Part shown: positions 1-64,000 of the stretch, piece after piece | Layout: each line of letters begins with the position of its first letter | Position numbering within the stretch: position 1 is the first letter of the stretch | Origin: a virus | DNA: 64,000 nucleotides | Strand: one strand, 5' to 3' | IMG/VR virus record: IMGVR_UViG_3300042374_000295 | Location: 4,394-68,393 of that record | The notes under the pieces: model-generated | Told to the model about the DNA's origin: nothing | Database searches by the model: none | Seen by the model: the letters and a program-made list of their open reading frames with translations, nothing else | Translations under genes and position numbers: made by a program

Positions 1-468
1 CCACTCTCTTACGTCCGACAGTATTGGAGGTGGTGCAAGGTGTGACGTGAACGGTTCGTTGTCTAAGATATCCCCATTCAATACGATACAGTCTATTTTA
101 TTGTCCAGTCCGTATTGGAGTGCTGCCTCTAGGGCCTCTGGATCGTGGTTAGGGAAGTGTATGTCGCTTAGCACAAGAACGCTTCTTATCTCTTCTGGCA
201 AGTGTGTAAACTTTCTAACAGAGCCTCTTGTCCTTGGGATGCCAAATGGATTATCCCTGGTAGCATCACTTTCGTGCTCTATTGTCTCTTTAATGTTAGA
301 GTTTTCGCTTGTGTACTGGACAACAAGCTTCCTTGCGTTCTCTACAGATGTAAACAGTGCAGGATAGTTCTCGTGCAGGTATGTGCCTATGGATCTCTTG
401 CTTGCCTTAGGAAATTTTTCCAAGGCCTCTATTACAAGTAAACCTTTTCTTGTTGGTTTTCCGCTCAT
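1..468 (-). CDS. Calcineurin-like metallophosphoesterase (3' end runs off the window)
   Basis: Manual translation from ATG at 468 gives ...VLVLSDIHFPNHD...CIVLNGDILD..., the DxH and GD motifs of metallophosphoesterases; absent from the ORF track because it is truncated. Confidence 0.8.
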   Translation of the reverse strand, partial: MSGKPTRKGLLVIEALEKFPKASKRSIGTYLHENYPALFTSVENARKLVVQYTSENSNIKETIEHESDATRDNPFGIPRTRGSVRKFTHLPEEIRSVLVLSDIHFPNHDPEALEAALQYGLDNKIDCIVLNGDILDNEPFTSHLAPPPILSDVREW

Positions 469-956
469 ATTGCAACGTACCCACTAGGCTTGGGTTTGCC
501 TTGAAGTTGTTTAACCGAGTAACCAAATGTTTTTTGAAAGTGAGGCATATCTGTAAATTTCCAATCCCCACCCCACTCGAATCCGTGAAGTTTAAATATC
601 TTAACGACCTCCATCCAATCAGCTACTCCATCACCATCGAAGTCTACGTTAGTCTGCCAAGATGCTGTCTCAAATGTTCCGTTGCCGTCCTTGTCCACCA
701 ATAGAACTATATCTATTGCCAGGCCATAGTTGTGCAGGCTTTCGCCTCCGCGAGCGTTTGTTACTACCTTGCCTGGCTTTGTTCTGCCTATGGCGTATAG
801 TGCGTCTTGTTCTGCGTCTGTTCTTAGGGTATACGCAAATCGACAAATAGCTTTACCCTTTAGGTTGTTATTTATCTCGAAGTATATAGCCTTAGCCTCG
901 TCTCTTAGCTTTGGGTGCAGTCGAGCGATTCTGTCTAGGGTTACTTGGTCTATCAT
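465..956 (-). CDS. Endolysin, M15C-type (L-Ala-D-Glu peptidase-like)
   Basis: RTDAEQDALYAIGRT, SLHNYGLAID, WGGDW and DMPHFQ motifs; likely start MIDQVTL at 956, overlapping the holin stop (ATGA). Confidence 0.85.
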   Translation of the reverse strand: MIDQVTLDRIARLHPKLRDEAKAIYFEINNNLKGKAICRFAYTLRTDAEQDALYAIGRTKPGKVVTNARGGESLHNYGLAIDIVLLVDKDGNGTFETASWQTNVDFDGDGVADWMEVVKIFKLHGFEWGGDWKFTDMPHFQKTFGYSVKQLQGKPKPSGYVAI

Positions 957-1222
957 GATTTGATTTTGTCTGTTATTTCTGGCTTTATTGGTTCTGGTTC
1001 CGACTTTCTGCCGGTGGCAATCTGCTTCAACAGGTATGCAACTGTTGCAATTCCTGCAACCTTTAGCATCTGATTCCAATCGATTTCGTAGTACGCGTTT
1101 GCCATCCAATAACTGTACATCTGCATAGCTACATCGCTAGCGGCAGACAAGAAAAACATTATGGCTCCTTTAAAGATATCGTACCAGTTTAGACTTAAAA
1201 ACTTTGAAATCTCCTTTTTCAT
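953..1222 (-). CDS. Putative holin
   Basis: About 89 aa from MKKEISK, two hydrophobic segments and a charged C-terminus, directly upstream of the endolysin. Confidence 0.6.
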   Translation of the reverse strand: MKKEISKFLSLNWYDIFKGAIMFFLSAASDVAMQMYSYWMANAYYEIDWNQMLKVAGIATVAYLLKQIATGRKSEPEPIKPEITDKIKS

Positions 1223-1260
1223 TAGGCAAAGATAATTATTAACACCGTTGGTTGTTAGAA

Positions 1261-1292
1261 ATGAAGAAGCCTCTGCTTTCACAGAGGCCTCC
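1261..1292 (-). terminator. Intrinsic terminator after the capsid operon
   Basis: Minus strand GAGGCCTCTG-TGAAAG-CAGAGGCTTC followed by TTCATTTCT. Confidence 0.6.
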
Positions 1293-1320
1293 ACCCAATT
1301 ATGAACCATTTCGTAAAATA

Positions 1321-2259
1321 TTACGCAATTTCTAGTCTAGTCTTGAGGTCTTCTAAGAACTCAGGATTTGATCCTTCTAGGTATACATATAGTGCACCCT
1401 TTGGATCCTTTTCGCCTTGCTTGTAGGTAAAGATTGGCTTGCCTTCTGGCTTGCCATCTGGGCCTATCATGAAGAAACCTTTCCTCATTGAGTCTTGGCA
1501 TATGATGTTGTTCTCTATCGCGTCTGCAATAACACCCCTTCTCTCAGAGATAACTTCTTTTGGAGCACTGTTCTTGTCAGTAAGCCTTAAGAAGATGTCC
1601 ATGTTAGCCGGGTTGTATTGAATCATCTTATCGATAATTAACTTAACTTCATCAGCATCTAGATCGTCAACATTTGGAATCATGAAGTTCTTAGCAACCA
1701 ACCTAATGGTAGCCTCAGAAACTCCGCCGTCAGCCAATGTATTCCAAAGTCTAGCATTTGCTGTAGATGTGATAGCCTTTCTGATAACAGCGTCTCTTCT
1801 TTCGCCTTCAAGGTTTTCTATTTCAAAGAATGCTGATGCATTGTCTTTGTATTCTGGCTTTGTGTGAATTTGGTCTGAGAATCTCCATAAGTAGTAGGCA
1901 AGGTCAACGTCGTTAACAGCCAATTGGCCACCAACAACTTGAGTTCCGTTGTCTAAAAACTTCATTCCGCCGCCATTTTGTTGTGGAATACCTGCCGATC
2001 TAGAGTATCTTACCTCAGCCATTTGACCATCGTAGTAAGTGCTAGTAACAAAGCTAAGTTTCATACTTCTAGGCATTAATAATCTGCCTGGATTGTCCAT
2101 GTCTTTTTGGATAAAATGAGCAGCATACTTAAGAACTATTGGCTTAATAATTCTACCTGTCTCATCTAAATGTTTTGCAAATAAGCTTTGAAATTTTTTC
2201 AAGCTTTCTTTGTCTTCTGTTTTTGTTCTTTTGAACAACTCGTTGTTTATATATATCAT
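1321..2259 (-). CDS. Head-module protein downstream of the MCP (position of crAss-like gp75)
   Basis: Long ORF directly after the MCP; likely start MIYINNE at 2259; function from synteny only. Confidence 0.5.
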   Translation of the reverse strand: MIYINNELFKRTKTEDKESLKKFQSLFAKHLDETGRIIKPIVLKYAAHFIQKDMDNPGRLLMPRSMKLSFVTSTYYDGQMAEVRYSRSAGIPQQNGGGMKFLDNGTQVVGGQLAVNDVDLAYYLWRFSDQIHTKPEYKDNASAFFEIENLEGERRDAVIRKAITSTANARLWNTLADGGVSEATIRLVAKNFMIPNVDDLDADEVKLIIDKMIQYNPANMDIFLRLTDKNSAPKEVISERRGVIADAIENNIICQDSMRKGFFMIGPDGKPEGKPIFTYKQGEKDPKGALYVYLEGSNPEFLEDLKTRLEIA

Positions 2260-2280
2260 AACTATTTTGTTTGAAAAATA

Positions 2281-2317
2281 AAACAATGCGAGATCGTTTA
2301 ATAATCTCGCATTGTTT
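2281..2317 (-). terminator. Hairpin/terminator after the major capsid gene
   Basis: AAACAATGCGAGAT-N9-ATCTCGCATTGTTT perfect 14-bp inverted repeat, T-rich downstream on the minus strand. Confidence 0.7.
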
Positions 2318-2327
2318 AATATGTTAA

Positions 2328-3746
2328 TTATACAGTTTTAACCAAGATCATTTGGTTAGCACCCATGATGTGAGCACCCATGTCAGTTCTGATGAACGAT
2401 TTGTTTACGTCTACAGAACTTACTTTCATACCAGGACCAGCACCATTAACTGACCATACTTCCATTTTACGAGAGTATCCGTTCAAGTTTTTGTAGCGAG
2501 CTCCGATGTTGTCAAGCATTTTACCAGATTTAGCATCTTTAACTTTGTTCATTGGCAAGAATACACCGTAACCGTCAGTTACAGAGTTTGCGATACCAAA
2601 TGTTTGTCTGTTAGAGAACTCCATCATACGCTTGAACATGAATGTTCTTTGAGATTTTTTCAAGTAATTGAAGTCAATAGAGATTGATTTACCGTCTACA
2701 CCAAATCTGCTACCTAATTGTTGTTCAATTTCGTAGATGATGTTAGTGTTAGCCAAGTAAGCAACCATTGTGTTTTCAATTTCATCACTGAAAGACTTAG
2801 AGGTTAAACCTAATACATAGTCACCAGCATACTCTCTATCCAAGATACGACCATAAGCATCGAAATCAGTTACAGAGAATGAACCAGGAACGTAAGTCTC
2901 AGTGTTACCTTGAGTTTTGATTGTAGGGATTAAACCGTTAGTAGTATTAACTGGCAATCCTGTAGTAGGATCAGTTACACCGTTATTAACACTTGCTTCA
3001 CCGAACAATAATGCACCAGATACTTGTTTGCCAATTCTCCATTCCATATCCATCCAGTTTAAGTTGTACCAAGAGTTACCACTAGCAATTTGCTCACTAC
3101 CGTTAACGCTACCTGGAACCTCTACCCAACCATCAAACCAAGTTTGGTTTGTTAATTCAGTACCAGTTACAGCTAAAGTTTCCTTCATGATTTGAGTGTA
3201 GTTTGTACGCTTAGTAGCACCAGGAACAATTCCTTTAGGTTGGTCAGAACCCTCAGCGAATGCGTTAGACACTAAAGACATTTCCTCACCAGCAGCAACT
3301 GATGCAGGTATTGTGTTTGCGTTTAATGCATTGATAGTCAATACGGGAGCACTTGGAGTACTTACGTTGATGCTTGTGATGATACCTAATTGACCAGTTT
3401 TAAAGAACACAATGTCATTTAAACGTGGGTAGAAGTTATTGTTTGTGTCAACGTCAGCAACAGCCAATGTGATTAAAATAGTATCTTGAGCCGGCACAGC
3501 GCCAGAAACTCTACTAGCTAATGATCTAGATTTGAAAGTCGGGTTTTTCAATTCGTTCTCATAGTGAGAGTAACTAGTAGCAGCTACTGGTTTAACGAAT
3601 CCTAATTTCTCCAAGGTTAAGAACCAAGAAGAACCTTGATCGCCGTAGCGATTAAACATTTTTGATAGAACGTCCGGTTTGTGGACGTCGTAGGCAGACA
3701 CAAAGTTACTTTGGTATTGTGCCGCGATTTGAGCGATGTTAGCCAT
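2328..3746 (-). CDS. Major capsid protein (HK97 fold, crAss-like)
   Basis: 472 aa; NYTQIMKETLAVTGT, LLFGE and TNGLIPTI segments typical of this MCP group; follows portal and scaffold. Confidence 0.9.
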   Translation of the reverse strand: MANIAQIAAQYQSNFVSAYDVHKPDVLSKMFNRYGDQGSSWFLTLEKLGFVKPVAATSYSHYENELKNPTFKSRSLASRVSGAVPAQDTILITLAVADVDTNNNFYPRLNDIVFFKTGQLGIITSINVSTPSAPVLTINALNANTIPASVAAGEEMSLVSNAFAEGSDQPKGIVPGATKRTNYTQIMKETLAVTGTELTNQTWFDGWVEVPGSVNGSEQIASGNSWYNLNWMDMEWRIGKQVSGALLFGEASVNNGVTDPTTGLPVNTTNGLIPTIKTQGNTETYVPGSFSVTDFDAYGRILDREYAGDYVLGLTSKSFSDEIENTMVAYLANTNIIYEIEQQLGSRFGVDGKSISIDFNYLKKSQRTFMFKRMMEFSNRQTFGIANSVTDGYGVFLPMNKVKDAKSGKMLDNIGARYKNLNGYSRKMEVWSVNGAGPGMKVSSVDVNKSFIRTDMGAHIMGANQMILVKTV

Positions 3747-3778
3747 TTTTAATTTTTAATTTAAGGTTTTGTGAGATC

Positions 3779-4945
3779 TTAATTCCCGTTCATATACCTT
3801 TCCCACTTCTCGGCGATAACGTCGGAGGCGTTCTTGTCTACTCTTGGGGCCGCAGGCGTCTCTACCTTTAGCTGTGAAGGGTTAGTTATTTCCTTCTCCA
3901 CCTGGAGTCTTACACTGCCCTCGGTTCTTGCAGCAAGCTTACTTAGCACCGTTGATAGGTTTTTCGCTAAGACAAGGTTGTACTGTTCTGATACCGCTTC
4001 CACTAGGTTCTCCTGTGTCAACTCCAACCCGGAGCTTACCACTTTGTTTACTACTAGCTTGGCCTGTGCTTTTGCCTCTTCTGGTGTCAACTCTATATAG
4101 TCCACCGTCTCCATAATGTCTTGGCCATTTTTGTCTTTTCCCTTCGGTACTTGTACAGGTATTTTTCCAAATATTTTATCGACGTTTTGGTCAACGACTT
4201 CTTCCCATTGCGCTTTGAGTTGTTGTCGTTGCTGAATAGATTCATTTACTGTGAGGACTGGTCCGGCTGTTTTAACCTTGCCCATAATGTCCTCGATTTC
4301 TTTTGTTGCTTGGACAGCCTTACGTTCAAGTCTGAACTGTTCCATCTCTGCCTTTTCTTCTGCCTCTTCAAGTTCTTCGCCGTAAAGGTCATCGCTTACC
4401 TGAGTCTTGTACTCACGTTTTAATGACTTTGTTAGCATATCCTTCTTGTCAATTAGTGACGGATCCTTTAAGATCTCCGCCAATACTAGTGCCTCGATTG
4501 GATCCTTAGTCTCAGCTGCGTCAAACTGTTTTACTTGTTTAATAAAGCTAGCGTCTTCGATTCCTGTCTGAGCAGCGAATGTGTTCATCTCCTCCAAGTT
4601 CTTAGAGTGGAACTTTGCAATTGACTGTCCCTTTAGTTCATCAAATTGAGTCCTTGCCTCTTGTAGGCTTGGTAGCTCACTTAGAACTCCCTTAAATGAC
4701 TCCAACTCGTCTAGAGTAGTAAAGTTCATTCCAAAGGTTTCGTTGATTGTCTGGAGCCTTGTGTCGTCACCCGTAGGCGTAACAACTGGTCCCGTTGATG
4801 CAGGTGGATCATTGCTGATTCGTCCTGTTAATTCTGTTGGCTCAGTCGGTGTGACTGGGGCAACTGTCTCACTAGGTGCGTCTGGACTGGCTGGTGTCTC
4901 TAACGCGCTTAGGAAGTTTGCTTTTTCTTGATCAAATTCTCCCAT
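3779..4945 (-). CDS. Putative capsid scaffolding protein
   Basis: Acidic, helical, with a P/T-rich N-terminus; lies between portal and MCP. Confidence 0.7.
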   Translation of the reverse strand: MGEFDQEKANFLSALETPASPDAPSETVAPVTPTEPTELTGRISNDPPASTGPVVTPTGDDTRLQTINETFGMNFTTLDELESFKGVLSELPSLQEARTQFDELKGQSIAKFHSKNLEEMNTFAAQTGIEDASFIKQVKQFDAAETKDPIEALVLAEILKDPSLIDKKDMLTKSLKREYKTQVSDDLYGEELEEAEEKAEMEQFRLERKAVQATKEIEDIMGKVKTAGPVLTVNESIQQRQQLKAQWEEVVDQNVDKIFGKIPVQVPKGKDKNGQDIMETVDYIELTPEEAKAQAKLVVNKVVSSGLELTQENLVEAVSEQYNLVLAKNLSTVLSKLAARTEGSVRLQVEKEITNPSQLKVETPAAPRVDKNASDVIAEKWERYMNGN

Positions 4946-4962
4946 ACAATTGTAATATTGTG

Positions 4963-4993
4963 CAAAGTAAGAGAATTTATGTCTTGGTTGTTA
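4963..4993 (-). promoter_or_regulatory. Late-class promoter TAACAAC-N16-TTACTTTG
   Basis: Same motif and spacing recur upstream of several structural genes. Confidence 0.65.
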
Positions 4994-5009
4994 CATTTTT
5001 GTTAAATAA

Positions 5010-5215
5010 GTCAAGCATATGCATAGGTGTCCCATTATCCGTGAAGGAGTAGAACGGGAAACTGTTCAGCTATTTATGCACTTCCGACCGTGTCCAATTC
5101 TTATGTATTCTCTAGTATAACCTAGAATGGAGGTTTCGTTTATTGATTTAGAACCTTTCGGCTTCACGTGCCTGTTGTCAGGTTGGACAGAGCAGGACTT
5201 TGTTAAATCAATATC
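5010..5215 (-). ncRNA. Candidate structured non-coding RNA between portal and scaffold genes
   Basis: ORF-free; nested inverted repeats (ATTGATTTA/TAAATCAAT, TGCATA/TATGCA, TCCCGTT/AATGGGA, CTAG-GTTATA-CTAG, GCC-GAAA-GGT). Confidence 0.4.
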
Positions 5216-5292
5216 ATAAATAACAGTTTTTTTAAGGTCTACGGTTCACAAGTTTTTGGTAAGGTACTAGATATCAACCCACTTTTGACAAT

Positions 5293-5324
5293 AAAAAAAC
5301 CCCAAGTAGCGGAATTACTTAGGG
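5293..5324 (-). terminator. Intrinsic terminator with loop complementary to upstream 5375-5385
   Basis: CCCTAAGT-AATTCCGCT-ACTTGGG then G and T7. Confidence 0.7.
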
Positions 5325-5529
5325 CTTTCTAAACGGTTGTAACGGATCACTCCCGTAAAAAGAACTTCTATTGCAATTCCGCTACAATAATCTGGTACAA
5401 AATAACACAATAGTTTTCATATATGCAAATATTTTATTACTAAATTTACTAAACCTGTAAAAAACTTGATATAATTTGTCTTAAAATTACCCATTCTGTC
5501 TTAAAATATTTCATATCGCAATATAAAAT

Positions 5530-5558
5530 AAAAAAACCCAAGCAGTGAAGTACTTGGG
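5530..5558 (-). terminator. Intrinsic terminator
   Basis: CCCAAGTA-CTTCAC-TGCTTGGG followed by T7. Confidence 0.75.
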
Positions 5559-5596
5559 AATCTTTAATGATACAAATGTTTAGTTTTGTAAGACTG

Positions 5597-5627
5597 CAAA
5601 TATAAACCTAAAAGTTTAAAATGCAAA
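5597..5627 (-). promoter_or_regulatory. Bacteroidota housekeeping-sigma promoter TTTG-N19-TATATTTG
   Basis: Matches the established -33 TTTG / -7 TAnnTTTG consensus. Confidence 0.65.
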
Positions 5628-5789
5628 ATAAATATTAACTTTTAAGTTAACCCTGGCCCACATTTTTCTTGAAATAGTTTTTGCTATTCTTGTTTGTTGA
5701 CTGTTTTGCCTTTGCGTGTATACCTTTATTGGTCTTCTTGCTCTTTACCTTAAAGGTTGCTGTCGTTGCTGTTGCTTTCTTTGCTGCCA

Positions 5790-8267
5790 TTATACTTGTG
5801 GTGGTTGTTGAGGTTGTCCTTGTTGTTGCATCATTTGTTGTTGTTGTTGTAGAGCGGCCTGTTGCTGTTGTTGCATCATCTGTTGTTCATTTTGCTTCTC
5901 AGACAGGTCGTGCTGGTGCTGCATATCGATCGCCTTCATTGTGGCCTGGTTGTCTACCTGCATACCCTGAGTCAGTCTAATCTCGTCCATCTTGAAGTAG
6001 TGCTGCATCTCTAGTGTCTTGCGCTTTTCTTCGTTTTCATGAGTTATCTTAGCCATCTCAGCGTCTATAATAGCCTGCTCCTGCTCACCTTTTTGTTGTT
6101 GTAGCATTTGGTTCTGTTGACCTTGCTGCTCGATAGCCATCTGACTCTGTTGCTCTTGTTGCTTTGTTACAATTTGTTCCCTGTTAGCAATATAAGCCTG
6201 TGCCATCTTTAGCATACCCTTATTTACAAAGTCCTGTACAATTAAATAGTCAGAGTAACTTAGTAATGGAACACCTTGTCTTCCTACGCGCATAGCCTCC
6301 AATGCTGCCTGCAATAACGCCTGCTTTTCCTGTTGGTCAGGTTTTGCCTCAATCCTTACGTTGAACATTGCGTTGTTTATCTCTGCACCAATCTTTAAGG
6401 TTTGAGTTATACTAGATCCAAGGGCCTTGTAGTAACTTAGCTCGTAAGCACCGTTGTATTTAACAAGTAACTGTATTCTTAGTGCAGCGTTTCTAAACGA
6501 TCTCTCCTTAATTGTAATGTACGCTGAGTACATAGGCCTCAATGTTGTGGATGTTGCCTGTAGTGACATCTCTGACACACCAACCGACTGGTCACGCATG
6601 GGAGACGTAGCGTCAGCAACGCTACTTATACCTATTATCTGACGGATCATGTTAATATCGCTAGACATCAACATCAAAAATTCCTGTCCTGCGTTACCTA
6701 GACCACCCTGCAACTCCTGTATAGGCTTGTAGTTTGTCTGTGACGGCATATAGGTCCTGTGGGTTGTAGCCTGGTACAGTATGTCACCCGTCTGATTCCT
6801 TATTTTAAGCACCTCTAGAGGCGTTAACTTATTGTTACCTATGCTCACGTTCAACAACGATCCGTACTCTATTGCTAGACCGTTAGGTGCAGCCTTGGCC
6901 TTTGCGTTCTGTAGCTTTAACCATGACAACTGAATGCTATCCAATAAAGGTATCATCCTCTTAACCATGCTACCAGACTTCATCTTGTAGGCGTGGAAGC
7001 TTAGGTTAGCCTCTGATGGTGTTGGTCTAGGAATGTCAAACTGGTGACCGTAGTCCCAGGCGTACTCTGTTCCAACTATCCACTTGCACTTGTAGACCAT
7101 TAAGGTCTTGCTTATGTTTGTCTTTCTCTTGTCTCCCGTCCTTACCTTGCCAAACTCGTCCCTGTGTACCACTGTCTCTCCCTTAGAGTTTGTTCTCTCC
7201 GTGGTGTACTTAAGGTCGTCCGACTTGTACTCGCAGTCTAATACACATATTCTAAATGTGTCGTACTCGTATCTACCAAACTGGTCAATGTACCAGTTGT
7301 TTATAATTGCCGGGTTGTTGTAGTGGTTAATTGACTTCTGTGCTATCTCTACCAACTCCTCCTCTGTAAACTGAGGTGTGCCGTCTGGCTTGTTCATAGC
7401 CCTAACCTCTGCAATGGTGTAGAATATATACTCACCTGCAAACGGCATATTCTTAAACTCTGACTGGTGGACGTATGGTATAACGCACAGTGCAGGATCG
7501 CAGTATCTAATCTTAATCTTCTGAGTCATTGGATCTAGATAGTCTTTAGCAACCGCAACACCTAACTCAAACAAGTCTTCAAATAATTTTCTTTTTACTT
7601 CCTTCCACTCTGAAAGGTATGCCGTGTAGCGTAGTGCCTCCTCTATTGATATCTCACTCTTAAGCCTGAAGCCTCCCATTGAGGCAAACATCTCAAGCTC
7701 TTTAAGTGTGTCTGGAACGTAGTCTGGAGTTTGTTGTGTTATACCGGCCGCGTTCATGTAGTCTATAATATCACTCAATTCTTTGTTGGCCCATAGCATC
7801 CACTTGTCCTGCTCTTTTTGTGCGCTAGACTTCTCGTCAACGCCGTCGGCATAGATGTCGTGCTCCATGTCCTCAAATGTTCCAAGGATTACGTTCTTAA
7901 AGTTTGGTGCAACGGATAGTATCTCCCAGTTGATGTTCATGTAGCCCTGTCTAACAAAGTCAGACGGCTGTTGAACGGGACTGCTTGTTGAGACAGCTCC
8001 TGCCGGTACTGTTGGCGTTGGACGTTTGGTTATTCCAAGCCAGTCCATGTACTGGAGCTTATCCTGGTTACCGTTACCATACGCGCGGTATCTTGCAAAC
8101 AGGTCAACGTCAGAATAGTTTATCCCTGTTAAGTTGTTTCTGTACAACGTGTGTATTGCCTGGCAGTACTGTACGTTCCAGTCTTTCTTTAGTTTTATAG
8201 CAGGATCTACGCTATGTGACGGGAAGTTATACGCCCCGGTTGTACTATTGTTGTTAAAATTCTCCAT
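5790..8267 (-). CDS. Portal protein
   Basis: 825 aa immediately after TerL; RAYGNGNQ and YMNINWEIL..APNF segments resemble crAss-like portals; Q-rich C-terminal coil. Confidence 0.85.
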   Translation of the reverse strand: MENFNNNSTTGAYNFPSHSVDPAIKLKKDWNVQYCQAIHTLYRNNLTGINYSDVDLFARYRAYGNGNQDKLQYMDWLGITKRPTPTVPAGAVSTSSPVQQPSDFVRQGYMNINWEILSVAPNFKNVILGTFEDMEHDIYADGVDEKSSAQKEQDKWMLWANKELSDIIDYMNAAGITQQTPDYVPDTLKELEMFASMGGFRLKSEISIEEALRYTAYLSEWKEVKRKLFEDLFELGVAVAKDYLDPMTQKIKIRYCDPALCVIPYVHQSEFKNMPFAGEYIFYTIAEVRAMNKPDGTPQFTEEELVEIAQKSINHYNNPAIINNWYIDQFGRYEYDTFRICVLDCEYKSDDLKYTTERTNSKGETVVHRDEFGKVRTGDKRKTNISKTLMVYKCKWIVGTEYAWDYGHQFDIPRPTPSEANLSFHAYKMKSGSMVKRMIPLLDSIQLSWLKLQNAKAKAAPNGLAIEYGSLLNVSIGNNKLTPLEVLKIRNQTGDILYQATTHRTYMPSQTNYKPIQELQGGLGNAGQEFLMLMSSDINMIRQIIGISSVADATSPMRDQSVGVSEMSLQATSTTLRPMYSAYITIKERSFRNAALRIQLLVKYNGAYELSYYKALGSSITQTLKIGAEINNAMFNVRIEAKPDQQEKQALLQAALEAMRVGRQGVPLLSYSDYLIVQDFVNKGMLKMAQAYIANREQIVTKQQEQQSQMAIEQQGQQNQMLQQQKGEQEQAIIDAEMAKITHENEEKRKTLEMQHYFKMDEIRLTQGMQVDNQATMKAIDMQHQHDLSEKQNEQQMMQQQQQAALQQQQQMMQQQGQPQQPPQV

Positions 8268-10447
8268 TAGTAATTATATGTCTCTACAAAGGTATAGTTA
8301 ATTTCAATATCTTGTTTTTGTTGCTTTTGTATATCCGGCAGGTAGTGGCTTATGCCTAGCATGGCGTATCCCCCTGCGGTAAACATATCAAAGTTCGTCA
8401 TATCGTCCACCCCCTTGATATCCCTCACCTCTATTAGTAGTTGAGAGTGTTTCTCCTTCATGACGTGCCTCTCTATATAGGTCTGGTAGAGCTGAAATAT
8501 TTTTTGTTTAACCTTTTCAGTAGTGTCACCACCTGCTATCATGTCGTGCTTACCCTTCTCCTGCCTGTGGATTAACATTGCGCCGTATCCGTTCTCCTCA
8601 AAGTGCTCCCTGACGAATGGCACGTTTGTCTCTGGGAACATTGGACAGCCCCAGTACACGCACATCATAATCATGTCGTCTCCATACTCCGGCTTTGTGT
8701 CTGGTCTGAACGAGTAGGTGCAGACAAACCTGTTGCTCTGCCACTCCTCGAATGGTTTCTCAAACGGATCCAGCATAATGTCGTGGCCCCAGAACACAGC
8801 ACCTGCACCGTTGGACCTTTTCTTACCCTTGGTTGTGTTAGCCTTGAACGGATCCGCACCTGCGCAGAACTGTACGTTGTCGGCCACGAATGACTCTATG
8901 TTAGAGTCCCAGGTAACCCTGTTGGCCTTGTCTGCCGTTAGTTGGTATGACATCTCAAACCTTCCGTTCTCGTGCGGTATAAACTTAACACCACTCTGGT
9001 ACGGTGTTCCTATCCACTCAAAGTTACCCTTTACTGTCCCCGTCGGATCGCTTGCAATCTCGTCAAGCCTGTCCTCTATCTTGGATATGTTAAAGAATGG
9101 ATCCTTTGAGTTGGATCTGAAGCATCCCCTGTACGTTGTCGGGTGTTCACGCTGAAATTGTAGCAGCTTGTCCTTCTTTGGTAGAGTCTTTAGGTAGTCT
9201 ATTGTGTTGAGGATGTGCTCCTTAGCTCCAACCGTTCCCTTTATATCTTTAGCCTGTTGCTCTGTTGGGTTCTCAATAACGCTGTTGCCGTACCTGTCAA
9301 TGTAACCCTCTAGTCCGTCCCATGTAGGTGTGAACAGGACGTATAAACCTGTAGCGGTCTGGCCGTTTGCGCTACGCTTCCCAAACTGGGAATTTTCGCA
9401 CAGCTCCCTGAACTGCTCACCACCACCTAGCTCCATCTCACCCACCGTTGAGGTGTGTATACTGAAACCGTGTATCTTTGTGCCGGCTCCAGTTGACAGA
9501 CACAGCTGAGCAACCTCCCACCTCTTGTTAATGTCTATGCTTGCCGCCTTACCAACCTCCTCGTGGTGGTAGAAGTAGAGCTTTGTTCCGTCATAGGCTG
9601 TCTCTATAGAGGACCTAAAACTTATCTCACTACCTAAGGACTTGTTTGACTTGTACTTAATACCTGCCTTACCCCTGGACGATGCCGCCCTGAACGCTAG
9701 GAGTGCCTTTGGATCGTCGCCACCGTTGTGGTTGGGCTTGAAGAAGAATGGCATACTGCGCCATGGGTCTATGATGTGTTTCTGGAATACGTCCTTGCCG
9801 GAGTCGTCCGTCATTGACTGAATACCACCACGGGCCTTTATTAGTAGTGTTATAATGCAGTAGTGTATGCAACTAGTCTTGTAGGTTGCGCCCTCGCGCC
9901 TGTGCTTGGGGTAAACAAACCCGTAACACTTTGGATCGTTGTGGCAGTACCTTGCAAAGTGGAAGAAACGTCTGTCCCTGTCACGATACTCAGGCAGGCC
10001 GTGGTCCAACTCAAAGTAGTTTAAGTAAAAATAGTGCCAACCGTCAATATAAGTAGGGACTCCGTTGTTAAAGAACCAGTAACCGTCTAGCCTGCGCCTC
10101 CACTCCCTCTTTATGAACTTAAGTTCCTCCTTGTAGTATTCGGGTTGCTCCTCCATTCTGCCCCATATCTCGTCCTGCGTTAGGAAGTAGCCGTCCTCGT
10201 CCTGGGTCTGTTGCAGCTCAATTATTTTGGATGGGACAATGGTCCTCTCAAACTTTTGGCCTTGAGCCAATTGGCCAAAACCAGGTATTTTATTGAGTTC
10301 TGGCGGACTTGGTAGCGTAACCCTTATCGTGTCAAGGTCCTTGTCCTCCTCGTTGAAGTCAATAAACTCTTGAGCAGGCCCGTAGGTCTCAAGCACCTTA
10401 GCCTTGACTCCCCACCTCTTTGCGTTCCTTACTATATCAATATCCAT
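8267..10447 (-). CDS. terL: Terminase large subunit
   Basis: Walker A-like KHRREGAT, GYWF.NNG.PTYI.G.HY motif, Walker B-like YHHEEVGK, nuclease motifs GADPF and PETN. Confidence 0.9.
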   Translation of the reverse strand: MDIDIVRNAKRWGVKAKVLETYGPAQEFIDFNEEDKDLDTIRVTLPSPPELNKIPGFGQLAQGQKFERTIVPSKIIELQQTQDEDGYFLTQDEIWGRMEEQPEYYKEELKFIKREWRRRLDGYWFFNNGVPTYIDGWHYFYLNYFELDHGLPEYRDRDRRFFHFARYCHNDPKCYGFVYPKHRREGATYKTSCIHYCIITLLIKARGGIQSMTDDSGKDVFQKHIIDPWRSMPFFFKPNHNGGDDPKALLAFRAASSRGKAGIKYKSNKSLGSEISFRSSIETAYDGTKLYFYHHEEVGKAASIDINKRWEVAQLCLSTGAGTKIHGFSIHTSTVGEMELGGGEQFRELCENSQFGKRSANGQTATGLYVLFTPTWDGLEGYIDRYGNSVIENPTEQQAKDIKGTVGAKEHILNTIDYLKTLPKKDKLLQFQREHPTTYRGCFRSNSKDPFFNISKIEDRLDEIASDPTGTVKGNFEWIGTPYQSGVKFIPHENGRFEMSYQLTADKANRVTWDSNIESFVADNVQFCAGADPFKANTTKGKKRSNGAGAVFWGHDIMLDPFEKPFEEWQSNRFVCTYSFRPDTKPEYGDDMIMMCVYWGCPMFPETNVPFVREHFEENGYGAMLIHRQEKGKHDMIAGGDTTEKVKQKIFQLYQTYIERHVMKEKHSQLLIEVRDIKGVDDMTNFDMFTAGGYAMLGISHYLPDIQKQQKQDIEINYTFVETYNY

Positions 10448-11075
10448 CCTCGTCGTCTGTTACAGATTCTGCAATTCCTTTCTCTCTTATGTCCTGCGCA
10501 ATGTCCTCAGGTGATAGTCGGAGCTTGTCGCTATTGATTGACTTGTACAGGGACTTTAGTAAACCCTTGTCCTGGTCGTGCTCTAGGATGTCGTTGATTG
10601 CTACCTCATACGCAACCTTTGTCTTCTCAAGGTCCGTGATTTTAGCTGACTGTCCAAGTAGAACGTCCTTTAAAATCTGATAGTACATTGTTTCTAGTAG
10701 CACAACGTGGGAGTAACCTACGTTACAGTGCAACTTTACAAACGCTACAATCATGTCAGCCACGTTAGGACTTCTTCCCTGTAGCACATCTTCCACCTCT
10801 GGGGCAAATGTCTTGCCTTCCAGGCCGTACCCTGCGTCAATTATTGCACGTACCTTTCTCTGTGTGATGTCCTTGTACTTAACCCTGTAGGGTGAGTTTT
10901 TGTCGTACACATATGCTATGTATTTGATAATCTTATTGTTATCTAAATTCTTTAGCTTTTTCTCAAACTCTGAGTAGAGCCTAAGTTCTGGGAACTGTGT
11001 TAAAAAACTTACGCCCTCGTCAGCTGCGTAAACATTAAACATCATTCGTTTGAAGTCGTCGGGAGTAAATTCCAT
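10437..11075 (-). CDS. Putative terminase small subunit
   Basis: Overlaps the TerL start; IIKYIAYVYDKNSPY segment; assignment by position. Confidence 0.5.
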   Translation of the reverse strand: MEFTPDDFKRMMFNVYAADEGVSFLTQFPELRLYSEFEKKLKNLDNNKIIKYIAYVYDKNSPYRVKYKDITQRKVRAIIDAGYGLEGKTFAPEVEDVLQGRSPNVADMIVAFVKLHCNVGYSHVVLLETMYYQILKDVLLGQSAKITDLEKTKVAYEVAINDILEHDQDKGLLKSLYKSINSDKLRLSPEDIAQDIREKGIAESVTDDEDGY

Positions 11076-11080
11076 TATTG

Positions 11081-11110
11081 CAAAGTTACGATTTATTTTT
11101 TATCTTGTTT
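11081..11110 (-). promoter_or_regulatory. Late-class promoter variant AAACAAG-N15-TAACTTTG
   Basis: 5 nt before the ATG at 11075; spacer shares ATAAAAAATAAATC with the promoter at 37566-37596. Confidence 0.55.
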
Positions 11111-11646
11111 CTATTTGAGGTCATTGACATGGGCCTGGTGTTGTCCTTGATCTTTTGTATTACTGATTCTGGTATCTTTAGCTCGGTGTCGTTGTTCATT
11201 ACAACCTTACCAAGTGGGTACTCGTAGTTTAGGGTGAGCACTATCTTGGTGTCCTGGAACTCGTACTTTGTTATGCAGTACGCCTCGGTTGATTTTATTA
11301 GTATGTGCCCGAAATCTATTTCGATACGATTAGATACGCAAATATCCATAAGCAGATACGCAGAAAGTTTCCTAATAGAAAACAATTTGAAGTCTGTGCG
11401 TATGTTTATCCTGGCCTTGTTGTGCCTGAGCACTTCCTTCATTGTAGCCCGGCTAACTATTGGTGCCCGTATCTTGGCCAAGGTTCTTAGTACCATCATC
11501 CTCTTCCTGCACTGGTAGTAAGGTGTTCCGCAGTGGTTGTAGTGCCAGCCCTTGTCGTAACCTACGCTTGCGGCAAAGTCATGCAACTCCTTGAACCCGT
11601 CTGCCGGGTTGTCGCTCGCAAAGATATATAGGTCTGTGTAGATCAC
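11086..11646 (-). CDS. Protein with N-terminal DUF4031-like domain
   Basis: MIYTD...ELHDFAASVG..W resembles the DUF4031 ELHAFAARIG motif. Confidence 0.45.
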   Translation of the reverse strand: MIYTDLYIFASDNPADGFKELHDFAASVGYDKGWHYNHCGTPYYQCRKRMMVLRTLAKIRAPIVSRATMKEVLRHNKARINIRTDFKLFSIRKLSAYLLMDICVSNRIEIDFGHILIKSTEAYCITKYEFQDTKIVLTLNYEYPLGKVVMNNDTELKIPESVIQKIKDNTRPMSMTSNRNKIKNKS

Positions 11647-12068
11647 TCCTTCATGTAGGTGTTGATTATCTTGACGGCCATGTCAAGGCTCCAGCAGAAC
11701 TCAGCCTTGTAGCCTAGAGACCTTAGATTCCTAAGTGCCCTGTCCTGCTCCTCAAGGTGGTCGTATACTTCCGTGACTACTCCGCCTGTCTTTACCTTGA
11801 CTATCTGCTTCTTCAGCTCTCCGTCAATTTTGTATGGCGTCACCTGCTTCAGCTCTAGGAACAGTCCGCTGTATCCATTACTTGGCTTGAATATCATAAG
11901 ATCAGGACAAGAAAAATTTTTTTTCTGAATTGATTTATTTCTAACTCTTTGTGGAATAGTTAAATTAATGTTTGATATTGCGTCTGACAGGAACGGTATG
12001 TCCGTGTACTGCATCTCCAGGAACTTGCATATGGCAGCCTGTAGTTTAAATTCTGTGTGTGTTGCCAT
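11643..12068 (-). CDS. VRR-NUC / PD-(D/E)xK nuclease
   Basis: TEFKLQ, CPDLMI, GLFLELK and Q...LRSLGYKAEFCWS motifs. Confidence 0.8.
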   Translation of the reverse strand: MATHTEFKLQAAICKFLEMQYTDIPFLSDAISNINLTIPQRVRNKSIQKKNFSCPDLMIFKPSNGYSGLFLELKQVTPYKIDGELKKQIVKVKTGGVVTEVYDHLEEQDRALRNLRSLGYKAEFCWSLDMAVKIINTYMKE

Positions 12069-12341
12069 TAGTATACTCTGTATTTATATTTTCTTAGCTG
12101 TACCTTGCGCGCGAAACGCAGCCACTTGAATCCAATGTAGTAGATCTTTAGGCTATTGTTTCCATATATGTAAACACTTGGAGTCAGGTAGAACTCCCCT
12201 ATCATAAAGTCTTTAGTTATCTGTATGTGCATATAATAATGTGCAATTTGGTGTTTTTATATGTTTTTACATATTATATTATACCCGTATGCGTACAATA
12301 CCTTACATTAAGGCCTGTTTTATACCTTAACGGGGGGTTTA

Positions 12342-13157
12342 TCATACATTAAGTATACCGTGGATTAGGCAGCTCTGTAGTCTCCAGTAGGACTCGTTGC
12401 CGTTAAATGTCTTGTGGTCGTCCGCCTCAAGTGGGACGTCAATACTCTTGTCCACTATGGCAAGCTCCCCTGGAGTAACAACCTGGTCGTAGTATACACC
12501 GTTGATGTACTCCTTGTTTGGCTTACCGGCGTAGCATATCCTGACCTTCTTCTTGTTGGCCTTGGTCATGCTCGCAGGCAGCTCAATGTACTGCGACTTC
12601 AGCTCCTTCTCGACAGGTTGAACTAGGATGTAACCGTTCAGCATAACCACGTTGTATATCTCCTTGTCGTTCATAACAATGCCCTGCTCCTGCTTCCAGT
12701 TTTCTGTGATGTACTTCTTGTCCGAGGTCTTGTAGCTCTTCCAGAACACGTCCTCCTCTGTAGGAGTCCAACGTCTCTTGGCTAGGTATATGTACTGGTA
12801 AGGGCAGAAGAAGTACTCGTTGCCGTCAAGTGTGAACGCCCTCTTGTCATCACCAAACGCATTGACGTAGGCAAGGTAGTGGATGATAACCTCGTCCCCT
12901 ACACGCAGCTCCATGTCCGTCCTCCAGTCCATAGACTCCTGCTTCTGGATGTACTTGCCGGTCCTAGGGTTTATATCCGTGGTGAACCCGTAGATTAGTC
13001 TGTCTGGGACAGAAACAACCTCGCACACAACGTCCGAGTGTTTCTCCTTGGCGAATGATGTGTCTAGGTAGAGGATCTGTCCACCCTCCAGTTTAATCTT
13101 TGAGTTGTCTACCTTTGCCTTTAGTAGGACAAAATTATTTAATGGTTTAACTTGCAT
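12342..13157 (-). CDS. GroES-like co-chaperonin with two tandem GroES-like domains
   Basis: MQVKPLNNFVLLK...GGQILYL...VVSVP...LRVGDEV and a second MLNGYILVQPVEKE...ICYAG unit. Confidence 0.65.
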   Translation of the reverse strand: MQVKPLNNFVLLKAKVDNSKIKLEGGQILYLDTSFAKEKHSDVVCEVVSVPDRLIYGFTTDINPRTGKYIQKQESMDWRTDMELRVGDEVIIHYLAYVNAFGDDKRAFTLDGNEYFFCPYQYIYLAKRRWTPTEEDVFWKSYKTSDKKYITENWKQEQGIVMNDKEIYNVVMLNGYILVQPVEKELKSQYIELPASMTKANKKKVRICYAGKPNKEYINGVYYDQVVTPGELAIVDKSIDVPLEADDHKTFNGNESYWRLQSCLIHGILNV

Positions 13158-13458
13158 TTTCTGTTGGTTTATATTCTTCGTAGAAGTATGTGTCTGGGAG
13201 CTTGATAAACTTCCACTTGTTTTTCTTGTTTAGCTTGGCGACCTCCTCCTTGTACTGGGTGTTCCTCTCTGTGAAGGCTTCGTGGTAGTCCCTGTCCCTA
13301 ACGAATAGGTCGGTCAGAAACTCTGCGTCTATCGGGAACAGCTCCCTGATAACCTTGTCTGTCTCAAATGTAAACTTGCGCTTCTCCTCCCTGTTCATAG
13401 GTTTAGCTATGATTGTGTAGTAGGCGTCTATTGGGGTAAGTGTTGGCTTAAGGTTCAT
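13147..13458 (-). CDS. Hypothetical protein
   Basis: ORF tightly coupled to its neighbours. Confidence 0.6.
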   Translation of the reverse strand: MNLKPTLTPIDAYYTIIAKPMNREEKRKFTFETDKVIRELFPIDAEFLTDLFVRDRDYHEAFTERNTQYKEEVAKLNKKNKWKFIKLPDTYFYEEYKPTENAS

Positions 13459-13785
13459 ATGTATTTTCTTTGATAATTTCTTGAAGTTCTAATTAGTGCG
13501 AATCTATCTTGTTTTGCTAACCATTCTTTAATTTTATTGCTCATATGTACGAGTCATTGGTTTGGTTTTTTGTAAATTTTGTCAAGTTATTGGTTTGTAT
13601 TTTGTAATTATCCGAGTTAATGTGTTATATATTGCACTATCGCCTACCTTTTTGTATCCTACAAGACTCGTTATATGTTTTTGTGCTATATGTCGCACTT
13701 TTTTATACATCATCATTAAACGTCCCCTGCCTGTACAGGTACAGCCCTATAAGTATTACGGCCGCTGTGCTAAGTGTTAAAAATA

Positions 13786-13983
13786 TTATAGTTTCCATTG
13801 GTTAAGTGTCTTATTCTCTGTTAGTGTTATGTCGTTTGAGTCGTAGTGTCTAATCTTCCCGTCCTGGCAGTTTGCTATAACCCATATTGTGTTAATCTGC
13901 GGTCCGTAGTCGATTATAAACAATGGCACTCCCTGTCCATGTGGCGTGTTCATATACATTGTCTGTTTAATCTCGTGTATCAT
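13786..13983 (-). CDS. Small hypothetical phage protein
   Basis: TPHGQG...IDYG...NTIWV...DGKIRH pattern recalled from environmental phages. Confidence 0.6.
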   Translation of the reverse strand: MIHEIKQTMYMNTPHGQGVPLFIIDYGPQINTIWVIANCQDGKIRHYDSNDITLTENKTLNQWKL

Positions 13984-14223
13984 ATGTGCTCATAGTGATC
14001 TGGAAACCCGTCGTACGTCTCCATTAATCCATAGAGTGCTCTTGGGTTGGATCTTCGGTTATGGCCTGGTAGGTGACAAGGTAGGATGCCGGGACCTCTG
14101 CCACTGGATCCTTTCCAAGCCAGTAGGACATAAGCCCATTTGTTAGGTAGTGTGTGTCCCACACAAACTGAATGGGAGCCCTGTCGGTCTGGAGCGTGTG
14201 CACGGTTGCTATGTATTTTGATT

Positions 14224-14568
14224 TCATTTTATTGTCGGTTTGTTGTATGTCTTCTCTAGCCACACCTTAAGCTCGTGGCTGCTTCGTCTTTCGTTCTGTA
14301 GGTAGAACAGGTCCCATATGTCCTGCCACGGTGACCTTGGCTCTACCGGTTTCTCTGGGTAGACCTGTATGATGTGGGCCTGCTTATCCTTGAGCTCAAA
14401 CTCAACCCACACGTCACAATTATTTGAAAAACTGTGACACTTTACCGTCTTGCCAACTATGTGCCCAGGGATCTCGTTGTAGTCCCTGTAGTGCACCTCG
14501 TTAGTATCGCAGTCGTACAGTCCTATCATATATCCTCGCACCATATGGGTGTCTTCTCGCCAACCCAC
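14224..14568 (-). CDS. Hypothetical protein (true start probably MIGLYDC near 14529)
   Basis: ORF within a coupled gene string. Confidence 0.5.
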   Translation of the reverse strand: MGWREDTHMVRGYMIGLYDCDTNEVHYRDYNEIPGHIVGKTVKCHSFSNNCDVWVEFELKDKQAHIIQVYPEKPVEPRSPWQDIWDLFYLQNERRSSHELKVWLEKTYNKPTIK

Positions 14569-14765
14569 GATCCGGCTATGTTGTAGTAGAAGTGGTCAAG
14601 TGCGTCCTCCTCTGTCATTCCCTCGGCCATGAGTATCTCAATACACTTCTTCATTGAATATATAAGCCTGAAGTCTCTGGTGCAGATACCTATCACAGCG
14701 TCATCAAAGCCGTCTGCCTTTAATAACTCCTCGTCCCCGTATGATTCTATTAGTCTATCTAACAT
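14526..14765 (-). CDS. Conserved hypothetical phage protein (xDGFDxAxIG family)
   Basis: LLKADGFDDAVIG...IYS..KCIEIL...M..EDA...FYYNI.G.WVGEKTP. Confidence 0.7.
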   Translation of the reverse strand: MLDRLIESYGDEELLKADGFDDAVIGICTRDFRLIYSMKKCIEILMAEGMTEEDALDHFYYNIAGSWVGEKTPIWCEDI

Positions 14766-14766
14766 A

Positions 14767-15078
14767 CTACGCGTCTCCCTTAGGTCCCATTAAACTTGGA
14801 TTGTAACCGTTATCCCTCTCCTTGATATTGCTGTGCGCCAGCTCTGCCGCTACGGTCAGCACAATCATGGTAAGCTCATCGGACGCCTTACACGAGGTGT
14901 ACAGCGCGGAGGCTAGGCAGGGCCCTGTACCCACAATTGCTGTAATGGCTGCCTGGCCGCTGTTGGTTACAAGCATAAACCCCTGGTCAGGGTTTTTTTC
15001 TTCGTTCATTAACTCGCTCACCTTTTCGGCAAGCTTTACCAATTTTTTTAGTTCTGGGTTCTTTACTTCCTGTTTCAT
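14767..15078 (-). CDS. Hypothetical protein
   Basis: ORF preceded by the promoter at 15086-15117. Confidence 0.6.
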   Translation of the reverse strand: MKQEVKNPELKKLVKLAEKVSELMNEEKNPDQGFMLVTNSGQAAITAIVGTGPCLASALYTSCKASDELTMIVLTVAAELAHSNIKERDNGYNPSLMGPKGDA

Positions 15079-15085
15079 AATGGAG

Positions 15086-15117
15086 CAAATATATATAAGA
15101 ATATATTACTATGCAAA
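15086..15117 (-). promoter_or_regulatory. Promoter TTTG(CATAGTAA)-N20-TATATTTG
   Basis: Bacteroidota consensus with the shared TTTGCATAGTAA extension. Confidence 0.7.
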
Positions 15118-15119
15118 TT

Positions 15120-15293
15120 TTATTTTAATGTCTTTGACTCAACCTCCCTAATAATCTGATCAACAGCCGTAAGTATCCTGTCCCTGGCAGACGTGGCGTA
15201 GAACGCATTGGGTGACGCGTAGCCAAATATGGCCGCTACGTCTAGCTGCTTGAAGTACCTCTTGTAGGGCCTAACCTTTTTCCTTGCTTTCAT
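15120..15293 (-). CDS. Small basic HTH-like protein (57 aa)
   Basis: Manual translation MKARKKVRPYKRYFKQLDVAAIFGYASPNAF...; TATATTTG lies 5 nt upstream of the ATG. Confidence 0.55.
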   Translation of the reverse strand: MKARKKVRPYKRYFKQLDVAAIFGYASPNAFYATSARDRILTAVDQIIREVESKTLK

Positions 15294-15414
15294 GACGGCA
15301 AATATAGTACAAAATCATAGCATATGCTAAGTTTTACACGCGGTGGAGACAAATATTCTGGGGGTAAGTATGCCCTATAGGTATGCTATTATCTAACTAT
15401 CTGATACTCATCAA

Positions 15415-15464
15415 GATTTGCTTTTTTTGCTTTTGTTTGCTTTCGTTTGCTTTAGTTTGCTTTA
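15415..15464. repeat. Iteron-like array of five TTTGCTTT units, 9-10 bp period
   Basis: Seen directly; matches 26966-27004 in inverted orientation. Confidence 0.75.
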
Positions 15465-15929
15465 TTGTAATTCGGTTCTCCTTAGGGATCCTCTTTATAT
15501 CTATAGATTTTTTTCCTTTATGTTGGGAGAGTAGGCTCTAACTAGGCATACCCCTATATTGCTAACCTACCCCACTGTCATTTACTAAGGCACTGGGGGC
15601 CTGTTCTACTTAACCAGGGGGCCATCTTTACTAAAGGGGGTGGGCTCTAAGTGTTTGGGTGAGGTGAATAGGTAGGATACCCATACCTCGCAAACTAAAC
15701 CAAGACAAACCATACTAACCCACCCCACCTTTCAACTATCTAATTGTCAATCAGTTGAGTCGAACAAAGTAAGTAAACTTATCTGACTTAAAGTAAGTGC
15801 AAGGCAAGTGATAGCAAGGGGTAGCGTGTGGTGTGCCATGCTTAGCACCAATGTAAGCAAGGTGGTGCACATGGGGTAGGGTAGGGGAGGGGTTGATACA
15901 CAAGGGGTTGAGAGGGGTAGAAAGCATCT

Positions 15930-15957
15930 AGTTAACATAATGTTTATTATAAGACAG
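15930..15957 (-). other. dif-like XerC/XerD recombination site
   Basis: Minus strand CTGTCTTATAA-TAAACA-TTATGTTAACT; 11-6-11 layout, right arm 10/11 identical to the E. coli XerD arm TTATGTTAAAT. Confidence 0.7.
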
Positions 15958-16182
15958 AAGTGGAGGCTAAATAGCAAGACTTCCATACAGCCCTTCTAAG
16001 CGACTATCTCCCTAGGAAAGGTATCTAAGGTAGGGTGAGGGGGAGAAAGTGTGGTGCAAGGCGTATCTTTGACTGCAAAAGGCAAGTTCCCTCCCTCACT
16101 TTCCATCTCAAAAAAAGTCGGCCAAGAATAATACACCTCTCGCCTCTCTTCCCTATCTTTGCTGACCATTACAATACATCCC

Positions 16183-16839
16183 ATGTCAGTAGAGCATACA
16201 TATACCAAGCATCCTAAAGGTAAGCATAGAGCATCTGACGAGGTGGAGAGCGTTCTCCCCTCTGCTGAGTATAAAGCCTTATTGTCTTCCATCCCTATTA
16301 AGCACATAATGAATGATGATAGAGTTAAGACTGCCATGTTTAGACGGCAATGCCATAGGGAGGAAGTTAACGAGGGTATTCGCCTAGGTAAAGAGTCCTT
16401 AGCCTTTGGATATCTTGTTGGATTAATCCTTCCTTCCGTGGTGGCTAAGGTGCAGTCATCTGCCTTGTCTCCCTTTCGCTCTCTGACTGCGCACCATGTC
16501 CATGTGTTGTTGTGTGTGTGGGTAGTTCAGCAGTTGAATGATGGTGTAGTAAGGCTTGGGCAGTTATTACCCTACAATAAGAAGGATACAACAACTCAGA
16601 GGCGCAAGGTGTTGGGTGAGCTAATCTCTCTAGGCTATGTGGAAGAATTGAACCACTTGGATGTACACGCACGGAGTGGCAAGGTCTTGAAGCCTATATT
16701 CAATAACTCCAATACCACTAAACACTATGCTCTGACAAGGCTTGGCGAGAGGTTGACCGACGAATTTAATGCCATGTTCAGCAAGGCTCACTCCAAGGCC
16801 ATTGGTGAGTTTTGGATTTCCTCCCTAGACAAGCTATAA
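16183..16839 (+). CDS. Winged-helix (MarR-like) DNA-binding protein
   Basis: LTAHHVHVLL...LGELISLGYVE...YALTRLGE wHTH pattern; start uncertain. Confidence 0.5.
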   Translation: MSVEHTYTKHPKGKHRASDEVESVLPSAEYKALLSSIPIKHIMNDDRVKTAMFRRQCHREEVNEGIRLGKESLAFGYLVGLILPSVVAKVQSSALSPFRSLTAHHVHVLLCVWVVQQLNDGVVRLGQLLPYNKKDTTTQRRKVLGELISLGYVEELNHLDVHARSGKVLKPIFNNSNTTKHYALTRLGERLTDEFNAMFSKAHSKAIGEFWISSLDKL

Positions 16840-17089
16840 TAACTATCTATTTCTCAGAGGCTTACAAGCAAGTCTCACGCATTCATTGGGTTTGCCGATA
16901 TTCGGTGTTTTTGATGCCTAACTTTGGCCAATAATTGCTGTTTTTTGGCTTAAAAATGGATTCTTCTAAAATTATTTACAAAATTATTCTCTCTCATTTT
17001 CAATAGGTTACAATCTATTTTGTACTTTTTTTAAAAATATATTTTTTTTATTGAATTATCTGCCCGAGTATTGCACCACTGAATCGGAC

Positions 17090-17415
17090 TATTAATATTC
17101 TCCCACATTCAGCAGTTCTTTCACTTATCTTATGTATGTATGCGAGGCCTCTAGTAAGGCACGACATATTGCACCATATATACACAAGACATTTGTGGTT
17201 CTGAAACCACACCGACCGAAAATCTAATGCCGTGAGGCAGTAAGAGGGTTATCCAAACTATGAGCAGACAAAGTAAGACCATAGGGAAACAAGTAGGGAG
17301 TGTGGCGAAGAGTTCTTTGAAATATAGGGTTTGTTACCCGACCAATTGGCACGATAAGTAGTAGGCAACCCACGAGGGGCAAAAGCCGAAGCGAATGTGC
17401 ATAATCTAACAATTC
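17090..17415 (+). ncRNA. Structured early leader with boxA-like sites
   Basis: ORF-poor; stems TGTATGTATG/CATATATACA, GCCT/AGGC, TGTGGTT/AACCACA, TGCC-GTGA-GGCA; AGTTCTTT near 17114 and AGTTCTTTGAAA at 17311-17322. Confidence 0.45.
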
Positions 17416-17422
17416 TTCTATA

Positions 17423-17503
17423 AAGCAGATTTAAAAATGGTGTACAAGTTTAAAGGTCGACATCGGCTCTTGATGTGAGGTTCGATTCCTCGCTCTGCTT
17501 CCA
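17423..17503 (+). ncRNA. tRNA-like element 1 (degenerate; acceptor stem, T-arm, CCA)
   Basis: AAGCAGA...GTGAGG-TTCGATT-CCTCGC-TCTGCTT-CCA with internal ATGGTgtaCA; no canonical anticodon arm. Confidence 0.65.
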
Positions 17504-17516
17504 CAATTTTAACAAT

Positions 17517-17744
17517 ATGGCTATCAAATTAAAGCGATTAAACGAAGGCAATTATACCTTCGAAAGCACACACTACAAAGTAAGCGTATACAAATACCAA
17601 AGCAATGGCGAGACCTTATGGACATACGAGGTTACTCGCAAGAGCGATGGCTTCACACTACGCAATTGGAATGACCCTTTTTACACCATGAAAGCGTGTA
17701 AATTAGGGGTGGAATCAGAATTAATAGACCTACCTTTAATATAA
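17517..17744 (+). CDS. Early hypothetical protein
   Basis: Likely start MAIKLK just after tRNA-like element 1. Confidence 0.6.
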   Translation: MAIKLKRLNEGNYTFESTHYKVSVYKYQSNGETLWTYEVTRKSDGFTLRNWNDPFYTMKACKLGVESELIDLPLI

Positions 17745-17751
17745 ATATATC

Positions 17752-17958
17752 ATGGAAAAACCACAATTCACACTCGCAGAAGCCCACGAAATTCAACGCC
17801 AACACCTTTGCGAATGGGCAAAAGTGCTCAAGACATCAGTTTATTTAGCACTCCTACAACACGCCATAGAGTCCAATAAAAGCGTTACTGACCCTTGGGA
17901 AGTATTCAGAGGTCAAAGTATAAGCACTTGGGTTCGAAATTATTCACTTAACAATTAA
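17752..17958 (+). CDS. Early hypothetical protein
   Basis: ORF with ATATCATG start context. Confidence 0.6.
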   Translation: MEKPQFTLAEAHEIQRQHLCEWAKVLKTSVYLALLQHAIESNKSVTDPWEVFRGQSISTWVRNYSLNN

Positions 17959-17962
17959 TATC

Positions 17963-18184
17963 ATGAGCAAAGCAATAACCCTATCGCTATGGATGACCAA
18001 CTCCAAGCTAAAAATAGACCAACACGAACGCGAAATATCGCAAGACTACCAAAGGCTTAAAGAATTAAACAAAGAAATGGCTAACCTATTCGTATCAATT
18101 GATAACCACAATAAAGAAATCGAATTTCTAGAGTTCAGTATAGCTGAGACAAGAAAGCAGAAGGAGGCTCTTAAGAATGCATAG
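17963..18184 (+). CDS. Early coiled-coil protein
   Basis: ORF with CAATTAATATCATG start context. Confidence 0.6.
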   Translation: MSKAITLSLWMTNSKLKIDQHEREISQDYQRLKELNKEMANLFVSIDNHNKEIEFLEFSIAETRKQKEALKNA

Positions 18185-18374
18185 TCGCACAATCAATGTC
18201 ACGCCCAACTATAGCAAGCGTACATTCACACTCAGAGTAAAGTGGAGCGATGGTGACACCTCAAAGTATCGCACATCGCCTATGGGCAAGGCAGAGTTCG
18301 AGGAGTGTACTTATAACACACAAAGCGATTGGGCACACTTTCTACTTAAAAATGAGTGCACCAAACTAAACTAG
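18177..18374 (+). CDS. Early hypothetical protein
   Basis: Coupled ORF. Confidence 0.6.
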   Translation: MHSRTINVTPNYSKRTFTLRVKWSDGDTSKYRTSPMGKAEFEECTYNTQSDWAHFLLKNECTKLN

Positions 18375-18414
18375 TGGATGGTCGCAGAGGGGTTCGACTC
18401 CCCTCGCACTAGCA
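18371..18414 (+). ncRNA. Mini-tRNA-like element 2 (no anticodon arm)
   Basis: CTAGTG-GATGGTCGCA-GAGGGG-TTCGACT-CCCCTC-G-CACTAG-CA. Confidence 0.7.
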
Positions 18415-18433
18415 AATTTAACCAATTAATATA

Positions 18434-18703
18434 ATGAACTACAAATTAATTCAAAAAAGACAAAAAGAGTCGGGCTACAATCAAATGCAAAGACTCATTA
18501 ACAATGGCTCAGTATGGCTTATGGAGGGCTCAATGGGACGCGAAGCAATGCACTTGCTAGAGTGTGGGGCGTGTATGTTACCTACAAAAGCGTTCCGTGA
18601 CTTCTATGGCAATCGTATCCCCTCTAGGTACGAACTTAAGTCGGGTAGCAAGGGCACATATGCCAATAGCGTAGAGTATTATCTAAACAACGAAGCAATT
18701 TAA
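18434..18703 (+). CDS. Early hypothetical protein
   Basis: Q.LIN.G.VW.MEGS.GR.AM..LE.G.CML pattern recalled from phage early proteins. Confidence 0.65.
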   Translation: MNYKLIQKRQKESGYNQMQRLINNGSVWLMEGSMGREAMHLLECGACMLPTKAFRDFYGNRIPSRYELKSGSKGTYANSVEYYLNNEAI

Positions 18704-18715
18704 CCAATTAATATC

Positions 18716-18955
18716 ATGAAAAAACCAATCAACCATTGGGATTCCTATGGCGTATTCGCTATAGCAACCTACATTCAACAAGCAGAAGCAATAGATAGCA
18801 ATGAAGCAAGAGACCTTGACTCATTGTGGGATGAAGCTATTTTTCTTTACAATAATTTTGTTGTAAGCAAATTTAACGATGTCAACCAAAGCGAACTTGA
18901 CTGCATATATCAATTCCTTGACGCTCCTATGACCTTAGACAATGTAATAGGCTAA
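18716..18955 (+). CDS. Early hypothetical protein
   Basis: ORF with CAATTAATATCATG start context. Confidence 0.6.
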   Translation: MKKPINHWDSYGVFAIATYIQQAEAIDSNEARDLDSLWDEAIFLYNNFVVSKFNDVNQSELDCIYQFLDAPMTLDNVIG

Positions 18956-18973
18956 ACCAAATCAATTAATATC

Positions 18974-19747
18974 ATGAACAAATATCAAATCAAATTAACA
19001 AGAGTGTGGGACACCTACACCGAAATCGAGGCTCTGACAATGGAAGACGCCTTGACAATGTATGACACCATGGTCACCAATGGCACGATGGCTCAAAAGG
19101 AGCTAGAACAAATGGGCATCTCTGACGAGAGCTACAAGGTGACCTTGCTAGAGCGAGAATCTGACTCAACGCCCACACCCCCAAAAGTGTGGCGCGACAA
19201 TGACCAAGTCGAATGGCAATACTACGCAAGAGAATGCAGTGTAACGGGTGAGGGGATGTATGAAGGTTGGGTGGTGGATGGTGGCTTAATGTATTTTAAG
19301 TACGAAAGCGATGCCATTGAGTATTGCAAGAATCACCTAAACATGACCTTGGCTGAGGCGTACGAGGATAGCGAGGAGAACGGAGGTGACGGCTTTTATT
19401 GGACATCATGGGAAGACGAAAGCGAGTACCAATATCGCCTCGTTGATGGCGTTTTAATTGAGGAGGGTGACGAGCGCTTTGAATATGATTACGAAGAGCC
19501 TATAGATGAGGACACACTAAAGCAAGAGTACATGACAAGCACTGAAGAGATGCAACATCGCATGGCAATGATTCTAGACGACATGAAAGTAATCAGAGCA
19601 TTTATTAATGAGCAAGGCTTGAACGAAGTATTTCAGAAGCCTACAAGCATGGCTGATGAGTGTTGGACTCACATTAACAACATAGAGATAGCGTGTGACA
19701 TTGATGACAACGAGTGTCTGACATGGTCAAAGTTCAGCAGAGGTTAA
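18974..19747 (+). CDS. Acidic early protein, apparently a fusion of small modules
   Basis: 257 aa, very D/E-rich; contains a C..TGEGM.EGW...FYWTSWE module. Confidence 0.6.
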   Translation: MNKYQIKLTRVWDTYTEIEALTMEDALTMYDTMVTNGTMAQKELEQMGISDESYKVTLLERESDSTPTPPKVWRDNDQVEWQYYARECSVTGEGMYEGWVVDGGLMYFKYESDAIEYCKNHLNMTLAEAYEDSEENGGDGFYWTSWEDESEYQYRLVDGVLIEEGDERFEYDYEEPIDEDTLKQEYMTSTEEMQHRMAMILDDMKVIRAFINEQGLNEVFQKPTSMADECWTHINNIEIACDIDDNECLTWSKFSRG

Positions 19748-19795
19748 CTGACGAGCCTTCACTAGGCGAAACAAGGCGAAAGCCTTGTCTTAATC
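19742..19795 (+). ncRNA. Hammerhead ribozyme (type I), predicted cleavage after C19789
   Basis: Stem I GGTTAA/TTAATC; core CTGACGA; stem II GCCT-TCACT-AGGC; GAA; stem III ACAAGGC-GAAA-GCCTTGT; cleavage triplet GTC. Confidence 0.9.
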
Positions 19796-19805
19796 ATATA
19801 TTATC

Positions 19806-20696
19806 ATGAACCAAACAATTTTCAATCAAACATTAGACCTTTTAGAGTCTACTAACTTAAATTGGTCAGTGACCAAAGAGCCTTTATTCACTGCTGATGG
19901 CAAAGCATCCGAGACCTTTGGAATGTACCGCAGTGACACAAACGATTGGCTTGGGAGCGTGGGTAACAAGTACGCACCCATGCAGAACCACACACTCGCT
20001 GAGACCATTGTAATGGCGTCGCAAGGCATCCAATGTCAAAAGCATCGTGGTGGCTCGTTAGATGGTGGTAGCAAGGTGTTTATCCAATGCGAACTGCCCG
20101 ATGAACACATTGGCAATAGTGGTGTGAAGCGTTGGCTGACTGCACTCAACTCGCATGACGGCTCATCGTCTATTGGCTTTGGCTCTACATCGCAAGTGGT
20201 GTTTTGTCAGAATATGTTCCATAAGGCGTTGAAGGAGTTAGCCAAGTTCAGACACACGGCATCTGCTGAGGAGCGTGTACGCCTAGCCTCTGAGGACTTG
20301 AACAAAGCGTTGTTGTCTGACAACATCCTAATGACTGACTTCAAGCGTATGGCAGACCTTAAGATAGGCGAGGAGGTGATAGAGCGTGTAATTAGACGCA
20401 TATTCACATTGGACGCAAAGCAGACTCAGACAAGCGATGTGTCAAGCCTTAAAAAGAATCAAGTCACGGCATTTGCTGATAGCCTACAAACGGAAATTAA
20501 CACCCATGGTCAGACCTTGTGGGCATTGTTCAACGGAGTAACGCGTTACACCAACCACTACGCATCTCCTAAGGATGCCGAAGCAAAGCAAACATACCTT
20601 ATGGTGGGTGGTGGCTACAAGAACAATCTGCTAGGCTTCGAGGAGTGTATGAAGTGGCTAGGCGAGAACACTAAGCAAGTTTATTCATTGGCATAA
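19806..20696 (+). CDS. DUF932 family protein (phage/plasmid TIGR03299-like)
   Basis: LNWSV.KEPL, LG.VG..Y...QN, GSLDGG.KVF, NSHDGSSS, VVFCQN, FRHT and TLWALFNGVT motifs. Confidence 0.85.
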   Translation: MNQTIFNQTLDLLESTNLNWSVTKEPLFTADGKASETFGMYRSDTNDWLGSVGNKYAPMQNHTLAETIVMASQGIQCQKHRGGSLDGGSKVFIQCELPDEHIGNSGVKRWLTALNSHDGSSSIGFGSTSQVVFCQNMFHKALKELAKFRHTASAEERVRLASEDLNKALLSDNILMTDFKRMADLKIGEEVIERVIRRIFTLDAKQTQTSDVSSLKKNQVTAFADSLQTEINTHGQTLWALFNGVTRYTNHYASPKDAEAKQTYLMVGGGYKNNLLGFEECMKWLGENTKQVYSLA

Positions 20697-20703
20697 AGCC
20701 TCT

Positions 20704-20750
20704 AGGGTGTATGGTGAGCAGTAGGGGTTCGAATCCCTTACCACCCTCCA
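20704..20750 (+). ncRNA. Mini-tRNA-like element 3 (no anticodon arm, ends in CCA)
   Basis: AGGGTG-TATGGTGAGCA-GTAGGGG-TTCGAAT-CCCTTAC-CACCCT-CCA. Confidence 0.72.
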
Positions 20751-20768
20751 AATTTAATAAAAAATATC

Positions 20769-20963
20769 ATGAACAAATTAACCAAACTAACAAGAGAGTT
20801 ATTGCTAATGCATTTAGACGATAGCTACAAACAAATTAGCATCATTAGAGACACCATTAAGGTAATCGAGGTGGAGTATGTCCAAGATTTACGAATAGAC
20901 ATATACCTTCTACAACAAAAAATAGAAAGCATAAGCACAATTATAGCCGACAACAAATTTTAA
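20769..20963 (+). CDS. Early hypothetical protein
   Basis: ORF with AATATCATG start context. Confidence 0.55.
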   Translation: MNKLTKLTRELLLMHLDDSYKQISIIRDTIKVIEVEYVQDLRIDIYLLQQKIESISTIIADNKF

Positions 20964-20964
20964 A

Positions 20965-21225
20965 ATGAACCTACCACAATCAATCGAAGTAAGGCTACCT
21001 TGGGAGGAGACTCCCGTGGTGGTCAAGATGACCGACGAGTTGGCAACTACCTTCATATGGTATGTATGCGAAAGCGATAACGTAGCAGAGGTGTCAGAGG
21101 GCATCTACGCCACGCAAGTGTGCCAATACCATGACCGATGCACCCTACACGAACTGTTGAAGGACTTCATCGAGGAGTATATCCCAAGAGACGAACTAAT
21201 CATTATAGACAATGCAAATATATAG
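20965..21225 (+). CDS. Early hypothetical protein
   Basis: Coupled ORF. Confidence 0.55.
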   Translation: MNLPQSIEVRLPWEETPVVVKMTDELATTFIWYVCESDNVAEVSEGIYATQVCQYHDRCTLHELLKDFIEEYIPRDELIIIDNANI

Positions 21226-21439
21226 AATCAACACAACGGCGTGGGAGGAGGAAGACTTAGTACTCTTGACCACATTAAAGGAAAGCGAAATCGAGAGAGT
21301 TATCACGCCTATAGTATTTAGAGAGCGTGAGGGTGGCAACGATTACGACAATGACGAACTAGTAGACGCCCTAAAGAAGGAGTACCCATCTGCCCACATT
21401 GAGCAGTATCAAACCGAGTTACCAATTATAATCATATGA
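21212..21439 (+). CDS. Early hypothetical protein
   Basis: Coupled ORF. Confidence 0.6.
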   Translation: MQIYRINTTAWEEEDLVLLTTLKESEIERVITPIVFREREGGNDYDNDELVDALKKEYPSAHIEQYQTELPIIII

Positions 21440-21669
21440 AAAAAGCAATTTTAGTTCTATTCATGGCGATAGCCATGGTAGGTCAGTCACAAGTTGTAGT
21501 GACTTTAGCCAAAAAACAACAAACCGAGCAGAGCCTTACGGCTACATCAACCAAGACAAAGTATTTGTACAATGACCTACCCGTGTGGATGTCAGTCAAC
21601 GGAAAGTACTTCATCGTGAAGCAAGCGAAGAGTGGTAATTTTTACAAAGTATATGTGGAGGTAAAGTAA
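21436..21669 (+). CDS. Small exported protein with signal peptide
   Basis: MKKAILVLFMAIAMVGQSQ signal-like N-terminus; S.NGK.FI...KSGN.YK C-terminus. Confidence 0.6.
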   Translation: MKKAILVLFMAIAMVGQSQVVVTLAKKQQTEQSLTATSTKTKYLYNDLPVWMSVNGKYFIVKQAKSGNFYKVYVEVK

Positions 21670-21670
21670 T

Positions 21671-21946
21671 ATGAACACAGAGTTAAACAACCAACTAATC
21701 AGAGCAATGGTGAACCACCTAGAGGCTCTTGTAGAAAGCGAAGAACTAAGCGTAAACGATGTATCATACATCAACGATGACCTAGACCTTATGGAGGTAT
21801 CGTACTTCGGATATACGCCCGATGGCGACAAGCAACAAGAGTACGCAGACGCAATAGAGCGTGGCGACCTAGAGACCATTGGCTTCCTTGAAGCGTTAGA
21901 GTTTTTAAGTTCAATGATTAAACATTATTCAACCAAACTATCATGA
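21671..21946 (+). CDS. Early acidic hypothetical protein
   Basis: Coupled ORF. Confidence 0.55.
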   Translation: MNTELNNQLIRAMVNHLEALVESEELSVNDVSYINDDLDLMEVSYFGYTPDGDKQQEYADAIERGDLETIGFLEALEFLSSMIKHYSTKLS

Positions 21947-22368
21947 GCAGTCCAATCAACCCCCTAGAGCTAGCATCTGAGCTAGCTCACCTTAGGGTTC
22001 TAGCTGAGAGCAAAGACCTTATTAACGAAAGCGATATGTATGTCCAAGACACCGAGGGTGTTTTAATCTACAAGGATGACATCCAAGACCGATTCAATAT
22101 CTGGTATGACTTTTACCTAGACCACATAGAGGAAGCGACAAGACCATCATTGCCTTACTCACACATCGTTGAGTTTGAATACGAGGGCAAAGCGTTCACC
22201 TTTGAGATTGGCATCAGCAGTGAGGACGAGTGGTTTGGCGTGAACCAACACAACATGACCTTCGACATACACTACTGCGAGGACTACAACGAGATAAGCG
22301 TATACCGAGTAAGGTACAACAAGGCAGACTATTCAGAAACAATTCACTCACAAGCAATCAAATTATGA
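21943..22368 (+). CDS. Early hypothetical protein
   Basis: Coupled ORF. Confidence 0.6.
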   Translation: MSSPINPLELASELAHLRVLAESKDLINESDMYVQDTEGVLIYKDDIQDRFNIWYDFYLDHIEEATRPSLPYSHIVEFEYEGKAFTFEIGISSEDEWFGVNQHNMTFDIHYCEDYNEISVYRVRYNKADYSETIHSQAIKL

Positions 22369-23159
22369 AGACAATTAAAAGCGAAACATGGCTACCAATA
22401 TTCAGTGGCTATTACAACACAGTGTGGTCACCAGACGAGACACACCTACTATGGGACTCAGACATAGACTTCGAAGACATCGAGGTGGACTACGAGTCTT
22501 ACTACAAGTACACTGCCATCGACATTGTAGATGCAGTGCAGACTGCCCTAAGCCCATTTGTCAAGGACATCACCTTTCAGAAAGTGGTGTCCCCTAAGTA
22601 CTACAACTTCACCAATGACTCTATTGATGTCGAGGTGGAGTACTATCCCGAACAACTGCAAAAGTATTGTGCTGAGTTCAGAGCAGAGCTACAAGTATAC
22701 CTTGAGGACAAGTACACCTCTAGGGATGGCTTCATCTCAAACTTCAGCAATAGCGTTGAGGAGTGGGAGGAGAGCACCAAGTTCTTTACGGACTTCTCCT
22801 CAGAAAGCAAGGGCTACCACACTCTGGGCGCAGTCCTAGACTTCATACTTTACAATGAGGATATTCGCGAGGAGGAAATATTTAATGTAGTAGAGCCCGA
22901 CATCGACACCTACATAACCATCATTACGCAAAGCGTTTCAGAGTTAAGCAATGAGGACACCAAAAAGTTCTTAGAGGCACACCTAGTCAAGATCGATTTT
23001 GAGTTTGGCTACCCAAGTGTACTGAAAGCGAGATGCCAAGAGAAGGCTGATATAGTAGGCTCTACATGGGAAGAGATAATCATAGAGGACTACAAAGATG
23101 ACTTAATCGACATGATAGGAATCAAGAGAGTCAGACACGATTTAACACCTACTGAATAA
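22365..23159 (+). CDS. Acidic early protein
   Basis: Likely start MKTIKS at 22365; PIFSGYY, SPKYYNFTNDSI and SRDGFIS motifs. Confidence 0.65.
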   Translation: MKTIKSETWLPIFSGYYNTVWSPDETHLLWDSDIDFEDIEVDYESYYKYTAIDIVDAVQTALSPFVKDITFQKVVSPKYYNFTNDSIDVEVEYYPEQLQKYCAEFRAELQVYLEDKYTSRDGFISNFSNSVEEWEESTKFFTDFSSESKGYHTLGAVLDFILYNEDIREEEIFNVVEPDIDTYITIITQSVSELSNEDTKKFLEAHLVKIDFEFGYPSVLKARCQEKADIVGSTWEEIIIEDYKDDLIDMIGIKRVRHDLTPTE

Positions 23160-23164
23160 AATAT

Positions 23165-23196
23165 TTTGCATAACAAAAAATAATTATATATAATTG
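23165..23196 (+). promoter_or_regulatory. Promoter TTTG(CATAACAA)-N20-TATAATTG
   Basis: Near-consensus Bacteroidota promoter. Confidence 0.55.
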
Positions 23197-23207
23197 CAAC
23201 CACAAAA

Positions 23208-23423
23208 ATGTCAAAACCAAGTTCATACACGGGACGCATGATGTCCCTCCTGACCATCCTAAAGCAGGGTGAGTCATTTCATACCGAAGTGAGAGCCTCC
23301 ATCGTCCTCCAATATGCGAAAGCAGAGGGCGTGGAGGTTACCACCGAGTCGGTTATTCAAATCGATGAGTACAAATCTGCTCATCCTAGGCTAAGTAAAT
23401 TAACAAAAGTAACAATCATATGA
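23208..23423 (+). CDS. Hypothetical protein
   Basis: ORF after a promoter. Confidence 0.55.
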   Translation: MSKPSSYTGRMMSLLTILKQGESFHTEVRASIVLQYAKAEGVEVTTESVIQIDEYKSAHPRLSKLTKVTII

Positions 23424-23644
23424 AGTCATTCTTAAAGTCACACACAAAGCAAGCCGAATTAGAGTACCCTTGCTTAAAAACAAAAAAAGACACCGAAGGT
23501 CACACAATAGTCCTATTCTCCTCATTTAGGGAGGGGACTTGCGTTCACACAACGAGACCTCAGAATTTTGTTGGAGACTATAGCACAAATTGGGGTGAAG
23601 AGTTTTTCGAACCATTCACAGGAGAGCTAGTTCTTAAAAATTAA
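23420..23644 (+). CDS. Hypothetical protein
   Basis: IVLF....GT.V......GDYS..W....F.PF.G pattern. Confidence 0.6.
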   Translation: MKSFLKSHTKQAELEYPCLKTKKDTEGHTIVLFSSFREGTCVHTTRPQNFVGDYSTNWGEEFFEPFTGELVLKN

Positions 23645-23648
23645 TACC

Positions 23649-23753
23649 ATGATACCAATATTCATTCTAGCGTTTATCATATTCTGCATTGCAATGGTCT
23701 TAATATCAAAAGCAGTTCATACATGGAGGTCACAAGATGGCGATGACTTCTAA
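23649..23753 (+). CDS. Small single-TM peptide (34 aa)
   Basis: Manual translation MIPIFILAFIIFCIAMVLISKAVHTWRSQDGDDF. Confidence 0.45.
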   Translation: MIPIFILAFIIFCIAMVLISKAVHTWRSQDGDDF

Positions 23754-23760
23754 AAAATAA

Positions 23761-23792
23761 TTTGCATAGTAATTTATTTTAATGTAATATTG
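23761..23792 (+). promoter_or_regulatory. Promoter TTTG(CATAGTAA)-N20-TAATATTG
   Basis: Shared TTTGCATAGTAA motif; ATG 4 nt downstream. Confidence 0.65.
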
Positions 23793-23796
23793 TGAA

Positions 23797-23973
23797 ATGC
23801 AAATAGGAGACAAAGTAAAGTGGCGTTCCTTCAAGGTCATCGATAGGTGGGGAGAGGGCATCGTCATCCTTGTAGTCCGAAAGAAGCACGTCTACGAATA
23901 TCACATTCAAACAAATATGTCGGGCATACACTCAGTTATCATAAGATACACTGGCGATATACATCCCATCTAA
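23797..23973 (+). CDS. Small SH3-like protein (58 aa)
   Basis: Manual translation MQIGDKVKWR...GIV. Confidence 0.45.
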   Translation: MQIGDKVKWRSFKVIDRWGEGIVILVVRKKHVYEYHIQTNMSGIHSVIIRYTGDIHPI

Positions 23974-24021
23974 TCCGACAGCTATGCACACCAACACTAA
24001 CGAAAGTAAATTAAATAAAAA

Positions 24022-24756
24022 ATGTCAAGGTCAAACCCAACATCAACACAAAGCAATCCCTCAACCAGATGGTTCGAGTGGGATTCAGACAACTCTTGCG
24101 TAAAGTATTATGACAAGGTTGAAAAGAAAAGCGTATCGGTTAAATTGCCGTTTACGTTCCTAGTTTTAGATCAAACTGCGTCCATCACGGGGTGGCACGA
24201 GTCCTCTACAAGTGGCATCTACTCTAACGAGGTTAGAAGCACAAAGGCTAGCTCACTGCTAGTACGCTCCTTTAAGGGTGGCACAATCGCTCAAGGTATC
24301 TACCAAGACATCAAAGAGAAAACAAAGTCCTCTGGAGGCAAGTTCACGGCTAACGTGTACATAGCCTACAAGGATGGAGGTGAGTACAAGATTGGTGCTA
24401 TCATGTTCAAGGGAGCGTCCCTACAATCATGGTCTGACTTTAGCAAAGCGAATCGCTCTAAGCTAGAGACGGATGCCATTCAAATTGCATCGTTCGAGAC
24501 TGGTAAGAAGGGCAAGGTGACCTACACCACGCCTACCTTTAAGGTAATCGAAACATCTAAGGAGGCAGAGGCTAAAGCAATCGAGCTGGACAAGGTTCTG
24601 CAAGCGTACTTAAACGAGTACATGGGTAAAGCCATAGCCGAGGAGACAACGTCCACCACAAGCGCTCCTAGTGAGTCTGAGGCTAAGGATATGCTGGCTC
24701 AACACGGATGGAAACCAATCGAGGTAGAAGAGGACTTTAGTGACCTTCCATTCTAG
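24022..24756 (+). CDS. Putative ssDNA-binding/annealing protein
   Basis: Acidic C-terminal tail EEDFSDLPF typical of SSBs; located in the replication module. Confidence 0.55.
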   Translation: MSRSNPTSTQSNPSTRWFEWDSDNSCVKYYDKVEKKSVSVKLPFTFLVLDQTASITGWHESSTSGIYSNEVRSTKASSLLVRSFKGGTIAQGIYQDIKEKTKSSGGKFTANVYIAYKDGGEYKIGAIMFKGASLQSWSDFSKANRSKLETDAIQIASFETGKKGKVTYTTPTFKVIETSKEAEAKAIELDKVLQAYLNEYMGKAIAEETTSTTSAPSESEAKDMLAQHGWKPIEVEEDFSDLPF

Positions 24757-24863
24757 GATGTCAAAAGCAAAAGAATTGTTCATGCAGATAAGGGAGAGGG
24801 AGTCTAACAAGGCTCTCTCTCTTGAGTCTGATACACCAAAACACTTACAACCAATTAAGAATC

Positions 24864-26096
24864 ATGAAAGTAAAAAAAGTATCAATCAAGGACTTCAAAG
24901 TCCTAAAGAACATTGAAAAAGAAATCAATGGCAATAACATTATTCTCCTAGGAGACAACGGGAAGGGCAAGAGCTCATTCATCCAATTCATAGAGATAGC
25001 ACTCGGCAAGCAGACAACCATACCCGACATCCAACATGGTGAGGGGACTATATGGGTTGACAAGGCCGGCCAAGAGTGGACGTTTCACGTTGAGTGGAAG
25101 AAGGGAAAGCCTCTAGTAACCGTGACCAGCCCAGACGGGTTCAAGGACAATAGGAAAAGCGTCCTAGCCAATGTGGTGGGAGCGATGGACTTCGACATAG
25201 ACACATTCGTAGAGATGTCAGAGTCAACAGCAGGTCGCAAGGAGCAGGTTAAGGTGTACAAGTCATTCCTTCCACAAGAGGTTCAAGACTTTGTAGCCGA
25301 TCAAGAGTACAGAGTAAAGCGTTCGTATGACGAGCGTACTGAGAAGAACAGAGAGGTCAAGACACTCCAAGGCGCAATAGCAGAGCATCCGTTCACCAAG
25401 GTGTTGGATATGCCAGACAAAGCAATCGATACTAAAGCATTGACATTCCAAATAGAGGCGGCTTTAGAGCACAACAAGAAGGTTCAAGGGGCGAAGGAAA
25501 GGTTTCAGTCTAGAAAGAATGATATTGACGCCATCACCGAGCAGATAAGAACCCTAGTAGGAAAGCGTCAGTCTTTTATGGACATGAACGTGGAGGCTGA
25601 GGGCTGGCTAAGGCAGAACGATGAGCAGGACGTTAGCGCACTTCTGGAGCAGAAGGATAACGCCTACGATACCAACGCCAACTTCGAGAAGAAGGCAGAC
25701 TACAACAAGCAGGTAGCCATGATGCAAGCATTAAGCGAGGAGAGTGGTGAGCTGACTGCATTCATAGAGTCAAGTAGCCAAGCCATTGCTGATGCAATTA
25801 GAGACTGCGACTCACCTGTGGATGGACTAACATTTGATGCAGATAGTCTAATATATAATGGAGTTCCAGTATCAAGCGCGTCGCTATCATCGTCTGAAAT
25901 CATGCATCTAGGCATCAAGCTAAAGATGGCTGAGAACCCAGACCTAGGCATACTATTCATACAACGTGGTGAGAGTCTTGGTGCTCAGAGATTGAAGGAC
26001 ATCCAAGACCTAGCCAAGAAGTATGACTGGCAGATAATTATGGAGCAGGTTGAACGTGGAAACGAGAAGTTGACCATAGAAATAATGAAAGCATAA
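24864..26096 (+). CDS. SMC/RecN/Rad50-like ABC ATPase
   Basis: IKDFK, Walker A GDNGKGKSS, central coiled coil, signature-like LSSSE, degenerate Walker B ILFIQRGESL. Confidence 0.8.
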   Translation: MKVKKVSIKDFKVLKNIEKEINGNNIILLGDNGKGKSSFIQFIEIALGKQTTIPDIQHGEGTIWVDKAGQEWTFHVEWKKGKPLVTVTSPDGFKDNRKSVLANVVGAMDFDIDTFVEMSESTAGRKEQVKVYKSFLPQEVQDFVADQEYRVKRSYDERTEKNREVKTLQGAIAEHPFTKVLDMPDKAIDTKALTFQIEAALEHNKKVQGAKERFQSRKNDIDAITEQIRTLVGKRQSFMDMNVEAEGWLRQNDEQDVSALLEQKDNAYDTNANFEKKADYNKQVAMMQALSEESGELTAFIESSSQAIADAIRDCDSPVDGLTFDADSLIYNGVPVSSASLSSSEIMHLGIKLKMAENPDLGILFIQRGESLGAQRLKDIQDLAKKYDWQIIMEQVERGNEKLTIEIMKA

Positions 26097-26242
26097 TCAT
26101 GTCAGCACTACAACTATCCGTGCAGACCATAGAGTACTGCGACCTAAGAGGCATTAACCCTATAGAATACTCTAGATGGAGAAGGTTCATAGAAGTACAA
26201 GCCATACGACTATATCACAAAAAACAGTTACAAAAATAAATC

Positions 26243-26665
26243 ATGGTACAACAATCAAAAACAGAGAGAGACTTAACTATCCTATTGAGATACATTAAGT
26301 CAACATTCGGAAAGCAGGAGTTTAAACGCAGTGACGTTCTAGACTTCATGGAGGAGAACAACATCCCCAACCCAATCTACGCCCACCTAGTTAAGCTTGG
26401 TCCATTCACAAAAACTGGGCCCTGCACTTACGCTGTAGCCGAGACCTTTAAGAAGGGTGAAATTGCACGAATTGTGCAGTGGGTGGCTGTAGCCATCTCA
26501 GACGAGGCAAGAAACAGAAGCGCAATGAAGAGAGCAGGAGATGATGGGTATGGAGAGCCTAGCGAGGACGATAAGTCTTTACTGGAGATTGCCCAGCAGA
26601 AGGACATCGCCAAGGCAATCATGTTGCTACAGGATAACGGGTTCACTATCTCAATCGTTATCTAA
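26243..26665 (+). CDS. Hypothetical protein (possible wHTH)
   Basis: 140-aa ORF. Confidence 0.55.
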   Translation: MVQQSKTERDLTILLRYIKSTFGKQEFKRSDVLDFMEENNIPNPIYAHLVKLGPFTKTGPCTYAVAETFKKGEIARIVQWVAVAISDEARNRSAMKRAGDDGYGEPSEDDKSLLEIAQQKDIAKAIMLLQDNGFTISIVI

Positions 26666-26671
26666 TCAAAA

Positions 26672-26731
26672 GCCACGCACGGGGTGGTCAACTTATTATG
26701 GGTGGGAGCTCGTGCCTCCCTACCCTTTTTT
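26672..26731 (+). promoter_or_regulatory. Two-hairpin attenuator-like element upstream of the replication initiator
   Basis: GCCAC-GCACGGG-GTGGT and GGGTGGGAG-CTCGTGC-CTCCCTACCC-T6; the two loops are complementary. Confidence 0.6.
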
Positions 26732-26736
26732 ATACC

Positions 26737-27267
26737 ATGAGCAAGTTTACAATTAACACAGAAACATATTCGATAATTGAGGAGATGTCCGACTCCGAGG
26801 TAGGTAAGCTATTCAAAGCAATCTACAGATACCAAATGCACGGACTTGATGTTCCTGCCCCAGAGGTCAAGATAGCGTTCAAGGTGTTCCTGATGGGGTT
26901 TGAGAAGGATAAGGAGCTGTCCATGGCCAGGTCTAAATCTGGGAGCATGGGAGGTAGGCCGGCAGAAAGCAAAGCAAAGCAAACTAAAGCAAAAAAAGCA
27001 AATCCTGATGAGGATCAATTAGTTAAGACAGAAAAAAACAAAATAAAATTCATCGAAACACTTGAACCATACGAAAAACAATACGGCGCAGATATGCTTA
27101 ATGCGTTCTTTAAGTACTGGACAGAGCCAAACCCATCCAAAACAAAGATGAGGTTTGAACTGGAGAAGACTTGGGACGTTGGCCTTAGATTAGGCAACTG
27201 GGCAAGCAGAGACAGAGGCATGGCACAGGCACCAAAGGTAGAAGAAATCAAATACAATAGATCATAA
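26737..27267 (+). CDS. Replication initiator (DUF6291-like N-terminus) with internal iterons
   Basis: MSDSEVGKLFKAIYRY, RSKSGSMGGRP, internal AAAGCAAA repeats, C-terminal F..YWTE......MRFE..KTW....RL..W. Confidence 0.7.
   Translation: MSKFTINTETYSIIEEMSDSEVGKLFKAIYRYQMHGLDVPAPEVKIAFKVFLMGFEKDKELSMARSKSGSMGGRPAESKAKQTKAKKANPDEDQLVKTEKNKIKFIETLEPYEKQYGADMLNAFFKYWTEPNPSKTKMRFELEKTWDVGLRLGNWASRDRGMAQAPKVEEIKYNRS
26966..27004 (+). repeat. Iteron-like AAAGCAAA array (probable replication origin)
   Basis: Tandem AAAGCAAA units inside the initiator gene, as with the origin inside lambda O. Confidence 0.6.
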
Positions 27268-27285
27268 CAATAAACAACTAATAAA

Positions 27286-27537
27286 ATGGCATCATTCAAC
27301 AAATTTACAACGGTTATCAAGACCGAAGAGAACAAGCACCTCATCTTCCCATTCCTTAAGAGTCTGGGTGGTAAGGACAGACACAACTTGGAGTCACTTA
27401 TGAACATCTCCACCCTATCAAACGTATCCAAGTACTACATTGGAGGTGTCCACGGTGACACCATTATTGCAATGTACCACGACTTTGGAGAGGACATGGA
27501 GCACATAGTAGAAATCCCTAAAGACTTTAAGGTATGA
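27286..27537 (+). CDS. Hypothetical protein
   Basis: ORF. Confidence 0.55.
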   Translation: MASFNKFTTVIKTEENKHLIFPFLKSLGGKDRHNLESLMNISTLSNVSKYYIGGVHGDTIIAMYHDFGEDMEHIVEIPKDFKV

Positions 27538-27743
27538 AAGTAACAGTAGAAAAATACAAGGGAGACACAGACTCAACACTAATGGTGTTTGATTTATCTG
27601 GTAACAATAAACGCTATGAATCAAGCGTAAAGGAAGGCTACACATACTATGTATTCAGAACACAAGAGAAGGCATGGGTTCAACATTCCAAGCAGTTAAC
27701 TAACGAAGAGAAGCAATGGGTAATTAAACACGAAAGCAAATGA
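27534..27743 (+). CDS. Hypothetical protein
   Basis: Coupled ORF. Confidence 0.55.
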   Translation: MKVTVEKYKGDTDSTLMVFDLSGNNKRYESSVKEGYTYYVFRTQEKAWVQHSKQLTNEEKQWVIKHESK

Positions 27744-28132
27744 TATCATACATTACAGCAAGCTACATACTCCTTATGAGTTACAGCCCTTGCGATATAT
27801 TCACATACTACAACGTGACAGAGATGCACGGACTAAGCCTTGCAGAATGCCAAGCGTACAACAATACCTTGGAGGATGCATACATCGCAGGCTTAAGCAA
27901 TTTTGTCCCAAAGGAATCTAAGAATTATAACGATAGCGATAAGAGGTTTGTGTACATCAACCTATCTAGGTGCAACAATGATGTTCAGACTATGGCTCTG
28001 GTGATGCACGAGATGATGCACCACTCATTTTGGCTACACAACTACGATATGACCAAGGAGGAAGAGATAATCACTTGGGCAGAAGAACAGAGTTACGATG
28101 TAATGGAAATAATTAATCATGAAAAACAGTAA
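27740..28132 (+). CDS. Putative zincin metallopeptidase
   Basis: LVMHEMMH (HExxH) with downstream EE. Confidence 0.6.
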   Translation: MISYITASYILLMSYSPCDIFTYYNVTEMHGLSLAECQAYNNTLEDAYIAGLSNFVPKESKNYNDSDKRFVYINLSRCNNDVQTMALVMHEMMHHSFWLHNYDMTKEEEIITWAEEQSYDVMEIINHEKQ

Positions 28133-28394
28133 ACAACGCCTACCAATGACAAGAGTGCTGGACAGCATAGAGTACGTCCTGAGCAACATGAGACAGTCAG
28201 CAACACCGGAGCAGATAGCCCTCGTGCAGTCCCTAAAGGATAACGCACAGTACCTGCTCAAGACAGAGGTGTCGCACATTGTAAAAGCGGCTGATCACTA
28301 CCTTGAAAGGATCGAGAAGGACAAAGAGACCGGCGAGCAGTGGAGGGTAAGGCTGACCGGCAGGGAGTACCTAAAAGTAACATACGAATTATGA
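28119..28394 (+). CDS. Hypothetical protein
   Basis: Coupled ORF. Confidence 0.55.
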   Translation: MKNSKQRLPMTRVLDSIEYVLSNMRQSATPEQIALVQSLKDNAQYLLKTEVSHIVKAADHYLERIEKDKETGEQWRVRLTGREYLKVTYEL

Positions 28395-29698
28395 TAGAAC
28401 AAAAACTACCACCACAGGCAGTCGATCTTGAGACGGCAATCTTAGGGGCGCTCATGGTTGAGAAGGACGCAATGGACAAGGTGACCTTGCTCAACGCAAA
28501 TCACTTCTACAAGGACGAGCACACCTTGATATTTAAAGCAATGGCAGACCTGCACCACAGCTCTAAGCCAATTGACATCCTAACCGTACAGGAGCAACTA
28601 ACAAAGAATGGTCACTTAGACAGGGTAGGGGGAGTGTACGCGCTAGCTACCTTAACCTCAAGGGTTAGCTCAGCGGCTAACATAGAGTACCACTCTACAA
28701 TTGTTATACAGAAGTACAACCTAAGAGAGATTATCAGAGTGTCTGGTATGGCAATGGAGCAGGCGTTTAGCGATGGTGGGGATCCTGTAGAGATACAAGG
28801 TTCTATGTTCAGTGAGCTGGAGAAAACTCAACTCAGTGCCTCTGGTGAGCCCGTAGCCTTATCAAAGATAGCTTCTGACACATTGCAGGAGCTAAGGGAC
28901 ATACAAGAGTCCGACAAGTCAATAACCGGCATAGACACTGGATACCAAAAGATAAACAACTTAACCAACGGTTGGCACGCACCAAACCTAATCATTCTAG
29001 CTGGTAGACCTGGAACGGGCAAGACAGCATCAGCGCTTAACTTTGTGTACAACATTGTAAGGCAGGGCATACCTGCGGCCTTCTTCTCACTGGAGATGTC
29101 CTCTAGGGAGTTGATGAATAGACTTATATCCATATCGGCAGGAGTAAACTCAAAGGCAATTAGGAATGCAGACTTATCTCAAGACAACTGGGGCAGTATT
29201 CACAAGCAAAACTATAACCTTCCACTCTACATAGACGACACCTCAAGCCTATCAATCATGGCCTTTAGGGCTAAGGCGAAACGATTGGTAAGGGTTCACA
29301 AGGTTAAGTTTATTGTGGTTGACTACGTTCAGCTGATGACCTCCAACGTGAAAGGCAACAGGGAGCAAGAGATTGCAAACATTGCCCGTAACCTTAAGAC
29401 TACTGCAAAGGAGTTAAACGTGCCAATCATGGCACTCGCCCAACTGAGCAGGGACGTAGAGAAGAGGGGAGAGAATGCACAGCCAAGGCTGTCTGATCTA
29501 AGAGAGTCAGGGGCTCTTGAGCAGGACGCAGACTCGGTTATATTATTGCAAGACATTACTACTCCCGATGAAAGAAAAGTCAGACCGTGGGAATCTAAAA
29601 TAGATTTTCTATGGGCTAAGCACAGGAACGGAGAAATAGGCATATGCGCCTTTACCTTCCACAAACAAACACAAGTATTTATACCATCCACCATATGA
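28391..29698 (+). CDS. dnaB: Replicative DNA helicase
   Basis: PPQAVDLE.AILGA, GRPGTGKT, FSLEMS, VDYVQLM, LAQLSR and SDLRESGALEQDAD motifs; start MIEQK at 28391. Confidence 0.95.
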   Translation: MIEQKLPPQAVDLETAILGALMVEKDAMDKVTLLNANHFYKDEHTLIFKAMADLHHSSKPIDILTVQEQLTKNGHLDRVGGVYALATLTSRVSSAANIEYHSTIVIQKYNLREIIRVSGMAMEQAFSDGGDPVEIQGSMFSELEKTQLSASGEPVALSKIASDTLQELRDIQESDKSITGIDTGYQKINNLTNGWHAPNLIILAGRPGTGKTASALNFVYNIVRQGIPAAFFSLEMSSRELMNRLISISAGVNSKAIRNADLSQDNWGSIHKQNYNLPLYIDDTSSLSIMAFRAKAKRLVRVHKVKFIVVDYVQLMTSNVKGNREQEIANIARNLKTTAKELNVPIMALAQLSRDVEKRGENAQPRLSDLRESGALEQDADSVILLQDITTPDERKVRPWESKIDFLWAKHRNGEIGICAFTFHKQTQVFIPSTI

Positions 29699-30054
29699 AA
29701 AATTTAGAACAAATTAAAGAAAAAATTGAAAAGCTCCTACAGGAGGGGCAAGTAAAAGATTTAAGCGACAGGGACAAGAAAGCCATCGCAGTCAAGCTAG
29801 AGTTTAACAGAATCATAGCACACTACTTAGAAACCGATCCATCAGAAGCCTTTGTTAATTCAGAGATTGAAAGATTGGAGAACCTTATTGACCTAGCCGA
29901 GGAGGCCTGGAAGGATGAGTACATGAAGTACGCCTACACATACGACAGGATGGTTGTCAGCACAGTTAACAAACGCAAGAGGGAGTTCCTTAAGGAGCTA
30001 AGCCTTGTAGACGTAAAGAAGCAACTTAGAAACTTAGTGTACATAATATCATGA
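29695..30054 (+). CDS. Hypothetical protein
   Basis: Likely start MKNLEQ overlapping the dnaB stop. Confidence 0.55.
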   Translation: MKNLEQIKEKIEKLLQEGQVKDLSDRDKKAIAVKLEFNRIIAHYLETDPSEAFVNSEIERLENLIDLAEEAWKDEYMKYAYTYDRMVVSTVNKRKREFLKELSLVDVKKQLRNLVYIIS

Positions 30055-30275
30055 ACGAGGACATATACGCAATGGTTTGCAGGCTACACTTTAAGTCAGA
30101 CTCAACCGTAGATGAGATTGTCCAGATCATAGGGGGCACACTCCTTAAGTACAGGCACAGGGACGAGGATAACAAGATAACCAAGTTTAATAGTATGTCC
30201 AGAGCCGTTGAGGTTATTATAGATAACGAGATACAGGCACATAAACAGGCCAAAAAATTTGTGTCAAAGAAATAA
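30051..30275 (+). CDS. Hypothetical protein
   Basis: Coupled ORF. Confidence 0.55.
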   Translation: MNEDIYAMVCRLHFKSDSTVDEIVQIIGGTLLKYRHRDEDNKITKFNSMSRAVEVIIDNEIQAHKQAKKFVSKK

Positions 30276-30306
30276 TTTGCATAGTAATTAATTTTATTTA
30301 TATTTG
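30276..30306 (+). promoter_or_regulatory. Promoter TTTG(CATAGTAA)-N19-TATATTTG
   Basis: Perfect Bacteroidota consensus. Confidence 0.75.
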
Positions 30307-30313
30307 TAATCGC

Positions 30314-30532
30314 ATGAGCAAGGCAACTAAATCACCAATAGACACACACATCGACTCGATTGTCAATAAATTAAAGGTTAAACACAAGCACGCGTCTAGG
30401 AATAGATACGCTGATGTGGTAGACTTTTTCTATGGCCCACACTTAGAGGAGGTAGTTGAGATATCCTTCACAGAATTAGAAGAGTCACTAGAGGCAGGAA
30501 CCTTACCTAAAAAAATCAATAAATTAATATGA
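30314..30532 (+). CDS. Hypothetical protein
   Basis: ORF after a promoter. Confidence 0.55.
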   Translation: MSKATKSPIDTHIDSIVNKLKVKHKHASRNRYADVVDFFYGPHLEEVVEISFTELEESLEAGTLPKKINKLI

Positions 30533-30768
30533 ATCAGAGACCACCGTCAGACGACTTACAACCAGGAGAACATGACAACGACACGCACCACACAATTAAA
30601 CTACCCTCTCACTTTAACTTTACCGTATGGTACTTGGACGAGAACGGTAACGACAAGTCAGTTCCCTGCGTGGCAGAGAACCAGTACCAAGCAAGATGGG
30701 GTATTATCAACTCCGACATCAAGATGCAGTACATCATAAGGGTTGAAAAAGGTATCCCCGTAAGATAA
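30529..30768 (+). CDS. Hypothetical protein
   Basis: Coupled ORF. Confidence 0.5.
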   Translation: MNQRPPSDDLQPGEHDNDTHHTIKLPSHFNFTVWYLDENGNDKSVPCVAENQYQARWGIINSDIKMQYIIRVEKGIPVR

Positions 30769-31016
30769 TGGAGTTACAGAAGGTTGTATCCTACAGGCCG
30801 GCAGAGTATGACGAGGTTGGCGGCGAGACAGTTCCAGAGAGCTGGGATGACTTGTGGTTGGTTACATGGGGAGTTTACCCTGTGTCCAAGCAGGACTCAG
30901 ACGGCGCTTGGAGGTATCACGAGCAGACCGTAGCCGTGTGTAAGGATGCAACAGGTAAGATACATATAGTAGATCCAGAGTTCCTATCCTTGGTAGGATC
31001 GCTCAACGATCAATAA
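30768..31016 (+). CDS. Hypothetical protein
   Basis: Coupled ORF. Confidence 0.55.
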   Translation: MELQKVVSYRPAEYDEVGGETVPESWDDLWLVTWGVYPVSKQDSDGAWRYHEQTVAVCKDATGKIHIVDPEFLSLVGSLNDQ

Positions 31017-31051
31017 AGACCTTTCGTGTCATGGTATATTAGTTAAAAAGT

Positions 31052-31083
31052 AAAAGCCCCTTTCTTGCGATTGGGGCTTTTTT
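31052..31083. terminator. Bidirectional intrinsic terminator
   Basis: AAAAGCCCC-N12-GGGGCTTTTTT between convergent genes. Confidence 0.8.
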
Positions 31084-31102
31084 AATTTAAGGTAGTTTAA
31101 GA

Positions 31103-31330
31103 CTAGGTGTTAGCGCTAGTTACCAAGGTAGCTAAAGCTGTTGCTGTTTGATAGTCAGTGGTAGAACCAGATGCTTTTGTGTCGAAAACGTAAACTGTAG
31201 ATACAGCTGTTGGAACGTCTTTGCTCTCAGCGGTGATACTCTTGATTTGACCTACACCTACTGCGATAGTAAATGATGGTTTAGCGATACCGTTCTTTCC
31301 GATTACGGTTAGTGTTAATAAATTTGCCAT
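31103..31330 (-). CDS. Small T/A/S-rich probable virion protein
   Basis: 75 aa with its own late-class promoter and terminator. Confidence 0.55.
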   Translation of the reverse strand: MANLLTLTVIGKNGIAKPSFTIAVGVGQIKSITAESKDVPTAVSTVYVFDTKASGSTTDYQTATALATLVTSANT

Positions 31331-31337
31331 GATGATA

Positions 31338-31368
31338 CAAATTTATGCATTACATGGGTTGGTTGTTA
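31338..31368 (-). promoter_or_regulatory. Late-class promoter TAACAAC-N16-TAAATTTG
   Basis: Recurrent motif with fixed spacing. Confidence 0.7.
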
Positions 31369-31423
31369 TAATTTTCTTTAAATAATATATTGCTATGTAA
31401 TTAATTATTACTACATTTGTGGT

Positions 31424-31768
31424 ATGTCAAACCTAGTACAATTGAACCTTAACAACTATGTGGCGATCGATATTAATAATCCCTCAACCGAGGAGGATAT
31501 AAAGAATATTTCAAGGATGAGAAGTATACCAGAGCAGGAGGTGGGAGTACTCCTGTCTTACAATGTTATAACATTCCCACAGCTGGCCATCCTTACAGGA
31601 GTCTCTGAGAGTCAGCTAAGAAACGCTAGTGTACCATCCGTTAAACGTAATGGTGTGGCGTCCTGCTGGTTGACCTTGTGCAACCCCTTCCCAGACGAGA
31701 GGAAGGGCAAGCTGTTCATCCTTGTCAACGACAAGTGCATGGAGTACATTAGAAAGACTCTTAAGTAA
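31424..31768 (+). CDS. HTH DNA-binding protein
   Basis: ITFPQLAILTGVSESQLRNA helix-turn-helix pattern; TACATTTG 4 nt before the ATG. Confidence 0.55.
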   Translation: MSNLVQLNLNNYVAIDINNPSTEEDIKNISRMRSIPEQEVGVLLSYNVITFPQLAILTGVSESQLRNASVPSVKRNGVASCWLTLCNPFPDERKGKLFILVNDKCMEYIRKTLK

Positions 31769-32134
31769 TCACCTGGTTAGACTCCACCCTTTTTCTTTAG
31801 ACTCCTCAGGGTTGTTCTCTATGTAGACGTGGCACTGGTGGCACACGGCAAGGAAGTACTTTGAATCGGTTAGGAGGTCGCCTATTCTGCCCCTCTTGTG
31901 GTGGATCTGCTGAGCGTCTCCTGTACAACCATCTACCTTAGCCTGGCACATAGGGTGCTTGTCTAGGTAGTTTAACCTCTCAACCTTGTAAACCTTTAGG
32001 GCCTCAAGCATCTTCTCGCTGAATGGGCTTATGCTCTTGACCTTCTTGTCAGTCCTTAGGTATTGATGTTTTTTGCAGTAACCCTTAGCCCACACAGGGT
32101 AGGTGCACTCTTCGTGTTTACACTCCTTAGCCAT
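31769..32134 (-). CDS. HNH-family nuclease with N-terminal Zn-binding motif
   Basis: C....C...AKGYC.KH; HP.CQ....C......IHH.RGR...LAVCH.CH. Confidence 0.75.
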   Translation of the reverse strand: MAKECKHEECTYPVWAKGYCKKHQYLRTDKKVKSISPFSEKMLEALKVYKVERLNYLDKHPMCQAKVDGCTGDAQQIHHKRGRIGDLLTDSKYFLAVCHQCHVYIENNPEESKEKGWSLTR

Positions 32135-32145
32135 GTTTCAAATAT

Positions 32146-32178
32146 AAAAGAAAACCCCCATATTTCTATGAGGGATTC
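32146..32178 (-). terminator. Intrinsic terminator
   Basis: CCCTCATA-GAAA-TATGGGGG-TTTTCTTTT. Confidence 0.7.
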
Positions 32179-32213
32179 CTAGCCATGATACAATTGAAAA
32201 AAACAGGAGACTT

Positions 32214-32244
32214 CAAAGGTAACTTTTTTAGCCCTTTGTTGTTA
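32214..32244 (-). promoter_or_regulatory. Late-class promoter TAACAAC-N16-TACCTTTG
   Basis: Recurrent motif with fixed spacing. Confidence 0.65.
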
Positions 32245-32676
32245 AAAATCCTTATTTATACCAATAGAAAATGCTTGGCAAGACATTCCAAAGGCAGTTT
32301 GAACTGAATATGAAAACACTGGAGTGTAACCTTTTATAGATTTGAAATTGTAATTAATGTCGTACTCCATTGTGATGTCCTTCTTGTAGAAGAACCATCC
32401 ACCAGCAACTGATATTGAAAATGGTCCATAGACAGGAGCGGTTACCATCAACTCTGAATACAAATCCTTTTTGTCTAATGAAAAGTATCCAGTATTGACC
32501 CCTACGGCAATGTCCCCAAAGTATTTACCTATCTCAAGTGTAGCACCAAGTAAGTTCTTTGGATCACTGACTTTTGTGTCAAACGCAACATTAGGCGCAA
32601 ACATTACATAGTATGATGGTTGTGCGATAGCAGAGGTGCTAAGGCATATTAATAGTATTGTGATTAGCCTTTTCAT
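32242..32676 (-). CDS. Small outer-membrane beta-barrel-like protein
   Basis: Signal peptide, alternating amphipathic strands, C-terminal Phe (SIGINKDF). Confidence 0.55.
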   Translation of the reverse strand: MKRLITILLICLSTSAIAQPSYYVMFAPNVAFDTKVSDPKNLLGATLEIGKYFGDIAVGVNTGYFSLDKKDLYSELMVTAPVYGPFSISVAGGWFFYKKDITMEYDINYNFKSIKGYTPVFSYSVQTAFGMSCQAFSIGINKDF

Positions 32677-33359
32677 TTAGCTTTAGCTTTAGGTTTGATG
32701 GGTTTTTTTGTGGTAGTTTTCCTTTTGCCTTTCGCAGGCTTTACGGGTTTGTCTTTTTTCAAAACAGAGTAAATGATTGACCCTAGCATTATCATTGCCA
32801 AAGACAAGGCTCCAATCATAAAGTTAGAAAACTGCTTAAGCAAGTTTAACATGACATTAGTTTGCTCTGTCCCAACTTCAGTTTGCAAGTCAGTAAGATA
32901 GTTTATGTCATTTAAAATTGGTTCTATCTTGTCGAACAACTCTCCTTTTTGGACAATGACATCAACATATTTAGGGTCTGTTTCAGATTTTTCAATAAGC
33001 ATATCGACAAATAGGTCAACTTCTTTCATGTTGGCATCAGTTCGTTCAACTATTGCTTTCTCATTTTCGCCTGCAATAAGTTTATACTTCTCCCACATTA
33101 TGCTAGTCTCACTTCTAACCTTTAGCATTTCATCTTTACTAGACTTTAGGTTTTCAAAGTTTACTTTCTGGCTTGTGAAATTTTCCTTGATAGTTGTCCC
33201 AAAATAGTCAAATCTATGCGACAATAGTGGAGCAGGGTTTAATCTCTTCTCAACAATGTTTGTTGCTGATTTAGTGATGCTAAGTTCAACATATTTGCCA
33301 AAGGAAGCTATACCAATTATAATTACCGTTAAGATAATCATTAATGCATTGTTTTTCAT
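32673..33359 (-). CDS. Two-TM protein with MCP-type four-helix-bundle sensor-like periplasmic domain and basic tail
   Basis: TM, then IVEKRLNP...WEKYK....E...LF..IEPI...I..L.DLQ, then TM; no cytoplasmic signalling domain. Confidence 0.55.
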   Translation of the reverse strand: MKNNALMIILTVIIIGIASFGKYVELSITKSATNIVEKRLNPAPLLSHRFDYFGTTIKENFTSQKVNFENLKSSKDEMLKVRSETSIMWEKYKLIAGENEKAIVERTDANMKEVDLFVDMLIEKSETDPKYVDVIVQKGELFDKIEPILNDINYLTDLQTEVGTEQTNVMLNLLKQFSNFMIGALSLAMIMLGSIIYSVLKKDKPVKPAKGKRKTTTKKPIKPKAKAK

Positions 33360-33772
33360 TTTGCTTTAGGTTTAGGTTTAGGTTTAGGTTTAGATTTAGA
33401 TTTTGGTTTAGGTTTAGATTTTGGTTTAGGCTTTGCAGAACCGCCTCTTATGCTAGATATAAACTCGGATGGATTTTCTGAAAACTTTGTACTTAGCTTA
33501 ATTATTCCAGACAATATTTCAGGTGAGTTTAACCCTACAAGGCCATATGTAATCGCTTTGTACATTGCATCTACGTCAAATTGCTCCATGATAAACCACG
33601 CTATCATAGAGGCTACCATAGACGCAAATACATTGCTTAAAATTTGAGGCAATGTTTTGTCGTCTGGATTTTTACTTGTTGCCAATCTAGCCACCATCCC
33701 GGCAGCCCCAATAAACAATACTATCCACCCACCATTTATAAATAAAGGAATAAACTTAGCTAAATCATCCAT
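33356..33772 (-). CDS. Holin-like membrane protein with (PK)n tail
   Basis: Three hydrophobic segments; C-terminal KPKPKSKPKPKSKSKPKPKPKPKAK. Confidence 0.5.
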   Translation of the reverse strand: MDDLAKFIPLFINGGWIVLFIGAAGMVARLATSKNPDDKTLPQILSNVFASMVASMIAWFIMEQFDVDAMYKAITYGLVGLNSPEILSGIIKLSTKFSENPSEFISSIRGGSAKPKPKSKPKPKSKSKPKPKPKPKAK

Positions 33773-33784
33773 ATAACATATCCG

Positions 33785-34246
33785 CTACTTAAATGGTATG
33801 TAAGATGTCTTGCCGCCTGATTTAATAGCCTTTAAAATTTGCTTTCTTTGTTTGCCTGTTGACTCGTATGATACATGAACCCAGTCTGGATTCTTGTCAG
33901 TTCCAAACTCCCATATCATTTGATCAAACACCAAATTATCTTTAATATAATTAAATATTTGAGCATTGGTTATAGATGTCCCGTCCATGTCGATGTCTAT
34001 CGCTTCACCAGAACAATGCTGGCTTGTCAAACTTCCTCCAATAGCTGTGTTAAGAGCTTTACTTCTGTATCCAGAGCTGATGTGAATAGGTACACCAAAG
34101 TGCTCTCTAATAGGCTCAAATACTTTTTCGGCTAATAGCTTAAAGTTTTCTAAGTGCTCTGGTGTAGGCATATTGCTAATACCTTTGCGTTTAGCAGTTT
34201 CACTTCTTGTTACTTCTGCCAATAATAAATGTTTTGATATTTGCAT
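33785..34246 (-). CDS. Peptidase M15A (second cell-wall hydrolase)
   Basis: ISSGYRS..LN.AIGG..TSQH..GEAIDID and WVHVSY motifs. Confidence 0.85.
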   Translation of the reverse strand: MQISKHLLLAEVTRSETAKRKGISNMPTPEHLENFKLLAEKVFEPIREHFGVPIHISSGYRSKALNTAIGGSLTSQHCSGEAIDIDMDGTSITNAQIFNYIKDNLVFDQMIWEFGTDKNPDWVHVSYESTGKQRKQILKAIKSGGKTSYIPFK

Positions 34247-34247
34247 A

Positions 34248-34511
34248 TTAATTTTCTTCAGATTTTGAATTTTCGTTTTTGTTTTTAAGATTTATCCATT
34301 TGTCAACTGACGCTATGCCAAATGAGCCCAAAATAATGACCATAAAGCCATCAAAAATAAACTCATTAATTATTAAGGCATTACCCATGTATCCTGTAAC
34401 CAGATCTACAATGAGGGCAATTGCCAGCATGAAAAAGGCTATAAATCCTACAACTGCTTTCTCGTTGATCGAGTTCTTGTCGTCAAATAGTGATTTGAAA
34501 AAATTTTTCAT
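34248..34511 (-). CDS. Two-TM membrane protein (holin-like)
   Basis: Two hydrophobic helices; adjacent to the M15A gene. Confidence 0.55.
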   Translation of the reverse strand: MKNFFKSLFDDKNSINEKAVVGFIAFFMLAIALIVDLVTGYMGNALIINEFIFDGFMVIILGSFGIASVDKWINLKNKNENSKSEEN

Positions 34512-34549
34512 AATTTATATTTTTTATATGTTTAGAGTGTGTATTTTGT

Positions 34550-34726
34550 TTAGCCATTCTTTGACTTTAAGTAGTAGTATCTTATTGCAAAGGCACCTGA
34601 TACAATTGCAATTAGTCCAGCGAGTAAACTCACGATAGGTTGCATAAGTGAAGAGTAGTGGGCAATAGTGCCGAGAAAACTTGTGGTAAGGAGTAGGTCA
34701 GCTATATTGTCGTTCATGTGTTTCAT
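34550..34726 (-). CDS. Small membrane protein (holin-like)
   Basis: Likely start MKHMND; hydrophobic segment then RYYYLKSK. Confidence 0.45.
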   Translation of the reverse strand: MKHMNDNIADLLLTTSFLGTIAHYSSLMQPIVSLLAGLIAIVSGAFAIRYYYLKSKNG

Positions 34727-35091
34727 ATGGTATCGGGTATTATGCAGTAAGGCGAGTCGGGAAACTTGTCGCAAAAGGTTTTCAAGTATAAACTTTCATC
34801 CCCTGAAAAGGTATGCACTCCGCAAGGATTAGGGTAAACTTCAAAAGGTTTAAACTCAATCGGTGGTTCGGTGTAGAATAGAATATCAACCGCCCATTTG
34901 TCGGATTGCTTAGTGCAAACGGGTTTGTCATCCACTTGCCCCCACTCTAAACAAATAAAGCCAATTTCAACTACTGCACAATCTTTGTAAGTTGTTATAT
35001 CGCCTTCAGGTGTAGTGCTTGTTTGCTCTATTAGTTTTTTAAGGTTTGCCCATTCGCTTGGCAAAAACTCATATTTTAAAAAGGTATTCAT
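34723..35091 (-). CDS. Hypothetical protein coupled to the fibre gene
   Basis: KYEF...W...AVVEIG...WAVDIL...P.P.GVHTF.G; follows the lectin-like fibre. Confidence 0.6.
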   Translation of the reverse strand: MNTFLKYEFLPSEWANLKKLIEQTSTTPEGDITTYKDCAVVEIGFICLEWGQVDDKPVCTKQSDKWAVDILFYTEPPIEFKPFEVYPNPCGVHTFSGDESLYLKTFCDKFPDSPYCIIPDTI

Positions 35092-36854
35092 TATAATGTA
35101 GTGATTAAAGCCAATTCTGAATTTGTTAATCTTGTAGGAAATAAAATGGCTTGGTTTATTTGAATTAAACTTAAAATATAAGAAGCATTATTCGCTGAAT
35201 CAAAATCTACTCTTGATAAAGTAGTTCCACTAAATGTAGTTCCCGAAACATCCGTACCCACCAAAGAGCCATTAACATACATTGCAAAATCATTTGTTTT
35301 ATACGCAAATGCTAATTTATATCTTTGCCCTACTACGCCTCCAGTATATGTTATTTCCGCTTGTGTCGAACCATTATACAACCATCCCCTAATATTACCA
35401 TTTGATAAAATTCTTATTGTAATAAATTGACTTCCTGACCCATTATTTACACTTAATGCTGTGCCGTTATCTTGAAAACCATTGCAAACAAAATCAGTAA
35501 AAAGCACTCCTTCCGTTTGCCCTATCAAACTACTTATACCCGTCTTGCTACAAGCATCAGCTATTCTTGTTGCACTTGCAGATGTTGTTGGGATGTAAGA
35601 TGAAGCGTAAGTCCCTGCTTCGAGTTGTGCGCCCCATAAATAAATACCCGATGTTCCATTTCCTAAGAATGAAGAAACTCCATCTGTTTGAGCAACACCA
35701 AAACCGATACCAAAATTAGCAGTAACCGATGTTGCTGTTACAGAACATTTATACCATCCATTGCCGTAAGAAGTTATAGTTGCAGTTCTTCCTACTCCAA
35801 TACTTGTTATAGTTCCATTATTTAAATCAAAAAAAGTTTCAACAGTTGTCCCTGATATTGACTCTCTATAATAAAAGAAATTATATTCTCCTTTTTTAGC
35901 AAAAATAGATAGTGTATTTGATGTTAAAGCAACACCCGTAAAAACACTTATATTTATTCTATGTAAATTTGTAGTTGCATCTGCTATTAATTTATCAGCA
36001 TTTACAGTCCCATCAGGACTAGTTAAAGAATTTGCTGTTATTGTAGAATTTAATTTAGGCCAATAAGCATTATCAAACTGCTCACTATACAAAGCCAAAT
36101 TAGTTCTCTGAGGCTCTAAAAGTAAACTTGGACATCCACCACCACCATTTTGATAAGTTAGTCTTGGTACATTTAATCGGTCAGTAGTGGGGAAATAAGG
36201 TTTAGCAGTTGAGCCAGTGTCTAATTGTGCGCCCCAAATAAATATACCACTACCTATTGTCCCAGTATATGTTTCAACATTGTTATTTGTACAAGGCATA
36301 ACTGAATAAAAAGAAGAGGCAGATAAATTACTTGTATTGTTAATTATACAACGATACCACCCATTGCCCACATTTTCAATGCTTGGAGTTCCAGTTGTAT
36401 TATTTGTTCCAATAGTACCATTTGCTAAATTAAACCAAACACTTTGATTCCCCCCGTGAATTGCGTTTACTTTTATCCAATCTCTTTCTCCTTTTTTTGC
36501 ATAAATTGAATGAGAATATTTAAATCCAGTTGTTATTCCTTTATAGACACCATAAGTCACTAAAGTACCATTTTCCACAATTTTAGAACCAGTTGTTGTT
36601 CCGTTAGGTGCTACAGTAGTATTTGCAGTAATTGTAACTCCTGAATATATCCAAGAAGCAGCTGTAAATTCACTAAAAGTTAACAAATTCCAAGGCGTAA
36701 CCTCCACCAAACCATCGCTATTAATTCTTGTTCCATCGGATGCCCTTGTAAATGACAAATCGCCACTTCCGTTGCTTGGGATAACCGAATAAACTGTGTC
36801 TTCCTTATATCCGCTTGGAATAAGAACCAAACTTGCTTGTTCTAATAGTGTCAT
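35091..36854 (-). CDS. Head/tail fibre protein with two CBM/ConA-like repeats
   Basis: FTRAS, two NL..SE.F....W...GNGWY.C...WGAQL units, PSLLLEPQRTN, SYIPT. Confidence 0.75.
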   Translation of the reverse strand: MTLLEQASLVLIPSGYKEDTVYSVIPSNGSGDLSFTRASDGTRINSDGLVEVTPWNLLTFSEFTAASWIYSGVTITANTTVAPNGTTTGSKIVENGTLVTYGVYKGITTGFKYSHSIYAKKGERDWIKVNAIHGGNQSVWFNLANGTIGTNNTTGTPSIENVGNGWYRCIINNTSNLSASSFYSVMPCTNNNVETYTGTIGSGIFIWGAQLDTGSTAKPYFPTTDRLNVPRLTYQNGGGGCPSLLLEPQRTNLALYSEQFDNAYWPKLNSTITANSLTSPDGTVNADKLIADATTNLHRINISVFTGVALTSNTLSIFAKKGEYNFFYYRESISGTTVETFFDLNNGTITSIGVGRTATITSYGNGWYKCSVTATSVTANFGIGFGVAQTDGVSSFLGNGTSGIYLWGAQLEAGTYASSYIPTTSASATRIADACSKTGISSLIGQTEGVLFTDFVCNGFQDNGTALSVNNGSGSQFITIRILSNGNIRGWLYNGSTQAEITYTGGVVGQRYKLAFAYKTNDFAMYVNGSLVGTDVSGTTFSGTTLSRVDFDSANNASYILSLIQINQAILFPTRLTNSELALITTL

Positions 36855-37021
36855 GTTAGTGCCCTTAATTTATTTTTTAAACATTCAGCCCCTTCATAGT
36901 AGCCACCATCAGCAGTAACACGGGTAAGGTATGCCTGTGTAATAATACTTGCGTAGAAGAACAGGTTTCCTATCCCTACACCTAAGCCCAGCCCCAAGCC
37001 TCGATTTTGCGTCCGTGACAT
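36851..37021 (-). CDS. Small virion-associated protein (56 aa)
   Basis: Manual translation ...GLGLGLGVGIG...RVTADGGYYEG.ECL; coupled to both neighbours. Confidence 0.55.
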   Translation of the reverse strand: MSRTQNRGLGLGLGVGIGNLFFYASIITQAYLTRVTADGGYYEGAECLKNKLRALT

Positions 37022-37545
37022 TATATTGCACTGTATAGGATTGCGGTGCCGCTTGTTACCTTAATTGTGCTCCAGCTTCCGTAGACTGTGTCTCCCTGGA
37101 AGATTGCAGCTGAGAATGCTGAGATGTTGTTGGCGCTAACGCCTGATCCCAACTGAACGCTCACAGCTGTGTCTAGCTGGACGTTTGTTAGTGCGTGTAT
37201 TCCTGTAAACTTACCCGTGTAGGTAGTTCCAGCAATCGCGTTAACTGGCGTACCAGAGAACTTGTCAGGGGTTAACACAAGTCTTTCAACTAGGTCCGCC
37301 TTGATGCTGTTTGTGTATGTTCCGCTGTTAGACACGTCAAGTCCGTTGATGGACAGTAACGGTCCAACTGCACTTTTGCCCCAGTTGCTTGTAAACTTGA
37401 ATCCTTTGTTGCCTACGCTAAGCAAAACCCAATCAGCTCCGTAAGAGACTGTTGCGCCTGCCCAGTTTGCTATTATAGTGGGTTGAGTAGAGTTATCCCC
37501 TTGGATAATTAGTTCATTTGAGTACCCTTTAGTTATGCTTGCCAT
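37021..37545 (-). CDS. Probable virion structural protein
   Basis: Beta-rich, C-terminal G.TVYG.W..I..TSG; late-class promoter upstream. Confidence 0.55.
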   Translation of the reverse strand: MASITKGYSNELIIQGDNSTQPTIIANWAGATVSYGADWVLLSVGNKGFKFTSNWGKSAVGPLLSINGLDVSNSGTYTNSIKADLVERLVLTPDKFSGTPVNAIAGTTYTGKFTGIHALTNVQLDTAVSVQLGSGVSANNISAFSAAIFQGDTVYGSWSTIKVTSGTAILYSAI

Positions 37546-37565
37546 TGCCTTTTATTTAATTAAGG

Positions 37566-37596
37566 CAAATTTAGAGATTTATTTTTTATGTTGTTA
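37566..37596 (-). promoter_or_regulatory. Late-class promoter TAACAAC-N16-TAAATTTG
   Basis: Recurrent motif with fixed spacing. Confidence 0.7.
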
Positions 37597-37600
37597 GTTA

Positions 37601-39340
37601 TTATGCTAACTTCTGCAACTCTTCTGTGAGGAGCGCCCTGTCTTGGTCTAGCTTGCTCCATCCATTCTCGTACACCTCATCCATGGCATAACCCTTAGAG
37701 AAATGCTTGTGAACTATGGTGGCAGTTGGGTGGAAGTATGCAGCGTTCAGGTCGTTAGCCTTCCTCCACAATAAATTATCGACACCCACATGGTGGAATC
37801 TTGTGTCGAATATCTCCCCTCCAATTCTTTCTATGAAGTCCCTCTTGATCATGAAGTGGGTGCACTGATTTCCTCCGTCTGGAAGGATGTTGCCCTCATT
37901 GAATGCTACTAGTTCGTACCTTGACTGCACAGCCTTTATGAACGCGTCCTGGCTGAACTCAACGTCATCAGCAGCGTACACAATGTAGTAACCGTTTGTG
38001 TCAGCTACACCCTTTGCAACCTTAACTGGAACCGTGTCGCTACCCTCAACTATCTTAATGTCTATTAGCTCCTGTGGATAGTTTTGCGTTTCAATAGATT
38101 TGATACACCTGTCCAATCCTTCAGCCCTTGTACCATCAACGTGAGGTATGATTACTGATATTGTTGGTAGCTGTTTGTAGTACCTTAGGTGGTTTAGGTA
38201 TGTTGTGTTGTCCGGCCTGAAGTAGAGTGCGTGTGTGATGGATTGGTACGCCTGAGCAACGTCTCCTAGATATCCATATGCCAGGTACATTATTCTGTAT
38301 GGCTCATCCTCGTAGTGAGAGTTGTGGTTGGCGTAGTAGTTGTTCATCTTAACCTTCCTGGCCGCCTCTGCGAAGCATATAGCCGCCTGGTAGTTTTTTT
38401 TGCCTAAATAGAACTGTGCAAGTTTAATTAGCGCCTCGTTCCTTCCAGAGTCAATAGTGAACGCTTCTAAATAATAATAGGCGCATATCTCCTCTTCACC
38501 TAAATACTGGGCGCAGTCTGCTAAGTATATGTATGATTGAGCCTTTTCTGCCGGCCACCTGTCCATCTTGATGTGTCTGTGAAACTCCATGTACGCAGAC
38601 CTGAACCTGCTTGTCCACATCAACTCCCTTGCTAGGTAGTGTGAGTGCCTGTCGTTGTCTATGTCCATATAACAGTCATAGGCTAGACCTATGATGTACC
38701 TTCCCCTCGTCTCCTTGCCTGGCTCCTGCCAGTGCTCTAGTTTGACAACATCTTCGGACATTGTAACTGTCTTCACGTCTACGTCACCTATCTTTTGTAG
38801 TACCTCGTGTATGATTCCCTTCCAAGTTAATTTAGTTCTGTTAAACGCTTTTGACTGCTTGAACCGCATAGACGGAGTGCCATCTGGGTTGTGTGCATAA
38901 ATGAACATATACTCCAGCTGGCCTGCACCCTCTGAAATGGCTTTGTCAATCTCGTCTATGTTAAAAATAGTGTACGCCTCGTCACAGTCTAGGCTTATAA
39001 TAAAGTCATTGGACGCGTAACTTGTGGCAAGGTTTCTTGCAAAAGAAAAGTCAAATATGCTTTCCCCGTTAGAGTCCATGATGGGCGCGTCTGACTTGTG
39101 GACAAACTTTTCATTTATCTTGTCACACGTCTCAGGAGGTACAGGTATCATTGCATTTATGTCAACAACCCTGCACCCAAAAGACAATGCAATTTCTTTG
39201 GTCTTGTCTGTAGATCCTGTGTCTCCTACAATAATCTCTCCCCCTCTGTCTATAAACTCTTTTAGTGAATCTAGGCAGATGGGGAGTGTGTTCTCCTCGT
39301 TCTTTGCGATTAATACAATGCTAAATAATGGCTTACTCAT
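37601..39340 (-). CDS. Glycosyltransferase GT2 + TPR + second GT2 domain
   Basis: SIVLIAKNEE..L..CL, DTGSTD, DFSFARN, LDCDE, IHE; TPR helices; second ISVIIP...YAADD domain. Confidence 0.85.
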   Translation of the reverse strand: MSKPLFSIVLIAKNEENTLPICLDSLKEFIDRGGEIIVGDTGSTDKTKEIALSFGCRVVDINAMIPVPPETCDKINEKFVHKSDAPIMDSNGESIFDFSFARNLATSYASNDFIISLDCDEAYTIFNIDEIDKAISEGAGQLEYMFIYAHNPDGTPSMRFKQSKAFNRTKLTWKGIIHEVLQKIGDVDVKTVTMSEDVVKLEHWQEPGKETRGRYIIGLAYDCYMDIDNDRHSHYLARELMWTSRFRSAYMEFHRHIKMDRWPAEKAQSYIYLADCAQYLGEEEICAYYYLEAFTIDSGRNEALIKLAQFYLGKKNYQAAICFAEAARKVKMNNYYANHNSHYEDEPYRIMYLAYGYLGDVAQAYQSITHALYFRPDNTTYLNHLRYYKQLPTISVIIPHVDGTRAEGLDRCIKSIETQNYPQELIDIKIVEGSDTVPVKVAKGVADTNGYYIVYAADDVEFSQDAFIKAVQSRYELVAFNEGNILPDGGNQCTHFMIKRDFIERIGGEIFDTRFHHVGVDNLLWRKANDLNAAYFHPTATIVHKHFSKGYAMDEVYENGWSKLDQDRALLTEELQKLA

Positions 39341-39344
39341 ACCA

Positions 39345-39375
39345 CAAAGATATGAGTAATTATTTACTATGCAAA
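39345..39375 (-). promoter_or_regulatory. Promoter TTTG(CATAGTAA)-N19-TATCTTTG
   Basis: Consensus match, 4 nt before the GT ATG. Confidence 0.7.
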
Positions 39376-39381
39376 TTATTA

Positions 39382-39735
39382 TTACGCCTGTGTGGTGGTT
39401 ATGATCTCTATGTTGGTAGGCCCGTACACCTTGCCTAGCTCTTCAGCTACTGCACCAATCAATAAAGTTTCTGCGGTTTCTGTTTGGTAAGCCTCAAGGG
39501 ACAGTTCTAGCGAAGTAAGTGTGGTTGGGAAGTCTGCAATGCCCATGATAGGGGCCTTGCCTTCTGCCATAGCCTCTATGGACGCATAGACAAATACTGC
39601 TATTTGTGATGGTATGCCTGCCTCGGTGGTGTTTTTAACGTCTGCATAACCCTCTGCGATGATTACTGCTGAACCACTTGGAATTTGGATTCCACTGGTT
39701 AAATTTACTTCTGTGTTTATTTTTATATATTTCAT
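39382..39735 (-). CDS. Hypothetical protein downstream of the tail fibre (possible chaperone)
   Basis: Position only. Confidence 0.5.
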   Translation of the reverse strand: MKYIKINTEVNLTSGIQIPSGSAVIIAEGYADVKNTTEAGIPSQIAVFVYASIEAMAEGKAPIMGIADFPTTLTSLELSLEAYQTETAETLLIGAVAEELGKVYGPTNIEIITTTQA

Positions 39736-39748
39736 ATTATTATTTATT

Positions 39749-42700
39749 TTACATTGGACTATGGTTTATTTTTACCCAAGCACCTGCTTGGTATACACAC
39801 AGATGGTCTATAGTAGTATTGTACACCATTAATCCATTAGGTGGTGTTACTATTGCTAAAACTTGTGCATTGGTCATTCTTGGTGGCAAAAAACCTTGTG
39901 TAGTTGATTCTACCGTTAACTTAGAACTTGCAATATCTGATGTAGCTCCTATTACTACATTCCCTGTTTTTCTTTTAATAAATAAAGGAGTGCTTGTCAA
40001 AGAGCCTGCATCACTGTAAGCTCGTATTGCAAAATCACTTCCTTCATCAAGGCCACTTTCAGCAGTGTTATTGACATATAACCCAAACCTTTGCAATCCA
40101 TTTGAACGATAAGTAATAATTTTACTTTGTCCTGCATCACCATCCATTAGCATACGAGTGGTACTTGCGGCTGATTTTAAATGCAAAATGCCTAAAGGAG
40201 CATTCGTACCAATACCTAGCCTATTATTAGTATCGTCCCAAAAAAGATTTGCAGCATCTGAAGCAAATGCGGTTCCATCAGAAAACTGAATAGCACCTGC
40301 CACACCACTTGCAGATGCTCCACCTACAGCTGTCCACGCAGTGCCATTGTACTGATAGAATAATAATAAAGTAGTATCGTACACTATCAAACCTGTTGCT
40401 GGTGTTACAATTGCATTTCTTTGTGTGGTGGTCATTCTTGGTGGAAGGAAGCCACGAGTTGTACTATCAATTTGTAATTGAGATGATGAATTTACTGTTT
40501 GAGAATTGATATAAGTTTGCCCTTCATTATTGACTACAAACATTGAGGTATGTGTACCACTTACATCTGTTGCTGAATTAATACCAGCATCAATTAATAA
40601 TTTTACACCTATTGGGGATAAAGATTGTTGGTATGGGCTTATCCATAACTGCCTAAAACCACCAGCATTACCTGCCGTTTGATTAACAGTTGATGCTATT
40701 AATACAGATGCACCTATCCTATCACCATTACCTATTGTTCCTAAAAAACCATAACCCGAAGCAACAGTACCACTTGCTGCTGTGATTGTTGAGTTAAATA
40801 GTATTTTACCACTTCTCGGATTTATAGCACCTAATAATGAAACTGAATTGCCAAAAGCAGATAAAGACATAGAACCTCCAGATGCATAAGTGCCTCCAGT
40901 TTCTAAAGCTATGTTGTAAACACCTCCATTAAAAAAATGTCTTGCTCTTAAGAAATTAATTTGGCTATCTGTTCTAAATAAAGCAATACCATTAACAGAA
41001 TCTAAACTACCCAAAGTTATAGGATTCGTAGCGGTATTAGTACCTATATTAGCACCAAAAATAGTATTACCATCATCTGCTACTTTTAATAAATCCGTAC
41101 CAGCACCATTTTGAACTAATAAAGATGTAGTAGCTGATGTAGTACCACTACCTTTTACTTGTAGTTTTGCGTTTGGAGTTGTTGTTCCTATACCTAAAGC
41201 GCCTGACGTTATATAAGAATCTCCATTCCCTTGTATTAAATTTTTAATAGCACCGCTTCCATCATAAAAAAGTATTCTTGAAGAACTTGATGCACCGCCT
41301 TGGTCAATCGAACAAGCCCCCGCATTTCCAATTCCACTTGGGGAAAAATGAGAACTTCCCGCTATAACAAGCCTATGACCACCTATTCCGCCCGTTTCAA
41401 CGCCAACTAAAAACCTTGCAGTTGCTCCCGATATTCTTGTAGTTCCCCCATTCTCAACTTGTAAAAGCATTCTTGCAACGTCCGATTCAACCCTTAATGC
41501 TAAATCTGTATTTAATGAACTAATTCCTTTTATGTGTAAACTTCCCGTAGGCGTTGCAGTCCCTATACCTACGTTACCATTACCTAAAACAGACAGTCTA
41601 TCACCCCCAACTAATGTATAGGTCAACGCTGATGCTGTTGTAGAAAATGCTACAGTTACAGTTAAGCTTGTGTTACTAGCAATAGTAGCAATAGTTCTAA
41701 CTGTCTCCCCTGACACTGTTATCGTGTCGCCTACCTTAAATGTGTTTATAAAGGTAGTACTTGTTCCTGTAAGGGTTATTGTTCCGTTTGTGGCAACTGT
41801 TCCTGTGCCTGCTGTTCCTTGAGATACTTGTAAAGTAGTTGTTGGAGCTGTTGTGCCGATACCCACGTTGCCTAATGAGGTAATACGCATTCTTTCTATT
41901 CCATTAGTACAAATTCCTGTATTACCACCTGAAGGAAAATACAAACCATTACCCCCACCTTGACCAGCACCTTGATATGCTACATCGTTTGGAGAACTTG
42001 GCTGTGCTGCTCTAAATGTAGATGCTGCCATTGAAGCATTTATAACCATATTACCATTACCATCTATGTAACATTTATCTACACCCGCACTTCGCCAAGT
42101 TTGTATTCTTTGAACATATGAACCATTCCATCCACTCTGATTATTTACTATTAATGGTGCTGTATTTGTAGCAAAATTTCCAAATATTACTGTGCTACCA
42201 TCATCAGTAGTAGTAATTGAATTATTTCCACTGCTATTCTGAACCAACAAAGATGTTGTAGCTGATGTAGCTCCACTTCCTTTAACGTGTAGTCTTGCAC
42301 TTGGTGTTGTTGTTCCTATACCTACACTTCCGCTTGTATTAATATGTAACCAAGTCCTTCCTCCATTAAATGTTTGTATAGCGAAAGGTTTTACACTATC
42401 ATAACTTCTACCGTTTCCTGTGTAAATTGCATTTGTGCCACCTGAGTTTAAATCAAAACCTGAACTTTGCCCACCTGCTGTAACACCAGAAAAAAATCCT
42501 TGTCCTGCTACAACTGCTCCTTCGCCCATCCAGCTTGCTAATCCAAACCCAACGCCAACAGACAATCTTTTTAAAAACCCATCCCCTGTACCATTAACGC
42601 TCATTAGTAAAGTATCAGCACTATTTCTAACTCTAAAAGCTATATCAGAAAATAATGCCCCTTGTGATTTTACATCAAGACTTGCTGATGGTACATTAGT

Positions 42701-43492
42701 CCCTACACCTAATCTCTTATTAGTGTTATCCCAAAAGAAATTACTTGCATCTGATGAAAATGCAGAACCATCAGAAAATTGAATAGCACCACTTATCCCA
42801 CTTGGTGATACAGCAGGCCCAGTCGGACCAGTTGGACCTTGAATGCCTTGGGGGCCAGTGTAGCCAGTCGGTCCAGTTGGGCCAGGGACTGTTGACACAG
42901 GACCTGTGTAGCCTGTAGGGCCAGTTGGGCCAGTATAACCTGTTGGGCCTGTAACGGTAGACGCGGCACCTACTGGACCTGTATATCCAGTCGGGCCAGT
43001 TGGACCTATTGGTCCTCCGCTTGGACCTGTCCAGCCAGTCGGTCCAGTTGGGCCAGGAACCGTTGATACAGGGCCTGTGTAGCCTGTAGGTCCTGTTGGG
43101 CCTTGAGCCCCAGGGGATCCTACGGTCATAAACTGACCAGATGCATCGTATCTAGCCATACCATTACCACTGTATATCAATGACTCCCCAATGTCTAGCA
43201 GGATTGCGGTTGATATAATTGACAGTGGTGTGGTTCCTGCCACCTTTGCTAGTTGTACATTGTTAGCAGCCACACCGTTATTAACTATTGTAACGTCTGT
43301 TACGTTTATGAACGCGGTTGGTGTGTCGTTTATAACAATGTCGGTGTTGCCTGCGGTTATAATAGTCCCCACAGTAGAGTTGTTGTATGTCTCCCCCCTG
43401 AACACATAGTTGTATACCACCGTGTAGTTTATAGGTTCTGTGTTTGATGTTGTTATCCGTAAGGACTCAATTGGTGCGTTTAGTCTAATCAT
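39749..43492 (-). CDS. Tail fibre with collagen-like G-X-T repeats and repeated [10 protein letters not shown] modules
   Basis: [11 protein letters not shown] tract; multiple VGIGTTxP; two [12 protein letters not shown]; two [17 protein letters not shown]. Confidence 0.85.
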
Positions 43493-43503
43493 TTTTTAAT
43501 ATT

Positions 43504-46500
43504 TTATTTGCCTGCCCCTGCTTCCATTGACTTGCCTGATCCAGGTTCGTTTCCTGCTCCTTTACTAGATCCAGCTTCCATTGACTTGCCTGATCCAGGT
43601 TCTGTTCCACTGCCTTTTTCTTCAGCTTCTTTTTTCTTTTTCTTATCCTCTTGAACCTGTACTCCATAACCTATAAATGCCAAGAAGTCTAAGAACGCTT
43701 GAACTTCCAAAGGCTGCTCTTCGTTTAACTCAATTATAGTGTCCCAAAATATAGGGTATGTACTCCCAAGTAATTCACCTTCTAGTGAGTAAGGTTGTCC
43801 AAACTTATCTGTTTTAATATACTCGCCACTCTCCTTTTTTTGATGAATGTCAAGGTAGTTGACTACTAGCGCAGATGATGGAGCTAGTTTGTTTCTAACC
43901 ATATTGATAAGTAGTTCCCACTTAGTTGATGTTTTATTAGAAACACCTAACGGAACGTCTTCTCCACTTGCTTTCTTAATTGTTCCGTACCACAGCCTAG
44001 AAAAGAATGTAATGTACTGGGTTGATCCACCCCAAGGATCAACTATTATGTTACCAAACTTCATCTTCAAGAAGTTACTGCTTGTAGGATCAAACTCTAT
44101 TGTTAGTTGGTCCTTATCATCATCGTCGTCGTGCAGTGCGTCCCACGCTAGTTTAGTGAACGCCATCATTCCCCCAGTAGAAGCTATCCACTTCATCATA
44201 TCGCCTACATACATCTTTTGAGCAACAGATGGTCTAAATGTTCCCTTGTCACCTTTTTTAGCTAACCAAATAAACATATATGGTGTTGATGTCTTTATCT
44301 GAGCTGCCCACATTCTTGGTGAGAAAAATATTGTTGATAGCGCAGGGGCTAACTGTTCTGCTGGGCCTAGTGAAGCTCTTCCTGTCAATGTATTAATAAC
44401 ATCAGCCATGTTCTTGTAGGCGTCTGGGTGCGTCTCTATTGTCTTCCCTTGGGCTTTTAACATCTCACGACCTTGCAAGAATCTTTCTAACCTCATCTGG
44501 TTCATAAACACTGTACCTGCCCTCTCGACAAATCTTGTTGGATTGGCAGCTTTCCACGCGTTCCATGCCTTTGGACTAGCCAACTTTAATGGATACCCTA
44601 TGTAGTCCCAAATGTGAGAAACCCATGAGCTTATAAATGCTTCCTCTCTTACAGATAGTTTTATGTTGTTTTCTGTAATAGCAAGCTTTGATGCCTTTAA
44701 CTCTGGATAAAAGTCCTGTATTTTTAAATTCCTTTCCCAGTCTTCAGTTCTTTCCTGACTAAACATATGGGTGAACATTGTCTTAAATGCTTTTGCTGCG
44801 TTTAAAGGATGAGCCATTACCTGCTTACCCATTTGAATCATTATAAATGAAAATTCACCAGTTGCCCTTAACGCACGGGTTAGTCCCCATGTCTCTGCCA
44901 GTATATCAAAAAACTTCCGCAAACCACTTCTGTTAGCTAGTTCGTTCTTGTATTGTAGTGTATCAAACTCTTCTTGTACTTTTAATTTCTCATTTCTTAA
45001 TGCCAATAACTCTTGGTCTGCTACAATTGGAGCCTTGTTAACCTTCTTAGAGAAGTCCTTTCTGTTAATCCTATCCTGCAGCTCGGCAATCCTTCTGTTA
45101 GCAGCTGCTTTGGCTGACTTAACTCTTTGCTCCTCTGTTATCCCAGCGGCATCTCTAAGAGTTTTTATCATGTCTCTGTAGCCCTTCATTGCCTCCCTTA
45201 AGGACTCAAGCTTAGGACTTGTTACCTTGTCTGGCTTAGATATTCCTATGTCCCCTCTAGATATTCTATTCTTAATGTCTTCAATGGCTCTCTCTAATGC
45301 ATTCTCTGTCCTATCAATCTTCCTGGCCATGTCTCCAACTGGATCGGCAAATAACTCGTCTCTAATAGCCTTAATTTTATCTCTTTCAGCCACTAACTCA
45401 TTTGCCTCCTGGTCGTAATCAACACCTTTAGATTTAGCCGCCCTTATGCCAGAGTCAATCTCATCATTTAAGTCGTTTATTTGATTCTTAAGTCTAGCCT
45501 TTACTGCATCTAGAGCTGTTTTTAGTTGATTATTTTCTGCGTCTGTGTCTACTGGAAGTTCGGCCAAGGCAGCCTTAAGTTCTTTCATTAACTTACGCTC
45601 CTCCACCTCTATTGCGTCACGTTGAGCTCCACTCTTCAGCGGCCTCTTCTTCTCTGCAATATCCTCCATGGCAGATGTAATACGACCTATGCGCTTCATC
45701 TTGCGTATCTCAGCCTCTATAGCCTCTGGGTTAGGATTTACTACCTGCCCGTACTTTGTTACAGCGTCTCTGATCTGTCTGTCTGTGATTTCTGGATACT
45801 CCTCAACCATGTCCTCCTTGATGGCCTTGGTAAGCTCATCGATGTCGGTTGCACCGTCCTTTACATACTTTCTTATAAGAGAGTGAGGTATTTTTATAAC
45901 GCCGTCAACAACCGATATCTCAGGTTCTTTCTTGGTTGACTTTTTAATATGGTCCGCAAACGCAGCATCGGCTGATGCCTTGTCTTGAGAGTTTAGCTTC
46001 TTATACCAGTCCGTGTTAGATATGTAGTTTAGCCCCTTAACAATTGCCTCAGCAGCTGTTCCAGACGCCTCTACGGTCTTTGCCGCTACTTCTAGTGCAC
46101 CGTTCCATGCTAGGGCCCCAGGAGTCTGTGACATGAATATGCCCGGCCTAGTGGTCTTACCACTTCTAATCTTGTCGGCTATTACCTTTGTCTTCTCCTT
46201 TATTGTTGCCTCCGGCTTCTTCTTAGTCTCTCTTTCTATAGACTCCTGTATGTCTCCTATGGCCGCTTGAGCTTTAATCTTCTCAGCCTGCTTCTCAGAC
46301 TGCTTAATCTTCTTGTCAGCCGCGTCAAGCTGTTCCTTTAGGTCCTTAATCTTTTGCTCAACCTCAGGCGGTATAACGCCGTCCTTATTGTTGTCTTTAT
46401 ATTTCTGTACCTGGCGTTCAACTTGGTAGTTAAAGTCAGATCCTTGGTACACCTCTCTCAATGCTGAGATAAATCTACCCTTCTCTCTTGCCCTTTGGTC

Positions 46501-46995
46501 AAAGTCGTTTAATAACTCTCTTTGAATGTCTTGCAATAGATCTATGTCATCAGTGTCTTTTGCGTTGGCAACCTCTGCATTGATTTGATCAATAAGCTCT
46601 GCCCACACAAACGCAGCAGTGCCGCCGTCTATCATATTTCTTTGGACAGCGTCTTGTGCTTTATAGAATCCAACCTGGTCAACAAACTCCTCGGCAGCCT
46701 TCTTAGCTGTTGCGTAGCTTTGTATCTCATAGTCTAGCCCTAAGTCTTTTATTTTTTCTTTTAGTGCTACATCTGGGGCTCCTTCAAATGCTCTGTTTAG
46801 TAGAGCCTTGCTTCGTGTCTTAGCCGCTTCAGATTCATCTCTTCCGCCTGCTCTAGAGAACTGCATAGCTTCACCAAGGCCTTTAACAGCCCCACTGTCT
46901 ATAAGTCTACCTAGTAGACCATCGTGCAGCATAGCCGCAAACTCATCGTAGGAGTAGTCCTTCCCGCCGTATGATATAGTACAAGGGCTTGCCAT
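43504..46995 (-). CDS. Large helical internal virion/ejection protein
   Basis: 1163 aa, coiled-coil N-half, TGR.SLG...FFSPR and KMKFGN..VDPWGG..QY C-half; in the ejection-gene block. Confidence 0.6.
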   Translation of the reverse strand: MASPCTISYGGKDYSYDEFAAMLHDGLLGRLIDSGAVKGLGEAMQFSRAGGRDESEAAKTRSKALLNRAFEGAPDVALKEKIKDLGLDYEIQSYATAKKAAEEFVDQVGFYKAQDAVQRNMIDGGTAAFVWAELIDQINAEVANAKDTDDIDLLQDIQRELLNDFDQRAREKGRFISALREVYQGSDFNYQVERQVQKYKDNNKDGVIPPEVEQKIKDLKEQLDAADKKIKQSEKQAEKIKAQAAIGDIQESIERETKKKPEATIKEKTKVIADKIRSGKTTRPGIFMSQTPGALAWNGALEVAAKTVEASGTAAEAIVKGLNYISNTDWYKKLNSQDKASADAAFADHIKKSTKKEPEISVVDGVIKIPHSLIRKYVKDGATDIDELTKAIKEDMVEEYPEITDRQIRDAVTKYGQVVNPNPEAIEAEIRKMKRIGRITSAMEDIAEKKRPLKSGAQRDAIEVEERKLMKELKAALAELPVDTDAENNQLKTALDAVKARLKNQINDLNDEIDSGIRAAKSKGVDYDQEANELVAERDKIKAIRDELFADPVGDMARKIDRTENALERAIEDIKNRISRGDIGISKPDKVTSPKLESLREAMKGYRDMIKTLRDAAGITEEQRVKSAKAAANRRIAELQDRINRKDFSKKVNKAPIVADQELLALRNEKLKVQEEFDTLQYKNELANRSGLRKFFDILAETWGLTRALRATGEFSFIMIQMGKQVMAHPLNAAKAFKTMFTHMFSQERTEDWERNLKIQDFYPELKASKLAITENNIKLSVREEAFISSWVSHIWDYIGYPLKLASPKAWNAWKAANPTRFVERAGTVFMNQMRLERFLQGREMLKAQGKTIETHPDAYKNMADVINTLTGRASLGPAEQLAPALSTIFFSPRMWAAQIKTSTPYMFIWLAKKGDKGTFRPSVAQKMYVGDMMKWIASTGGMMAFTKLAWDALHDDDDDKDQLTIEFDPTSSNFLKMKFGNIIVDPWGGSTQYITFFSRLWYGTIKKASGEDVPLGVSNKTSTKWELLINMVRNKLAPSSALVVNYLDIHQKKESGEYIKTDKFGQPYSLEGELLGSTYPIFWDTIIELNEEQPLEVQAFLDFLAFIGYGVQVQEDKKKKKEAEEKGSGTEPGSGKSMEAGSSKGAGNEPGSGKSMEAGAGK
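43520..43602. repeat. 29-bp exact direct repeat (54-bp period)
   Basis: GCTTCCATTGACTTGCCTGATCCAGGTTC at 43520 and 43574; encodes EPGSGKSMEA twice. Confidence 0.85.
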
Positions 46996-47495
46996 TAAGC
47001 TTTAAATAGTGATTTCTCCAATAACAACATCTCAAACTTGCTACCCATCACACCCTCTAACATATTAATCTTGTCACTGTATTCAGCAACTGACTGTTGT
47101 TGTATGGCGTTAAACGGTAGTAAGAAGTTGAAGGTACATATATCGCCGGCCTTCATAACCTTTGCTGTGGTGTCCTCGTAGTCCTCGTATAGAGTGTACT
47201 CAATTAGGTACGCCTTCTCGATAACGTCCATGAGACTTGCGAACTCAAGGACTGGTTGTTTAACTGTTGGAAGTTCTGGAATCACGTTCCACTCCGTTAG
47301 GTAGTCTTCTATCTTCTTGGCGTGCAATAGTTCATCAGCTGACTCGGCAGCGAAAAACTCAGCGGCTTTAAAGAAGCCTACGTTCTGACACCAGTTAGAC
47401 GCAGAACGGTACATGTAGTACGCGTTGTGCTCGTCTTGGAGTCTTGGTAGCAATAAATCAACTATTTCAGCAGGAAGTACTTTTGGCTTTAACAT
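46995..47495 (-). CDS. Ferritin-like protein
   Basis: DEHNAYYMY...W....GF...A.FF...S.DE..HA.K...YL...IE...Q ferritin pattern; likely start MLKPK at 47495. Confidence 0.85.
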   Translation of the reverse strand: MLKPKVLPAEIVDLLLPRLQDEHNAYYMYRSASNWCQNVGFFKAAEFFAAESADELLHAKKIEDYLTEWNVIPELPTVKQPVLEFASLMDVIEKAYLIEYTLYEDYEDTTAKVMKAGDICTFNFLLPFNAIQQQSVAEYSDKINMLEGVMGSKFEMLLLEKSLFKA

Positions 47496-47498
47496 ATG

Positions 47499-47529
47499 CA
47501 AATTTAAGGACAATTTCCTTTCCTTGTTG
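47499..47529 (-). promoter_or_regulatory. Late-class-like promoter CAACAAG-N16-TAAATTTG
   Basis: Embedded in the 3' end of the giant gene; 3 nt before the ferritin ATG. Confidence 0.55.
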
Positions 47530-50500
47530 CCTTATTGTTTTTTTCTAGCTGATCAATAATATTCTTAATGTTATCGTCTATATACTTTACTGATGGGTTA
47601 GCGTCCATTAGGGCCTTTCTCTCGTCTGCAAGTCTCTTCTTTTTAGCAGCACCCTCTGTCTCTCTTATTTGATAGAATAGGTCTGTAGCTTGTGAGAAGG
47701 TTGCTTGAACGTCACGGCCTCCTTTAGAGAACTGAGGCATACCTTGCTTAACAGATGCCTCTAAGGCAGGTGTTATTTCTATGGCAGATTGGGTAGACAT
47801 ACCCTTTTCTGCGGCGTCTATTGTAACTTCAACTATCTCACCCTTCTTGCCTGTCAACTCTTCCACAAGAGCTATAGCTGTCTCTCCAATGATACCTAGC
47901 CTCTCTTGATTGCCATAGAAACCTATCATACCAGCACCACCAAACGCTAACTGTTCGCCCGTTAGGTCATTCTGCATACCTTGAGCTAAGGATACCCCTC
48001 CTTCTCCATCTATTATCCGTTGAGCTATATCTTTGCCAAAAAAGTCTTCTAGTTTTTCTGGTTTTACGTTATTCTCATAACCAAGAGATACTCCTTCTTT
48101 GCTTGCATTTACGTCATATGTTCCGTTTTCGTTTTTCTTGTAGCTTATTCTGTCTACATCTTTTCTTAGGTCATATCTCTCTATTTGCTGCTCGCCTGTG
48201 GTCCATGCGATTGACTTAGCACCTGCCTCAACAGCTTGCTTTAATGCTATCTTTAAGCCAAGTTTAGCCCATGAATTAGTCTTTTGAACATAAGGAGCAG
48301 TTTTTAATCTCAGGCTTGAAAATGGAACTAGTAAAGCTTCTTTTTCTTTGGTCTGCGCATATGCTTCCCTGTACGCTCTATTAAGTATTTTAATTTCTGG
48401 TGGGCCCTTTTCTGCTGCGTCTTGTAATGAGGCGCCTGGATCGTTTACCCTGTAAGCTCTGTACGCTTCATTTAGCTTACGTTCAGCTTCGTCTGATTTA
48501 GCCTCTGCTTCTTCGTATTCTTTCTCAGCAAGTAAATCTTCCTTTGTTTTAAACCCTTTTTTCTTACCTTTTTGACCCCAGTCTGACTGTATTTCTTCTA
48601 CAAACAAGACTTTGTTGCCATTGGAGTCATTCCTAGTGTTAAGCCTTGTGTGAACAAGGACGTCAGCTTCATCATAATGGCCTGGGTAGCGAAACTCTTC
48701 GTCTTTTTCAATTTCAATTTTCTTAAAATTTGACTCCCTTTCTTTTTGTAATTTATTTTTCTCAGCGGTTAACCTATCAAAATCTTCTTGATTGGTAATC
48801 TCTAATTGAAAGTCATTGACAGTTCCTGTATCTCCTACTTTTTTATAGGTTCTAGCGCTCATTAACTCGTTGTCGACCTCTTCAATTCGTTGATCTATTT
48901 CAGCAGTTCTTGCAACTAGAGCATCCTTGGTCTTATTTGGAAGAACTACTACTATTTCTTTGTAGTTTTCCATGTCCCCTGGCAATGAATACCTCTTAAA
49001 CTTAGGTCGATTGTTAAATTTGCTTTCGCTTGTTTTTTCAATTTCTTTAATCTCAACTCTGTTGTCCTTTATAAACTGTTGAATTTCAGTCTTCTTTATT
49101 TGCTCGTCTGGGCGTTTAGAGTTTAACCATTCCAATATTCCAGAGAACTGAACCTCGTCCTTTGATCCAATCTCATTCTTCCATTTAGTGGCAGATGCGT
49201 TTGGTTGTTTAAACTCTGCTATCTTCTTTTCTAGTGGCGAGTAAAACCCGTCAACTATATCTATGCCTCCTGGAAGTGGTTTAACCTTCTCTTCCACACC
49301 GTTGACCATCGCAGTTTCTCCACGGTCGCCTTTAGATGCTTGAGGTTTAACTCCAAGTGCTTTGGCTTGCAAAACAGCGCCCTCGTCTGGATCGCCTACA
49401 AGAGGAACAATGTCTTCATAAGCTTTATATGGTTCGAATGTTCCAAGTCTATTTTCTATTGTGTTCCTGTCGCCTCCGTCATAAACAAAGTACACAACAT
49501 CAGGTAACCCGCCTTGATAGTCTTTAAACTGTTCTTTCTCCCATGCTTTGTGCTTGTTGCCGTACTTATCTGTGTAGGCAGCTGGGGCATAATCTTCATT
49601 AAATGTAGACTTTGCAACACCTCTAAACCCAAAACGAGAGTAATATCCTGGCAATGCAGTGTTGAATGCGTCGGCTTTTAATGCTCCTTCTTTGATTGCA
49701 AGAACCAGTAATTGAGCTATTCTATATGGCTTTTTAACGCCAGTTTTATTAACCGAGGCAAAACCACTAACCATGTCGCCGTTTGGCTTTAAAGCTACTC
49801 CAGCTTCTCCGTCTGGGGTAATAAACAATCTCATGTCGTCATACTGATGCTCTCTTGTTTGTTCGTCTTCATAGACATAAACAGAGGCTCCATTTGGATT
49901 GCTAACTTTAGCTTGTGATATGAATTTATGGAAAGCTTCTGGATCGTTTGATATTTCCAGAATTTCTTTATCTATAGTAGCATCTTTATTGAATTTTAAG
50001 ATACCTTTCTTGACAGACTCCTCAGGAGTATATATTGCAGAGACTTTTACATCGTCTGTTCCAATATATCTAACCTCTTGAGTATCTCTTCTTTTGAATC
50101 CCCTCGGTCCACCGCTTTTCGTATCCAGTCTTGATGATACTCCGGCAACTGGTCGATCCACTTTGAATCCTGCTGGGGTTGTTGTTTGTTTTGTTTTTCT
50201 TGTTTCATCGGTTTCAAAATTAATACCTTTTTCTGTTCTTTGCAAATCTTCACGACTACCAGCCTTAGATTCTTGTACAGATTCCTCTGTCTTTTCAATA
50301 TTATCGTCCTCTTCTTCTATTTGATCTTGATCTTCGTTTTCGTCTATGTTATACTTAAGAGAGTTGTTTTCTTTAAATTTTTGAACAGTTATTCTAGCGG
50401 CATCCTCGTAACTGATACCTTCTATCTTAGCTTGTACGCCCAATGTTTTGTAAAGGTTTTTCTCAAAATACCACAAAATTGCTTGGGCATCAGCTATGCT

Positions 50501-53500
50501 TAGGTCATACCCTTTGGCGTTAAGTCTTTCAACAGCATCAGCCACAGTATCGTACATGAATTGTCTGTCTGTTTTGTTTTCAGGAGAGTCATTTAAGTTT
50601 TCGAATGCAGTTTTATAAACTGTATTTGCGGCCTTTTCTAACTCTGTTCCTCTCTTAAATCCTTTAGCTGCATAAGAATCCCTGTTGTTTATGATAGCAA
50701 TCATTGCATTGTCATCCGACATTTTCGGATTTTTTAACAACGCTTTAATTCTATCGATTCCTAGTGGCTCCCCTTTGGTGTTAAAACCTCTCTTAATTTG
50801 AGGTATAACATTACCTCTGTATCTATTAAATGTCCTAGACCACCATCTGTCCAAGGTTGGATAATCTTCTTTGCCAGACAAGTTTGAGTAGAACATACCA
50901 AGCTTAGGTCCAAATACAGATGCAGCCAATGGCGCATTAAAGTCAACAGGCCAACTTGTAGTTAGAGCTTTTTCTCCTTGTGCTTTTCTTTCTGCGTTAA
51001 TATCTCTTATTGATTTTACCTCAAGCAAGTCTTTTTTCATTGCCTGAATATCACCTTTGTATTGCTTTAATAAAGAATTTATTCTTGATAAATTTGCTGA
51101 GAAGGACGCTTGTCTCATACCCGGCAATGTTGATGAAACAGACTTTTTACCGCTTTCAACATATCCAGAGTATGCTAATGCAGCTAACTTAAAGTTGCTT
51201 AACACCTTTTCTCCGTCTGACGTTATTGCCACTAGCATAGTAAAAAGATCTCTAGCGTTTTGGTCTTTCTTCATCTCTGGGAATATCTCAGCCATAGCAT
51301 CTAATCCCTTTTGATACTTTTCTCCATACCATCCCTTTCCGCTATTCTCACCCATAGCCTCCGTGAAGTACTCTATTTCCTCCATCATCCAAGAGCTTAT
51401 CTTTTTCTTAGCTTCTGGAGACCTGTCATTCTTGCTTATAATGCCATATTTTTGTCTTTGCCTTTCTTCTAATGCTTCTCCTACTTCTCTTGTTTTAGCT
51501 TTATTCCCCTTCAAGCCATACTTGGCCATATTTTCTTTACCCTGCATTACTCGAACAGCACTTTTTTGCGCTCCTCCAATACTGCTTACATATTTTCCTA
51601 CATTCTCTTTACCTACAATTTCAGATATGTCTCTGCCCTCGTTCAATACAGACGCTATGTCGCCAGCTAGTTTCTTAAACTTTGCCATGTCTGTATCGTT
51701 AATTATTTGACCTAGACCTAATGCCTTGGCTATCTTGTTTATAAAATCTATAACAGCTTGTTTTGAGCTCTTTGGTATAGTATCTAAGTCAATCTTGCCG
51801 TCTGCAATCCTTGCTATAGCTTCTGTTAACTTCTCATCATTTAATGTTGACTCGCCATCTTTAGTGTACTCTCTATCTGCCCAATTAATAACTTTTTCAA
51901 GACCACTCTTAGGGTTGGCCTTTACAGCAGCTTTTAATCCTCTAACTGCAGCACCGTATAGCTTTGAGTCGGTATTCCTAATAATGTTTAACACAGGGTG
52001 AGATGCCTCGTGCCATATAACAGTGCTTCCATAGCCTGCCTCAAAGTTCTTTCTATCAATAAGTATCTCTCCGCTGTCAGACATAAATACGCCTTCAGCC
52101 CCGGCTTCTCCTCCTCTTTTTTGAGTTGCTTTAGCTATTTCTTCTGAAGTAACAAACTTAACCTTAATGCCTGAGCTCTTTAAAGATTGAGCAGCCCTAT
52201 CGGCAGCACCCTCTCTCCTAGCCAAGTCTACCGCTTTTATTAAATCTGTTTGAGGCTTGGTTCTTTCGGATGACGGAACATTTAGTGCGGCCTCGTAAGC
52301 TTCGGACATTGCCCTTGTGTCAGACTTGCCCTCTAAGTTTAATCCTAGAGACTTAGCTACTTGGTTTACCGCCCCCTTCATTCTACCTAGGACAGCCTTT
52401 TGGCCTTCTGATACGTTGCTTAATACCTTGTCTGTAGCCTTTGCTACTTTTTCAGATGCTTGAACATCTCCACTTGTTGGAGTCGGTTCTGTCTTGGTTG
52501 TTAAACTGGTTGTTGAAGCCGTCTTTAAGTTGCTTTTTAATATAGGCAAGTCTATTTCAACTATGCCATTAGTAATGTGTATATTGTTCTCGTTTAGTCC
52601 AAGCTTTTTTAAATAAGGAAGAAGTGCTTCTTTAACTTTGTCTTGATTTTCTTTGTTTGTAACAAGTAGTTTCCCGAATCCTTTTTGAACAGGAACGCCT
52701 AGCTCGTTAACCTTAGCAGCCTTATTGATAGCAACTCTGTTTGTTACCACATTGCCGTCTTTGTCATACTGCAATTCATATCCACGATTTAGCTGTTGTT
52801 CCCATATTCTTAGACCATCTGTAGATATAGATGTTGTCTCTGTGTACTCATGACCTGGAGGCAGTAGCGATTGAACGCCAGCTACCATCTCCTTAAAGTC
52901 TTGCTTGTTGTCTGTCTCTATCTTAGAGCTCCACTTGTTGGTAGGTTTTCCGTTTTCATAAATCCTGTAATAACCAACTGAGTTGTTGTCAGACTTTCCT
53001 GTAATGATAATATCTACCTCACCTGTTTTAGGATTTGAGTATTCTACATATTCAACCCCCTTTTTTTCGGTATGATTTGTTGGAACTGACTCAACGTCGC
53101 TTCCGCCTAGTTTTTTGGAAAACGAGCCTACGCCTTCAAATAAATCTTTTCTTTTTATTTTAGCCTCTGTTTCTTGTACTTTTTTCTGTATATCAGCTTT
53201 GGTCGGCTGAACTTTTGAAGTTGCATTTTCAGATGGCACAGGTTTAGATGTAGTAGTTTTAGCTTCCCCTTTTGCAGAAGATTGCTCCACCACCTTACCG
53301 TTTTCGTAAACTAATTCATATTTGCCGTCCCCGATATGTTTGTATACTTTAACTTTGTCTCCATTTAATTCTCTTAAATGCCTTCCGTTTGCGTCTGTTG
53401 GAAACATTGTGGAACCTTTGCCATGTCTTCCTAAAGTCGATGGTTGCAAAGAAGCGTCTTCGGTAACAATAATGTAATTATTTGGATTTCCTTTTGCGTA

Positions 53501-56500
53501 ATTCATTGCAGCTTTGCCTTTTGCAAAAGACGGGGACGGAGTAGTACCTCTTCTGTCTAAATTTATTCCGCCTTCGCTAGCGGTTTTTTCTGCATTATCT
53601 CTAGACTCTTGAGATAGGCCAACTCTAACTTTTCCGCTATTTACAATATCATTAAAAGCTTCATCCCCAACAATAACCCTATATGATTCTTTTTCATTTG
53701 CAAAATCAGCTTCATTCCTTTGTTTGCTACTTACTTCTTGGACTGACTTTTGAACAGAAGGTTCTTCAACCGTAGCTTTATAATCATTGTTCTTTTGAAC
53801 TACGTTATCGTGTGCCGCTAACTGCTCGCTTATACCGGCAATCTCTGCCTGAAGGTTTTCTTTGACCTCCGGCATCAAATCTATCTGGCCGTTTTCTGAT
53901 TGAGCAATAAGGCTCTCTGCGCTGTCCTTCCTTTGGTTTAAATCTGTTAGATCTTCTTCGGATAAAACTTGAGCTTCTTCTTCATACGTTACACCCGTCT
54001 CAGCCTGACGAGATATTCTTGCATCTTTCTCTTGTTGAATTACCTCGTCTGCTACCTTTATAGCTTCGCTTTTTTGCTCTTCAGTTGAGTTAGGGTTGTT
54101 TAAAACCTCTATGGCAGCCTCTTTGTCAGCCTGTTGCTGAGGCGTAACCTCTGGGGTTATTGCCTTTTTGCCCATCTTTTTGATACGCTCCCTCTTACCT
54201 GCTACTATAGCCGCATTTCTATCTGCGGCCATCTGGGCAGTTATCTTGTCCATAGTAGCCTTTTGGGTTGGAGTTAACTGATCATATATCTCTTTATTCT
54301 TTTTTGTTGACGCTCTTCCAATTGCAGTACCTGCCCCCATAAACGTACCCATAACCATTGAGGCTATTATTATTCTTAGGTTCTTGTCAAGTGTGCCGAA
54401 CTGTGCCTCAAAATCTTGCATAACCTTTTCGCCGTCACCTGTTGCTAAATAAAGGTCTACCAATGATCCAAATCCTTCCGAGTACTCTTGAGCAGTTTCT
54501 CCCAGACCAGCACCAATCGCTTCCCCCATCTTAACAACTACCTGCATAGCTTTGTCTGCGTTTTTGCCAAACAAGTACGAGAAGGTATTTACTAGATTGC
54601 CTTTGCTTATAACCTTCCCAACAAGTTTTTCACCTGCAAAACCTAAAACACCGGCAAAAAATGTTAAGTCTTCTTTTAGATCAGATCCCTTTGGAGCTAT
54701 TTTGCCTGCAACCTCATATGATATACCGCTTTTAATAGCCCCCATACCCCTGCCTATCCACGCACCTGTTCTAGTTGCTTTTAATGCAGTTATCGTTGTC
54801 TCTAGCTCTGCAGCAGACATCCCAGGAACAAACTCTAACGCGGCAGCACTCGTGGCAATTAACTGCATTGCAGCAATTGAACTTGCTATGGTGTCTGACG
54901 CAAACTCAATAGATGCTATAGGTGCTTCGTAGCTTTTTGCTGCCTTCTGTTGCTTGTTAGCAGCTCTGGTCATTTCGCTTACTTCAATATTAGCTAACGC
55001 TGTGGCGTTTTCAATGATTGACGATATGTCTTGCCTTGTTGTTACTATATTATTGCCTTGCGTCGCAAGTAGTTGTTGATATTTGTCATAAAAACCTACC
55101 TGCATTCCTGACGCAAACGGGTTCCTGTTTATTAATAAAACAGGCGCCAGCACCGCCATTTGTTTTTTGATTAAGAAGTACTCATCAACTAACTTTCTTT
55201 CTTTAGGATTAGATCCCATACGGGGTCTTAAGTACTCATACTCACCCCAATCAGCTTCTCCCGTCATGCTCATCATTGCAAACGGATCTATGTTTGGCAT
55301 ATTGACATTAATCCACTCGATAAGATTGGTAGGCATACTTTTGCTTACCTTGTCAAATCTTTTGCCTAGTATTAAATACAGGTTTACCAGTCTTTCTTGA
55401 GCTGTATTGCCTGGAACGGAAAACTTTTCGATTAAAGGTTGGCTTTGTTTGGCTACAGTTTTTATAACCTCAGCAGGATCTTTTAAAAATCTATCTTTTA
55501 TTGCCCTAAGGTTCAATACCCTAAAGTCACTATCAGCAACGCCGTCCATCTTAAGCTCGTCTATTTGAGCGTCTATTTTGACGTTCATGTCCTTGATGTA
55601 CTTTTGGTACTCGGACTCTACCTGCATTTTCTTTACTAATAAATCTCTGTACTCGTCGGCCATTGTTTTTCCGCCTTGAGCAGACACCATAGATCCGTCA
55701 TTGGTAGATGTTTTAGATCCATTGATATATGGCTCTAGTTCAGCTAACCTTTTCTTTATGTCATTTAATGATTTTACATACGAGTACTCTTGCTTTTGGT
55801 CTTCGTTTAACTCCGTCTCTGCATACCAAGATAATTTCTCGTCAAAATAATCTTGCGTATTAGTATACCCTTCAGCCTTTACATCTGAGCTAACCTCTCT
55901 CCACGCGTCTACTTTTTTAGTGTTTTCAGCGCTATTAGCCCTAGCTACGTCGGCCGCCATAATTGGCTTTATTCTTGATATTCTATTTGTTACATTGCTT
56001 TGTGTTCTTGGAGTATCCAATCTAACAACTTTCCCAGATGCATCTTTACCATAAACAGGCGCTAGCCTTAAGTTATCAGAGTCATTCATAGGTTTCCCCG
56101 TAGACATATCAATTGAGCCTAACCCTTTCCATGTCCCCATCTCTGTAGACTCCGGCTTTTTAGGCCCTGCCATTACATCTTCTTTTGATGCAAATGGACT
56201 TTTGCTTTCGACCATCCTAGACTCTGCGTACTTAGCAGCTTTGTTAAAAATTGAGTTAGCGATACTGCTTCCGTCGTCAATATTGCCGCCATTCCCTAAC
56301 CAGTCCATTTCTGCCTTCGTTAAGGTTGGAACAAGTAGTGGAATGTAAACTTTTTTATTGTCTAACATAACGGCAACAGGGTACTCTGTGTCTAGAGCTT
56401 TGCCTTTAGATGTCTTAGCGCCAGGAATCCATCCTGGACCTTTCTTTGTGCCATCCTCGCGGTAGCCTTCCTTTACAGTTTTAACTGTTCCTGTGGCTCC

Positions 56501-56932
56501 TGTAGCGCCTGTGGCTACTGGTGGTGTTTCTGTTTGTGGTGGGCCTACTGGCTCCTCTTCAAATGTTTGAATGGTTTGAATGGTTCCTGTAGAGCCGGTT
56601 GTTCCTGTCTCTCCAGTTGGAATTATAGGCGCTTCTATTTCTTCCGGCCCAACAGGCTCAACAATCTCTTCAGAAACGATTGGGGCTTCAACCTGTGATG
56701 GTAACTGTGATTCTCCACTTGAGAATCCTGAATCTGTATCTTCTTTTTTTTTTACAGACGGGGCAATATAGCTTGCCATTTCCTCTTTTGACGCAAACTC
56801 TCCAGAGTCTTTGACAATGTCAAATATGTCGTCGTAGTTTGCAGGATCTGATGCGTAGGCTTTAAATTCTTCCTCGTCTTTAAAATAACCCTTAGGCATT
56901 TTTTCATATAGTTCTAACAGTCTGTCTGCCAT
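47504..56932 (-). CDS. Giant polyvalent internal virion protein (zincin, glycosylase-like, GNAT-like and other domains)
   Basis: 3142 aa; WHEASH; WY...AITS...GPK...TLDRW...QAILW; ADAF...YYSRFGF; VLFVEEIQSDW. Confidence 0.75.
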   Translation of the reverse strand: MADRLLELYEKMPKGYFKDEEEFKAYASDPANYDDIFDIVKDSGEFASKEEMASYIAPSVKKKEDTDSGFSSGESQLPSQVEAPIVSEEIVEPVGPEEIEAPIIPTGETGTTGSTGTIQTIQTFEEEPVGPPQTETPPVATGATGATGTVKTVKEGYREDGTKKGPGWIPGAKTSKGKALDTEYPVAVMLDNKKVYIPLLVPTLTKAEMDWLGNGGNIDDGSSIANSIFNKAAKYAESRMVESKSPFASKEDVMAGPKKPESTEMGTWKGLGSIDMSTGKPMNDSDNLRLAPVYGKDASGKVVRLDTPRTQSNVTNRISRIKPIMAADVARANSAENTKKVDAWREVSSDVKAEGYTNTQDYFDEKLSWYAETELNEDQKQEYSYVKSLNDIKKRLAELEPYINGSKTSTNDGSMVSAQGGKTMADEYRDLLVKKMQVESEYQKYIKDMNVKIDAQIDELKMDGVADSDFRVLNLRAIKDRFLKDPAEVIKTVAKQSQPLIEKFSVPGNTAQERLVNLYLILGKRFDKVSKSMPTNLIEWINVNMPNIDPFAMMSMTGEADWGEYEYLRPRMGSNPKERKLVDEYFLIKKQMAVLAPVLLINRNPFASGMQVGFYDKYQQLLATQGNNIVTTRQDISSIIENATALANIEVSEMTRAANKQQKAAKSYEAPIASIEFASDTIASSIAAMQLIATSAAALEFVPGMSAAELETTITALKATRTGAWIGRGMGAIKSGISYEVAGKIAPKGSDLKEDLTFFAGVLGFAGEKLVGKVISKGNLVNTFSYLFGKNADKAMQVVVKMGEAIGAGLGETAQEYSEGFGSLVDLYLATGDGEKVMQDFEAQFGTLDKNLRIIIASMVMGTFMGAGTAIGRASTKKNKEIYDQLTPTQKATMDKITAQMAADRNAAIVAGKRERIKKMGKKAITPEVTPQQQADKEAAIEVLNNPNSTEEQKSEAIKVADEVIQQEKDARISRQAETGVTYEEEAQVLSEEDLTDLNQRKDSAESLIAQSENGQIDLMPEVKENLQAEIAGISEQLAAHDNVVQKNNDYKATVEEPSVQKSVQEVSSKQRNEADFANEKESYRVIVGDEAFNDIVNSGKVRVGLSQESRDNAEKTASEGGINLDRRGTTPSPSFAKGKAAMNYAKGNPNNYIIVTEDASLQPSTLGRHGKGSTMFPTDANGRHLRELNGDKVKVYKHIGDGKYELVYENGKVVEQSSAKGEAKTTTSKPVPSENATSKVQPTKADIQKKVQETEAKIKRKDLFEGVGSFSKKLGGSDVESVPTNHTEKKGVEYVEYSNPKTGEVDIIITGKSDNNSVGYYRIYENGKPTNKWSSKIETDNKQDFKEMVAGVQSLLPPGHEYTETTSISTDGLRIWEQQLNRGYELQYDKDGNVVTNRVAINKAAKVNELGVPVQKGFGKLLVTNKENQDKVKEALLPYLKKLGLNENNIHITNGIVEIDLPILKSNLKTASTTSLTTKTEPTPTSGDVQASEKVAKATDKVLSNVSEGQKAVLGRMKGAVNQVAKSLGLNLEGKSDTRAMSEAYEAALNVPSSERTKPQTDLIKAVDLARREGAADRAAQSLKSSGIKVKFVTSEEIAKATQKRGGEAGAEGVFMSDSGEILIDRKNFEAGYGSTVIWHEASHPVLNIIRNTDSKLYGAAVRGLKAAVKANPKSGLEKVINWADREYTKDGESTLNDEKLTEAIARIADGKIDLDTIPKSSKQAVIDFINKIAKALGLGQIINDTDMAKFKKLAGDIASVLNEGRDISEIVGKENVGKYVSSIGGAQKSAVRVMQGKENMAKYGLKGNKAKTREVGEALEERQRQKYGIISKNDRSPEAKKKISSWMMEEIEYFTEAMGENSGKGWYGEKYQKGLDAMAEIFPEMKKDQNARDLFTMLVAITSDGEKVLSNFKLAALAYSGYVESGKKSVSSTLPGMRQASFSANLSRINSLLKQYKGDIQAMKKDLLEVKSIRDINAERKAQGEKALTTSWPVDFNAPLAASVFGPKLGMFYSNLSGKEDYPTLDRWWSRTFNRYRGNVIPQIKRGFNTKGEPLGIDRIKALLKNPKMSDDNAMIAIINNRDSYAAKGFKRGTELEKAANTVYKTAFENLNDSPENKTDRQFMYDTVADAVERLNAKGYDLSIADAQAILWYFEKNLYKTLGVQAKIEGISYEDAARITVQKFKENNSLKYNIDENEDQDQIEEEDDNIEKTEESVQESKAGSREDLQRTEKGINFETDETRKTKQTTTPAGFKVDRPVAGVSSRLDTKSGGPRGFKRRDTQEVRYIGTDDVKVSAIYTPEESVKKGILKFNKDATIDKEILEISNDPEAFHKFISQAKVSNPNGASVYVYEDEQTREHQYDDMRLFITPDGEAGVALKPNGDMVSGFASVNKTGVKKPYRIAQLLVLAIKEGALKADAFNTALPGYYSRFGFRGVAKSTFNEDYAPAAYTDKYGNKHKAWEKEQFKDYQGGLPDVVYFVYDGGDRNTIENRLGTFEPYKAYEDIVPLVGDPDEGAVLQAKALGVKPQASKGDRGETAMVNGVEEKVKPLPGGIDIVDGFYSPLEKKIAEFKQPNASATKWKNEIGSKDEVQFSGILEWLNSKRPDEQIKKTEIQQFIKDNRVEIKEIEKTSESKFNNRPKFKRYSLPGDMENYKEIVVVLPNKTKDALVARTAEIDQRIEEVDNELMSARTYKKVGDTGTVNDFQLEITNQEDFDRLTAEKNKLQKERESNFKKIEIEKDEEFRYPGHYDEADVLVHTRLNTRNDSNGNKVLFVEEIQSDWGQKGKKKGFKTKEDLLAEKEYEEAEAKSDEAERKLNEAYRAYRVNDPGASLQDAAEKGPPEIKILNRAYREAYAQTKEKEALLVPFSSLRLKTAPYVQKTNSWAKLGLKIALKQAVEAGAKSIAWTTGEQQIERYDLRKDVDRISYKKNENGTYDVNASKEGVSLGYENNVKPEKLEDFFGKDIAQRIIDGEGGVSLAQGMQNDLTGEQLAFGGAGMIGFYGNQERLGIIGETAIALVEELTGKKGEIVEVTIDAAEKGMSTQSAIEITPALEASVKQGMPQFSKGGRDVQATFSQATDLFYQIRETEGAAKKKRLADERKALMDANPSVKYIDDNIKNIIDQLEKNNKATRKGNCP

Positions 56933-56942
56933 CTTTTTTTTA

Positions 56943-58358
56943 TTATTGGTTTAAATATGCGTCAAATTGAGCTCGTGTTCCACTTGGGTTTGCTTTCTTC
57001 CACTCTGGCCAAGATACCTTAGCCTTGTATGTTGAGTTTAGTGATGCCTTTTTTGCTTGTAGTTTTTTGTATGTATCTGTGTGCTTAGCCATACCCTCGC
57101 CGTTTATAACCTTATAGGCAGGAACCCACACATCAACATTGTCGTTGTCTGCGTTATTAAATGATCCGTACACCATAGTCTCGAAATTACCTAGGCCTCT
57201 GTCTATTAATTCTGCTACAATTTGGTCGTAGGTTCCGGTTATTTCAAGATTAACTGTGTTACCGTTCTCGTCAACTATTGGATCGTGAGATTTATATGTG
57301 ATAATTGCGTCTTCATTTCCAGGATCAAACGGTATAGGGGCAGGTATTCCGTTCTTGCTAACAAATACGTTTTGCATAATACCGCTCTTTATACTAGCCA
57401 CCTGACCTGCCATTCTGCTATTATCTGCAACATAGATGGTGTCATTGCCGCCTACCTTAGCGTTAATGCTTCCTAGTTGAGCCGCGTCGTGACCTAGTGT
57501 TGAGACGTGCGTTTCTGTAAAATCATCATATGCGGCCGGAGATGACTCAGATAATACTACATTGTTCTTTGTGCGAGTTCTTGGAGCTGCTTTAGCTGCT
57601 CTTTGAGTTCTCTTTGCCTTAGCATATTCGTACTGCTGCTTTTTGAAGTCTTCAGCATCCTTCCACAGGCCTGCCGCAACACCGTCTTCGATATGCTTCT
57701 TGTATTTAGGGTTTGTGGTCTGTAGGTTTATGTAGTCCTTTATTTGAGCATCCGACTTGTATGTATTGCCAACGCTTGCACCAACTAAGTATTGGTCAAG
57801 TGGAGCGTCTTTTATTACAACATAGTCAGTTATATTTTGCTTCTTACGCTCTTCTAATGGAAGGTTCATGAACTCATTTAATCCTGCAACAGTTTTATCG
57901 TAGTCGTATTTAGCAGGGTTAGCCTTTGCTGTGTTAGCCCAATCGTAATAATCTTTCTCCGTAGTAACCGAGTAGTCTATATCATTTTTAATTAAAGCTT
58001 CTTCTTCCCAAAACTTTTGAGTGTCTGGGTTGTTGTAGTCCTTAAGGTCAATTCCCTGAGATCTTAACTCCGCGTGTCTTTGCTTCAAAGCCGCTACCTT
58101 AGGTCTAAATATATTTTCTCTGTCTTTATGAAAACCTTTTTGGTCTAGCTTTATTATCTCGTTTTGTATCTTTTTGTCTTCTTGATCTTTAGCCTGTTGC
58201 TCTGCCTCCTGCTCCTTTATTATGCCTTCCCCTTCTTTTTTAAGACCAGCAGCAATTTCATCTAATGGAGTTTTACCTAACTTACTTTGAGGCGACTTAA
58301 AGACTGCCGCGCCTGTACCTGCCGTTCCTTTATTTACTATTCCTAATGCGTCTATCAT
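56943..58358 (-). CDS. Internal virion/ejection protein
   Basis: Gly-rich N-terminus, helical, between the tail gene and the giant gene. Confidence 0.55.
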   Translation of the reverse strand: MIDALGIVNKGTAGTGAAVFKSPQSKLGKTPLDEIAAGLKKEGEGIIKEQEAEQQAKDQEDKKIQNEIIKLDQKGFHKDRENIFRPKVAALKQRHAELRSQGIDLKDYNNPDTQKFWEEEALIKNDIDYSVTTEKDYYDWANTAKANPAKYDYDKTVAGLNEFMNLPLEERKKQNITDYVVIKDAPLDQYLVGASVGNTYKSDAQIKDYINLQTTNPKYKKHIEDGVAAGLWKDAEDFKKQQYEYAKAKRTQRAAKAAPRTRTKNNVVLSESSPAAYDDFTETHVSTLGHDAAQLGSINAKVGGNDTIYVADNSRMAGQVASIKSGIMQNVFVSKNGIPAPIPFDPGNEDAIITYKSHDPIVDENGNTVNLEITGTYDQIVAELIDRGLGNFETMVYGSFNNADNDNVDVWVPAYKVINGEGMAKHTDTYKKLQAKKASLNSTYKAKVSWPEWKKANPSGTRAQFDAYLNQ

Positions 58359-58364
58359 ATTGTT

Positions 58365-59093
58365 TTACTGTTTAGGTAGTCCTGCCTTTGGGTCGCCAGT
58401 AGCCTTAGATCCGTATTGGAATCCATCCTTTTTGGCTTTTAGTTCGTTTAACTTTTTTTGTTGTTCTACGGCAGACAGTCCGCCTGCTACCAAGCCACCT
58501 ACGCCAGATAGTCCAGAATACAGATTCTCGTAAGACGCTTGTCTTAATGCAGATTCTGCGCCTTTGGCCGCTTGGTATGGTTGATTTTGGTTATATTCGA
58601 ATTGCTTATCTTGGTAATTACCAAGTCTTAATAACGCTTGATTCAACTGACCTTGTTGACCTAGCCAGTTTTGGCCAGCTTTCATTCCAATGTCCTGTAA
58701 TCCTTGATTTTGAGACGCATATAGCTTTGCCACGTTTGATGCAAGGTCAGCTGGATTAGCTGCCACGTTTCTCATTTCAGCAATGCCCTTAGCTGTATTT
58801 TGTCCAAGTCTTCCCTCCATCAGGTTTTGGCCTGGCAGCTCTCTCATACTTGCTAAGTACTTAGACTGATTAACGGCATCTAATACTCCTTGAGGGATAT
58901 TGTATTTAGGTCTTTCAATTTTTGCAAATTGATTTAATTGATTTTTTTGTTTAGCTGCCTTTATTAAATCCAATGCAATAGGTATGCCTTGGGCCCCCAA
59001 AGTTGCCCATCCTGCTGGAGTCATTAAAGCTCCTGCTGTTGCTGCTGCTCCTGCTGCTGTCCCTCCAGCGGCTACTAATCCTGGTAATGCCAT
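58365..59093 (-). CDS. Internal virion (pilot/ejection) protein
   Basis: A/G-rich N-terminus, Q-rich coil, G-rich hydrophobic C-terminal segment. Confidence 0.6.
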   Translation of the reverse strand: MALPGLVAAGGTAAGAAATAGALMTPAGWATLGAQGIPIALDLIKAAKQKNQLNQFAKIERPKYNIPQGVLDAVNQSKYLASMRELPGQNLMEGRLGQNTAKGIAEMRNVAANPADLASNVAKLYASQNQGLQDIGMKAGQNWLGQQGQLNQALLRLGNYQDKQFEYNQNQPYQAAKGAESALRQASYENLYSGLSGVGGLVAGGLSAVEQQKKLNELKAKKDGFQYGSKATGDPKAGLPKQ

Positions 59094-59113
59094 TACAATA
59101 ATGTTTATTTCTA

Positions 59114-59144
59114 CAAAACTAATGAAAATCTTATAGTTTTGTTA
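59114..59144 (-). promoter_or_regulatory. Late-class promoter TAACAAA-N16-TAGTTTTG
   Basis: Recurrent motif with fixed spacing. Confidence 0.6.
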
Positions 59145-59147
59145 ATT

Positions 59148-62100
59148 TTATTTGCTCAACGGACTAGGAACAGATGTTATTAATACAGAATATAAAACTG
59201 TTTCATCGATGTCGCTGTTTTCTATTTCCTGAACCAGCACCTGGCCCCTAAGCTTTCTACCTCCCATTAAGGCTGCCTCCTGTGTAGGAAAGTTCGGAGT
59301 GTTTGCATCCCTTAAATAGTCAGCATATGCTACACTTTCCTTCCATCTGAACTTAGCAGGCAGTAATCTTGATGCCATCCCGGTAGGGTAACCCGTGCTT
59401 GCAGGGATTGTTATATCGCCAATGTCAGGGGATGACCATATCTTACTGCTATAAATTGCAACAGATGCAAAGTTTTTAATTGTTAAATAGTCCGTATTGG
59501 CCACAAACTTAACCTTTGTTGAATACTGTATGCCGTAGAAATTATTTCTGGCAACTGTCTGATCATTGTGCTCCCATAGAGCGCCATCCTTAAAACTAAC
59601 AAATGTTAGGGCGTTGCTTCCGTAATACTCTGGAGTGTAACTTAGCTTTGTCTTCCACTTGTTGTCTGGGGTGTGATATACGATTGTTTGATTAGGAATA
59701 ATGTTACCTGTTGTGTCTATAAAGGTTACGTTTATATACGCGTTGAATATATCCATAGAACAGTACACATATATATTGCTAGTATCCTTTATCTTCTGGG
59801 CGATATTTCTAAAGTAGGTTTTTGCCTTGTAGTCACTGATAGGCATCATTCCATTCGGAGCATCTTGAATAAATGCGCCTGTGTTCACATCAAAGAAGTA
59901 CATATGACGGTCGTCGACGCACACGCTTTCTGGGTGGTCGCACCCGTAGTCTAGCTCACTTGGATTCTTATTGCCCAACACCTTGTCTGTTAAGGTTAGT
60001 TGAGAATCTCCGTTTGCATTGAAGATCATGTTTCTATCAATGTAAATAGATGTATTCTTTTTAGTTTGAAGAACCTTTAACGTGTAACCTACGGTGGCAA
60101 TCTTGTTGATTGGTCCGTATCTAGTGTTTACGGTATCGTAGTCTGATCCGTTGAACTGACAAAGGTCGTTTGTGTTGGTATTAGGAAAATATCTACCACC
60201 GTATCTCAAACCTTGCTCGTATCGCTTTGTCTTGCCTTCTGGAATAACAGCATATACGGCTGATATGTCTATGTTTTTAGATTCATAAAAATCAGAAAAG
60301 TTTTCAGATTCAATAACTGTTTCTATTGTTCCATCTTTGAAATATCTTCTATATATATAACAATCTCCTCTGTTTAACCTTAATATAGCTGGGGTAGATC
60401 CACTTTGATTTTGATCGTTTGCTTTATGTGCTCTATTGGCTGTTCCTGGATTAGATATTGAATATGTTTGACCTATAGAAAAATACGGTCTATTATCTTG
60501 AGCTGCTTGATTTTTATAAGAAAAAAGCTCGCATAATGTTCCTTCTTGCGTGGGCAAAATCATGCCTGCTGTTATTTGAGCAGTTGAATAACCTGTTACA
60601 GTCAGAACATTTGTAGTTACATCAAAGGCTAAAACCTTGCATTCAATGTAAGTTGTCGCATAATAATCACTGCTAGATATAAATCTCAAGTAATCGCCTT
60701 CTTCAAATTGAAAATCAACTGAAGTTACAACCCTTTCCTTTGTGATATAGTCAATTATATAGCTACAATCAATAGAGTAATTGCCATGCGAATCTGCTTT
60801 TGTTAAGTTTTTTGCTGCATCAGGATTTTGTTTTATTACAAACTGAGTGTATTTTTTTAAATTATTAAGAGCGTACACAACCTCATACTCATGAGCCCAC
60901 GCAGGTGGCTGGTGAGCTATATTTATGTCCATCCTAGATTGATAGGCTAGAGTATTGTTTAATGTTGTTTGAGCAGTTAGTATCTCTGGGAGATATGGAT
61001 TATAAACATTAAAAGTTTGATTACTTAAAACACCCCCATCTCTTCCTTGTAAATCTTTATAGACAATACCAAATGAATGCCATGCACCTTTTTTGAATGA
61101 CGTAATTTTTTGGATTGGCTTTACAACTGACAATAACTCTATTGCGGCATATTGTTTTGGTGGATCTGGCCAAGGAGAACTTATTTCAGATTGCATAGAC
61201 ACATAATTAACTACCGTAGGAACGCCAGAAATAGTTATTGTCATAGTCCCCGTCCTAATGAATGCTGGATTGGCTACAGACACTATCACATCTTTTAGGG
61301 ATGTATGTATATTTATTGGCCAATTTAATAAATCATTTGCTACAATACTGTAAGATATATCATATTCTTTTGTTATTGAAAATGTTGGATCCGTAGTTAG
61401 CACTAGCTTAAACGACACAACAGTGCCAACAACTACTAAGCTAGGATTTGTTGGTACACAAATAGACTGTTCGCGAATTGACAATGGGCCTGTTGGTAAA
61501 TTTTGAAGGTGACCTCTATTGTTAGGATCGCCTCCATCAGTAAATACAACAACGCTTGTTGTGAATTTTTGAGGATCAAATGTTCTTGCAGGTAACGCTA
61601 AAACCCCAATCCCTAAATCAACTATAGAGTTGTTGTAATTTATTTCCACACTTGGCTCAGGGTTTTGATAACCCTCAACATTGTTTGCAAAAACTTGTCT
61701 ATTCCCATCTATAATTTCTTGCGTTTTACTTAATTGAGGGACTGAATCATAGTTATTAAAATCTTCGGCTATCTCAATAAGAACCCCATCGTTATAAAAA
61801 TCATACTCATAATTAATAAAATCGTCTATTAATCTTTGATTGTCTTGATCATACTTTTGTATAGGAGAATCTAGTTTGCCCCAAATACCAAGATTACCAA
61901 ACCTAAACGCAACATCTATAGCTTTTACCGTTGGGTGACCTGTATTTAGTGTAACAATAACTTTATTGTTTGCTACAGTATTTGAGTTTATTCCAAGATA
62001 TGTTTCAGTTCCCTGCGGTAAAGTTACCCAAGAACCATCGCTCCATCTAGAATACTCATTATCATCATATATGTAACGGTATTTTACTTGGATCATCTTA

Positions 62101-62729
62101 TTCTTAATGTAATTGGTTAGTTTATCTGGGTTAAACCCTAAGCCTGCAAATGGTTCTGCTAATGGCTTGTACTTAATAAACTCAATAAACTGAATCTTTT
62201 GATTGTTTGTTCCCGTTGCAATTAAATTGTTATACGGAATATTTATTGCACTTGGAGGGAGTTGTTGTATAAAATCATAAGCTCTCTTCTTGTTAATTTT
62301 TCTTGGGCTTACATTGTTGTCCGTCCAGGTTAAGATATCGTCAAGTATGTTTGCTGAGTGAATTTTATTCTCCTTTGTAAATCCTAAGAATGATGTGTCA
62401 AACACTAGAGAGCCTAATGTAAACGGAACCAATATCGGTTCTATGGTTTTAGTCTCGCAGAAATATTCGAGAATACTATGATTGCCTATACTGTTATAAA
62501 GAAAATATATAATAGAATTTTGCTTAATGTTTCTTAAGGTTCCTATGCAGGTATTTTCACCGGCAGGCAACGTGTAGTTTTGTAGTTTGTTGCCATACAT
62601 ATTGTGAACACTTCCCCTTTGGGAAGTACCACTTGATATGTTCAGTGCGTCTATATAGTCTACCTCCCCGACGTTCCTGATGTCCGAGTCGAAGTCTAAA
62701 CCTCCTGTAAATGTTATTAGATCCTTCAT
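59148..62729 (-). CDS. Tail stabilisation/muzzle protein (crAss-like)
   Basis: FTGGLD.D.D.R.....Y.DALN, WTDN...PRKIN, YRY.Y.D.EYS, VP.....QE....NR..F.N, FGIVY.D.QGR, YGC..PES. Confidence 0.8.
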   Translation of the reverse strand: MKDLITFTGGLDFDSDIRNVGEVDYIDALNISSGTSQRGSVHNMYGNKLQNYTLPAGENTCIGTLRNIKQNSIIYFLYNSIGNHSILEYFCETKTIEPILVPFTLGSLVFDTSFLGFTKENKIHSANILDDILTWTDNNVSPRKINKKRAYDFIQQLPPSAINIPYNNLIATGTNNQKIQFIEFIKYKPLAEPFAGLGFNPDKLTNYIKNKMIQVKYRYIYDDNEYSRWSDGSWVTLPQGTETYLGINSNTVANNKVIVTLNTGHPTVKAIDVAFRFGNLGIWGKLDSPIQKYDQDNQRLIDDFINYEYDFYNDGVLIEIAEDFNNYDSVPQLSKTQEIIDGNRQVFANNVEGYQNPEPSVEINYNNSIVDLGIGVLALPARTFDPQKFTTSVVVFTDGGDPNNRGHLQNLPTGPLSIREQSICVPTNPSLVVVGTVVSFKLVLTTDPTFSITKEYDISYSIVANDLLNWPINIHTSLKDVIVSVANPAFIRTGTMTITISGVPTVVNYVSMQSEISSPWPDPPKQYAAIELLSVVKPIQKITSFKKGAWHSFGIVYKDLQGRDGGVLSNQTFNVYNPYLPEILTAQTTLNNTLAYQSRMDINIAHQPPAWAHEYEVVYALNNLKKYTQFVIKQNPDAAKNLTKADSHGNYSIDCSYIIDYITKERVVTSVDFQFEEGDYLRFISSSDYYATTYIECKVLAFDVTTNVLTVTGYSTAQITAGMILPTQEGTLCELFSYKNQAAQDNRPYFSIGQTYSISNPGTANRAHKANDQNQSGSTPAILRLNRGDCYIYRRYFKDGTIETVIESENFSDFYESKNIDISAVYAVIPEGKTKRYEQGLRYGGRYFPNTNTNDLCQFNGSDYDTVNTRYGPINKIATVGYTLKVLQTKKNTSIYIDRNMIFNANGDSQLTLTDKVLGNKNPSELDYGCDHPESVCVDDRHMYFFDVNTGAFIQDAPNGMMPISDYKAKTYFRNIAQKIKDTSNIYVYCSMDIFNAYINVTFIDTTGNIIPNQTIVYHTPDNKWKTKLSYTPEYYGSNALTFVSFKDGALWEHNDQTVARNNFYGIQYSTKVKFVANTDYLTIKNFASVAIYSSKIWSSPDIGDITIPASTGYPTGMASRLLPAKFRWKESVAYADYLRDANTPNFPTQEAALMGGRKLRGQVLVQEIENSDIDETVLYSVLITSVPSPLSK

Positions 62730-63487
62730 TATCTTTTTGGAGCTTGAGACATTGTTGAGTAAAGGTTGTCAAGGTATTCGCTTACGTTGAATGAACACTC
62801 AATAGTCTTTAATTTATATAACTCTTTGTCGTACAAGTTCTCTTTCCTTTGTTTTTCGTTCATCGGCAAACGGAAGTCATACTCAGCGGTCTTCCAGTGT
62901 AGGTAAGCTTTTAGAGCTGGTACTGCCTGACGCGGTACGATGGCTCCTCCTGCCTTAACTCCACTTGACTTGTACTCTAGTATCACTTCGTCGTTAGGCA
63001 CGTTACCGTGGAAGTATATAACCCTCCTGTTCATGTCTATCCTGTAGTATGCTATATTGAAGCCGCCACCCACGCCGTATAGAGTGTTGGTGTATCTACC
63101 GTATCTGTAGTGAGGTGCGAAGAAATAACCGCCATCAACAACGACTGATTCGGTGACGGCTTCAATAGCTACAGGGCATATTGTTTCTGGTCTTGGTAAA
63201 ATAAGGTCATTATTTACTGTTAGTGTCCACATTCTTCCTGCGATTTCCACACCAATCTTTGTCATTGTAACAAAGTCTACGGGTAGTTCGGCTGTATTTG
63301 TGTCTGGGTTAACGGCAAGATAAGCCACATCAATTGTGTTTACCTCAAACAATTGCATATCGCTATAGCCTTCAATGGCCATCTGGACGTATTTCTCTAT
63401 GTTGGTTAGTGACTTCTCGCCACGCTCAGACATAAATGATTTTACTACTTGGAGTAAACTTAGGTATGATGTTATTCTATCTGCCAT
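62729..63487 (-). CDS. Tail tubular/ring protein
   Basis: LP.DFV...KIG and VILEY.S.G...VP..A..AL.AY.HW motifs; position before the muzzle gene. Confidence 0.7.
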   Translation of the reverse strand: MADRITSYLSLLQVVKSFMSERGEKSLTNIEKYVQMAIEGYSDMQLFEVNTIDVAYLAVNPDTNTAELPVDFVTMTKIGVEIAGRMWTLTVNNDLILPRPETICPVAIEAVTESVVVDGGYFFAPHYRYGRYTNTLYGVGGGFNIAYYRIDMNRRVIYFHGNVPNDEVILEYKSSGVKAGGAIVPRQAVPALKAYLHWKTAEYDFRLPMNEKQRKENLYDKELYKLKTIECSFNVSEYLDNLYSTMSQAPKR

Positions 63488-63490
63488 TTG

Positions 63491-64000
63491 TTATTTTGTT
63501 GTTTGCATAGCTGTGCCATCGTCAACGATGTCCATAGCTTGTTTTCCTTGCATTAAGCCTAGGGTTATCTGCATAATCTCTGCTTCCTTGCCTTCTGGCA
63601 CTCCTATCTCGTCACTGCTCTCAAACTCATTGAATCTAAGAACTAGTTTAGCTAACACCTGCTTCCAGTGGCAGTCTATGTCTCCAGAGTAGTATATTTT
63701 CTGCCCTTCTACTGTATAGTAAATAAACCCAACCATTTGACCTACGTCTAATCCGTCCATCAAGAACGTGTCTGTCTGCCACCTTGGGAAGAATGCTGAT
63801 GACTCCTCCTTTGCAGGGGACACCATTCTTATTCCATTGTTATTAGTTATAGATAATATTGATACAGGTAGCACAGAGTAAAACCTGTCTCTATTGGTAT
63901 CCTTTAAGATATCTAAGAAGTATGGCTTTGTTAGAGCATCGTATCTCCATGAGTCCTTGCCCATTTCGGCCAGCATTTCTTGTGTCTGTGTTTGCTTTCT
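63491..64000 (-). CDS. Tail ring-like protein (5' end probably outside the window)
   Basis: Open frame toward the window edge; YSVLP...GIR.VSP motif; synteny. Confidence 0.5.
   Translation of the reverse strand, partial: RKQTQTQEMLAEMGKDSWRYDALTKPYFLDILKDTNRDRFYSVLPVSILSITNNNGIRMVSPAKEESSAFFPRWQTDTFLMDGLDVGQMVGFIYYTVEGQKIYYSGDIDCHWKQVLAKLVLRFNEFESSDEIGVPEGKEAEIMQITLGLMQGKQAMDIVDDGTAMQTTK

Follow-up and report, generated by a model that had tools for sequence, protein, structure and literature searches.

What would a tailed phage without an integrase do with a sequence that resembles the bacterial chromosome dimer-resolution site (dif)? The question is raised by a lake-water phage, of which we analyse a window of 64,000 nucleotides (positions 4,394 to 68,393 of IMG/VR record IMGVR_UViG_3300042374_000295). 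The original prediction described a dif-like XerCD site in this window and offered two explanations, namely that the phage replicates as a circle resolved by host XerCD in a plasmid-like carrier state, or that it integrates at the host dif. Our sequence comparisons suggest that this Bacteroidota phage borrows the cell-division machinery of its host to maintain its circular genome in monomeric form.

Position and setting of the site

The site has exactly the predicted sequence, read on the minus strand. The plus strand of the window at 15930-15957 is AGTTAACATAATGTTTATTATAAGACAG, and its reverse complement is CTGTCTTATAA-TAAACA-TTATGTTAACT. This 28-bp core (15930..15957, minus strand) has the 11-6-11 organisation of dif, with two 11-bp arms flanking a 6-bp centre and an inner inverted repeat, ATAA / TTAT. 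The XerC-type arm CTGTCTTATAA occupies positions 15947..15957, the central region TAAACA positions 15941..15946, and the XerD-type arm TTATGTTAACT positions 15930..15940, all on the minus strand. The core pattern ATAA-N6-TTATGTTAA has a single exact match in the window. When up to one mismatch is allowed, the window has 2 matches, whereas 100 shuffles average 0.33 and 6 of them reach 2, so the statistics of the window taken by itself are no more than suggestive. The entire 68,393-bp genome has a single match to the full 28-mer when up to 3 mismatches are tolerated.

The gene-poor strand switch in which the site was said to lie is also correctly described. Minus-strand genes end at 15293 and plus-strand genes start at 16159, and the ORF layout leaves a non-coding gap of ~865 nt (15294..16158) that holds the module between the two gene blocks. 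The blocks diverge at the site rather than converge as at a chromosome terminus, and the skew follows the gene strand; the converging skew and gene orientation that place a chromosome-type dif at a replication terminus are not found here. A family search of the ORFs within the gap gives no match. One of them, a 79-codon ORF (15747-15986, minus strand), overlaps the site, and it likewise matches no family. No reading frame spanning the site is conserved among the relatives: the frames open across it in distant relatives are only 14-50 codons long, and the 79-codon ORF is not kept.

A blastn search of window positions 14000-18000 against 50,697 GenBank phage records gives no match. Within 15000-17600, Rfam gives two matches, both at chance level, and a promoter and terminator scan gives counts at the level of shuffled sequence, none of them on the site. 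The window contains no tRNAs, and a search for DnaA boxes finds no cluster close to the site. A conserved G-rich block and a hairpin adjoin the module.

Match to Bacteroidota dif

Predicted dif sequences of Bacteroidetes are available (Kono et al. 2011, PMC3025954), and the comparison with them that the original prediction called for shows arms of the type of this phylum. Relative to the predicted Robiginitalea dif, the XerC-type arm is identical at 9/11 positions and the XerD-type arm at 10/11; relative to E. coli dif, the corresponding figures are 5/11 and 10/11. One relative of the phage (L009) equals Robiginitalea at 22/22 arm positions. A larger sample comes from an arm-pattern scan of the genomes of 185,579 species, which yields at least 120 loci, nearly all of them from Bacteroidota among the matches listed; these comparison sites are picked by arm pattern and stand in for the putative host lineage. 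Against published and newly sampled Bacteroidota dif, 19/22 arm positions are equal. Among the matches listed, the closest is the site of Pedobacter sp. L102 (26/28 identical), and Hymenobacter jeongseonensis L054 has the same 11-mer, CTGTCTTATAA, as its left arm. The right arm TTATGTTAAAT, to which the XerD-type arm is identical at 10/11 positions, is found in 79 of the 121 bacterial sites listed, and the exact ..AACT form in 3/121. The host-type spacers are TTAATA (57/121 of the sites listed) and TTTATA (31/121), and TAAACA differs from both.

Conservation in relatives and divergence of the spacer

The phage family is represented by 25 records, 10 of which are at least 90% complete (the genome of the window and nine relatives). 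The site is present in 18 of the 25 records and in 10/10 of those at least 90% complete, and the seven records that lack it are fragments, 25-63% complete. Conservation in related phages, on which the original prediction had staked itself, is thus found in every complete relative. When the relatives are aligned, the site appears as an island of identity amid diverged non-coding DNA, in which the arms are kept and the spacer varies. Recurrence of this kind, with kept arms and a variable spacer, indicates that the site is beyond chance. By its sequence, single copy, presence in relatives, and match to Bacteroidota dif, the dif-type site observed in the window is confirmed as real.

A host-type spacer is found in 1/18 phage records and in 88/121 of the bacterial sites listed (Fisher p = 5e-8), suggesting that the phage spacers avoid the host type. 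The other 17 of the 18 family spacers have a central region unlike chromosomal dif, as have plasmid resolution sites; plasmid-like central regions are mentioned in a review (PMC5357621).

Five distant relatives, namely an uncultured Manatee Spring podovirus record, Flavobacterium elemoA, Cellulophaga phi38:1 and phi46:3, and Tenacibaculum Gundel_1, have no such site, and in them matches to the core pattern are no commoner than matches to a reversed-pattern control. An exact core in Tenacibaculum Gundel_1 was dismissed, since its arms are poor and the motif described below is missing. Metagenome contigs scanned for the XerD arm together with its 18-nt flank, in a collection that may leave out the window's own record, give 0 matches.

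Gene content of the phage

Six-frame searches of the whole genome find no tyrosine recombinase (PF00589; control positive in 14/14 named genomes) and no serine recombinase (PF00239; control positive in 12/14 named genomes), in agreement with the earlier statement that no integrase is visible. A six-frame search for ParB and ParA-like proteins gives no match and no other maintenance gene is found, many ORFs being without assigned function. Pfam matches in the early block are limited to a DnaB helicase, DUF932, and an AAA_15 ATPase; the partition and plasmid-replication genes typical of P1-like phage-plasmids are not found here. No gene for an XerD activator is recognised, most small ORFs being without assigned function. 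The terminase gene is located 5.5 kb downstream of the site. The record has a 127-nt terminal repeat, which looks like an assembly overlap because its length equals a common assembler word size.

The Bacteroidota-type arms, the conservation in all complete relatives, and the lack of a recombinase of the phage's own make a sequence-based case in which the site is well supported as a target of host XerC and XerD.

A putative FtsK-loading motif beside the XerD arm

Three overlapping GGGNAGGG (KOPS-type) motifs are positioned at 15874..15891 on the plus strand (starts 15874, 15879, and 15884), 38 nt beyond the XerD arm and reading toward the site. The 64-kb window contains 7 GGGNAGGG in total, against a shuffle mean of 3.2. 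In 17 of the 18 site-bearing family records, GGGNAGGG is found 11-56 nt past the XerD arm and aimed at the site, and in the relatives at 41-44% in TerL the distance is a constant 33-34 nt. In one relative, G003 (76% complete), the site is present but the motif is missing, which counts against a role in resolution. On the XerC side, GGGAGGG lies at 16090..16096 on the minus strand and points toward the site from 132 nt beyond the XerC arm. It is a weaker partner and not generally conserved: the relative L006 has GGGGAGGG on this side, and distant relatives have none. Only the XerD-side motif is conserved, and its user could alternatively be another phage or host protein.

The flanks of 119 bacterial dif sites listed, mostly from Bacteroidota (574 kb), give evidence that GGGNAGGG is an FtsK polarity signal in this phylum: 99 occurrences point toward dif and 5 away, with all four bases used at N. 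GGGAGGG has the same polarity at bacterial dif, with 38 toward and 2 away among the loci listed. The FtsK gamma domain is present in 5/5 Bacteroidota genomes tested. The motif is rare within 150 nt of chromosomal dif, being found in 3/114 of the loci listed on the XerD side and in 0/114 on the XerC side. Chromosome dimer resolution in Bacteroidota was called unstudied by Krupovic and Forterre in 2011 (PMC3091885).

Work on purified components bears on this arrangement. According to one study (PMC2673442), FtsK loading on a single arm is enough in vitro if the arm is on the XerD side. The synthetic substrates have a triple KOPS directed toward dif, and their XerD side consists of 89-109 bp of duplex; with the triple KOPS, recombination is >10 times more efficient when the arm is <114 bp. 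XerCD-dif halts FtsK, according to another study (PMC2800217).

The same module in other viral contigs

We search 2.9 million viral contigs with the core site and motif patterns, with the orientation of the motif as a control. The motif points toward the site at at least 120 loci, and 69/118 of those listed are dif-like at the positions left free by the pattern. It points away from the site at 58 loci, and 1/57 is dif-like at such positions. At least 69 other viral contigs therefore carry the module in strict orientation. Viral contigs whose arms are of proteobacterial type show the same pairing, with GGGCAGGG. As a marker of physical genome ends, the module was considered and dropped: among the contigs listed, 18 occurrences lie within 700 nt of contig ends where 15.5 are expected, and the control has 10 where 6.7 are expected.

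A related arrangement is present in Escherichia phage I29, a lytic member of the Vequintavirinae. The arms of its site match E. coli dif at 22/22 positions, with the spacer TGGGTA in place of TGTATA. The site occurs twice, 594 nt apart, with GGGCAGGG nearby and GGGNAGGG ~140 nt out on the XerC side. I29 is a virulent tailed phage and resembles the phage studied here in its host-type dif arms, changed spacer, and nearby KOPS-type motif; it differs in having two copies of the site and the motif on the XerC side, and belongs to another phage family with a host of another phylum. A literature search that covered few subscription journals found no description of such a module in tailed phages.

A broader proposal, which we put forward tentatively and consider doubtful as a whole, is that the KOPS and dif cassette is a portable device common in recombinase-less tailed dsDNA phages, consisting of host-type arms, a private spacer, and an FtsK motif at the XerD arm. 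Many 'virulent' phages of Bacteroidota, Proteobacteria, and beyond would then be part-time circular episomes in dividing cells, kept monomeric by septal FtsK and XerCD. If this is true, the cassette would flag carrier-state or pseudolysogenic life at the sequence level, and its arms would report the host lineage.

A proposed role in resolution of phage circles

The reading that we favour, at a probability of about one half, is that host XerC and XerD, once FtsK has activated them, turn phage DNA into monomer circles by recombining two copies of the site that the phage itself carries. The 28-bp element would be a functional version of the site at which Bacteroidota resolve chromosome dimers, with XerC on the left arm and XerD on the right, and would form a compact cassette with the FtsK-loading GGGNAGGG triple aimed at it. 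Host FtsK would load on the motif, travel the short distance to the XerD-bound arm, halt there, and activate XerD. XerD, and then XerC, would exchange strands between two phage sites on one molecule. The two sites may belong to a circular dimer or multimer produced by recombination or replication or, possibly, lie one at either end of a terminally redundant genome, and the outcome would be monomer circles. The combination of arms that the host can read and a central region unlike that of the host points to recombination of the phage with itself and not with the chromosome. As FtsK acts at the division septum, the proposal would also have the phage genome exist as a circle for some of its time in dividing cells.

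Some observations weigh against resolution. The genes diverge at the site, unlike those at a chromosome terminus, and no partition or plasmid-maintenance gene is found. The five distant relatives named above, moreover, lack a site of this kind. No TerL relative, as plasmid or prophage, is present in any of 401 sampled Bacteroidota genomes, which counts against an episomal life. In addition, a lytic phage has no obvious gain from resolution, multimers being good packaging substrates. The first of the two explanations offered originally is thus retained as to resolution of a circle by host XerCD; its plasmid-like carrier state is not borne out, in view of the missing ParA and ParB and the lack of relatives in the 401 genomes.

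Integration, the second of those explanations, would make the site an attachment site of the IMEX type, at which XerC and XerD insert the phage into the host dif as its form of lysogeny, as for CTXphi, VGJphi, TLCphi, and the Bacteroidetes microvirus proviruses. In its favour, the genome has no integrase, its arms are close to host dif, and the same phylum provides a precedent in Bacteroidales microvirus proviruses flanked by dif-like repeats (PMC3091885); a paper on a Flavobacterium ssDNA temperate phage is also among the dif/XerD literature matches (PMC9719478). However, the spacer differs from the host type in 17/18 family records. An attachment site of this type would be expected to recombine independently of FtsK, through an XerD side unlike dif or an activator of the element's own, and neither is recognised here. 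The attP of the CTXphi type departs from dif on the XerD side, which leaves XerC to act alone (PMC5357621), and TLCphi supplies its own XerD activator (PMC6744903). With an intact XerD arm and an FtsK motif, an integrated copy would probably lie between two FtsK-activatable sites and be excised at division. In a tblastn search for the integrated form with every phage ORF of 60 aa or more, 0/120 of the bacterial dif loci listed have a phage relative within 4 kb (full flanks for 80), and TerL relatives are found in 0/401 Bacteroidota genomes. Assemblies joining the site to a chromosome, which were to be looked for, are absent both from these dif loci and from the contigs of 4 lake-water runs. 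The latter have no joint or loose end at the site and in 3 runs pass straight through it, with the provisos that contigs lose rare forms and that 2 runs are possibly the source of the record itself. Integration is accordingly disfavoured and, in our judgement, quite unlikely; the conserved XerD-side FtsK motif and the spacers that avoid the host type favour resolution over it.

A variant compatible with resolution, which we regard as unlikely, places the site in a terminal redundancy, where XerCD would join the end copies after injection; the Cre/loxP system of P1 also cyclises incoming linear DNA. In a PHROG survey, a terminase gene lies within ~3 kb of the module in 8/10 unrelated viral contigs, with loci chosen for long flanks rather than at random (binomial p = 4e-4 against a background of 25% terminase-bearing spans, which is a rough guess). 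Against this, the terminase gene of this phage is 5.5 kb downstream of the site, the 127-nt terminal repeat of the record is taken as an assembly overlap, and the module is not enriched near the ends of the contigs listed. Septum-bound FtsK would also be an odd requirement for a step that takes place just after injection. It is very unlikely that the site is bound without being recombined, with XerCD and FtsK recruited for positioning or clearing of DNA at the septum, for titration of dimer resolution, or for marking of an origin or terminus. Large divergent intergenic regions are the usual place of origins and control elements, and a segregation aid borrowed from the host would be useful to a phage without a partition system; but no DnaA-box cluster is near the site, and both arms are kept with the 6-bp spacing that catalysis requires, not a mere XerD half-site. 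Avoidance of the host spacer would be sensible only if strand exchange matters, which argues in the same direction. The last alternative, that the likeness to dif is coincidental and the sequence is an AT-rich palindrome, a promoter, or the target of an unrecognised phage protein, is very improbable and the least likely of all. TATAAT is kept across the border of the XerC arm and spacer in all family sites, as the spacer always begins with T after ..TATAA in close relatives, and the window-only statistics are weak, both of which this alternative would accommodate. However, the promoter scan finds no sigma-70-like site there, and the 22 conserved arm positions co-vary only as in real Bacteroidota dif, TTATGT[T/A/C]AA[A/G/C]T. 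The partner motif, moreover, is an FtsK signal in strict orientation, and the pairing recurs with proteobacterial-type arms and GGGCAGGG in viral contigs.

Comparison with known systems

XerCD is known to be used by plasmids, for resolution with accessory proteins, and by small ssDNA phages, for integration. If FtsK-activated resolution is the role of the site, a tailed dsDNA phage family with a chromosome-grade site and its own FtsK-loading signal would represent a third mode, and would provide a concrete mechanism for the persistence of integrase-less Bacteroidota phages in growing hosts. The arms track host dif variants and could aid host assignment of uncultured phages.

By function, the site may be compared with loxP of P1, as each genome has one short site. 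The P1 Cre/loxP site cyclises the genome and resolves dimers of the plasmid prophage. A role of a recombinase in P1 circularisation is mentioned in one paper (PMC10983915). P1 encodes its own recombinase, whereas this phage encodes none and would depend on three host proteins. The sites cer (ColE1) and psi (pSC101) also belong to extrachromosomal replicons, employ host XerCD to convert multimers to monomers, and have a centre that differs from dif. Their accessory proteins act independently of FtsK and bind accessory sequences of ~180 bp that adjoin the XerC arm. These proteins are PepA, ArgR or ArcA, according to a review (PMC5357621). In contrast, the alignment shows no conserved XerC-side flank in the phage, and the conserved partner is the FtsK signal on the XerD side. 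The IMEX phages CTXphi, VGJphi, TLCphi, and BMV1-7 are likewise integrase-less phages with dif-like sites read by host XerCD (PMC3091885, PMC5357621). They are small ssDNA phages found integrated at dif. The phage studied here, by contrast, is a tailed dsDNA phage of 68 kb; its XerD arm is intact and accompanied by an FtsK signal, and the searches described above give no integrated copy.

Chromosomal dif, with XerCD, FtsK, and KOPS, shares with the phage site the 11-6-11 organisation, a near-identical XerD arm, and a XerC arm typical of the phylum; both are single-copy in their replicon and have GGGNAGGG directed toward the site. The phage site differs in that its replicon is a phage of 68 kb, its surroundings are a divergent intergenic region and not a terminus, and its spacer is not host-type. 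Chromosomal dif has many polar motifs over both replichores, whereas the phage has one block, 11-56 nt away, on the side of the XerD arm only. In this respect the module would be a natural counterpart of the synthetic 3KOPS-dif substrates, which (Bonne et al. 2009, PMC2673442) have a triple KOPS directed toward dif on the XerD side only, as the window has its triple 38 nt away. Those substrates are engineered E. coli sequences, whereas the phage arrangement occurs naturally and is kept in a phage family from another phylum.

Location and genome context of the site

The 28-bp dif-type site (11-6-11) occupies 15930-15957 on the minus strand, with the XerC arm at 15947-15957, the spacer at 15941-15946, and the XerD arm at 15930-15940. 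The plus strand reads AGTTAACATAATGTTTATTATAAGACAG, and its reverse complement, CTGTCTTATAA-TAAACA-TTATGTTAACT, is exactly the sequence given in the original prediction. The 28-mer is single-copy in the whole genome, with up to three mismatches allowed. Within the window, its core, ATAA-N6-TTATGTTAA, is matched exactly once and, with at most one mismatch, twice. The expectation for the latter is 0.33, and two matches were reached in 6 of 100 shuffles; the statistics from the window alone are modest.

A gap of ~865 nt (15294-16158) surrounds the site. It separates the terminase (8267-10447), portal, and head genes, in a block on the minus strand, from a block on the plus strand that encodes a DnaB-type helicase (28340-29698), in agreement with the description of a gene-poor strand-switch region. 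A 79-codon ORF overlapping the site has no family match, and among relatives no reading frame spanning the site is conserved. Six-frame searches of the whole genome, positive for the named control genomes, detect neither a tyrosine nor a serine recombinase, as expected for a phage predicted to have no visible integrase, and detect neither ParB nor a ParA-like ATPase. The record (68,393 bp, of which the window is bases 4394-68393) is rated 100% complete in IMG/VR and bears a 127-nt end repeat. This length equals a common assembler word size; therefore, the repeat is taken as an assembly overlap and the record ends are not taken as real genome ends.

Several other features were observed. A 10-nt unit, TTTGCTTTNG, is present in four head-to-tail copies at 15426-15465, ~470 nt from the site. 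Short contigs of 40 nt and one loose end from lake-water runs map exactly to this repeat, indicating that it disrupts assemblies; it could be an iteron-like or bent-DNA origin element. The early/replication block (16159-31768) encodes the DnaB-type helicase, DUF932, an AAA_15 ATPase, and DUF6291, and no DNA polymerase or primase is recognisable in it. Replication may depend on the replisome of the host, as would suit a circular theta-type replicon. In the virion block, a ferritin-like gene (46995-47513; PF00210, E = 4e-20) is directly upstream of a 3142-aa ORF (47504-56932).

The site is conserved among related phages

The nearest cultured terminases are only 23-31% identical and come from podoviruses whose hosts, Flavobacterium, Cellulophaga, Tenacibaculum, and Maribacter, are all Bacteroidota. 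The region is found in lake-water or freshwater metagenome runs (24 rows, 20 studies); at least half of the sampled words are present in five, and four may be the source of the record. A terminase (TerL) search of IMG/VR yields 50 related loci, with identities of 95% in two, 80% in three, and ~38-46% in the remainder.

An exact 23-mer of the site recurs in a single further viral contig, with a TerL identity of 80%. When mismatches are allowed, the homologous positions of four relatives read TTGTCTTATAA-TTATAA-TTATGTTAACT (L003), CTGTCTTATAA-TCAACA-TTATGTTAACC (L004), CTGTCTTATAA-TAAACA-TTATGTTAACC (L006), and TTGTCCTATAA-TTATTA-TTATGTTAAAT (L009, TerL 44%). In a five-way alignment of ~430 nt around the site, where mean column identity is 53%, the 28-mer stands out as an island of identity. 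We searched the whole records of 24 relatives and inspected the matches. Together with the present genome, 18 of 25 family records carry a dif-type site, including 10 of the 10 that are at least 90% complete; the seven site-less records are fragments (25-63% complete) in which the site region is probably not covered. The conservation on which the original prediction depended is thus observed. The orientation of the site relative to the terminase gene is constant wherever both are present in the sequence. The arms are nearly invariant, with an XerD arm of TTATGT[T/A/C]AA[A/G/C]T and one degenerate version (TTGTGTTAAAT, in relative G006), and the six central bases vary freely across the family. 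In one relative (L219; G010:C1:51400-52600), a further half-site resembling the XerD arm (..ATAACATTATGTCAAAT) precedes the XerC arm by ~50 nt.

The site matches Bacteroidota dif

Dif predictions are available for 19 Bacteroidetes (Kono et al. 2011, supplementary file 2; PMC3025954). Among those close to the GC-skew turning point (a few degrees away at most) are TTGTCCTATAA-TTTATA-TTATGTTAAAT of Robiginitalea, TTGTTGTATAA-TTTATA-TTATGTTAAAT of Dyadobacter, TTGTTATATAA-TTTACA-TTATGTTAAAT of Cytophaga, TAGTCACATAA-TTAATA-TTATGTTAAGT of Pedobacter, ..TTATGTAAAAT of Gramella, and ..TTATGTCAAAT of Capnocytophaga (PMC3025954). The arms in the window match those of Robiginitalea at 9/11 and 10/11 positions, consistent with the predicted dif-like XerCD site, and those of E. 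coli dif at 5/11 and 10/11. The arms of L009 match Robiginitalea at 22/22.

A scan for TGTCYTATAA-N6-TTATGTTAA in one genome per species (185,579 species) gives at least 120 loci. Among the matches listed, nearly all are from Bacteroidota (Pedobacter, Hymenobacter, Chitinophagales, Flavobacteriales, Sphingobacterium, and Bacteroidales MAGs) and a handful are from other phyla. Among these listed matches (121 sites), the right arm is TTATGTTAAAT in 79, ..AAGT in 31, and ..AACT in 3, and the spacer is TTAATA in 57, TTTATA in 31, and TTTACA in 6; the one closest to the window is from Pedobacter sp. (L102), TTGTCTTATAA-TTAACA-TTATGTTAACT, with 26/28 identical positions. The XerC arm of a Hymenobacter locus (L054) is identical to that in the window. 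The dif-type site is single in all five bacterial genomes examined whole; two of them contain one other exact core match each, with the appearance of chance.

Among the bacterial loci, a Prevotellaceae MAG contig (L109) carries two full dif-type sites (4001-4025 and 4131-4155), inverted and 130 nt apart. This pair, unusual for a chromosome, may represent an element that depends on Xer, or a segment that can invert. Many Bacteroidales, Bacteroides, and Prevotellaceae MAGs (within L053-L172) have the TTGTCCTATAA-..-TTATGTTAAAT site type, as other Bacteroidota do. For Porphyromonas, Parabacteroides, Bacteroides thetaiotaomicron, and B. vulgatus, the sites predicted in 2011 differ in sequence and are 24-135 degrees off the skew turning point (PMC3025954); therefore, these predictions may be wrong.

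A KOPS motif accompanies the XerD arm

In the alignment, a second conserved block, CCCCT(C/A)CCC, lies a few tens of bases past the XerD arm. On the opposite strand it reads GGGNAGGG, the consensus of KOPS, the FtsK-loading/polarity motif, in E. coli and Vibrio (PMC5357621). The window contains 7 such motifs, compared with 3.2 expected, and an overlapping triple at 15874-15891 reads toward the site, 38 nt from the XerD arm.

When 119 bacterial dif loci, with 574 kb of flanking DNA, are placed in a common orientation, 99 occurrences of GGGNAGGG read toward dif and 5 read away from it; the toward:away ratio is 33:1 on the XerC side and 66:4 on the XerD side. All four bases occur at the N position (28, 27, 23, and 21), whereas general purine-rich words in the same flanks are skewed only ~2:1. 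In addition, an FtsK gamma domain is encoded in five of five Bacteroidota genomes tested. Therefore, GGGNAGGG behaves as an FtsK polarity signal in Bacteroidota.

Chromosomal dif seldom has the motif close by: of 114 loci, none has it within 150 nt on the XerC side and three have it within that distance on the XerD side, where two of the three resemble terminator hairpins. In the phage family, a KOPS lies 11-56 nt past the XerD arm in 17 of 18 site-bearing records, always pointing to the site; the exception (G003) is 76% complete. Relatives with TerL identity of 41-44% have the motif ctcCCCTACCCtat at a fixed distance of 33-34 nt. On the XerC side, the only motifs are GGGAGGG at 16090-16096 (minus strand) in the window and GGGGAGGG in one close relative.

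Near this module, the window has an imperfect inverted repeat with G-rich arms (15637-15657, GGGGTGGGC..., and 15706-15726, ...ACCCACCCC), and distant relatives (L009, L022, L041, L042, L219, and L220) have a conserved GGGGGGCGGGT block and then a TATA-rich stretch 150-200 nt past the KOPS; these may be structured RNA, promoter, or origin elements. In a bacterial bin, an Edaphocola MAG contig (L075) carries a dif-type site whose spacer, TTTCCA, is unusual and whose XerD arm has a KOPS at 15 nt; it is more like the phage cassette than like dif of a chromosome.

The cassette extends beyond the phage family

In 2.9 million viral contigs, we looked for the core site with the motif 20-50 nt after it, and used a matrix built from bacterial sites to score the positions not fixed by the pattern (the spacer and the final two bases). 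With the motif pointing toward the site there are at least 120 loci, dif-like at the pattern-free positions in 69 of 118; with the motif pointing away there are 58 loci, dif-like in 1 of 57. Only 17 of 120 'toward' loci among the matches listed have proteins in common with the present phage (full flanks compared for 80), and 'toward' loci include proteobacterial-type arms, ACTTCGCATAA-TGTATA-TTATGTTAAAT, paired with GGGCAGGG, indicating that the cassette extends beyond the present phage family. Head and packaging genes are evident at 10 hand-picked unrelated loci, 8 of which (L232, L284, L231, L260, L268, L240, L245, and L248) have a small or large terminase gene within ~3 kb of the cassette. 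We find no description of the cassette in tailed phages in literature on phage, phage-plasmid, or Bacteroidetes Xer or dif, with most subscription journals outside coverage; a term search of a crAssphage phage-plasmid preprint finds no Xer in the text.

Escherichia phage I29 (L402), a cultured lytic Vequintavirus, carries two direct site copies 594 nt apart (record positions ~103,860-105,000). The arms match E. coli dif at 22/22, the spacer is TGGGTA compared with TGTATA in the host, and GGGCAGGG lies ~140 nt out on the XerC side. Through two direct Xer sites, the intervening 594 nt could be deleted or inverted.

Resolution is favored over integration

Judged from its sequence, this is a genuine and conserved site, of the dif type of the host phylum; coincidence, or a site for another protein, is highly improbable. 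Most likely, with a probability of roughly 0.5, host FtsK would activate XerCD at the phage site, and XerCD would recombine copies of the phage's own site, so that the phage genome would be kept or made a monomer circle. The original prediction offered such resolution by host XerCD, in a plasmid-like carrier state, and integration at the host dif as alternatives. We favor the resolution. Against a plasmid-like state, partition genes are not found, and no episomal relative is present in 401 sampled Bacteroidota genomes. Integration is quite unlikely. A host-type spacer (TTAATA or TTTATA) is present in 1 of 18 family records (G015), compared with 88 of 121 bacterial sites among the matches listed (Fisher p = 5e-8), a bacterial sample picked by arm pattern that may not include the true host. 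Host-type arms kept while the host centre is avoided are expected for phage-phage, not phage-chromosome, exchange, and the same arm/central-region logic has been noted for Vibrio dif2 and plasmid sites (PMC5357621). In addition, an integrated copy would be expected to excise at division, given its intact XerD arm and FtsK signal. Phage relatives are found within 4 kb of none of 120 bacterial dif loci among the matches listed, a TerL relative is found in none of the 401 sampled Bacteroidota genomes, and XerD arm plus flank has no match in the metagenome scan. Assemblies joining the site to a chromosome had been proposed as a check, but contigs of three lake-water runs, which miss rare forms and of which two runs may be the source, pass straight through the site without joints or loose ends.

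Cyclisation after injection, with the cassette at the physical ends, would also act on the phage's own DNA; the cassette is not enriched near contig ends, and this reading, which gained no support, appears unlikely. Recruitment of XerCD or FtsK without recombination is very unlikely.

Comparison with known Xer systems

The attP of the CTXphi type has an XerD side unlike dif (PMC5357621), and TLCphi reportedly carries its own activator (PMC6744903), whereas the present site has an intact XerD arm and an FtsK signal. Graham et al. report that XerCD-dif halts FtsK (PMC2800217). Bonne et al. 2009 report that loading of FtsK on one arm alone is enough in vitro when this is the arm on the XerD side. 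Their substrates had a triple KOPS toward dif and 89-109 bp on the XerD side, and with less than 114 bp on that side, recombination was >10x more efficient with the triple KOPS (PMC2673442). The putative phage KOPS occupies the one position and orientation shown in the laboratory to suffice for XerD activation, and the phage cassette is a natural counterpart of that minimal substrate.

Follow-up and report, generated by a model that had tools for sequence, protein, structure and literature searches.

The window, by which we mean the whole stretch of DNA analysed here (64,000 nucleotides), comes from the genome of an uncultured tailed phage, 68.4 kb long with direct terminal repeats, whose host is probably a Bacteroidota bacterium. 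It contains a compact early operon of 5.6 kb in which all spacers are 18 nt or shorter save three, and these three hold, in order, a tRNA-like minihelix, a hammerhead ribozyme motif and another minihelix. The features that concern us, with the evidence for each in brackets, are the following.

17422 to 17505, plus strand: cloverleaf-like tRNA look-alike, a weak call (fold, R2)
17517 to 23159, plus strand: compact early operon of about 16 ORFs (gap map)
18368 to 18421, plus strand: second tRNA-like minihelix (R2 37.7 bits, E 1.2e-6, non-seed)
18974 to 19747, plus strand: upstream ORF, 257 aa, UAA stop at 19745-19747 (ORF call)
19741, plus strand: unpaired A directly 5' of stem I, candidate tertiary-contact residue (family conservation)
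19742 to 19795, plus strand: type I hammerhead ribozyme, catalysis predicted (sequence, covariation, shuffle control, conservation)
19790 to 19805, plus strand: predicted 5'-hydroxyl leader of the DUF932 mRNA, 16 nt, A/U-rich (sequence)
19796 to 19797, plus strand: first two bases 3' of stem I (A, U), candidate tertiary-contact residues (family conservation)
19806 to 20696, plus strand: DUF932 gene, 296 aa, function unknown (PF06067, PHROG 1221)
20699 to 20758, plus strand: tRNA-like minihelix directly after the DUF932 stop, predicted RNase P/Z-type signal (sequence, covariation, R2)

The hammerhead is the only one in this phage genome and, like the clustered intercistronic hammerheads of other phages, it lies between two ORFs (18974-19747 and 19806-20696). 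The 257-aa upstream ORF matched no Pfam or PHROG family; the downstream gene encodes a DUF932 protein, as an earlier note on this DNA had said (Pfam PF06067, E 2.6e-28). Tblastn with the DUF932 protein gave relatives only at less than 30% identity, in actinophages and crAss-like phages, and blastn of positions 18900-20800 against GenBank phages gave no match. Judged by titles and the first lines of abstracts, none of the papers listed by a literature search for DUF932 deals with its function, and a literature search for hammerheads together with DUF932 found nothing. Positions 14000-26000 are enriched neither for sigma-70 promoters (22 against 23.0 in shuffles) nor for intrinsic terminators (8 against 9.3), and the sigma-70 scan of this region found no promoter directly before DUF932.

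The element at 19742-19795 proved to be a complete type I hammerhead, correct to the base as originally described, with all core nucleotides and three stems. Stem I is formed by GGUUAA (19742-19747) and UUAAUC (19790-19795), 6 bp; between its strands come the core segment CUGACGA (19748-19754), stem II with its loop, GCCU-UCACU-AGGC (19755-19767; 4 bp and a 5-nt loop), GAA (19768-19770) and stem III, ACAAGGC-GAAA-GCCUUGU (19771-19788; 7 bp and a GAAA loop). Every core position carries the expected residue (C3 U4 G5 A6 N7 G8 A9, G12 A13 A14, the A15.1-U16.1 pair as A19771-U19788, and C as H17), and the G10.1-C11.1 pair is present. Residue C17 is C19789, and cleavage is predicted between 19789 and 19790, in agreement with the site given earlier, 16 nt before the DUF932 AUG. 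The predicted 3' product begins UUAAUCAUAUAUUAUC, and the AUG follows at 19806; this 16-nt leader is A/U-rich, lacks a Shine-Dalgarno motif and ends in ...UAUC-AUG, a context common to neighbouring genes, so that the likeness to their leaders pointed out in the earlier note holds. Stem I is open and stems II and III are closed by loops, which is type I topology. The minimum free energy fold forms stems II and III, stem I is not formed by ViennaRNA alone, and its duplex is weak (computed at -1.5 kcal/mol). The fold of the 54-nt element is only moderately better than those of its shuffles (z -2.29; 5 of the 200 were equally good). The 5' strand of stem I includes the UAA with which the upstream ORF terminates (19745-19747).

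How often such a motif would arise by chance was estimated from 300 dinucleotide-preserving shuffles of the window. A loose type I descriptor (stems of at least 4, 3 and 3 bp) gave one match on both strands of the window and four in the 300 shuffles, a chance expectation of about 0.013 per window, and a strict descriptor that demands the observed lengths (at least 6, 4 and 6 bp) gave none in the shuffles. The Infernal search with Rfam models that had been proposed as a check is negative: at the gathering score the whole window has no match, including no pistol, twister or other ribozyme, and in sensitive mode it has only sub-threshold hammerhead matches (RF00163 Hammerhead_1, 17.9 bits, E 0.13, against a cut-off of 34; RF03152 RAGATH-1, 19.7 bits against 56.3) and a chance match to SNORD73. 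Nor did Rfam at the gathering score report a hammerhead in the loci of 20 relatives, five of which have such hammerheads, or in 14 further loci picked for carrying them. The shortfall lies with the curated model and not with the motif.

Comparison with relatives shows that the element is conserved. The nearest relative (L001) shares 50 of 54 positions of the hammerhead (93%) and 56 of the 92 nt of coding sequence just upstream (61%); the four changes break no pair, one being G-U to A-U, one A-U to G-U and two falling in a loop. When the descriptor was run on 80 DUF932 loci, 9 of them showed type I hammerheads on the gene strand, with 14 matches on the plus strand and none on the minus strand, against 3 in 20 shuffles of all 80. 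From the window hammerhead and 10 relatives we built a covariance model (R1), which scores its seed member in the window at 69.4 bits and found two additional hammerheads in the DUF932 loci outside its seed; in 11 relatives, double-sided changes occur at 12 of 16 pairs. Viral contigs scanned with a core-only pattern and then with R1 gave a much wider sample of at least 122 full-length hammerheads in 80 other viral loci, among the matches listed. Aligned to the model, 112 distinct rows from the same matches have 98.2% of cells paired, with 641 double-sided changes spread over 14 of 16 pairs, and slid controls of this alignment reach 31-36%; the percentage paired is partly circular, because descriptor or model had served both to select the rows and to align them. 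Since this large type I subfamily (at least 122 copies in 80 viral loci) falls below the Rfam gathering scores, routine annotation misses it. We conclude that the window carries a genuine, conserved, sense-strand type I hammerhead, whose catalysis is predicted from its sequence.

Several residues outside the canonical core are also conserved. Among the 124 distinct family members listed, 96% have A at position -1, 82% at +1 and 69% at +2; the outermost pair is G-C in 96 of 112 rows, and U1 and A3 of loop II are invariant in 11 sequences. Candidates for tertiary contacts are the A residues at -1 and +1, the outermost G-C pair and U1/A3 of loop II. Across the 124 members listed, positions -12 to -2 show no conservation, and inspection of the family sequences by eye gave no consistent pseudoknot that would bring stems I and II into contact, the kind of tertiary interaction that makes cleavage fast at low Mg2+. 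Pairing of loop II with the flank is possible in some relatives (loop UUAAU with leader AUUAA), and it was rejected as a general feature because the window, L010, L012 and L015 cannot form it.

The wider family obeys simple placement rules, which we derived from plain ATG-to-stop ORF calls, not curated genes, and which apply to the matches listed. An upstream ORF ends nearby in 97 of 122 members, and in 88 of these 97 the end of its stop codon falls within -5 to +9 relative to the first base of the ribozyme; the UGA of the core is itself the stop in 24. Downstream, an ATG-initiated ORF follows within 120 nt in 101 of the 122, mostly 19-41 nt from the cleavage site (median 27), and the leaders are A-rich, G-poor and constrained in length. 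The fixed reference of ribozyme position is thus the upstream stop codon, to which it is tightly held, rather than the downstream start. The identity of the downstream gene is not constant: in this sample, which is independent of and outside the window's clade, DUF932 is downstream in none of the 101 listed cases, so the hammerhead is not tied to DUF932. DUF932 was likewise rejected as a generally ribozyme-associated gene, only 9 of the 80 DUF932 loci scanned with R1 having a hammerhead.

The two minihelices that occupy the other long spacers resemble parts of a tRNA. That at 20699-20758 has an acceptor-like stem (GGGUG/CACCC), an AUGGU bulge, a T arm (AGGGG-UUCGAAU-CCCUU) and a terminal U-CCA, and it scores 68.3 bits with R2, of which it is a seed member. 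Its fold energy is not exceptional (z -0.55); a structured RNA is favoured because there are compensatory changes relative to L010, including some in the T stem. That at 18368-18421 takes up the 59-nt spacer between ORFs 18177-18374 and 18434-18703, and the UAG stop of the former (18372-18374) lies inside its acceptor-like stem. Thirteen distinct copies of the class are 99.2% paired with double-sided changes in 8 of 10 pairs, and the T loop reads UUCGANU. A probe pattern for minihelices gave at least 81 matches in 79 loci of viral contigs; of the 81 listed, 9 passed R2, 5 lie in tRNAs called by ARAGORN and the other 67 are unclassified. ARAGORN itself found no tRNA in the window or in 8 further loci. 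The idea that the 20699-20758 minihelix is an attP or a fragment of a host tRNA was dropped, as its exact 28-mer is absent from 185,579 species genomes. The look-alike at 17422-17505, located in the leader that precedes the first operon gene (ATG at 17517), shows an acceptor stem of 7 bp (AAGCAGA/UCUGCUU), the AUGGU motif and a T arm; its fold is at -22.8 kcal/mol (z -1.92), and R2 gives it only 15 bits (E 0.46, over 17466-17512).

Acceptor/T-arm minihelices are substrates of RNase P, and we predict that those at 18368-18421 and 20699-20758 are processing signals of the RNase P/Z type. They recall the t-elements of plant mitochondria, which mark the 5' and 3' ends of mRNAs and are presumably cleaved by RNase P and/or RNase Z (Forner et al. 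2007, PMC1920247), in being acceptor-stem and T-arm look-alikes between protein genes; they differ in being phage-borne and not organellar and in having a conserved AUGGU bulge where the D and anticodon arms would be. The presence of a stop codon within the acceptor-like stem of 18368-18421 would sit uneasily with RNase P cleavage on the 5' side of that stem.

Close relatives exchange these elements. In one slot with homologous flanks, L013 has a hammerhead, and L011, L015 and L017 have a minihelix. Hammerheads flank DUF932 on both sides in L013, L014, L016 and L064, and in L064 the spacers between consecutive genes hold five hammerheads and then three pistol ribozymes (RF02679, at the Rfam gathering score), these pistols being all that Rfam at that score added in 40 of the 80 DUF932 loci. 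Slots that hold minihelices in the window are occupied in relatives by a second hammerhead or by pistols. Hammerhead, pistol and tRNA-like minihelix are in these phages interchangeable "punctuation" cassettes. Such swapping in a single slot argues that selection acts on the cutting of RNA at the gene boundary and not on the ribozyme itself. In the window, which has only one hammerhead and, at the gathering score, no pistol, this picture depends on putative cutting of the minihelices.

We consider it probable that the window element is a constitutively self-cleaving type I hammerhead in a polycistronic early mRNA, and that this intercistronic processing releases a monocistronic DUF932 mRNA. Once the polymerase has passed 19795, the RNA would fold and be cut between C19789 and U19790. 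The upstream mRNA would retain its UAA stop, with the compact ribozyme body (stems II and III) at its 3' end and a terminal 2',3'-cyclic phosphate. Stem I, a weak helix of 6 bp, would come apart after the cut, and the DUF932 mRNA would start with a 5'-hydroxyl on an unstructured, A/U-rich leader of 16 nt. Host tRNA-processing enzymes would cut the minihelix directly after the DUF932 stop, and DUF932 would be released as an mRNA of about 0.9 kb, whose stability and translation may be uncoupled from those of its neighbours.

The strongest competing explanation builds on the earlier note: the folded ribozyme, stem I above all, would hinder the 30S subunit next to the AUG, and cleavage would free a 5' end 16 nt from the AUG and so activate DUF932 translation in a non-Shine-Dalgarno host. 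The 3' strand of stem I does lie at -16 to -11, and Shine-Dalgarno motifs precede only 7 of 73 phage genes, whose leaders are A-rich and G-poor with A at -3 in 60%, so leader accessibility should matter; the leaders of the wider family, mostly 19-41 nt long among the matches listed, have the same A-rich, G-poor composition. There is also a precedent, reported in a 2026 study, in which self-cleavage of type I hammerheads in the 5' UTR of fungal RNA viruses is essential for translation initiation (PMC13725137), but it concerns cap-independent initiation in a eukaryote, a different mechanism. Opening positions -16 to +15 around the AUG is computed to cost 2.5-2.6 kcal/mol uncleaved and 1.1 cleaved, a difference of only about 1.4 kcal/mol, stem I being worth -1.5. 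The cleavage-to-ATG distance of mostly 19-41 nt, among the matches listed, furthermore places the start codon generally beyond stem I, and ribozyme position is set by the upstream stop rather than the downstream start. Given these values and the 0 of 101 listed cases with DUF932 downstream, the specific claim that cleavage frees the DUF932 start from stem I gains little, and translational activation seems to us possible but rather unlikely.

Hammerhead cleavage yields a 5'-hydroxyl, and the cleavage product of the glmS ribozyme is degraded by RNase J1 in Bacillus subtilis. The new 5' end might accordingly mark the DUF932 mRNA for rapid decay, so that the ribozyme sets a low dose of DUF932 relative to the upstream genes, and a review allows that processing could give transcripts of different stabilities, while describing its purpose as undetermined (PMC6765202). 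We find this improbable: a constitutive ribozyme before nearly every gene, as in L064, would silence a whole operon, and the downstream leaders resemble normal initiation regions. Still less credible is circularisation or re-ligation of a DUF932 RNA with 5'-hydroxyl and 2',3'-cyclic phosphate ends by a host RtcB-type ligase, which would suit the relatives with hammerheads on both sides of DUF932 (L013, L014, L016 and L064) and was raised for clustered hammerheads by Perreault et al., who report having detected no such products (PMC3088659); the 3' site in the window is a minihelix, not a ribozyme, and would leave no cyclic phosphate, and nothing in the sequence points to ligation. That the motif is a chance match or a functionless, inactive relic, as its scores below the Rfam gathering thresholds and its single copy in the genome might suggest, is already disfavoured to the point of being scarcely conceivable by stem lengths reached in 0 of 300 shuffles, 93% conservation against 61% in flanking coding sequence, extensive covariation at homologous positions of relatives and a strict bias in strand and position.

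Processing of the early mRNA, our preferred reading, has close parallels. Phage spacers have been known to contain hammerheads since 2011, and the element itself is in this sense ordinary. Clustered hammerheads were found to flank single genes in prophages and to cleave both in vitro and in vivo, and in haloviruses HF1/HF2 a hammerhead lies 13 nt before an early-gene start (16 nt in the window phage), with a mapped transcript 5' end within 3 nt of the cleavage site (PMC3088659). The window hammerhead shares with those of that study the canonical core, the sense orientation and a place between the genes of phage polycistronic units, where single genes or short gene blocks are flanked, and the role proposed there was the processing of long transcripts to gene-length mRNAs (PMC3088659). 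A processing role for phage hammerheads has thus already been proposed, and the window hammerhead most likely serves it. The examples in the same source stress type II and pseudoknotted forms, whereas that of the window is type I; in its main text the term "stop codon" does not occur and the junction of ribozyme and stop codon is not discussed, although members of the present subfamily may be in its supplementary alignments (PMC3088659). Unrelated self-cleaving classes (twister, hammerhead, pistol) have been noted to share genomic contexts, as though the exact motif were unimportant (PMC6765202).

More tentatively, and with somewhat less than even confidence, we suggest that interchangeable cassettes (hammerhead, pistol or a minihelix cut by host RNase P/Z) serve as punctuation in the early polycistronic mRNAs of phages with Bacteroidota-type hosts. 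Each would be fused to the stop codon of the gene before it, with a short A-rich leader behind, and in hosts that start translation without Shine-Dalgarno pairing each gene would then obtain its own mRNA with a fresh 5' end near its start. If so, a ribozyme and a host-enzyme substrate would be functionally equivalent as mRNA punctuation, and self-cleaving ribozymes of bacteria and phages would have a concrete, testable purpose. The locus adds a clean natural comparison, hammerhead against minihelix in one slot of close relatives, and the overlap with the stop codon, including the use of the core UGA as a stop, offers a handle for experiments on translation termination versus ribozyme folding.

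Among curated families, RF00163 and RF03152 share type I topology and the same core with the window hammerhead, and RAGATH-1 resembles it further in its short, A/U-rich stem I and its stem II of the GACU type. The additional 5' hairpin that RAGATH-1 possesses is only weakly matched in the window, and positions -12 to -2, among the family matches listed, are unconserved. Pistol ribozymes likewise occupy intergenic spacers, those of L064 taking the next spacers after its hammerheads. The window type itself is distinguished by an open stem I of 6 bp, a stem II of 4 bp with a 5-nt loop (U1, A3) and a conserved unpaired A at both ends of stem I.

The sequence evidence leads us to conclude that the spacer upstream of the DUF932 gene encodes what should be a working type I hammerhead ribozyme, which would cut the polycistronic early RNA where a 257-aa ORF gives way to DUF932. 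From 5' to 3' the element (19742-19795, +) reads GGUUAA, CUGACGA, GCCU(UCACU)AGGC, GAA, ACAAGGC(GAAA)GCCUUGU, C and UUAAUC; its core is canonical at all positions, and its parts are as follows.

Stem I, 6 bp
Stem II, 4 bp, G10.1-C11.1
Stem III, 7 bp, A15.1-U16.1
C17, base 19789

The downstream ORF begins at ATG 19806, is 296 aa long and matches Pfam DUF932 (E 2.6e-28). The earlier note's description of a type I hammerhead with DUF932 downstream is exact, base by base; absent from it was that the 257-aa ORF upstream terminates with a UAA (19745-19747) lying within the 5' strand of stem I. The Rfam check proposed there fails, as no family reaches gathering score in the window; in sensitive mode the hammerhead scores 17.9 bits with Hammerhead_1 (cut-off 34) and 19.7 bits with the RAGATH-1 hammerhead (cut-off 56.3). 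A descriptor for type I hammerheads, combining the core, GAAA, a U-H cleavage site and minimum stem lengths of 4, 3 and 3 bp, has one match in the window, both strands being searched, and four in 300 dinucleotide-preserving shuffles; when stems had to be as long as those observed, the 300 shuffles gave none. The ViennaRNA fold (-16.3 kcal/mol, z -2.29) contains stems II and III and lacks stem I, which is weak, and the motif would not be discovered from thermodynamics alone.

In the nearest relative (L001/L010), whose DUF932 is 98% identical, the ribozyme matches at 50 of 54 positions and the adjoining 92 nt of upstream coding sequence at 56 of 92. The four ribozyme changes are a stem I G-U to A-U, a stem III A-U to G-U and two loop II bases. 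Among 80 viral loci with DUF932 relatives the descriptor found type I hammerheads in nine, all 14 matches being on the gene strand and none on the opposite strand, and 20 shuffles of all 80 loci gave three matches. An alignment of 11 distinct hammerheads has double-sided changes in 12 of 16 pairs, its pairing percentage being partly circular because the descriptor requires pairing. A covariance model built from the element and its relatives (R1) recovered two copies outside its training set, at viral loci L064:855-916 and L055:2613-2662. Whole-record searches with R1 gave one hammerhead in this phage's genome, a single one apiece in three relatives (every time directly 5' of DUF932) and five inside 2 kb in the L064 record; in L013, L014 and L016 DUF932 is flanked on either side by one hammerhead. 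The L055 element (R1 38.5 bits), with core CCGAUGA in which C replaces U4, was not recovered at E 0.1 or better in the whole-record search and may be a variant or no longer active.

Viral contigs were also scanned with a fixed-length pattern of only the core, the stem II closing pair and two loop bases, stems I and III being left out, and this gave at least 120 stretches. On 80 loci from that scan R1 yielded, among the matches listed, 122 full-length matches; across the 112 distinct rows among these, pairing is 98.2% and 14 of 16 pairs carry a total of 641 double-sided changes; in controls whose partners were shifted by 1-3 columns, pairing is 31-36%. Rfam at gathering score called no hammerhead family in 14 family-sample loci and no hammerhead in 20 DUF932 loci, five of which carry these elements. 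The same core pattern, filtered with R1, has at least 26 matches in species genomes; among the matches listed, eight of the ten loci at 44 bits or more are titled Bacteroidota, two of the eight by genus name only (Chryseolinea and Daejeonella, which we take to be Bacteroidota), the remaining two being a Parvibaculum and a Dehalococcoidales MAG contig.

The window hammerhead belongs to an already known kind. Passages of Perreault et al. 2011 (PMC3088659) describe clustered prophage hammerheads that flank single genes and cleave in vitro and in vivo and, for HF1/HF2, a hammerhead 13 nt 5' of the start codon of an early gene, where an RNA end was mapped at most 3 nt from the cleavage site. Part of a 2019 review (PMC6765202) reports unrelated ribozyme classes in the same contexts and holds that the ribozymes' purpose remains to be defined, and a 2026 paper (PMC13725137) ties translation initiation in fungal RNA viruses to cleavage by type I hammerheads. 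A literature search gave no paper on a hammerhead with DUF932, and published supplementary alignments may already include this subfamily; what is added here is a set of placement rules, a subfamily undetected by Rfam, and natural swaps between ribozymes and minihelices.

Among the matches listed, an ATG-initiated ORF of at least 30 aa ends nearby upstream in 97 of 122 hammerheads, its stop codon ending -5 to +9 nt relative to base 1 of stem I in 88 of the 97; in 24 of the 97 (L099-L178) the CUGANGA core supplies that stop with its UGA, and a ribosome terminating there would occupy the ribozyme core. An ORF starts within 120 nt of the cleavage site in 101 of these 122, behind leaders with a median of 27 nt (mostly 19-41 nt), seven of them shorter than the window's 16 nt. 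DUF932 is downstream in none of the 101 listed cases and is the upstream gene in two; the DUF932 link is therefore a trait of this phage clade and not of the ribozyme family. Also among the matches listed, 96% of 124 distinct copies carry A directly 5' of stem I, 82% carry A at the first position 3' of it and 69% at the second, and the outermost stem I pair is G-C in 96 of 112. Loop II U1 and A3 are invariant in 11 unselected sequences. The flanking A's, the outermost G-C pair and U1/A3 are candidate residues for a contact between stems I and II; no pseudoknot between these stems could be demonstrated.

Hammerhead cleavage is established to leave the upstream fragment with a 2',3'-cyclic phosphate end and the downstream fragment with a 5'-OH. 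In this phage the upstream RNA would retain its own stop codon and the folded ribozyme body ahead of the cyclic phosphate end, the DUF932 piece would begin with a 5'-OH, and the cut together with a minihelix 3' of the gene would make DUF932 monocistronic. The earlier functional reading, in which cleavage frees the start codon, holds only in part: the modelled unmasking would be weak, as opening -16..+15 takes 2.5-2.6 kcal/mol uncleaved versus 1.1 kcal/mol cleaved and stem I contributes -1.5 kcal/mol.

The plus-strand ORFs of 17517-23159 are separated by spacers of 0-18 nt save three.

18375-18433 (+), first long spacer, 59 nt
19748-19805 (+), second long spacer, hammerhead, 58 nt
20697-20768 (+), third long spacer, 72 nt

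The third holds an acceptor-like stem followed by an AUGGU bulge, then a T arm whose loop is UUCGAAU, then U-CCA. A covariance model of this tRNA-like minihelix (R2) places a second copy in the first spacer.

20699-20758 (+), tRNA-like minihelix
18368-18421 (+), tRNA-like minihelix, R2 37.7 bits, E 1.2e-6, outside the seed

Each of these conserved minihelices combines an acceptor-like stem, the AUGGU bulge and a canonical T arm, with U-CCA or U-CAA after it. Neither ARAGORN nor Rfam calls them; the third-spacer copy has an ordinary fold energy (z -0.55) and is kept in L010 with compensatory T-stem changes, and relatives L011, L012, L015 and L017 have the same architecture 3' of DUF932 with different acceptor sequences. 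R2 found further gene-strand copies in relatives and a weak match in the leader preceding the first operon gene, where the RNA could adopt a cloverleaf-like fold whose acceptor stem has 7 bp. In thirteen distinct copies from this phage and six relatives, pairing is 99.2% and 8 of 10 pairs show double-sided changes; nine further copies, among the matches listed, lie in eight unrelated viral contigs, with no ARAGORN tRNA calls. The closest described analogues are the plant mitochondrial t-elements (PMC1920247).

The slot 3' of DUF932 holds a hammerhead in L013 and a minihelix in L011, L015 and L017, the next leader and gene being homologous. In L064, from a phage with terminal repeats and a 60-kb genome, consecutive spacers carry five hammerheads followed by three pistol ribozymes that reach Rfam's gathering score (L064:2639-2718, 3096-3141 and 3700-3764; 40.6-54.4 bits), giving eight ribozymes in ~3.3 kb. 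Leaders 3' of the L064 hammerheads (e.g. 525-553, 917-936, 1148-1167) have a common UAACCCUAAAUU motif, which sits between the cleavage sites and the following start codons. A full-length tmRNA gene and three tRNA genes lie directly 3' of DUF932 in two further viral contigs (L043:2430-2788, L059:2677-3706), in the slot of the window's minihelix. Directly 5' of DUF932 in L024 (1446-1478), in the slot of the window's hammerhead, is a DUF805b RNA motif (RF02914; 37.9 bits, cut-off 35.6).

The source record, a 68,393-bp IMG/VR virus with direct terminal repeats, is rated complete (the window is bases 4394-68393), and nucleotide comparison with GenBank phages gave no match. A Shine-Dalgarno-like 4-mer precedes only 7 of 73 window ORFs; leaders are rich in A and poor in G, and 60% have A at -3. 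TTTG-N17-23-TAnnTTTG, presumably the Bacteroidota promoter consensus (-33/-7), has 10 matches in the window (3.0 expected; 10 reached by 0 of 100 shuffles). We infer a Bacteroidota host. Repeated TTTGCATAGTAA...TATATTTG-type promoter-like motifs fit the -33/-7 consensus.

15086-15117 (-), promoter-like motif
30276-30306 (+), promoter-like motif
39345-39375 (-), promoter-like motif
5597-5627 (-), promoter-like motif

Near-variants lie upstream of gene blocks at 23160-23207 and 23760-23796. Upstream of the first operon gene is a 677-nt gene-free stretch (16840-17516, +), with a cloverleaf-like tRNA look-alike at its end (17422-17505, +), whose acceptor stem has 7 bp and whose 'anticodon' loop is short, at 4 nt; ~17070-17420, by eye G+C-richer than its surroundings, may contain the promoter of the operon or a structured RNA.
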